Of a DNA stretch of 36,308 bases, positions 1 through 36,308 are shown piece by piece. The position numbers and the translations under genes are program-made. The notes under the pieces were generated by a model. It saw only the letters and a list, made by a program, of their open reading frames with translations, made no database searches and was not told the DNA's origin. Position 1 is the first letter of the stretch. Each line of letters starts with the position of its first letter. The DNA is from Octopus sinensis (taxonomy: Eukaryota). Where the stretch lies: contig NW_021824695.1 in assembly GCF_006345805.1 (NCBI RefSeq), positions 1-36,308 on the forward strand. Reading direction: 5' to 3'.

Positions 1-72
1 ATATATATAATATATAAATATATATATATAAAATAAATATATATAAATATATATATATATATAAATTATTAT

Positions 73-104
<32 letters not shown>

Positions 105-205
105 AATTATATATAAATATATATATATTTTTAAATATATATATATATAATCTATATAAATATATATATAATATTATAATATATATATATAAATACATAC
201 ATATA
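1..205. repeat. (TA)n-rich low-complexity microsatellite
   Basis: Almost pure A/T alternation, read directly from the sequence. Confidence 0.95.
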
Positions 206-665
206 CGTGAATCTTCTCTGGATTGCTTCAAGATCCGCTGTTAATCTTACACTGGTGGGTGACCATAGTTGTGAGCAGTTATCCAGGTGGATGAGGACGA
301 ATGTCCGCCAGAGGACCATCATGGTTTCCTTATCTCTGGTTCTGGATGTTCTAGGATCCATCCAGCCAGTCGTCTACACTTTGTTGCCATCGTTGTAATG
401 TGCACTTGGAAAGAGTCGATACCCAGGTCCCTCAGTGATTTAATCTCTGGGATTGAAATTCCCTGTGGACCAGTGTGCCCTGTAAGTTTCATATTCAGTT
501 TTGGATGCTGGTAGCGCAGGACTTGGAACTTTTCAGCATTAAACTGCATATTTTTTATCCTCAGCCCATCTGTAAATTGAGTCCAACTCCTGCTTCAGGT
601 GTGCAACATCGCTGGGGTTCTGTATTTTCTGCGAGACTTTCGTATCATTTGCATAGCTTGCGTAG
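205..665 (-). mobile_element. Decayed CR1/L2-type LINE reverse transcriptase C-terminal fragment
   Basis: Minus-strand frames give SYANDTK (degenerate YADD), LDSIYRWAEDK-MQFNAEKF, LRDLGI, LAGWIL, LWRTFVLIHLDNCSQLWSP and LEAIQRRFT, the usual CR1 RT-to-C-terminus motif order. The sequence is frameshifted. Confidence 0.8.
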
Positions 666-2001
666 GTTGCTACCCGGCTTTTGAGGGCATATCTGCACAT
701 ATTTCATCCCCTACTGTTCACCTGCCCTGGAAGCACTTCCTTTTTCTCACGCATTCTCAAGATCATCTCTTACCACCTGAATTTCCCGCACCTTTCCCCA
801 TTATCTCAGCTTTTTTTTATACTGTTTCTACTCTTATGTGCCTCTGACTTCGTCTCTGGCATTGTGTATCTACCTCGCACACATCTACATGCATCACATC
901 ATCTTTTTTGTCATCTTATAGCTCTCTGTTTCACACCTACTTCTCCTAGCTTCCCCTCCAACTGATATTCACGATCGACTACACCTCCATCACATTTGCC
1001 ACTCATTACATTTTCCTCTATCCCTATCTCTAACGTTTTGCCGCTCTTCTTCACACTCCCACGAAAATTACTTATCTATTCATTCTACTTCTCTAATACT
1101 CGCCTTCTCGTAATTTTAGAGTGCACCCTGATACATCTTCACTACTGCCATCATTTTTTTCAAACTTGGGTAACCATATATCTCCCCAAAGTGAGATACC
1201 TGTTCCTGTCCCTCTATCATACTTTAACCTCTCATCAACTGGTATAAAGTCACCTCCCTCAAATCTTAGGTGTTACTTGGTGACCTAGGCCGGCCACGTA
1301 AAAAGCAACCATTACACTGTAAAGTGGTTGGCTGTTGCAGTGGTAAGAAATTCAATACTGTCGTTAAGTTGATGTTGTTTGCAATAAATACGGAAGTTAG
1401 AAATACTCATGCGGCGAAGAAAGACTTTAGCTTAGTAACAAGTACTATTCTTAATCATTTTAGCAAATACAAGAGACATCCCCGGACGGGCTTGTTTAGT
1501 ATTAGTAAACTTTTGTGAAGGACAGACCTTATTGTAACAGACTAAGTAATAATAGTTTATCACACTGCCAAGTAGTAGTATAGTGAAGGGAAGGTCTTTT
1601 AACCATAAACATGTGGCAATTACAATGAAAAGATATAGAACTAAGATCGCCATTTTCACTAGCTGTCTGAGGTACAGTTGATTCGAATACCTGGCTGTAT
1701 TAAAATACAGAAAAAGAGAGGGAGAGAGAATTTCTCTCCCCACCCCCGTTCTAATGCCTGAAATATTCTAAACAAGAGGCAAACTTAGGCAAATTGAAGA
1801 CACTCTATGTCAAAAAGAAATGAAAAAAGGAAATTAAAACAAAAACTAAACTATGAAGATAATAGTTTTAAAGACTATGACAACAATTAAGAAACAAATA
1901 GATGCAACATTTCCAGGAGACATATAAATAACATCAGAAGAAATGAGATTCACAGTATCACCGTATGGCTTTTAGCATTAAAATTAGAACGGAGAATAAT
2001 T

Positions 2002-2075
2002 TCACCTATGGGACTTGCTGCATTCAACATTAAGTTTGTCACCTATGGGACTTACTGCATTCAACATTAAGTTTA
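2002..2075. repeat. 37-bp tandem duplication
   Basis: tcacctatgggactt(g/a)ctgcattcaacattaagttt occurs twice, head to tail. Confidence 0.9.
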
Positions 2076-2939
2076 GTTATGGTCGGCTATTTTATTAATA
2101 TACAGCAGTTTTTGAGATTCTGAACTAAATATGGAATAGAATCTTAAAGGTTACATCATCAAATGTAACCTTTAAGCAATGAGATTAAATAACCAATGGC
2201 AACTCTAAACGTGTAAAATCAGAAGAAACAGCAGGCTGCTATTGAAAGCATATGGTTTTTTGACAAGTAGATCGACATGAAATGTCTTGAACAGCTGAAA
2301 CAGAATGTTGATTAAATATCATGATTTCTTATTAATAAGATTATAATTCCCGCACCGCATGCGCGCGAACACACACACACCTGTGTTGTTATATCAAATA
2401 CATGTTTTATTATTTTTATTCGGCTAAAAGTTAAGTGATACAATCGTCAAGGTTTCGTGCAGAGTACTTCTCAAAGTTTGGTATACTCATATACTGAGTG
2501 CTAATTAATTTCACACATACACACACTCATCAAGAACGAGAGTGCAATTAACAAATCCTTAAAAATTATCACCTGCCACAGTAAAGCAAAAATTTACAAC
2601 AAATTAAGTAACAAAAGAATTACATACGTCCTACGTAATCGCCTACTATCTACCAAATATGATCAACAACACTTCGAAACGACATTAAGTAGATAATGAA
2701 ATTTCTGCTCTAATAATAAAATACTTGGTGTGACTACCACAGCAATAATGAAAAAAGTAATATTTACACTAGAATCACCAAAAGGACTTGCTTCACAATC
2801 TTTTAAAAGAACAGTAAAGCAAACGTAACGCGAAATTAAAGAAATCACTAAGCTTTATTTTGTACACAAGAATATGATAAAATTGAACTTGTACTGGTCA
2901 ATAAGTGCAACAGATCAAGTAACTCTTGCTTCGACTACA

Positions 2940-2964
2940 TAGTAGTAGTAGTAGTAGTAGTAGT
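2940..2964. repeat. (TAG)n microsatellite
   Basis: Read directly from the sequence. Confidence 0.9.
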
Positions 2965-3387
2965 AACAGTTTTGAAGATCCTCATCGGTAATAAAGAGTA
3001 GATATTAGCAGTGACTTCAATAACAGTGGCTGTATCAGTCTTACTTAGTAGAAGCAGCATTACATTAGGTAACAAAATTTTGCAAAAGTTTCGTTTGCCT
3101 CAATTTTTTTTTTGTGTTTATTATGCAAATAGTCGTGCTGATTTCGAAAATGATCTTATTTTTTCTCTACAATAGACTGTTGCTGAGATAAATCAAATTA
3201 GCTAATTATTGACAAATACAATGTTTAAGGGAAGGAACATTTGCTCATTTGTATCTAGAATTTGGGCTAGCTAAAGAAAATCGTATTTTTGGTTTAACGT
3301 AAATCTCTAATGAATGATTAGTGGTACTCAACAAGCATGCTAATTTCATTTTAGTTTTATAAAATTGATAGACTCTATTCTTGTGTT

Positions 3388-3507
3388 GTAGAGGAACTGG
3401 CCATTAAGGTGTATGTTGATATAGTACTAATATATTTTTCTTCCTACGTAGTAGAGAGACTGTCCATTGAGGTGTATATTAATATAGTACAAGTATTTTT
3501 TTCTTCT
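3388..3507. repeat. Imperfect ~63-bp tandem duplication
   Basis: gtagaggaactggccattaaggtgtatgttgatatagtac... at 3388 is repeated as gtagagagactgtccattgaggtgtatattaatatagtac... at 3451. Confidence 0.75.
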
Positions 3508-3566
3508 TTCGGCTCTGTATTACATTACTCTAAATTTTCTTGAAAATTGCAACAAGATGAGGCAAA

Positions 3567-3705
3567 AATTCACCAGATTGTTTCTGTTATGTGTGCGGAA
3601 TCTATGTTCGAACAAAATATGTATCACATATAAATTGTGAAAAGTGTCAAATACACGATCGCTTACAGACACTACCTTGGAATGAAATAGGGTGACCGAG
3701 ATAAG
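3567..3705 (+). mobile_element. N-terminal remnant of an invertebrate DNA transposase (possibly Chapaev/CMC-like; superfamily uncertain)
   Basis: Translates as NSPDCFCYVCG and then, in another frame, AYRHYLGMK*GDRDK. This resembles the CxNxPDxFCYICG...AYxxYFGxKLGDQDK N-terminus that I recall from a widespread transposase family. It is cut off at the Tx1 breakpoint. Confidence 0.5.
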
Positions 3706-3729
3706 ACTATTCCGAGATAATGCTATTCC

Positions 3730-5985
3730 GTCTGGACCGAACCAAACCCCTAGCAATTTAATCGGACCCTCCGTCCAACGTCCCACGACGCTGTCAGGAG
3801 GCATCGGCTTGCCTCTCCAGGTGCCGAGTTGCAATCCGACTGACTTTTCGCGATTAACTTTTGCTCCTGTCACCGTCTCGTAAACCTCTATGGCCTTGCC
3901 TACTTTACGTAGGTGGTCCATTTCGGTTACGATGATGGTGATGTCATCCGCGTACGCTGACACCGATTTTCCACTACCTGGCTGTCTCGGGATGCCGCTC
4001 AGTTTTCGCAGTAATGGCTCAAGAGCCATCACGTACAAAAGCGGGGAGAGCGGACACCCTTGACGAACCGAGCGCTTGATGTTGAACGGCTTCGACAAGA
4101 AGCCGTTCACCCGAACTACCCAGTCGATGTTGTCGTAAATTTGGATAATCCACCTGAGGAAGCCAAGGCTCACCCCGAACTGAGCCAGGGCAGATACCAG
4201 GTAGCGATGGTCGACCCTATCGAATGCTTTAGATTGGTCTAAATGGACCAGTGCCCCACCCTTGCCAGAATCGCTATTAAACCCCTCTATAGTGTACCGC
4301 ATAAGATGGAGATTATCCTGAATGGTTCTGCCAGGAACGGCATATGTCTGTGCCTCCCCGATCAGACCATCCGCGACACGCGCCAATCTTTTCGTTAACA
4401 CTTTGGCCAAAATCTTCAACAGAGTGATGGGCCTGAAATTATCAATGCACTGCCCCTTGCTCGGGTCCTTTCTGACGAGTGTCACTACTCCCCGGCGCAC
4501 AGATCTGGGTATGAGCCCGTTCTGCTGCCAGTTCGCATAGACCTCCGCCAGTAGGTGCCCGAACAAGTCTGGCATACTCTTATATAACTCATAGGGTAGA
4601 CCATCTAAACCCGGCGCCTTGCCCGCGCCGCAGTCCGCCATCGCCTCAACCATCTCCCCAGGCGTGATTGGCCCTTCACAGCCCTCCGCATCTCGCCCCG
4701 ATAAGCGCGGCAGCCCGTCGAGGAGGTCCGTAAAGGCCCTCCTCCTATCCAGTCCGCCGCACTCACCGAAAAGCTGAGCGAAGTGCTCCTGAAAGGCCTC
4801 ACACATCTCCTCGGGCTCGTTTATCAACTCACCTTGTTGGTTCGTCATAGATCGAATCGTGGCATCGTTACCACGCTGAGCTTCCACCACTCGGGCCCAT
4901 CTCACGGCGTTGATTCCTTCACAACCCATTGCGCGGATCCTAGCCCTGACAATGCAGCCCATGTGTTTGGCCTCGAGGTGCTGGTTTAACACCAGTCTCT
5001 TGGACATCACCTGAGCCGCAGAGCCAGTTTTCAAGGCTTCCTCTAATTCCTTAACTAGAGTAGTTTCCCTCCTAGCCTCTCTAGCCACTACTCCTATGCT
5101 ATATCTAATTTACTCGAATTTGATGGCTCGTTTGAGGGCGTACCACCATTTGTTATTAATGATGGTACCAGATAGTGCCCTCTGAATTATAGTCCTAATC
5201 CGGTCTCTGTACTCCTTAATCGCCAAAAGGGACGTATTAAGTTTCCAGTAACCGGATCCTCTATTTTTAACCTTATCTATGTCAAGCTTACAGGTGACCA
5301 TTTTGTGATCACTGTAGCTGACCAGGTAAAACTGTGGACACTTAGCTATTTTTCTGTCTACTTTTCTAATTAGTATCCTATCTAAATATGACCTGGAAGA
5401 TCCGTCGCTGTTTGACCATGTCCACAATGGAGCGTTCGGAAATTCCAACCTATAAGGATCTGCTAGCTCAAAGCGGCTTAGCAGTTCCATGAAGCCACTG
5501 TTACCTTTTCTATCTGGACACGAGCCAACACAATCTACATCCGCTTTGCAAATTGTGTTAAAGTCTCCTAGCATAACTAATGAATGCGAAGTACCAAGAA
5601 AGTTTTCCAGTTCTCGAAAATAATCACTTTGCCCTTTATGGTTGGGTGCGTAAATTGCAACCAGTCTGATAACTTTACCGTTACTGAACGTCAAATCCAT
5701 GACGACCAGCCTACCTTCTGGATCTGCAAAAATTAACTTTTTCTCAGAAACCCGGTTTCTTTTTAATAGGACCAACACCCCACCCCCGCCTGTAGGACTG
5801 CCAGGAGAGAAAAAACTCTCGTAGCCGTCAAACAGCGGGAGTAGACCTCTTGGCCCCTCTAACTGGGTTTCTGTAGCAACAATAACATCTAAATTACGCG
5901 ACCTGATATCATTAAGGAAGCGACCTTGCTTCCAGCTTGATCCCAGGCCGCGCACATTTAAACAACCAACATGAATGTAATCCAT
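3730..5985 (-). pseudogene. Unit D ORF2 (APE endonuclease plus RT), with a nonsense codon and truncation
   Basis: Motifs LNVRG, ATET, IYAPN, GDFN, YLDRI, SDH, DQSKAFDRV, QGCPLSP and YADD. An in-frame TAA lies at 5110-5112, where A and C have TCT. A 12-nt in-frame deletion removes NTEL. Confidence 0.92.
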
Positions 5986-5993
5986 TACTTACC

Positions 5994-7272
5994 TTATATC
6001 AGTGGTTCGGTTTTTTCTTTTTCTTCTTTGTTTGTCTCTTTTTCTGGGCCTCGTGGGGGAGTCTGACGCAGGCCCTCGAATATATATGGAGATGTTATAT
6101 CCATTCTGAGCGGGCCCACGTCATGAAAAAATTCGGACTTTATCCGTCCGTAATCCTTCAGGCCTATTCTGTACAATATATAGTCATTTTTCCACCTTGG
6201 CCATAGCTGCCAACACATTACCGAGTCTATTGTTCGAGGCCTTTATGGCCATAAATGAGTTCAACGACTCTCTTTTCTTCTTTTGGTTTACTTTGGGAGG
6301 GGTGGTTTCAGTTTTTCTTTTTTTCCTGGTGATTTTTGACCACCCCTCCTCATTTTTTGTTTCCTCGCTCTTTGTTTCCTCCGCCGCCGGTTCCGCTGCC
6401 TCTGTCACCTCCACACCTTCAGCCGTCCCTTCTGGGTCGCCCGGCGCTGCTTCTGGTGACACCTCTTCTTTTCTTCCACTTGGCTGAGCTGCTTCCTGCG
6501 GTTTGGGCTGGCATTCTGCCCTTACGTGCCCTTTCTTGCCGCAGCCGAAGCACCTCGGCTTTCTGCCCTCTACGAAGACTGTGACTCTATCTTCTTCACT
6601 TATTTTTAGAGTCTCTGGTATCTCTTCCAGTGTTTGTATTTCTGCCTGGATGGCTATTATTATCCGCTGCCCTTTCCAGAATTCTTCCTCCTCTACTGTG
6701 GCCTGGAGGATGTTTATTTTTTCCTCCAGGCCTACCATAACTGCTGCCACCAGACATGCGGCATCCGCTTCTGGCGGAATATTATTCATTGTGATCTTTG
6801 AGGTTCTTTTGCCTCTATACAGGGGGAGGAGAACAATATTCTCCGCTTTTATTGGTTCCATAGATAGCTTTTGGGCTACCTCCTCTGTTGTGAATCTCAC
6901 CTCCACTGTGCCGTATTTCTTCCCTCTATTGATGTATGTGATCTTATCCATTATCGGTTTTAGGCAGTTTTCAATTTTTTTCTCCTTTATTTTTTGTATA
7001 GATTTACTTGTTATATTGAAGGTCTTATATATTATTCTTCTTTTTGAAATCTCTTCCTGCTTTTGGGCATTTGTAACCACTGTTACTTCCGTGCCCTCTT
7101 TTGTCATACAGTCTGCGTATTTCTTTAGGTCTTCAACGTTAATTGTTTTTATTTTCTTACCAGCTACTTCAGAGAATTTTTTCACTGGTGCTGGGGTTTC
7201 TTTTTTCTTTGGCGACACCGTCGGTGATCCTGCATCACTAGACACAGGTGAATATGAGATGGGGGAGTCCAT
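5994..7272 (-). pseudogene. Unit D ORF1 (gag-like, CCHC zinc knuckle), frameshifted near the C-terminus
   Basis: The ATG at 7272 (MDSPISY) aligns with the starts of A and C. Knuckle CFGCGKKGHVRAEC. The frameshift lies in an A5 run near 6187-6191, and the C-terminus ...EKTEPLI continues in the other frame. Confidence 0.9.
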
Positions 7273-7745
7273 CTCCGACAACTGGCTTAACAAGCTCTTG
7301 GCACAAGCCGCAATAATGATAGTTTTTTCCCCACGGAGGGGGGAACACCAACACGAAGCCCTCGCACGAAGGCTGACTGCAACAGTTGTACAACAACAGA
7401 CAAAGACAATTAGACACACAGTAGAATATAACGGAGAAAATATACGCAACGGAAAAATATAATAACTCACTACACACGCGATTTGCTTTCCTCCATGTTG
7501 TTTTATTATTACCCACAAGGGGCGAACATAGATGGGACAATACAATTTGATGATGGGGTCAGACACACGAATGGATTTTTACAATAAAACGAATTTTAAA
7601 ATTTTCATGAAATTACAATAAATGGACAGAAATCGAATGATGTAACAGACCGGAAGACATTACGGGTGGAGTGGGTGCGGGTTTAGCTCGGACCCCACGA
7701 GCCCCGCCTCCCCACTGATACTTTTGGTTACGCTTGGTCTTACAT

Positions 7746-10700
7746 TTATGTTGTATCATTCACTCGCAACTTTTGTGCTACATCTTTCCATCGTTCTTCA
7801 TACACTCTCCTAGTCAGGCATATTCTCTCCAGCCCTATCTTCCTTTTCAGGTGAAAGATGAAATAATTCATTAAACCAGGGCCGGAGATGAACTTGCCTG
7901 ACTGTAGACCTTTCATTCTCGTCTTCCATATCACCTCTTTCGCAATTGCTACTACAACGAGAAAACGAAACTTACCTTCATTCACGAGGAAATCCGGTGG
8001 GTCAATTTTTGTAATCGACTCAGCCGACAGCTGTACTCTTCGTGTAACTGACAACAGCTGTTCGGTATAAAACCACACCTCAGACACGTCCGGACAATGA
8101 ACAATAGCGTGCGGGACGGTTTCCCTATCCCGCCCGCATCTTGGAGATATCGGACTGTCTTGGCCACCGTGCCTTGCGAGTTTATCCCGAACAGGTAGAG
8201 CTCCTCTGTAGCATTGCCATGCCAGAGACTTCTGGAAGTTGTCCAGTGTCCTCGGCTTGAACGTACGTCGGAACAGACTGACCAGCTGATTATCGTCGAG
8301 ACCTAGGGTTTCCCCCAAGGTATCTTCACATTCCGCCTCTACCAACCCTCTATAGAAGAATGTGGTGGAACCCCCACCGCAGGCGTTGCCCGAGCGACGG
8401 AATAGCAGGAGAGCCTTCCGACACTCCGTGTACCAAGTACCAAGTTTCGATCTACGATTCAGCCAGGTTTCCCGTCCACCGAAACTAGTGAACTTGGGAA
8501 ACATCAGTTTTGCTAGCGAAGACCACACCCGTTCACCATCCAGGTAGAGCCACAGATGTCTTAACCTCAGCGCATGTCTGCGCATCATCAGCCAAGGCAT
8601 CCCTAGCCCACCCTTTAACGGTTGTTGACAGCAAGTAGAGCGTTTCACAAGTGGTTTCCCGCCCTTCCACAAGAAGTAGAAGAGCTGTCTTTCCAACTTG
8701 ATCAACCACGAATCAGGGCAAGGAACGACGGAAACCGATGCGATGAACACATTGGCCACCTCCGCCCTCCCTTTCAGGGATAGCCACCGCCAAGACCAGG
8801 TCTTGGCTACTGCAGTCACCTTGCTCGTTACCTCGCCCCAATTCTTCTCTATTTGGAGGTCTGGACCGAACCAGACCCCTAGCAATTTAATCGGACCCTC
8901 CGTCCAACGTCCCACGACGCTGTCAGGAGGCATCGACTTGCCTCTCCAGGTGCCGAGTTGCAATCCGACTGACTTTTCGCGATTAACTTTTGCTCCTGTC
9001 ACCGTCTCGTAAACCTCTATGGCCTTGCCTACTTTACATAGGTGGTCCATTTCGGTTACGATGATGGTGATGTCATCCGCGTACGCTGACACTGATTTTC
9101 CATTACCTGGCTGTCTCGGGATGCCGCTCAGTTTTCGCAGTAATGGCTCTAGAGCCATCACGTACAAAAGCGGGGAGAGCGGACACCCTTGACGAACCGA
9201 GCGTTTGATTTTGAACGGCTTCGACAAGAAGCCGTTCACCCGAACTACCGAGTCGATGTTATCATAAATTTGGATAATCCACCTGAGGAAGCCAAGGCTC
9301 AGCCCTAACTGTGCCAGGGCAGATACCAGGTAACGATGGTCGACCCTATCAAAAGCTTTAGATTGGTCTAAATGGACCAGTGCCCCACCCTTGCCAGAAT
9401 CACTATTAAACCCCTCTATAGTGTACCGCATTAGATGGAGATTATCCTGAATGGATCTGCCCGGAACGGCACATGTCTATGCCCCTCCGATCAGACCATC
9501 CGCGACATGCGCCAATCTTTTTGATAACACTTTGGCCAAAATCTTCAACTCTGTGTTTAGCAGAGTGATGGGCCTGAAATTATCAATGCACTCTCCCTTG
9601 CTCGGGTCCTTTCTGACGAGTGTCACTACTCCCCGGCGCACAGATCTGGGTATAAGCCCGTTCTGCTGCCAGTTCGCATAGACTTCCGCTAGTAGGTGCC
9701 CGAACAAGTCTGGCATATTCTTATATAACTCATAGGGTAGACCATCCAAACCCGGCGCCTTGCCCGCGCCGCAGTCCGCCATTGCCTCAACCACCTCCTC
9801 AGGCGTGATTGGCCCTTCACAGCCCTCCGCATCTCGCCCCGATAAGCGCGGCAGCCCGTCGAGTAGGTCCGTAAAGGCCCTCCTCCTATCCAGTCCACCG
9901 CACTCACCGAAAAGCTGAGCGAAGTGCTCCTGAAAGGCCTCACACATCTCCTCGGGTTCGTTTATCAACTCACCTTGTTGGTTCGTCAAAGATCGAATCG
10001 TGGCATCGTTACCATGCTGTGCTTCCACCACTCGGGCCCATCTCACGGCGTTGATTCCTTCACATCCCATATGGCGGATTCTAGCCCTGACAATGCAGCC
10101 CATGTGTTTGGCCTCGAGGTGCTGGTTTAACACCAGTCTCTTGGACATCACCTGAGCCGCGGAGCCAGTTTTCATGGCTTCCTCTAATTCCTTAACTAGA
10201 GTAGTTTCCCTTCTAGCCACTACTCCTATGCTATATCTAATAGACTCAAACTTGATGGCTCGTTTGAGGGCGTACCACCATTTGTTATTAATGATGGTAC
10301 CAGATAGTGCCCTCTGAATTATATTCCTAATCCGGTCTTTGTACTCCTTAATCGCCAAAAGGGACGTATTAAGTTTCCAGTAACCGGATCCTCTATTTTT
10401 AACCTTATCTATGTCAAGCTTACAAGTGACCATTTTATGATCACTGTAGCTGATCGGGTAAAACTGTGGACACTTAGCTATTTTACTGTCTACTTTTCTA
10501 ATTAGTATTCTATCTAAATATGACCTGGAAGATCAAATTGTGTTAAAGCCTCCTAGCACAACTAATGAATGCGAAGTACCAAGAAAGTTTTCTAGTTCAC
10601 GAAAATAATCACTTTGCCCTGTATGGTTGGGTGCGTAAATTGCAACCAGTCTGATAACTTTACCATTACTGAACGTCAAATCCATGACGACCAGCCTACC

Positions 10701-10970
10701 TTCTGGATCTGCAAAAATTAACTTTTTCTCAGAAACCCGGTTTCTTTTTAATAGGACCAACACCCCACTCCCGCCTGTAGGACTGCCAGGAGAGAAAAAA
10801 CTCTCGTAGCCGTCAAACAGCGGGAGCAGACCTCTTGGCCCCTCTAACCGGGTTTCTGTAGCAACAATAACATCTAAATTACGCGACCTGATATCATGCA
10901 GGAAGCAACCTTGCTTCCAGCCTGTTCCCAGGCCGCGCACATTCAAACAACCAACATAAATGCAATCCAT
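7746..10970 (-). pseudogene. Unit C ORF2 (endonuclease, RT, C-terminal zinc finger), inactivated
   Basis: One reading frame with two stops: a TGA created at a 147-nt deletion junction (10533-10535) and CAG>TAG at 9477-9479. GDFN has become GGFN and CPRC has become SPRC. There are further 9-nt and 15-nt in-frame deletions relative to A. Confidence 0.93.
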
Positions 10971-10979
10971 TACTTACCT

Positions 10980-12352
10980 TTATATCAGTGGTTCGGTTTT
11001 CTCTCGTTCTTCCAACTCTTTTTCTGGGCCTCGTGAGGGAGTCTGACGTAGGCCCTCGAATATATGTGGAGATGTCACCTCCAATCTAAGTGGGCCTACG
11101 TCGTGGAAGAATTCGGATTTTATCCGCCCGTAATCCTTCCGGCCTATTCTGTAGATCACAAAGTCATTTTTCTTTTCCACTTTCTCCACCTTGGCCATAG
11201 CAGCCAACACGTTTCCTAGTCTGCTATTCGCTGCCTTTACGGCCATATATGAGTCCATTGTCTCTCTCTTCTTTTTTAAAATTATTCTGGGAGGGGTGGT
11301 ATCCGTTTTTCTTTTTTTTTTTCGGTAATTTTTTTCCACCCCTCCTCATTTATCTTTTCCTCGCTCTTGTTCTCCTCCGCCGCTGGTTCTGCTGTCACCG
11401 TCACCTCCACACCTTCGGTCTTCCCTTCTGGGCCGTCCGACGTTGCTTCTGGTGACACTTCTTTTTCTCTTGGCTTCGGTGTTTCCTGCGGTTTGGGTTT
11501 GGGTTGGCATTCCGCCCTTACATGACCCTTCTTGCCGCAGCCGAAGCACCTCGGCCTCCTGCCCTCCACGAAAACAGTTATTTTTTCCTCTTCGCTAATT
11601 TTTACTGTTTCTGGAATTTCTTCCAGTGTTTGTGTCTCCGCCTGTATGGCTATCACTATCTTTTGTCCTTTCCAGAACTCCTCTTCTTCCACTGTGGCCT
11701 GGAGGATGTTTATTTTTTCCTCCAGGCCTACCATCACTGCTGCCACCAGACATTCTGCATCTGCCTCTGGGGGAATGTTGTTCATTGTGATTTTTGATGT
11801 CCGCTTTCCTCTATATAATGGTAATAGAACGATGTTTTCTGCTTTGAAAGTCTCCATTGATAGTTTTTTCGCTATCTCTTCAGAGGTAAAACGCACCTCC
11901 ACTGTGCCGTATCTTTTACCTCTGTTTATATATGTTATTTTGTCCATTATTGGTTTCAAACATAACTCTATTTTTTTCTCCTCGATTTTCTGAATCATTC
12001 TTGTAGCTGTGTTGTACGTTTTGTAAATAATTATTTTCCTCTCTATATCTTCATGTTTCTGTACGTCTGCGACCACAGTCACTTCCGTGCCCTCTTTCTT
12101 TACACTGTCTGCGAATTTTTCTAGATTTTCAACGTTTATTGTTTTAATTTTTTTCCCAGCTACTTCAGCGAATTTTTTCGCTGGAGTTGATGCTGGTATT
12201 GATTTTTCTATTTTCTGGGGCGACGCCGCCTCCTTTTTCTTCGGCGATAACGCCTCTTTTTTTCTTGGCGACAACGCCTCTTTTTTTCCTGATGTCAACG
12301 CCGGGTATTCGTCCTCGCTCGTCACGGGCGAATAGGAGATGGGGGACTCCAT
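10980..12352 (-). pseudogene. Unit C ORF1 (gag-like, CCHC), one frameshift in a poly-A run
   Basis: MESPISY start and CFGCGKKGHVRAEC knuckle. The T11 run at 11312-11322 would need 12 bases to keep frame. Confidence 0.9.
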
Positions 12353-12576
12353 CTTAAACAAATGGCTTTAACAAGCCTTTGGAGATTCCAAAATAATTGT
12401 AGTTTTCCCCCCCGGAGGGGGGAACACCAACGCGAAGTCCTCGCGTGAAGGCTGACTTCTTCAGTTAAACAACAGTAAACAAACAGGTATACAGACAATA
12501 TAGAAAAACAGAGATAATACTATGAGAGCAAAATATATAACTTACTAACAGACGCAAAAATTGATTTCAGACATGT

Positions 12577-14347
12577 GATTTTATTACTACCCACAAGGGG
12601 CGAACATAGATGGGACAATACAATCGGGGAACTTAAAATAAGAAAGCGAATGACAAGAAAAGGAAAAAATAAAAGTAAAAATGACATATGAAAGAATATT
12701 TACAATGAGATGTAAATGTCCACTCGATCCCCGGAATCAAGTGGTTACATTTTCGTCACATATATTTCACAATATTTTCTTTTTTCTCTTCTTTCTTCTC
12801 TCACAATTCTATACGTATTCCATAATAACTTTCAATTCTCTAAAGTCAATCACTGAGCCCTCAGGCAGCCGCTCTCTCACTCGAACACTCGTGTAAAATA
12901 TTACACTCTCTCCGGCAGCTCTGAGGAACTCAGCGACTCTTTCTTCGGGGATTAGAGCAGTCTCCTGCCACTGATCGGTCATCCTGTTGACCCACACATG
13001 TCCCTCCGTATTACATGTTAAGTCTTTCATTTCGGGGCAGAAATGGAAGGTTATTAACTTGTAGAAGCAGTAATCTTGTTTCCGTCCTACGTTTTCCTTC
13101 GTTTTTCTTTTCGGGCTTATTTCTTCCTTGTTCTCCTCTCTTTGTTTCTCCCTTTCTCTCTTTTTGCTTTCTTTTCTTTCTTCTTCCTTCTCTTGTCTTT
13201 TTGGTTCTTTGTCTGTTCTCTCTTTCTCTCGTGTTTTATGTTCCTTTTCTTTTTCTTTTTGTGTGCCGTCTTTTCTTTTCGTTTGATTCTGATCTTTCTC
13301 TTGTTTTTTTCCTGTTGGTTCTTTTTCCTTTTTTTTTCCTGACTCTGTTTTGGTTCTATTTCTTTCTTTTCTTTTATTTCTTTTTCCTTCATTGACTTAT
13401 TATTTCCTTTCTCTTGTTGTTTTGTTTCCTTTTCTATGTTTTCTTTTTCATTTACCGTATTCTTCTTTTCTTCAAGTTCCTGCTCGCACTCCGCTACGAA
13501 TTCGTATAACGGGCACTCTTTTTTAATGTGCCCCCTTGTCCCGCACAGGTAACAGTTTGGTTTTCTTCCCTCTACAATTACACTGAGGGTTTTCTCATCT
13601 TCAATTTCTATTCTGTAGGGGAACCTTTCAATGTCCTCTTTTGTGGCCATCAAACACAGTTCTACCCCATATCCTCTCCAGTTTACCGCGTTGGACTCCT
13701 TAAAGGATTCCACCTCCACTTCCTCTTCTGCTGCTCCTAGAATAGCTGTTGCCAGCCATTCTGTTTTCACTTCTGGGGGTATATTCGGATTTTAACCCGG
13801 ACCCCTCTTCTTCCCTTGTATGAGGGCCACATTATAAATGTTTCCGCTCTTAGTACAGTGGTAGCCAGTGAGGCTGCAATTTCTTCCGTTGCACATCTCA
13901 CCTCCACCGTACCAAATTTCTTGCCTCTACTCACGTAGGTCGATTTCCCCATTATGTCTCCCAGACATTTTTCGATTTCGGCTATCTCCACTCTTGCCAG
14001 TTTCTTTGTATTTTTGTCTTGGGTTCTATATGTTACTGTCTTGTTTTCTTTGTCCTCTTTTGCTTTCGCGGGGGGGATTAGCTTCACGCTATCACCCTCC
14101 CTTTTGAATAGCTTTTCATATTCTTTGAGTTTACTCTTCTCAAAGAAAACATCCTTCACGATTATCGACGAATCGTTATTTTTCCCGGTGACCCCCACGT
14201 AAGTCGCCATGACTAGAGGGTCAATTCACCTTCTTCGGAAGGTTTCCACACGTGGAGGCAAACGCCTCGCGCGATATCAAATCAATTTACACAGAAAAAT
14301 TTCACCGTCTAGTCACAGATAACAACACACATAGATTTCAGACATGT
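12577..14347 (-). mobile_element. Unit B: ORF1-only, non-autonomous Tx1-related element (HAL1-like architecture)
   Basis: Starts at the same ACATGTCTGAAAT motif and ends in the same 46-nt tail as the autonomous units. It encodes only a diverged ORF1, and no EN or RT motif is visible between the stop (12809) and the tail (12624). Confidence 0.8.
12809..14210 (-). CDS. Unit B divergent gag-like ORF1 (~467 aa if two single-base deletions are repaired)
   Basis: TYVSRGKKFGTVEVRCATEEIA aligns with TYINRGKRFGTVEVRFATEDIA of A. Knuckle CYLCGTRGHIKKEC. Adding one A at ~13784 restores RNIPPEVK, and adding one A in the run at 13329-13337 restores an E/K-rich linker that runs into a C-terminal domain ending IMEYV*. 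Confidence 0.78.
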
Positions 14348-14590
14348 TGTTTTATTATTACCCACAAGGGGCGAACACAGAGGGGACAAAACAATCTGAT
14401 TTGGGGTCAGACATACGAATGGTTTTTACACAAAATCGGATTTAAAAATTTTCATGAATTACAATAAATGGACAGAATCGGATGATGGGACAGACCGGAA
14501 GACGTTACGGGTGGAGTGGGTGCGGGTTTAGCTCGGACCCCACGAGCCCCGCCTCCCCACTGATACTTTTGGTTAAGCTTGGTATTACAT

Positions 14591-17500
14591 TTATGTTGTA
14601 TCTTTCACTCGCAACTTTCGTGCTACATCCTTCCATCGTTCCTCATACACTCTCCTAGTCAGGCATATTCTCTCCAGCCCTATCTTCCTTTTCAGGTGAA
14701 AGATGAAATACTTCATCAAACCAGGGCCGGAGATGAACTTGCCTGACTGTACACCTTTCATTCTCGTCTTCCATATCACCTCTTTCGCAATTGCTACTAC
14801 AACGAGAAAACGAAACTTACCTTCATTCACGAGGAAATCCGGTGGGTCAATTTTTGTAATCGACTCAGTCGACAGCTGTACTCTTCGTGTACCTGACAAC
14901 AGGTGTTCGGCATAAACCCACACCTCAGACACGTCCGGACAATGAACAATAGCGTGCGGGACGGTTTCCCTATCCCGCCCGCATCTTGGACATATCGGAC
15001 TGTCTTGGCCACCGTGCCTTGCGAGTTTATCCCGAACAGGTAGAGCTCCTCTGTAGCATTGCCATGCCAGAGACTTCTGGAAGTTGTCCAGTGTCCTCGG
15101 CTCGAACGTACGTCGGAACAGACTGGCCAGCTGATTATCGTCGAGACCTAGGGTTTCCCCCAAGGTATCTTCACATTCCGCCTCTACCAACCCTCTATAG
15201 AAGAATGTTGTGGAACCCCCACCGCAGGCGTTGCCCGAGCGACGGAATAGCAGGAGAGCCTTGCGACACTCCGTGTACCAAGTACCAAGTTTCGATCTAC
15301 GATTCAGCCAGGTTTCCCATCCACCGAAACTGGTGAACTTGGGAAACATCAGTTTTGCCAGCGAAGACCACACCCGTTCACCATCCAGGTAGAGCCACAG
15401 ATGTCTTAACCTCAGCGCATGTCTGCGCATCATCAGCCAAGGCATCCCTAGCCCACCCTTTAACGGTTGTTGACAGCAAGTAGAGCGTTTCACAAGTGGT
15501 TTCCCGCCCTTCCACAAGAAGTAGAAGAGTTGTCTTTCCAACTTGATCAACCACGAATCAGGGCAAGGAACGACGGAAAGGCGGTAGGTGATAACCGATG
15601 CGATAAACACATTGGCCACCTCCGCCCTCCCTTTCAAGGATAGCCACCGCCAAGACCAGGTCTTGGCTACTGCAGCCACCTTGCTCGTTACCTCGCCCCA
15701 ATTCTTCTCTATTTGGAGGTCTGGACCGAACCAGACCCCTAGCAGTTTAATCGGACCCTCCGTCCAACGTCCCACGACGCTGTCAGGAGGCATCGACTTG
15801 CCTCTCCAGGTGCCGAGTTGCAAGCCGACTGACTTTTCGCGATTAACTTTTGCTCCTGTCACCGTCTCGTAAACCTCTATGGCCTTGCCTACTTTACATA
15901 GGTGGTCCATTTCGGTTACGATGATGGTGATGTCATCCGCGTACGCTGACACTGATTTTCCATTACCTGGCTGTCTCGGGATGCCGCTCAGTTTTCGCAG
16001 TAATGGCTCAAGAGCCATCACGTACAAAAGCGGGGAGAGCGGACACCCTTGACGAACCGAGCGTTTGATTTTGAACGGCTTCGACAAGAAGCCGTTCACC
16101 CGAACTACCGAGTCGATGTTATCATAAATTTGGATAATCCACCTGAGGAAGCCAAGGCTCAGCCCGAACTGTGCCAGAGCAGACACCAGGTAACGATGGT
16201 CGACCCTATCAAAAGCTTTAGATTGGTCTAAATGGACCAGTGCCCCACCCTTGCCAGAATCACTATTAAACCCCTCTATAGTGTACCGCATTAGATGGAG
16301 ATTATCCTGAATGGATCTGCCCGGAACGGCACATGTCTGTGCCTCCCCGATCAGACCATCCGCGACACGCGCCAATCTTTTCGATAACACTTTGGCCAAA
16401 ATCTTCAACTCTGTGTTTAGCAGAGTGATGGGCCTGAAATTATCAATGCACTCCCCCTTGCTCGGGTCCTTTCTGACGAGAGTCACTACTCCCCGGCGCA
16501 CAGATCTGGGTATAAGCCCGTTCTGCTGCCAGTTCGCATAGACCTCCGCCAGTAGGTGCCCGAACAAGTCTGGCATACTCTTATATAACTCATAGGGTAG
16601 ACCATCCAAACCCGGCGCCTTGCCCGCGCCGCAGTCCGCCATTGCCTCAACCACTTCCTCAGGTGTGATTGGCCCTTCACAGCCCTCCGCATCTCGCCCC
16701 GATAAGCGCGGCAGACCGTCGAGTAGGTCCGTAAAGGCCCTCCTCCTATCCAGTCCGCCGCACTCACCGAAAAGCTGAGCGAAGTGCTCCTGAAAGGCCT
16801 CACACATCTCCTCGGGCTCGTTTATCAACTCACCTTGTTGGTTCGTCAAAGATCGAATCGTGGCATCGTTACCATGCCGAGCTTCCACCACTCGGGCCCA
16901 TCTCACGGCGTTGATTCCTTCACATCCCATATGACGGATTCTAGCCCTGACAATGCAGCCCATGTGTTTGGCCTCGAGGTGCTGGTTTAACACCAGTCTC
17001 TTGGACGCCACCTGAGCCGCAGAGCCAGTTTTCATGGCTTCCTCTAATTCCTTAACTAGAGTAGTTTCCCTTCTAGCCTCTCTAGCCACTACTCCTATGC
17101 TATATCTAATAGACTCAAACTTGATGGCTCGTTTGAGGGCGTACCACCATTTGTTATTAATGATGGTACCAGATAGTGCCCTCTGAATTATATCCTAATC
17201 CGGTCTTTGTACTCCTTAATCGCCAAAAGGGACGTATTAAGTTTCCAGTAACCGGATCCTCTATTTTTAACCTTATCTATGTCAAGCTTACAAGTGACCA
17301 TTTTATGATCACTGTAGCTGATCGGGTAAAACTGTGGACACTTAGCTATTTTACTGTCTACTTTTCTAATTAGTATTCTATCTAGATATGACCTGGAAGA
17401 TCCGTCGCTGTTTGACCATGTCCACAATGGAGCGTTCGGAAATTCCAGCCTATAAGGATCTGCTAGCTCAAAGCGGCTTAGCAGTTCCATGAAGCCACTG

Positions 17501-17985
17501 TTGCCTTTTCTATCTGGACACGAGCCAACATAATCTACATCCGCTTTGCAAATTGTGTTGAAGTCTCCTAGCACCACTAATGAATGCGAAGTACCAAGAA
17601 AGTTTTCTAGTTCACGAAAATAATCACTTTGCCCTGTATGGTTGGGTGCGTAAATTGCAACCAGTCTGATAACTTTACCGTTACTGAACGTCAAATCCAT
17701 GACGACCAGCCTACCTTCTGGATCTGCAAAAATTAACTTTTTCTCAGAAACCCGGTTTCTTTTTAATAGGACCAACACCCCACTCCCGCCTGTAGGACTG
17801 CCAGGAGAGAAAAAACTCTCGTAGCCGTCAAACAGCGGGAGTAGACCTCTTGGCCCCTCTAACCGGGTTTCTGTAGCAACAATAACATCTAAATTACGCG
17901 ACCTGATATCATGCAGGAAGCGACCTTGCTTCCAGTCTGCTCCCAGGCCGCGCACATTTAAACAACCAACATAAATGGAATCCAT
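14591..17985 (-). CDS. Unit A ORF2: APE endonuclease, reverse transcriptase and CCHC zinc finger (1131 aa if the 1-nt deletion is repaired)
   Basis: EN motifs LNVRG, ETR, GDFN, YLDRI, SDH. RT motifs PGLDG, NFRPI, DQSKAFD, QGCPLSP, YADD. C-terminal CPRCx8Hx4C. A reads aggatata where C reads aggaatata, giving a single frameshift. Confidence 0.92.
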
Positions 17986-17994
17986 TACTTACCT
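17986..17994 (-). promoter_or_regulatory. Consensus 5' splice-donor-like motif AG/GTAAGTA in the ORF1-ORF2 spacer (also at 10971-10979 and 5986-5994)
   Basis: The motif is identical in three copies and complementary to the U1 snRNA 5' end. Function is not shown. Confidence 0.4.
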
Positions 17995-19367
17995 TATATC
18001 AGTGGTTCGGTTTTCTCTTGTTTTTCTAAATCTTTATCTGGGCCTCGTGGGGGAGTCTGACGTAGGCCCTCGAATATATGTGGGGATGTCACATCCAATC
18101 TAAGTGGGCCTACGTCATGGAAGAATTCTGACTTTATCCGCCCGTAATCCTTCCGGTCTATTCTATAAATTACAAAGTCATTTTTTTTCTCTACTTTCAC
18201 CACTTTGGCCATGGCTGCCAACACGTTTCCGAGTCTGCTATTTGATGCTCTTACTGCCATATATGAGTTTGACTCTTTTTTCTTTTTTAAAATTACTCTG
18301 GGAGGGGTGGTTTCCGTTTTTCTTTTTTTTTTTTTTCCGATAATTTTTGCCCACCCCTCCTCATTTATCTTTTCCTCGCTCTTTTCTTTCTCCGCCGCTG
18401 GTTCTGCTGTCACCTCCACACCTTCAGTCTTCCCTTCTGGGCCGTCTGACGCTGCTTCTGGTGACACATTGTCTTCTTTTTCTTTTGGCTTAGGTGCTTC
18501 CTGCGGTTTGGGTTGGGGTTGGCATTCCGCCCTTACGTGCCCCTTCTTGCCGCAGCCGAAGCACCTCGGTTTCCTGCCCTCTACGAACACTGTTATTTTC
18601 TCGTCTTCACTAATCCTCAACGTTTCTGGAATTTCTTCCAATGTTTGCACCTCTGCTTGGATGGCTATCACAATTTTTTGGCCCTTCCAAAACTCTTCTT
18701 CCTCCACTGTGGCCTGGAGGATGTTTATTTTTTCCTCCAGACCTACCATCACTGCTGCCACCAGACATTCAGCATCTGCCTCTGGCGGTATGTTATTCAT
18801 TGAAATTTTCGACGTCCTTTTTCCTTTGTACAATGGTAGTAAGACAATGTTTTCCGCCTTGATTGGTTCCATTGATAATTTCTTCGCTATATCCTCCGTA
18901 GCGAAACGCACCTCCACTGTGCCGAATCTTTTCCCTCTGTTAATATACGTTATCTTGTTCATAAAAGGTTTTAGACAAGACTCTATCTTTTTTTCTTCGA
19001 TTTTTTGGATCATTTTAGTCGCTGTGTCATAGGTTTTATATATTATTCTTTTGTTTTCTATCTCCTCATGTATTTGTAAGTTTGTGGCCACAGTCACTTC
19101 TGTGCCTTCTTTTTTTACACAGTCTGCAAATTTTTTAAAATTGTCTATATTTATTTTTTTGATCTTTTTCCCAGCCACTTCAGCGAATTTTTTTGCTGGA
19201 GTTGATGCTGGTACTTGTTTTTCCATTTTCTTGGGCGACGCCGCCTCTTTTTTCTTCGGCGACAGCGCCTCTTTTTTTCTTGGCGACAACGCCTCTTTTT
19301 TACTTGGCGACAACGCCGGGTATTCATCCTCGCTCGTCACGGGCGAATAAGTGATGGGGGACTCCAT
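17994..19367 (-). CDS. Unit A ORF1, intact 457-aa gag-like protein with SPxK repeats and CCHC knuckle
   Basis: Open from the ATG at 19367 (MESPITY) to the TAA at 17994, with CFGCGKKGHVRAEC. Homologous to ORF1 of C and D. Confidence 0.93.
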   Translation of the reverse strand: MESPITYSPVTSEDEYPALSPSKKEALSPRKKEALSPKKKEAASPKKMEKQVPASTPAKKFAEVAGKKIKKINIDNFKKFADCVKKEGTEVTVATNLQIHEEIENKRIIYKTYDTATKMIQKIEEKKIESCLKPFMNKITYINRGKRFGTVEVRFATEDIAKKLSMEPIKAENIVLLPLYKGKRTSKISMNNIPPEADAECLVAAVMVGLEEKINILQATVEEEEFWKGQKIVIAIQAEVQTLEEIPETLRISEDEKITVFVEGRKPRCFGCGKKGHVRAECQPQPKPQEAPKPKEKEDNVSPEAASDGPEGKTEGVEVTAEPAAEKEKSEEKINEEGWAKIIGKKKKRKTETTPPRVILKKKKESNSYMAVRASNSRLGNVLAAMAKVVKVEKKNDFVIYRIDRKDYGRIKSEFFHDVGPLRLDVTSPHIFEGLRQTPPRGPDKDLEKQEKTEPLI

Positions 19368-19984
19368 CTTGAACAAATGGCTTTAACAAGCCTTTGGTAA
19401 ATCAAAATTAATTGTAGTTTTCCCCCACTGAGGGGGGAACACCAACGCGAAGTCCTCGCGCGAAGGCTGACTTCGTTAGTTATACAACAATGGACAAAAA
19501 ACAGGTAGATCAACAGTATATAATAACAAAGACAACAGTACAAGAGCAAAATATATATCAACTTACTAATAACTCAAAGAATAAATTTCAGACATGTGCT
19601 CAAATCTTCTTTTTTTCTACATTGTATACTTTTCTTTAATTTAATTTTTTATTATCCATCTGGACTATTCCATTTCTGCACGCTAATTTTATTTTTTAAT
19701 TTATTCCCATTCATGTGAAACCACTTATTCAAGTTCAAATCATTGATGCAATTTTATACCAATTGCTATTTTTAATTTTGTTATGTTACGATTATATTAT
19801 ACTTTAGTTTGATTTTAATTATTACTTACTACATATAATTCAATTGTTATTATTATTTTTATTGTTAAAGTGAAAGTATCTGACATAGAATAGAGAAACG
19901 TTTTTGTTTCACTTTTAACACGTAATACTGAAATAGTGGAGAAGATATGATATTGCTATGGGCTCGCTCTAGGCAAGAAGTTGA

Positions 19985-20137
19985 ACATTTTCTTTTGCCC
20001 ATGAAACTACATGGACCCTAAGTAAGGCATGTGTAAAATTTGAATGGAATTGGTTGTGTAGTTCTCAAGTTTTAGGGAAACACACAGACAGACAGACACA
20101 CACACACACACATTCTCAGTTTTATATATATAAAGAT
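19985..20137 (+). mobile_element. Probable 3' part of a non-autonomous Helitron/Helentron-like (HINE/DINE-1-like) element
   Basis: aaatttgaatggaattggttgtgtagtt...acagacagacacac...ttttatatatataaagat matches the layout typical of such elements (pattern recall only). Confidence 0.45.
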
Positions 20138-20180
20138 TATTATCATTACCACCACGACTACCATTAATATTTGTTACAAC

Positions 20181-20378
20181 GGTGAGCTGACAGAAACGTC
20201 TGCGCGTCAGTGGCATTTCTTCCGGTATTTTACGTTCGGCGTTCAAATCTCGCCAAGATCAAAATTTCCTTTCACCCTTTCGGGGTAGATGAAATAAAGT
20301 AGTCAAATACTGGAGTCGATTTATCCACTAATACAATCTTTCCTCTAAAATTGCTGGCTTTGTGCCAAACTTTAAACG
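20181..20378 (+). mobile_element. tRNA-derived SINE (Octopus-type)
   Basis: ggtgagctgacagaa A-box-like head, gttcaaat B-box-like motif, and a cctttcaccctttcggggtagat body. A second copy lies on the minus strand at 36001-36197. Confidence 0.7.
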
Positions 20379-20621
20379 GTGTTATTGTTGCTGTTATCTG
20401 TATTTATGGTACTTGTGTTTGATTTGCATTTTGTTGATTTTCTTCAAAAATTAAATGTGCCTTTCGGCGGCACACAGCATGATACTGACTTCGGGAACAG
20501 GACGAAAAGTTTATTTTATTTATCTAGTTTTTGCTTCGTTTGGAAAGAAAGGGATATCTTCAGATCCATTTTCGGTTTGACTTGATTACCACTCAAGAGG
20601 TGAAAAAATGTTTTATACTAC

Positions 20622-20935
20622 ACTAGCAGTATCGCCCGGCGTTGCTCGGGTTTGTTTCGGCCCGCTGGAATTGTAATTTTGAAAAGTAAAAATTTTGTGA
20701 ACATTTTTCTGGTCGAAATACACCGAAAAGTGGCGACACAGCAGTGAAAAAATCGTAAAAAATAGGGATTTTCATAGAAAAAAGCATCTTTTTGATGTAA
20801 ATAATTTTTGGTGTTAACATGGTCCGATTTGAATTTTATGTTCTACGGAAGGAAGAGCAACCCTTCTTCTACCATACTCTCAATTTTGGTCAACTTGCGC
20901 CGCAGGGTCTCGGAGGAGATAGTGTTAGTTGAAGG
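20622..20935 (+). mobile_element. Probable 5' part of a non-autonomous Helitron/Helentron-like element
   Basis: Starts actagcagtatcgcccggcgttgctcggg (ACTAG plus a GC hairpin), which is typical of HINE-like termini (pattern recall only). Confidence 0.5.
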
Positions 20936-22103
20936 TTACCATTCTATCTGTAAAACCTCGCGGATTTACAGATAAATGAATTAATTACTATTTTACAGAA
21001 TAAAATTAAATAATTCTTGAAAATTAATTAATATTAATATTTTTTGAACAAAGTAAATAATTTTTAAAACTTAAATAATAATTTTTTTACACAAACGCGA
21101 ACGCGGAAAAGGGGGTGGCGAATTCGATTTACATACCTAATTTTTTTCTTTTTCATGACATTGTAGCAAAATAGTAGTGAATTATATAAATACCAGCAGT
21201 ACATTTTTTTTTCTGGGGTATTTTTTTTCAACCTCGTCACATATTTGCCCCTTTCAATTTAAACAAAGTCTTAATTAAGCAATTACGGCAGCTTAGCAAT
21301 GGTTTCAATACAGGCGTGACATGTGTATCTCAATTGTTCAAAACCCTTCGAATTTTTTCGCACGTGATGATATCATAGTGAAAACTTTCAATTATGCGCG
21401 CTTATTTCTGTCTTTCACTCTGTCTGTCTCTTTACACACACTAACAAAAGCACTTCACTTACACACCACACTTTCTGTGTCGCACAACCCATCAAACACA
21501 CACACACACACACACACTCACGCACGCACACATGTACATCAATGCTTTCGGAGTGAAATGTTAAAATATTGAGTTTTCTCGAATTTTGTCTTAATTGGTG
21601 GTAAAATTGAAAGAAATTTTTTATGGCATCACCCACTGAAGTACTCTGAAAAATCACGCGGAGGCGTACACATATACATATGTGTACACACACACGTATG
21701 CACACATATAGACATGTATATAAAAATGCATATCTTACATACAATAAAAGCCCATCACACTCGGAGGGAAATAAGTGTAAAAAAAAACAAAAGGTGTGGG
21801 AGTGAGTGACAGTCAGGCAAACAGGCTTCAAAGATTTTGCTTTGAAAGACGCTGGCGTTTTACTCAAAATAAAACTAAGTATTTTTATTGTAAATTGTAT
21901 TTACTCAAATTACACACAGACACACACGCACACACAATTTTATATAGTCGTTTTAGTCCATTTTCCCATGCTTGCTCTTTCCAAATCTAGTTTAACATCG
22001 ATCTAAAAAATGTAAGCAAACATACGCGCGTGCACACATTCACACACGCATATACACATATCCAGGGGTATATATAAATATGTAACGGTGATGTATGAGT
22101 ATA

Positions 22104-22113
22104 CATACATACA

Positions 22114-22143
<30 letters not shown>
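22104..22143. repeat. (CATA)n microsatellite
   Basis: Read directly from the sequence. Confidence 0.95.
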
Positions 22144-22146
<3 letters not shown>

Positions 22147-22552
22147 GAGATGAGAGAGACGGAAGATGGAAGATACGAGAATGTCTATTGATCACTACAA
22201 TTGTTTCAACTCATCTAGTATCGATCTCTCACAGGTGTAATACTTAACCACTAGCCTAGGAGTATCCATCCGTATAGATGTGATTACAGGATATATTTCG
22301 TTAAAACAAACGTCTGTTCCGCAAGTTCTTTAATACTTTTTTCGCTGTATTGTGTATTTGTTTCTTTTTGCATTTGATTTTTATTCATCCTCTATAATAG
22401 AGAAGCAGTATTACTGCTTTTCTATTCACATACTGAAAAGTAAACTTGCGAAACGGACGTTATTTTAAAGAGATACATCTAGTAATCACCTGAAGAGATA
22501 CGGATCTTTTCGGTTTGAACGGCAGTTTTTAACATAATTTTTAGGTAACTAA

Positions 22553-22618
22553 AAAATTTCGTCTACTGGTAGAATGTGTTTATAAAATTTCGTCTACTGG
22601 TAGAATGTGTTTATAAAA
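22553..22618. repeat. Perfect 31-bp tandem duplication
   Basis: aaaatttcgtctactggtagaatgtgtttat occurs twice. Confidence 0.9.
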
Positions 22619-23185
22619 CATCTTTTTCTCTTGGCTTTATTGAGAAAATTCTATAGTTTGTAAGATATTTGGTCTTTAATTTCTTGCATTTCGGCAATTT
22701 CAACCTATCAATGACCGTCTATTGAGGTGAAAACATTCTGTGCCGTATGAATATGCCCCTCGCACTTACCTTATACTGATTCTTATTGCTTCTCCTCACT
22801 CCCCCCAGTAACTATATCATCCCTTCAGTGTTCTGTTTTGTTATAATCAGAAATGACTGACGAAAGTAGCATTAATTTTTTAGGACGTTCAGTTTTTTCT
22901 CAACCGAACAAAGGACTGATTGAGTAAACTTATCAATAACGAACCTATAATGACTACTGGAAACATCTATAAGTCAAATTTACTATAATAAAGAAAAATA
23001 TGTAACGATTATTATTTATACCCTGCCTTGTATATCAAGCTACGTAAAACTCAGTATAACTGGAACAACCACGGATGTAAAATATAAATTGGTGATGAAC
23101 TATAACCGCGAACCCTGTCACAAGAATACGCGGAGTCTTTTACTAATTTAAACAATATTTTTATCCTGGCTTGATAATGCTTCAC

Positions 23186-23187
<2 letters not shown>

Positions 23188-23247
<60 letters not shown>
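23188..23247. repeat. (TC)n microsatellite
   Basis: Read directly from the sequence. Confidence 0.95.
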
Positions 23248-23248
<1 letters not shown>

Positions 23249-23509
23249 GATAGTTTTAAAAGGAGCTGCTAACAGTTTCATGGTGTAGAGATACAATAAT
23301 TTAGCAGATTTATATAACATGCCATGTGTCTCAAGACAATCTTTCAGGCTTAGTGCATTCTACCGATATACCTCTTGAAAACCAGTACACAAGTCTATGA
23401 GAAAACCTGAGGAAAACGACAAGAGAAACACGACGACGGTTGATACAGATATGAATACAGAAATCCCACCAACCCCATCTAAACCGAATGCAAAGAGTAT
23501 TACTAAAAT

Positions 23510-23663
23510 AAGATTCGCACTTATAGAGGAAGGACTGCAAGTTTTTGCTGATAACAACCCAATCTGGAAAATAACTCAAAAAATTACAAGGCTCAGTTCC
23601 ATTTTTTAGCTGTACAAAAAGATGATGCGACATAGGCATCAAACAATTTTCGATAATTACTTC
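23510..23663 (+). mobile_element. Possible Tigger/pogo transposase C-terminal remnant
   Basis: FALIEEGLQVFADNNP...*LYKK...HQTIFDNYF resembles the F..IEE.L..F...DPN...Y..KK...QT.LD.FF tail of Tigger-type proteins (recall only). Confidence 0.35.
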
Positions 23664-24109
23664 GCTTCTCAAGTATGTTGATGATGATCAACTATAAGAC
23701 AGACGATAGTGTCCCTTATCCTCTTAGTAACTCTCATTCCACCACTATTCCTCGCACAGTTGTCAACATTTTCTGTGGTAAGAACATACTCTATTACGTT
23801 TCTTATTGCTTACCGAACGTGTTTCTCTTTAAATGTTTTCATGTATACATCCTGTGGTGTGTATGTTTTGAATTGTTAGTTTCATAAAATTGGTTGTATT
23901 ACCATCTCTCTCTCTCTCTCTCTCAAATCAATTGGAACGCATTACCACTTTCTAACATGAAAAACCAATAGAAAAAAATATTCTGTGTTACGGGACTTTG
24001 CGTTGCGACAAGTTTTCCAGAACTTGAGACTCCCGTAATGCGGTTGATTCCTCTATATATACAAATATACATAAATACAATATATATACACGATATATGT
24101 ATATGAAAA

Positions 24110-24346
24110 ATGTATCAAAGGTCCTTCCCTCGTCATAGACTCACAAAGCTGATTTCTTGGTTTCTGTGACGTATATATTTTTTCTCAACAGGGCGAGACA
24201 CCGGTCCGTTGCAGGATTACTCATTTTGTCAGTTGAGTATACTGGAGCAATGTGAATGAAGTGGTTTACTCAATGCGTCGCTCGTCCATGAATTGAAAAC
24301 ACAATCTTGCAAATTATGAGTGCAACACCACAACTAACCACTAAGC
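24110..24346 (-). mobile_element. tRNA-head SINE, minus strand
   Basis: ttactcattttgtcagttgagtatactggagcaatgtgaatgaagt central domain, followed by a degenerate reversed tRNA-like head ending aaccactaagc. Confidence 0.55.
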
Positions 24347-24607
24347 ACCCCCCCCCCCGCAATATATGCTTATGCTATATAACATGCCGTGTGTCTCAAG
24401 ACAATCTTTCAAGCCTAGTGCATTCTACCGATATACCTATTTGAAAACCAGTACACAAGTCTATGAGAAAACCCAAGAAAAACGATAAGAGAAACGAGAC
24501 GACGATTGAAACAGATATGAGTACAGAAATTCCACCAACCCCAATTAAACTAAATGCAAAGAGTATGTACACACACGCGCGCGCTATATGCTCAATATGG
24601 GTATTTT

Positions 24608-25883
24608 TCAGATCATCCCATAAGTTCTGTCCGAATTTTGAATAAAGAAAACAAGTGGTCAAATGTTATATTTAATTGAAATTTAATCATCAATGTACTT
24701 TCCCTGATTATCTATGACTTCCTTCCATCTATTTACAAGCTTTTTAATCTCAGCAATGTAAAATTCTTTTGGTTTCAAAGCGAAGAACTCTGAAATGTCA
24801 GTTTCAACCTCCTCCTATCTCTCGAAAGTTATGCCCCACAAATGATTCTGCAAACTACGAAACAAATGGTAGTCTGAGGGGGCAAGGTCAGGAGAATAAG
24901 TTGGATGAGGAATTTTTTCCCAACCAAGTTCTTCCATCTTCTGTGATGTTATCTTTGCAGTGTGGGGTCGTGCATTGTCTTGATAAACCATCACTCGTTT
25001 TCAATTCACTAAAGGGGGTCTCTTTTTCTTCAAATCTTGATTCAAACGCTCTAATTGCTGACAGTAGACTTGAGCATTGATTGTTGCATTACGTGGTAAC
25101 AATTCAAAGTGAATTACTCCTTTGCAATCCCACCAGACAGAGAGAAGAACCTTTTTACCATGAAGTTCCCTTCTCGGTTGTGGTTGAGCCTTTTCCCTTT
25201 TACCAAGCCACTGTTTACGACGTTTAACATTTCGATAGAAGATCCATTTTTCGTCACCAGTCACAAGTCTATCCAAAAAGGGTGAAATGAGTTCGCGAGA
25301 TTGGAGAGAAGAGCAGATGTCAACTCGGGATTTGTGGTTGCTTTCAGACAATTCATGAGGCACCCATTTTCCAAGTTTAGGAACCTTTCCAAGTTGTTGA
25401 AGATGACGATGAACAGTTGTATGGTTTGAACTAAGCTTTATTGCCAATTCTTCAACTGATAATGCAGGATTTTCTTCAAGGAGCTTATCATCAAACTCAA
25501 CTGGACGTCCTGTTCGATCTTCATCTTCAAGGCTGAAATCTCCACTTCTGAATTTTGCAAACCATCTTCTGCAAGTTCTTTCATTCAAGTATTCTTTCCC
25601 ATAAACTGAGTGTATGTTTCAAGTCGCTTCGGCTGCAGGGTTTCTTTTTTTGTACTCATAAAGCATTTTGTGCCTCAAATGCTCTTTCGATACTTCCATG
25701 GTAGAAAGGGTTTTAATCAAAGAAATTTTAATTCTATTATTCTGTAAAATAATATTTCATTAGCTTAAATGTACACAAATGCATAAAAATAATTTTTAAT
25801 TCCATTAGACATTCTAAAATACTTTTAAATTTCATTCAATTTAAAAAAAGGTAAAATCGGACAGAACTTATGGGATGACTTGA
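24608..25883 (-). mobile_element. Full-length mariner (DD34D) transposon, 1276 bp
   Basis: ~31-bp TIRs: tcagatcatcccataagttctgtccgaatttt (24608-24639) and aaaatcggacagaacttatgggatgacttga (25853-25883), followed by TA at 25884. The left flank reads TT rather than TA. Confidence 0.93.
24683..25699 (-). pseudogene. Mariner transposase (339 codons) with three in-frame stops
   Basis: Motifs WVPHEL, LVTGDEKW, QDNARPH and YSPDLAPSDY, with 34 residues between D2 and D3. Stops at 25619-21, 25001-03 and 24815-17; no frameshift. Confidence 0.93.
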
Positions 25884-25916
25884 TATATGCTTTGTATATT
25901 TACTATATATTTATCT

Positions 25917-26150
25917 TTTACTCATTTCAGTCTCATTAGACTGTCCATTCTGTGGCAGTGATTTGGAGGGTTTAATCAAATAAATCAACTTCAGTACTTA
26001 TTTTTAGTGTCTGAGACTTTGGAACTTATTTTTATCAATATCTTTTACAGAACCGCTCAATTACAGAGACGTGAACAAACCAACACTATTGACAAGAGTA
26101 GCGGGGGTCAAAACACAAAAAACTAACGCACAAATATGTGTATACATAAA
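25917..26150 (-). mobile_element. 3' part of a SINE of the 32251 family, minus strand
   Basis: Degenerate reverse complement of the 32460-32640 tail (e.g. acagaaccgctcaattacagagacgtgaacaaaccaacac). Confidence 0.55.
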
Positions 26151-26472
26151 CACACACACGTTATATTTAACAAAAATGAGCTAAGAGGAATAACTCAGAC
26201 TGGACAGTGACAAGTATTTGAACATATACAAACAAAGGAATATCAAATACTTTACAATATAAGTACTTGTTAAAATTTCCTCCAACTCTAGGAGATATAA
26301 TTACTAAATGCAATTTATACTCGCTCCAATTGAGAACAGGTGATAATCATGTGTTCCAAGAATTCTCCAGAATTTACATGTTTTTAAGGGAAAGGGCAAT
26401 TGTTCGACCTTATCTCCAAGTAACCAAGGAAAATAGACATACAAAAATGGGTAGAACATGTTTATGGCTTGG

Positions 26473-26556
26473 GAAGGCACTTGCCCAAGTGTCGCGTAGT
26501 GAGTCTGAGCCCAACAACGCGTGGTTGCAAAGCGACTTTCTTAATGCGCACGCATG
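26473..26556 (-). mobile_element. SINE head fragment of the 32251 family
   Basis: gaaggcacttgcccaagtgtcgcgtagtg...gtggttgcaaagcgactttctta is the reverse complement of the head at 32268-32345. Confidence 0.65.
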
Positions 26557-27872
26557 TTTGTGTATTTATAGAGTAGATTAAATAAAATATCGTGAGATGG
26601 AGAAATTACAATAATTTTAGAAAATTAGTGTAATGCAGGTTAGAAATAGAGGAATGAAAAGAGTAGATAATAAAATCACAGTTTACGCATTTATCTCATA
26701 ATAACTGAAAGTTAAAAGTCAAATGAAATTGAGGACTAGTGGTGAGTTTGTAGCTTTTGGAAGAAGCATAAACACTTGCTTTATATTTTTCTCGATTTCT
26801 ATTTATTCCCATCTTGCATTGTAGTACATTTTTAGAAGAATTTTAACATATATGTGTGTGTATGTATCTTTCAGCTTGCCACCTTTTTTCTACTTATCTA
26901 TTTTAACATCCGGTTGTCTACGAGTAAATCTTCTACACAACCCAGCATTTACTTTCTTAGCTTTCCTTTTCTATTCAGCTTTTTAATCTTAGTTTTATGT
27001 CACGCTGACAAAGGTTGCTTTGGCTTGCTGTGGTTTGTTCAATCTGCACTAACCTTCCTGGTTTCAAGTTACACTATCACCAACAACTATCATCGCCGAA
27101 ACCGTTATTCTCTACAACATTTTCGTCATCACTGTTTCGACCAGCAACAACGGAAAGCCAGTTCGCCAGACCAGCACTATTCTCTTTCATTCAGTTTCTT
27201 GCGTAACTGATGACACAATACAGTAATGTCTACAATCTGTGAAATGGTTCGTCAGTAGACTCCCCAATCTTTTTCCGTATATCAACTACCATAAATACAA
27301 TGTATTTACATTTTTAGTTTACCCACAGCAAGATTTTGTAATATTTTTATTTCAGCTCTTCTAATTTACGCTGTGTTCTGCATAAAATACACATTGTGTA
27401 ATTAATGATGACCCGTCAATAGCACAGTATGCAAATTAGACAATCCACTACGATGCTAACTTAATTTATGACTTCTTTATATCCCAATTATGAGATGACA
27501 CCAGTTTGTGTCTTTTCCAAAAAGCGGTCGACTATCCATGAAACAAATATAAGAGGACTCACTCATCTCTATTTTCCTCGCATAGACGGAATGTGCTTAC
27601 ATTCTCAGTTCAACATTAGTGTGACTTTGTAATATTCAAATTATTTAATTTCTGATTTATGCATTCCTGTACCTAAAACAGACACTTTAATGATGTGCTG
27701 TCGAAGCACAAATATGCAAATTGGGCTTTCCTTCACGGTGCTCGTCCTATTTATGACTGCTTTATAGAATAACTTTATCTATAAAAATGTGTGTGTATGT
27801 GTGTGTGTGTGTGTGTAAATAAATATATACATACACACACATATGAAATGGTAGATTCACGTTTCTGTGGGT

Positions 27873-27912
<40 letters not shown>

Positions 27913-28114
27913 GCGCGCTTGTACGTACGTATCTATTGTACATACTAGATATTCAATGTCTACAGACAAGGGTTTTCACAGAAATAATATTAGATTTTAC
28001 ATTATATACAAGTACACTGAATTAAGCTGTTGTATATAAATATATATCATTTTACTACCCGGCCAACTAAGACGGCAGTAAATGCCGTAACATCTTAAGT
28101 TATTTATACGAACA

Positions 28115-28119
28115 GACAG

Positions 28120-28150
<31 letters not shown>

Positions 28151-28188
28151 ATATATATATATATATACATACATATATATATATATAT

Positions 28189-28229
<41 letters not shown>

Positions 28230-28355
28230 TATATATATATATATACACATATATATATATATATATATACACATACATATATATATATATATATATACAC
28301 ATACATATATATATATACATACATACATATATATACATACATACATATATATATA

Positions 28356-28392
<37 letters not shown>

Positions 28393-28395
28393 ATA
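28115..28395. repeat. Compound (CA)/(TA)/(CATA) microsatellite
   Basis: Read directly from the sequence. It explains the spurious Y/I/M/C/V ORFs here. Confidence 0.95.
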
Positions 28396-28596
28396 TACAT
28401 ACATAGATAACGACAGAGGCAATATTATTACCTACACTTAAAGTGGATGTTGTGCTAGAAGATAGAATATTTACCACGAGGGGACTGATATGGAATTATG
28501 ATGCACAAAAATACTGGTGTTTATATCGCTGTTGGGTGAGGACCATCCGCTACGACCGCTGCGACTGCCAGATCACCTGATTTCGGCATTCATATA

Positions 28597-28632
<36 letters not shown>

Positions 28633-29063
28633 AAGAGAGATAATAGAGAAAGAGAGCATAAGAGAAGAGTGTAGGAAGAACCTACCAATTCAGATCCGAC
28701 CCCATTCTCTGTTAAAGCAGGATGTTAATATTTACCTGGCTGATTCTGTCGAAGATATTGCCGTACGAATGACCTTTTATTCTGTGCACATACATCTAAT
28801 GCGATATTACTCACATACATATATAAACGTGCGTGTGTGCCTGTAAACGCACAACATATTTATTTATATCGCAGAAACAGTGAGAGAGAGAGAGAGATAA
28901 TATACACATTTTTTTATTTACGTGCACATACATACGCATAACAAAATACCTGCTGCGTGACTATACGATATCAGTGTGTAAATGTGATTTGTGTGAGACC
29001 GTATGTGAATTTGCACAATCACACACATGGTAAAGTGAAAAGCTGAGTTAGATTAGAAAGGAA

Positions 29064-29165
29064 ATGAGAGAGAGAGAGAAAGATGGAGAGAGAGAGAGAA
29101 AGAGAGAGAGAGAGGGAGAGAGAAAGAGAGAGGGAGAGAGAGAGGAGAGAGAGAGAGAGAGAGAG
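29064..29165. repeat. (GA)n-rich microsatellite
   Basis: Read directly from the sequence. Confidence 0.95.
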
Positions 29166-29351
29166 CAATCCCCAGGGGTCAAAGAAACGCTAAATAGACA
29201 AGAAAGTCATTATCTATGTAAGTGCCACAGCCCACTGTGCCATCCATGTAACAGACGGTTTACATACTTATATATTAATATAGTCTAATATATGTTTAGT
29301 ATATATTTTTTTATCTTTTGGTTTGCTGTTTGTGTTAAAACTTCCGGAATG

Positions 29352-29433
29352 AAGGAGTATGACATCCGAGCGCCTACATAAGATGGATTCAAAAGAATCC
29401 ATCTTATGTAGGCGCTCGGATGTCATACTCCTT
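29352..29433. repeat. Perfect inverted repeat: 39-bp arms, AAAA loop
   Basis: aaggagtatgacatccgagcgcctacataagatggattc-aaaa-gaatccatcttatgtaggcgctcggatgtcatactcctt, checked base by base. Confidence 0.97.
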
Positions 29434-29629
29434 TTTTTCTACAGGAAAACAAAATTTACATTTGATCAGTTCTTTTGAAGATTAAAGTAAAGTTCCATTT
29501 CAGAAAATAATACAAATTTTTATATGCCTGAAACATTATCAACAAGGTTGATAGCGTCAAGTTTTAAGTTGCAGAGAGCCTTAATATTTATTTGGAGACA
29601 TTTATCAATATGCTACGCCTTGAAACTGG

Positions 29630-29840
29630 ATTTCACTTATTTCATTTTTGAAATACACATATACATACATTCACATATATACATACTTACAAATATATAC
29701 ACACATATACACATACAAATATATAAACTTATATTCATACAAATATACACACATACATACAAATATACACACACATATATATACGCATATATATATATAT
29801 ATACGCACACATATGCACACATACAATATATACACACATT
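29630..29840. repeat. Degenerate (CATA/TA/CA)-rich low-complexity tract
   Basis: Read directly from the sequence. Confidence 0.85.
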
Positions 29841-30382
29841 TTTGTCTGGGAACGTGCCACTTGAAAAGTATATAATTCGGTAAAATGGTCGAGGGTTGAC
29901 ATAAGAATAACCTCAGTATGCAAAAGAACTGGTTCGACTAGCAATCTCGTTTTGCAGATAAATCTGTTAGACGAAAACTTGAATAAAAATTTCAGTGAAC
30001 TTTTCGTCTACGTGAAAAAAGTTATTTTTGTAAATATTTTTTCCTTTCCAATGAAGGAAATCTGTCCTCCATCTCTTTAGTTCAAACAGAAACATTTCTC
30101 CAACTATATTTCGTTTATTTTCATTTAGCTTATCGCAAAATAGAGCTATATTCACTGGCATATTAGAATCAAACTTCGATAAGCTTAGCGTCAAGATAAC
30201 GCTCAACAACAACAACAACAACAAAGTGCTGCATTGAAAGCAAAAGGAATTTATTCGAGAGAGATTTACATATCTTTCATGCAAAAAAACAACAACATAA
30301 GGCAAAAACGTAAGAAGATACAACAAATGGGCCTTTGAGCAGTTCTTGCATTACTTAGCTACAGTAAACTGGTTGCATCACG

Positions 30383-31492
30383 TTAACCACTTTATTATGG
30401 GCTACCAGTAATACTAGTAGTAGTATAAAACAACGACGGAACTTCAACGCCAGAGGCGGGGAACACCAGAGGCAAACTGCAAAATAGCCAAGAAAAGAAC
30501 AAACAACCGTTTCAAAATATAATGCAAGAGAAATCTCTTCCGCAAAGACGTGTATTTCCTTGAAATACCAGTGAAATTGTTATACCTTACTATATTTATA
30601 GTATTATATCGTTAAATACATATGGGATAAACGAAGTAGTATGTTATGGAGACGTATTCTTCTATGAATGGAACAGAGAACGAAACCTCGGAAGATAGCA
30701 TCGGTGAAAGTGATTTCGAGGAAAAAATATCTCACAATAATTCACATCTCTATTTCCAGTAATTTAGATATTACACTAGGTGAATTTGACTCACAACTCC
30801 ATTCTTCTTTCTTATAATATATTCGTCCCGAGAAGTCTGTATAGTTAAAAAGAAAATGCAAGTTAACGAAGAGTTACGGCTAGGAAAGTAGAAAATATGA
30901 ATTCTGATCCCCAGTTATCAATAGATTAAAGTAAATTCGACGCAGTTCTACATAACAGTTAAATTTCACTCAAAAAGTTTTAGTTCACCTGTGACAATGA
31001 GAAAAACTTTCTCAAGAGAGTGCAGAGGCAGTGAATCCGAAACCAATTAATTGCGAGTCTGATATTTCATAGAGGTGACATTCTGAAGAGAAAGGAAAAT
31101 CAATATACATTTATGGCGCAAGTCATATAGAACAATGGATGTATAATGCAACCAAAATCTGGGATATATCTACGAAAATAAATGTTGGCAAATATATTCT
31201 CAAGTAACTGCATGTTTACATATCGCAAATATAGCTAATAATAGTGCTATGCTATACAATTCCAGCAAGAAATCTAAAGGTGAAACTATCGAAAAAACGG
31301 ATAAATTCTAAAGATGTTTTAATGCATAAAAGTGCAGGCGTGTATAGTTACGAATTTCGCTTCGAAACAACGAGGCATCGGTTCCTGTCCCATTACGTAA
31401 CACCTCGAGTCGAGCTATGCCTTTTGTGTGTGATTGTTATGGGTGCATCTACAATGCTTGTGAGCCTCTATAGATTATGTCCCATAACTTAA
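30383..31492 (+). mobile_element. Possible heavily decayed piggyBac-like remnant
   Basis: An acidic stretch (SEDSIGESDFEE), YNATK followed by a frameshifted SG, IANIANNSAMLY and a Cys-rich end (VCDCYGC...C) appear in piggyBac order. There is a TTAA at both ends, with only partial TIR similarity (ttaaccactttattatggg vs cccataacttaa). Confidence 0.35.
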
Positions 31493-32250
31493 CAGCTGAA
31501 CAAGGCAAGAGCGTTGAAGTATGCTGGATAAATAAAATATTTGGAATGCTCAATGAAGAGTACAGGCTTCGTCTCACACCAACGGCAATGTATGGATTTA
31601 CTGAACTTAGACACTTAACCTTCAAATGTTGAAGTTATAAGTTTGCAAACTGAAAGAGTAGGCAATTGAGGAGACCACTATCTTACAGTGTTGAGTTCGA
31701 AATCTCACATGGGTATAATAGTTTGAAAAGAGATGGGAGTCACCAGTGTCATGTATCTCACATGTACGTGTAAACAAAAAATTCAGTGGTAATCCCAAAA
31801 CCTAACAGAGTTGGGAGAAGGAATAAGATATATAAGGGTTCCAGTCCAAAGCGACTAAAAACCAAATCAAACTTGCAAATAAATGTCAACAGATATTTAG
31901 AGATAAAATGTCACGAAAGGTTTTCTTATAAATGTCACACAAATTTTGTCTGTGAAAATTTCTTTAGACAATAAACGTCGAACTATCAATGCACCTTATA
32001 CCAAAATTATCATGTATTAGAACTAAGCTATTTATAGATTCGTATTTTACATATTTCAATGTACGATTATAAAGTACACTTGCAATAAAGAATATAAATA
32101 CACACCCTGAGACTTAAGATTTTATATGGTTTCTTTTACTTGCCACCAGGGCGATGGATGAGGGTGACAATACAAAGACAGACATAAGGTGTGGGGATTT
32201 ATAAAGAATGGAATGATATAAGAATGTGTAAAAGGTGTGGCTGTGTGAAG

Positions 32251-32640
32251 ACGCAGAAGTGGCTGAGTGGTAAGAAGCTTTCTTCCCAATCATATGGTTC
32301 CAGGTTCAGTCCCTCTGCGTGGCACCTTGGGCAAGTGTCTTCTACTATAGCTTCGGGGCGACCAAAGCATTGAGTGGATCTGGTAGACGGAAACTGAAAG
32401 AAGTCTGTCGTATATGTGTATGTATGTATGTATTTGTGTGTGTGTGTGTTTACCCCCCACTATCGCTTGACAACTGATGTTGGTGTATTTCCGTCCCCGT
32501 AACTTAACGTTTCGGCAAAAGATACCGATATAATAAGTACTAGGCTTACAGAGAATAAGTCCTGGAGTCAATTTCTTTGACTAGAGGCTGCGCTTCAGCA
32601 GGGCCACAGTCAAACTGAAACAAATAAAAGAGTAAAAGAA
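32251..32640 (+). mobile_element. tRNA-derived SINE with internal microsatellite (Octopus-type)
   Basis: A box tggctgagtgg, B box ggttcagtccc, a gcaccttgggcaagtgtcttct core, an internal (TATG)/(TG) tract, and a tail ending aaagagtaaaagaat. Confidence 0.8.
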
Positions 32641-32669
32641 TCAGTAAAATGTGATAGCGATGTGATCAT

Positions 32670-33230
32670 CCTGATACAGGAGAACCTCTAGGGCCAATCG
32701 AGGAAACCCGTTATCCAAGATCTATATGAATACCAAAGGAAAGTACCCTTTCTAATTCTTGTTCTCCAACCCACAAGTGTATGCTTAAAACAGAGTCTCC
32801 CCCAACTTATAGAAGGTTGTGAGCGCTTAATAACACCAGGTGCCAGTCGCCTAGCCTCGGTCTTTCCTTCGCTCAGAACGGCAGCTTCGTCATGGAGACG
32901 AACTGCAGAGAGACTGACTGCTTGATCATCGAAACATATCCTTTCCACAAGAAAATAAATAACTGATGCCCCTACCTGATCAAGCGGTAGCCAGGGCAAG
33001 GCACGACAGTCAGGCGATAAATAATAATGGAGGCGATGTAGGCATTCACCACCTTTGCCCGACCTTCAACGACAGCTTCCTCTCTATCCATTTCTGAGTA
33101 AGAATTGCCATCGCCTCGTCACCGAGAAGTTTAACTGGCCCGTCAGAGCAGCGTCCGACGGCATGAACCTGCTTTTCCATGTGTTCAGCTGGTAGCCTGT
33201 CGACTTGTCGGCAATTACAATGTGATTTAG
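32670..33230 (-). mobile_element. Old, diverged Tx1-clade ORF2 remnant (post-RT region)
   Basis: DKSTGYQLNTWK, GPVKLLG, LSLK-RAKVVNAYIASIIIYRLTVVPCP, QLFIFLWKG and RPRLGDW align in order with unit A (EKSVGLQLGTWR, GPIKLLG, LSLKGRAEVANVFIASVITYRLSVVPCP, QLFYFLWKG, RSKLGTW). Confidence 0.8.
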
Positions 33231-33660
33231 GTGTACTTTCTCAGAACAATGGCCACAATATTCTATAAGAGGGTACAAAAATTGGGTTTACCATCACGAT
33301 CCATTTTTTTACTATGGAGTGAGTTTACTGCATATGAATTAACCACCATTGTACACCCAGAATACACACTCCTTCAGCACTGATATTCAAAGATGGTGTT
33401 AGAAAATCAACAATGACAATTAATCACTTAAATAAGACTTCAACTAGTCTGTCCGATATGCGGTTCAACAGAATCCAGTTTAATAGGAATTTAATGTACA
33501 TGTGTATGATTGTGAGAAAGAGAGTAAGAGTGTAATCCATTAATAATATTCTGAAAGTTCGACCGACTTTACATATATATCCGAATTTCATAAACCCACC
33601 TGGATTAAGAACAACGGTTACATTCCGAGATCATAAAGTCAATTTGGAACGAAACTATCT

Positions 33661-33693
<33 letters not shown>

Positions 33694-34544
33694 CCGTAGA
33701 AGCACACACGAAGCCATTTTATACTACCTCGATCATTTTTGTAAAAGCGAAACGTAATAAAGATAAAGCAACATCAGCCAAAACCCATATCATTTTACAA
33801 GTACCAACCCCCAAATAAATCGCATTAATTGCTATATAAGGAAAATTCTAACGCTGAGGGAGTGATGATAGTGAAAACGATGTTATTCGATACTGTGTTT
33901 ACATGATAAATGTGAAAAAGATGTTTTAACATCGATGTAAAGAAAAAGTAAAGCTACCGCCATCAAACACCCACGTACTGAAAAAAAACCCACTGTTTCA
34001 AAAATACTGCTTTCCTCTGGTTTTTAAAAGAGCCATCATTATTATAAAACATGTTGGCAAATAGAAAAAATTTGAGGGAATTTTAAATCGATTTTAGTAA
34101 CTAAGTGGCATTTTATTGTATTGATCAAGAAACAAATGAAAGGCAAAGTTGAATTTGGCTGAAAGTAAATGCAGACGTGTAGGGCAATTACGAAATGTAG
34201 CAAATAGAAAATGCTTAGAGCTTCATACTATATCCAAGATTAGTGAATTCCTCCCAGAACTTCCTTTTGCAGCCTTAGTTCGTTTTATGATATTTTTAAC
34301 CACATGCAAGTCGTAGTTAAGTCTACAGAAATTATGAAATTTCGTTTCCCTTATAACCCGAAATATACTTTTTCAAGAGAGCTGTGCCAGTCCTATCACA
34401 TTTTATAAGCCGTGTTATGTCATCAAGGGCTGTTTGGATGGATTCACTGCATTATATTCCAGTAAATATATGTTAATATCTCCGAGACATTCTTATAAAT
34501 GCAGTTGGGTCTCATAAGATGAGGAAAAGAACATGATTCCGTCG

Positions 34545-34583
34545 AAATAGATCTTATCGACGCGGCAAATAGATCTTATCGAC
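34545..34583. repeat. 17-bp perfect direct repeat flanking a 5-nt spacer
   Basis: aaatagatcttatcgac-gcggc-aaatagatcttatcgac. Confidence 0.9.
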
Positions 34584-36000
34584 TGTTTGTATATCTACAA
34601 TGTTTGTCAATGTACATCTTTATCTCAGAAACACTCCTGCGAGTACACAAACAAGTCAGCACACAACTAAAAGGTATAAAATCATTAGCTTATTGGTCAA
34701 AGAAGATAAGGGAGACAACGCAGAAATTTGATTTAGTTCAAAATATAATGCAAGTAACGAACTACTTTCTTGGATAGAATTGGTCATTATAATGATTAAT
34801 ATGATTTTATCATCTCACTGTGTGTGTAATCTTCATTAATTAAAATTTCTTGGCTCCCTATATAGTGTATGTTAACCATGACTTAACCTATTTGATTTTC
34901 ATGCGCAAAATGTGTTTGAGTATTTCCCCAAGTCCTTCTTACAAAATTCCTGGTCAGTCCATAGAAAAAGAAACATGTTTTTGAAGAATTGAGGAGGCTA
35001 TTATTACCGTTCATAAGCTCAGTACTTTTAGACAAATAAATTAGCGACAACTATGCATTTGTTGTACTTGCTGGAAAACAAGCTAACTCTCCTAAATCAC
35101 GTCCTATTTTATTAAGAATAGAGAGGGTATGTTGAATAACGTGGTTATGGATGCACTATGCTTGAAGAAAAAGACAATGGCAATAATAGGAATGCCTTTG
35201 ACTGCAGTTCTGTTCAACGAGGACTTATCTGAAGGTTAAACAACAGTATCTAATTTATTAATGAATTAGCATTCCCATTCCTATTAAAATGAACTTGTTA
35301 ATTCGTTATTTAGCTGATTGGCTAATATATTCGAAATATTTATCAGTAACCTGACATCTTAAAGACTCGAATTGCATGAAATAGCGACTATGTCTCTCAA
35401 GCCACTCCCTTCCGGCTTACATAAAGAATACAATGTAGTCTGAGATAAACACAGAGAGAGAGAGAGAGAGAAAAGAAAACTCGGGGTTGAAACGACATTT
35501 ACCGTAAGTCTTCTCGATCAGGTGTGTTGACTTGGAGCTAAACAACCCTAATTCATACCATTACTATACGAGCCAAAACAGAAGCCGTTACTCGCGGGAA
35601 ATAGTGCTACTTTTTTGTATAAAGAAAAATAAATTGTACACAATACGGTCTGGTACCCGCTTAAGTTGGTGTTGTTTAATAAAAGAATTCTTTACTCGTC
35701 TCATAAAAACTAGAGTGAGCATGTCATAAATTGGAAACTTAGAGAGTACTGGATTCATTTGACAAAAGCACAAATGCCCAGTATTTTAGAAACAGAGGAA
35801 ACATAATGCTGTAGCCTTCTTTGAAGAACATTTAGTGTAAGAGTAGTGAAATAATTTCATATGAGAACTGGGTTCACTTTAAGGACTTGACTTACCGTGA
35901 GTTTAATGGCACCTGCTCTTTTTACTTGAAATACATAACATAAAACATAGCATAAAGCGAGAAAACAACTTAGGAGTGGTAGTTGATAAAATTAGTAACT

Positions 36001-36197
36001 GTTTCAGGCACAAGATCTGAAATTTAGGAGAGAGTAATACTCAATTACGTTGATCTCAGTATTTGACAAGTACTCTATTCTAGCAACTCCGGAGTGATGA
36101 GAGGCAAAATTGACCTGGCTGGGATTCGAACTCAATGTAAAGAGCCAGAAGAAATACCGTAAGGCATTTTGTCCGACTCTCTAACATTTATGGCAAT
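36001..36197 (-). mobile_element. tRNA-derived SINE, same family as 20181-20378
   Basis: gagaggcaaaattgacctggctgggattcgaactc...aaggcattttgtccg is the degenerate reverse complement of the 20181 copy. Confidence 0.65.
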
Positions 36198-36308
36198 CTA
36201 ATAAGAGAAAAAAATTGTGATTTATACTTAAGATTGTTATAACAGATTTACCGTTATAATATTTTGCATTTCGTAAAATCAAAGGACCCACAAGTGCAAT
36301 AACAATTT

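What the first reader, a model, noticed from the sequence alone, without database searches (positions are those of the whole stretch)
12577..14347. ORF1-only non-autonomous element embedded in the Tx1 array (candidate new HAL1-like parasite/partner)
Seen: a 1771-bp unit between two full-length Tx1 copies. It has its own 5'UTR, a single diverged gag-like ORF (22/34 identical to A in the best-conserved block, plus a CCHC knuckle), a ~185-nt AT-rich 3'UTR with no EN/RT traces, the family's 5' junction motif and the family's 3' tail. Known: TPRT truncates from the 5' end, so it cannot by itself yield a 5'-complete element that lacks ORF2; ORF1-only HAL1 elements derived from L1 are described in vertebrates. 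Inferred: B is a distinct family mobilised in trans by the Tx1 ORF2 into the same target site. It may supply its own RNP coat, or modulate or compete with the autonomous ORF1. I do not know of a described cephalopod Tx1-derived example, but cannot check.
Basis: partly seen in the sequence, partly recalled or inferred. Interest (0 to 1): 0.88.

Follow-up and report, generated by a model that had tools for sequence, protein, structure and literature searches.

The report
Gag-only partner of octopus LINE
A 1.8-kb octopus retrotransposon keeps only the RNA-coating (ORF1/gag-like) gene and most likely borrows the copying enzyme of its 5-kb neighbour, whose 3' end and insertion site it shares; mammalian HAL1 and fly HeT-A live the same way, so this is a new lineage of a known kind.

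Summary
Window 12577-14347 (minus strand) is a discrete 1771-bp unit between two full-length APE+RT LINEs (A3, A2). It has a 137-nt 5'UTR, an ORF1 homologue (23/34 identical to A in the best block, plus a CCHC knuckle), no EN/RT, a 183-nt AT-rich 3'UTR and A's ~49-nt tail. This copy is dead: it carries two 1-nt deletions.

In Octopus vulgaris I found 24 more full-length copies (1762-1789 bp), in seven arrays at six chromosomal locations. One has an intact 467-aa ORF. None is followed by an ORF2. Older ORF1-only subfamilies (B', B'') and a third ORF1-only family (C) also exist. dN/dS between subfamilies is 0.09-0.16.

Arrays are stratified. The youngest B subfamily lies at the 5' end of three arrays and differs by ~1% between chromosomes. 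That indicates sequential site-specific insertion, not local duplication.

Nine of ten sampled O. vulgaris arrays, and the window's, sit at one site in an ~850-bp Helitron-like repeat, as Tx1L sits in Tx1D. The "family 5' junction motif" tracks the array more than the element, so it is probably partly target-derived.

B works like HAL1 or HeT-A but belongs to neither. Trans-mobilisation by A is inferred, not shown.

The parts
12577..14347 (-). B: complete ORF1-only non-autonomous unit (1771 bp)
   Evidence: Boundaries come from the tail/junction repeats. 24 further units of 1762-1789 bp in O. vulgaris loci L001, L002, L006, L007, L008, L009 and L010 align end to end at 92.6-96.4%.
14334..14347 (-). 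5' junction block ACATGTCTGAAATC (TSD-like; shared with A3 and A2 in this array)
   Evidence: The block is shared by different element types within one array: L006 B and A both start ACATGGCTCCAAGCTAT, and all 8 B units in L001 start ACGTGTCGGAAATC. It differs between arrays.
14211..14347 (-). B 5'UTR (137 nt), with a TCGCGCGAGG motif at 14265-14274 that is also in A3's 5'UTR
13788..14210 (-). B ORF1, segment 1 (ATG at 14210; includes the best-conserved block at 13875-13976)
   Evidence: The frame is lost at about 13788 through a 1-nt deletion relative to the intact copy L001:9523-10926.
13333..13787 (-). B ORF1, segment 2 (second frame); CCHC zinc knuckle CYLCGTRGHIKKEC at 13513-13554, then the start of the K/E-rich low-complexity linker
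   Evidence: The second 1-nt deletion is at about 13333.
12809..13332 (-). B ORF1, segment 3 (third frame): rest of the linker plus the B-specific C-terminal domain ending ...IMEYV, with the stop at 12811-12809
   Evidence: This segment is contiguous with the rest of the ORF in the intact copies P0001 and L001 unit 5. It has no similarity to A. AF2 gives a confident beta-alpha-beta-beta-alpha-beta fold.
12626..12808 (-). B-specific 3'UTR (183 nt, 30% G+C), unrelated to A's 3'UTR
   Evidence: no ORF2 trace
12577..12625 (-). Shared 3' tail GATTGTATTGTCCCATCTATGTTCGCCCCTTGTGGGTAGTAATAAAATC
   Evidence: Matches the A tails at 7501-7546 and 14350-14396. The core is conserved in A, A', B, B', B'' and C.
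14348..19597 (-). A3: full-length autonomous partner (ORF1 open, 462 codons; ORF2 = APE+RT+zf-RVT with one frameshift)
7501..12576 (-). A2: full-length A copy, decayed (ORF1 frameshift, two in-frame stops in ORF2)
3730..7500 (-). A1: older A copy that starts ACATGGAGGAAAGC and is 3'-truncated at A3 nt 3879
19598..20136 (-). 5' part of the Helitron-like carrier repeat that holds the array (it starts TCTTTATATATATAAAACTGAG at 20136)
   Evidence: Homologous to the flank upstream of the arrays in L001, L003, L005, L006, L007, L008, L009 and L010.

Best explanation
B is a non-autonomous, ORF1-only derivative of a site-specific L1/Tx1-group LINE.

Proposed mechanism:
1. An intact B copy is transcribed from its own short 5'UTR.
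2. Its RNA is translated into a ~467-aa ORF1 protein. This protein has RRM-like domain(s), a CCHC knuckle, a K/E-rich linker and a lineage-specific C-terminal domain. It presumably coats the B RNA in cis.
3. The ~49-nt 3' tail, which B shares with the autonomous element A, recruits A's ORF2 protein (APE endonuclease + reverse transcriptase) in trans.
4. Target-primed reverse transcription then places B at the same site as A: the 5' edge of the array, next to the upstream half of an ~850-bp Helitron-like carrier repeat.
5. Repeated insertion at that one site stacks units head to tail, youngest upstream, each junction carrying a 10-18-nt duplicated block.

Shown here: the anatomy, copy number, fixed length, absence of ORF2, shared tail, shared site, stratified arrays and purifying selection on ORF1.
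Inferred: trans use of A's ORF2 protein, tail recognition, cis coating by B's ORF1 protein, and recognition of the upstream carrier flank.

The copy in the window is an inactive relic.
For: - Anatomy and homology to A's ORF1.
- Copy number: 25 full-length copies of 1762-1789 bp (the window plus seven O. vulgaris arrays at six chromosomal locations), none followed by EN/RT.
- An intact 467-aa ORF exists in L001 unit 5, and a 380-aa annotated protein, P0001, reads through to ...IMEYV.
- Diverged ORF1-only subfamilies B' (~70% nt identity) and B'' (~75%) have the same architecture.
- NG86 dN/dS for B against B'/B'' is 0.09-0.16, the same as between A subfamilies at 0.12.
- The tail core is conserved across A, A', B, B', B'' and C, while the rest of the 3'UTRs is unrelated.
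- Stratigraphy: cluster-1 B units occupy the 5' end of arrays L001, L002 and L008 and differ by 0.8-1.4% between loci, but by 4-5% from the 3' units of their own array. The cluster order is 1,1,1,2,3,3,3,3 in L001 and 1,1,4,2 in L008.
- The same insertion site in the carrier recurs in the window's array and nine O. vulgaris arrays.
- A's ORF2 has APE, RVT_1 and zf-RVT domains, and its best solved relative is human L1 ORF2p at 3e-49.
- Precedent for Tx1-clade behaviour: target-specific insertion into a DNA transposon, and tandem insertions of a non-autonomous partner sandwiching a TSD (PMC4494074).
Against: - No experiment or transcript shows that B RNA uses A's ORF2 protein. Sharing a tail and a site is correlative.
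- The tail hairpin is only 4 bp and invariant, so covariation gives it no support.
- Only 1 of 15 B copies checked for ORF integrity is fully open; the family may be close to extinct.
- dS between subfamilies (0.8-1.3) is near saturation, so omega is approximate.
- L001 units 5-7 differ by only 0.2-0.8%, so some local duplication cannot be excluded.
- The 5' junction block correlates partly with the array and partly with the B subfamily (ACATCGAGGAAATTTACCCACG occurs in both L002 and L008). The TSD reading is therefore not clean.
- All loci were reached through annotated B-type proteins. This biases sampling, and a genome-wide search for B-ORF1+ORF2 elements was not possible.
Confidence: 0.78

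Rival explanations
1. B is a dead deletion derivative that spread only as a local tandem (satellite-like) repeat, by unequal crossing-over or gene conversion inside the arrays, and not by retrotransposition.
For: Units are head to tail with constant length. L001 units 5-7 differ by 0.2-0.8%, and all 8 L001 units carry the same junction block. Most copies have broken ORFs.
Against: Units at the 5' end of arrays at three separate loci differ by ~1% from each other but by 4-5% from units further 3' in their own array, and the age order is the same in each array. Single B units lie between or next to A units (window; L006). dN/dS of 0.09-0.16 between subfamilies requires selection on coding function.
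Confidence: 0.07
2. B's ORF1 normally belongs to its own autonomous element (ORF1+ORF2) elsewhere in the genome. The 1.8-kb form would then be a recurrent internal-deletion or chimeric product with no separate evolutionary life.
For: Only annotated proteins could be searched. A 46%-identical ORF1 in O. bimaculoides (P0011) could not be placed in its genomic context. The C-terminal domain of B differs from the canonical one, which hints at a different ancestor.
Against: Every one of about 35 B, B', B'' and C units examined in 11 loci lacks ORF2 and has the same end-to-end structure. The three B subfamilies, 25-30% diverged in DNA, are all ORF1-only, so this state is old. All 10 B-type protein clusters are 380 aa or shorter and have no RT domain.
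Confidence: 0.08
3. The B unit in this window is an assembly artefact: a collapsed or mis-joined repeat.
For: Repeat arrays are hard to assemble. Read support could not be checked. The two frameshifts lie in homopolymer-like runs.
Against: The same architecture, with exact tail-to-junction boundaries, recurs in eight O. vulgaris arrays that hold B units at ≥92% identity, all read from one chromosome-level assembly. Bwin is a distinct sequence, 2.8-5.6% from every other copy.
Confidence: 0.02

Closest known systems
HAL1 (half-L1) of mammals
   Same: A 5'-complete non-autonomous LINE derivative that encodes only ORF1p and depends on the ORF2p of an autonomous relative. Such derivatives arose more than once (PMC5753468). 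Here, likewise, several ORF1-only lineages (B/B'/B'' and C) accompany one autonomous family.
   Different: B's partner is a site-specific Tx1-like element, not L1. B's ORF1p carries a CCHC knuckle and a novel C-terminal domain. B ends in a specific 49-nt tail rather than poly(A). It inserts at one target and builds arrays. B's ORF1 is only ~35% identical to its partner's ORF1.
HeT-A / TART / TAHRE of Drosophila telomeres
   Same: A gag-only element and an RT-encoding element share mixed head-to-tail arrays built by repeated insertion at one kind of site, and the gag-only element is the more numerous (PMC5537684).
   Different: Those are Jockey-clade elements at chromosome ends with a host function. 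The octopus arrays are internal (for example 64 Mb into a 226-Mb chromosome), lie inside a repeat, and show no sign of a host function.
SINEU-3 and its Tx1-clade partner in crocodilians
   Same: A non-autonomous partner of a Tx1-clade LINE shares its tail, targets one site in a DNA transposon (Mariner-N4_AMi), and forms tandem insertions sandwiching a TSD (PMC4494074).
   Different: SINEU has an snRNA-derived head and no ORF. B is protein-coding (ORF1) and has no match to any Rfam RNA family.
Tx1L in Tx1D (Xenopus composite elements)
   Same: A Tx1-clade LINE that inserts at one specific sequence inside a non-autonomous DNA transposon family (as summarised in PMC4494074).
   Different: The carrier here looks like a Helitron (5'-TC, 3'-CTAG, terminal hairpin, A|T insertion) rather than a piggyBac derivative. 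The site also accumulates long stratified arrays that include ORF1-only elements.

Membership tests
ORF1-only non-autonomous LINE derivative (HAL1-like, functional sense) | Encodes an ORF1 homologue and no endonuclease or reverse transcriptase | tested here: met
   BLASTP against A's ORF1 gives E 2e-28 and 3e-23. Pfam finds only zf-CCHC. tblastn with A's ORF2 gives no hit in any B unit.
ORF1-only non-autonomous LINE derivative (HAL1-like, functional sense) | A discrete, 5'-complete unit of constant length present in many copies | tested here: met
   25 full-length copies of 1762-1789 bp: the window plus seven O. vulgaris arrays at six chromosomal locations.
ORF1-only non-autonomous LINE derivative (HAL1-like, functional sense) | Shares the 3' end recognised by an autonomous partner | tested here: met
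   The 49-nt tail is 91-98% identical to the A tails while the rest of the 3'UTR is unrelated.
ORF1-only non-autonomous LINE derivative (HAL1-like, functional sense) | ORF1 maintained by selection in the ORF1-only lineage | tested here: met
   NG86 omega is 0.13 (B vs B', 243 codons), 0.09-0.16 (B vs B'') and 0.10-0.14 (B' vs B''). dS is near saturation.
ORF1-only non-autonomous LINE derivative (HAL1-like, functional sense) | Mobilised in trans by the partner's ORF2 protein | not testable with these tools
   This needs a retrotransposition assay. Only correlative evidence is available (shared tail, shared site, recent inter-chromosomal copies).
HAL1 proper (Repbase family, L1 clade) | Derived from mammalian L1: L1-type ORF1p and an L1 3' end with poly(A) | tested here: not met
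   B's ORF1 has a CCHC knuckle. B ends in a specific tail with no poly(A). The host is an octopus.
Tx1 clade / L1 group (the autonomous partner A) | ORF2 with an APE endonuclease, a reverse transcriptase and a C-terminal zinc-binding motif | tested here: met
   Pfam: Exo_endo_phos 7.9e-15, RVT_1 1.6e-31, zf-RVT 3.1e-8.
Tx1 clade / L1 group (the autonomous partner A) | RT closer to the L1 group than to other LINE groups | tested here: met
   PDB phmmer: human L1 ORF2p 3e-49 against R2 1e-26. This supports the L1 group only.
Tx1 clade / L1 group (the autonomous partner A) | RT phylogeny places it within the Tx1 clade rather than L1 proper | not tested
   No Tx1 reference sequences (Repbase/Dfam) were available. 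L1-Tx1 families are reported as recently active in O. vulgaris (PMC13282606), but that paper was not linked to this element.
Tx1 clade / L1 group (the autonomous partner A) | Target-specific insertion into a repeated sequence | tested here: met
   The window's array and nine O. vulgaris arrays lie at the same position of the carrier repeat.
HeT-A/TART-type telomeric arrays | Mixed head-to-tail arrays of gag-only and RT-encoding non-LTR elements | tested here: met
   Array maps.
HeT-A/TART-type telomeric arrays | Located at chromosome ends | tested here: not met
   The arrays lie at internal coordinates, for example 64.2 and 115.8 Mb of 225.7 Mb, 100.1 Mb of 128.6 Mb, and 52.2 and 85.7 Mb of 182.4 Mb.
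SINE | Head derived from a small RNA gene (tRNA/7SL/5S/snRNA), non-coding | tested here: not met
   No Rfam family reaches its gathering score anywhere in the window, and B is protein-coding.
Helitron (the carrier repeat) | 5'-TC and 3'-CTRR termini, a 3' hairpin, insertion between A and T without a TSD, no TIRs | tested here: met
   The carrier starts TCTTTATATA... and ends ...GGGTCTTTAATGCTAG, flanked by A| and |T (mostly in (TA)n) in L002, L003 and L005. The hairpin folds at dG -14.6 kcal/mol, z -6.2; it reaches the terminal CTAG, which is atypical.
Helitron (the carrier repeat) | Related autonomous element that encodes Rep/helicase | not tested
   No search was made, so 'Helitron-like' rests on the termini only.

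The most novel reading that the evidence does not exclude
B is not merely a parasite of A but a partner, as HeT-A Gag is for TART. On this reading its ORF1 protein, which has replaced the canonical C-terminal domain of this ORF1 family with a new RRM-like domain, contributes something A needs or benefits from (RNP targeting to the carrier site, or RNA protection). One autonomous and at least three ORF1-only lineages would then co-evolve as a community at a single 'safe-harbour' site in a Helitron-like repeat.
Probability: 0.12. Interest if true: 0.8.

Novelty: new member of a known kind. Interest (0 to 1): 0.52.

Why it matters
ORF1-only LINE derivatives are known from very few systems: HAL1 in mammals and HeT-A in flies. 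They bear on why ORF1p is needed, how strong cis-preference is, and how parasites of parasites evolve.

This octopus system offers several things together:
- a second, independent, site-specific case in a mollusc;
- several co-resident ORF1-only lineages under purifying selection;
- a shared, defined 3' tail that could be tested as the RT recognition signal;
- arrays whose order records insertion history.

It also shows that part of what octopus annotation calls 'uncharacterized proteins' (for example CAI9715248.1) are ORF1 proteins of this element.

Tried and rejected
- B's C-terminal 103 aa against A's proteins gave no similarity, and Pfam found nothing there. I first suspected it was non-coding. 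I dropped that once intact copies read through it and AF2 folded it with confidence.
- RNAalifold on 11 tails gave only an invariant 4-bp hairpin with no covariation, so I make no structural claim.
- Rfam on the whole window found nothing, so the target is not a small-RNA gene.
- The Foldseek search of the PDB gave only weak RRM-like matches (best E 5e-3, none ≤1e-3). The output does not say which domain matched.
- To find the window's own locus, I looked up B's 177-aa ORF; it is not on record. P0002's locus is a different array. The exact source species or assembly of the window is therefore not established. O. vulgaris or a close relative is inferred from 93-96% identity.
- To find the context of the nearest non-B ORF1 (P0011, O. 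bimaculoides), I tried a contig look-up; there is no record.
- A pure TSD model for the 5' junction block is not clean. The block differs between A and the first B in L001 and L007, and the same variants recur in different arrays.
- Bao & Jurka 2010 on HAL1 (PMC2923044) is not held. HAL1's features are taken from PMC5753468.
- Plus-strand ORFs such as 13015-13395 are by-products of the purine/pyrimidine-rich linker and were not considered genes.
Full report
1. WHAT IS IN THE WINDOW

The repeat array lies on the minus strand. A self-BLAST and direct reading of the junctions give this order, 5'->3' on the minus strand:
- flank
- A3, 19597->14348 (5250 bp)
- B, 14347->12577 (1771 bp)
- A2, 12576->7501 (5076 bp)
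- A1, 7500->3730 (truncated at the position matching A3 nt 3879)

A-type units carry an ORF1 of about 460 codons and an ORF2 with Exo_endo_phos (7.9e-15), RVT_1 (1.6e-31) and zf-RVT (3.1e-8) domains. The best solved relative of that ORF2 is human L1 ORF2p (3e-49), ahead of R2 (1e-26). A is therefore an APE-type LINE of the L1/Tx1 group. I could not run a clade-level phylogeny, so 'Tx1' stays a plausible label and not a tested one. Two papers are consistent with it: L1-Tx1 families are reported as recently active in O. vulgaris (PMC13282606), and target-specific insertion is typical of the Tx1 clade (PMC4494074).

A3 is the best-preserved copy: its ORF1 is open and its ORF2 has one frameshift. 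A2 has a frameshifted ORF1 and two in-frame stops in ORF2.

2. THE B UNIT

B has these parts:
- It begins ACATGTCTGAAATC, as A3 and A2 do.
- It has a 137-nt 5'UTR.
- Its ORF1 homologue starts at the ATG at 14210 and ends at the stop at 12811-12809.
- A 183-nt 3'UTR of 30% G+C follows.
- It ends in a 49-nt tail that matches the A tails at 45/46 and 43/47, while the rest of the 3'UTR is unrelated.

The ORF1 homology to A is clear but distant: 40% over 117 aa (E 2e-28) and 26% over 189 aa (E 3e-23). The best 34-aa block is 23/34, and there is a Pfam zf-CCHC hit. A's ORF2 finds nothing in B.

In this copy the ORF is spread over three frames. Alignment with an intact copy places two 1-nt deletions at about 13788 and 13333. 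The last ~100 codons have no counterpart in A.

3. B IS A FAMILY

A protein search with B's N-terminal part returned nine Octopus vulgaris protein clusters at 78-100% identity on six or more chromosomes. One of them, P0001 (380 aa, CAI9715248.1), reads without interruption from the conserved block through the K/E-rich linker into the C-terminal segment ending ...IMEYV. The third-frame segment in the window is therefore real coding sequence.

Fetching the genomic loci from assembly GCA_951406725.2 showed the following arrays:
- L001: eight tandem full-length B units, then an A.
- L002: six or more B units, then a full-length A.
- L006: B, then A.
- L007: C, B, a B/B' chimera, then A.
- L008: four B units, then A.
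- L009: B', B, B', then A'.
- L010: three B units, then A.

In total there are 25 full-length B units of 1762-1789 bp, including the window's. All have the same tail (...GGGTARTAATAAAATC; A tails end ...AAAACA). L001 unit 5 has a fully open 467-codon ORF, but most copies are broken.

Older ORF1-only subfamilies also exist. B' is ~70% identical in DNA, is 1.93 kb long, and occurs in L003, L005, L007 and L009. B'' is ~75% identical and occurs in L004. Both have the same layout and the same C-terminal domain.

A third ORF1-only family, C, is 1.68 kb with an open ORF of about 454 codons. It occurs in L007 8591-10267 and L004 6637-8262. Its ORF1 is ~30% identical to both A and B, and its tail is related.

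None of these units is followed by EN/RT. A profile search found only ten clusters, all 380 aa or shorter and without RT.

4. SELECTION

Nei-Gojobori estimates on the alignable N-terminal 243 codons:
- B vs B': omega 0.13 (dS 1.3)
- B vs B'': omega 0.09-0.16
- B' vs B'': omega 0.10-0.14
- Two A subfamilies, for comparison: omega 0.12

dS is near saturation, so the figures are approximate, but pS (0.5-0.6) far exceeds pN (0.10-0.16). All three B subfamilies are ORF1-only. The simplest reading is that ORF1 stayed under purifying selection within an ORF1-only lineage. That is expected if the protein is needed in cis for propagation.

5. TRANSPOSITION RATHER THAN LOCAL DUPLICATION

I measured pairwise divergence of 21 B units, leaving out the junction block. 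The 5'-most units of arrays L001, L002 and L008 (two chromosomes, three loci) form one cluster. They are 0.8-1.4% apart from each other but 4-5% from the 3' units of their own array.

Cluster order along the arrays is consistent: 1,1,1,2,3,3,3,3 in L001 and 1,1,4,2 in L008. The unit next to A in L001 is 1.1% from the unit next to A in L006.

This stratified pattern fits successive subfamilies inserting at the upstream edge of each array. Some local duplication remains possible, because L001 units 5-7 are only 0.2-0.8% apart.

In the window, the same logic makes A3 the youngest unit, then B, then A2, then A1. That order matches their states of decay.

6. THE TARGET

About 540 bp upstream of the window's array (19598-20136) is homologous to the sequence upstream of every array except L004's. 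A 182-bp sequence follows the arrays in L002, L003, L005, L006, L007 and L008.

Together these two pieces form an ~850-bp repeat with the following features:
- It starts TCTTTATATA... and ends ...GACCCGGCGACGACGGGTCTTTAATGCTAG.
- It has a strong terminal hairpin (dG -14.6 kcal/mol, z -6.2).
- It has no terminal inverted repeats.
- It sits between an A and a T, usually in (TA)n.

These are Helitron-like termini. I did not look for a Rep/helicase partner. The situation parallels Tx1L in Tx1D, and SINEU-3 in Mariner-N4_AMi, where tandem insertions sandwiching a TSD are described (PMC4494074).

In five O. vulgaris carriers (L002, L006, L007, L008 and probably L010; the window's array has the same junction type, but its 3' end is missing), a ~305-nt relic of an older ORF1-bearing element lies between the last A and the carrier's 3' part.

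L004's array (C and B'') sits instead at the 5' edge of a common SINE-like repeat.

7. THE JUNCTION BLOCK

The first 10-18 nt of each unit are hypervariable between arrays but often identical within one array, even across element types:
- ACATGGCTCCAAGCTAT on both B and A in L006.
- ACATGTCTGAAAT on A3, B and A2 in the window.
- ACGTGTCGGAAATC on all eight B units in L001, although those units belong to three subfamilies.
- ATTCCAGTCT(G/T) on B' and A' in L003 and L005, which equals the first bases of the carrier's 3' part.

That is what a target-site duplication produced by repeated insertion at one site would look like. The picture is not clean, though. Some variants recur in different arrays, and the first B often differs from the A downstream of it. 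Part of the block may therefore be carried on the RNA or created during 5' joining.

8. THE PROTEIN

A full HMMER scan of 1.84 billion representative proteins with P0001 found 375 relatives at E ≤ 1e-3, almost all of them matching the N-terminal part. Those I looked up come from octopods: O. bimaculoides, O. sinensis and Argonauta hians.

The B-type C-terminal domain was seen only in O. vulgaris proteins (P0007, P0014, P0067). A's C-terminal region shares an F..DVG motif with distant relatives (P0015, P0030, P0057), so A has the canonical form and B a replacement.

AlphaFold2 on a 30-sequence alignment gave a mean pLDDT of 70.8. It folds residues 295-380 with confidence as beta-alpha-beta-beta-alpha-beta, and the linker is disordered or helical. 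Foldseek's best PDB matches are RRM-like domains, but they are weak (5e-3 to 0.1).

9. VERDICT

B is a real, multi-copy, ORF1-only non-autonomous element. It shares the tail and the insertion site of an autonomous L1/Tx1-group LINE.
- It works like HAL1 (PMC5753468) and, in its array habit, like HeT-A with TART (PMC5537684).
- It is a member of neither: it is not L1-derived, it has no poly(A), and it is not telomeric.
- I found no description of it in the searchable literature. Repbase and Dfam could not be checked.
- Trans-mobilisation by A's ORF2 protein, recognition of the tail, and cis coating by B's own ORF1 protein are inferences.
- The copy in the window is an inactive relic.

Noticed in passing
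window 19598-20136 (minus strand); L003 4665-5332 and 14223-14404: The arrays sit inside an ~850-bp Helitron-like non-autonomous repeat: 5'-TC, 3'-CTAG, a strong terminal hairpin, insertion at A|T in (TA)n. The window holds only its 5' part.
   Followed up: yes
L007 8591-10267; L004 6637-8262: A third ORF1-only family (C, ~1.68 kb) with an open ORF of about 454 codons that includes a CCHC knuckle. Its ORF1 is ~30% identical to both A and B, and its tail is related (...GCCCCTGGTGGGTAATAAAGAAATA). It sits at the 5' end of arrays.
   Followed up: partly
L003 5333-9204; L005 7287-9165; L009 7442-9296 and 11152-12941; L004 8264-10287: Older ORF1-only subfamilies B' (~70% nt identity to B) and B'' (~75%). 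They have the same architecture and often pair with a diverged A' whose 5'UTR differs.
   Followed up: partly
L007 12043-13682: A chimeric unit: B nt 1-137 (96%) is joined to B' nt 427-1928 (95%). This could reflect template switching or recombination between the two subfamilies.
   Followed up: no
L002 16112-16419; L006 16300-16607; L007 18897-19191; L008 19763-20061: A ~305-nt relic lies between the last A tail and the carrier's 3' part. It starts ACATGGAGGAAAGC and contains a decayed fragment resembling the conserved ORF1 block. It looks like the oldest insertion, already present when this carrier subtype spread.
   Followed up: partly
L004 6600-10330: One array (C + B'') is not in the carrier. 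It abuts the 5' edge of a very common SINE-like repeat (AGAAACGTTAGCACGCCGGGCGAAATGCTTAGCGG...), with an 18-nt junction block. This hints at a second target specificity.
   Followed up: no
window 3730-7500: A1 starts with a different junction block (ACATGGAGGAAAGC). It stops abruptly at the position matching A3 nt 3879, and neither the rest of the element nor the carrier's 3' part appears in the window. This suggests a deletion or rearrangement.
   Followed up: partly
window 14265-14274 and 19454-19463 (minus strand): The motif TCGCGCGAGG occurs in the 5'UTRs of both B and A3 (0.02 expected by chance) and also in B' and A' 5'UTRs. It may be a shared internal promoter or RNA element.
   Followed up: partly
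window 32903-33159: A fragment of an unrelated LINE ORF2, ~54% aa identity to A's ORF2 over 56 aa.
   Followed up: no
window 1-210, 28100-28480, 29600-29850: Long AT/ACAT-type microsatellite tracts. The low-complexity purine-rich ORF1 linkers also generate spurious plus-strand ORFs (for example 13015-13395, 6503-7462, 18205-19032).
   Followed up: no
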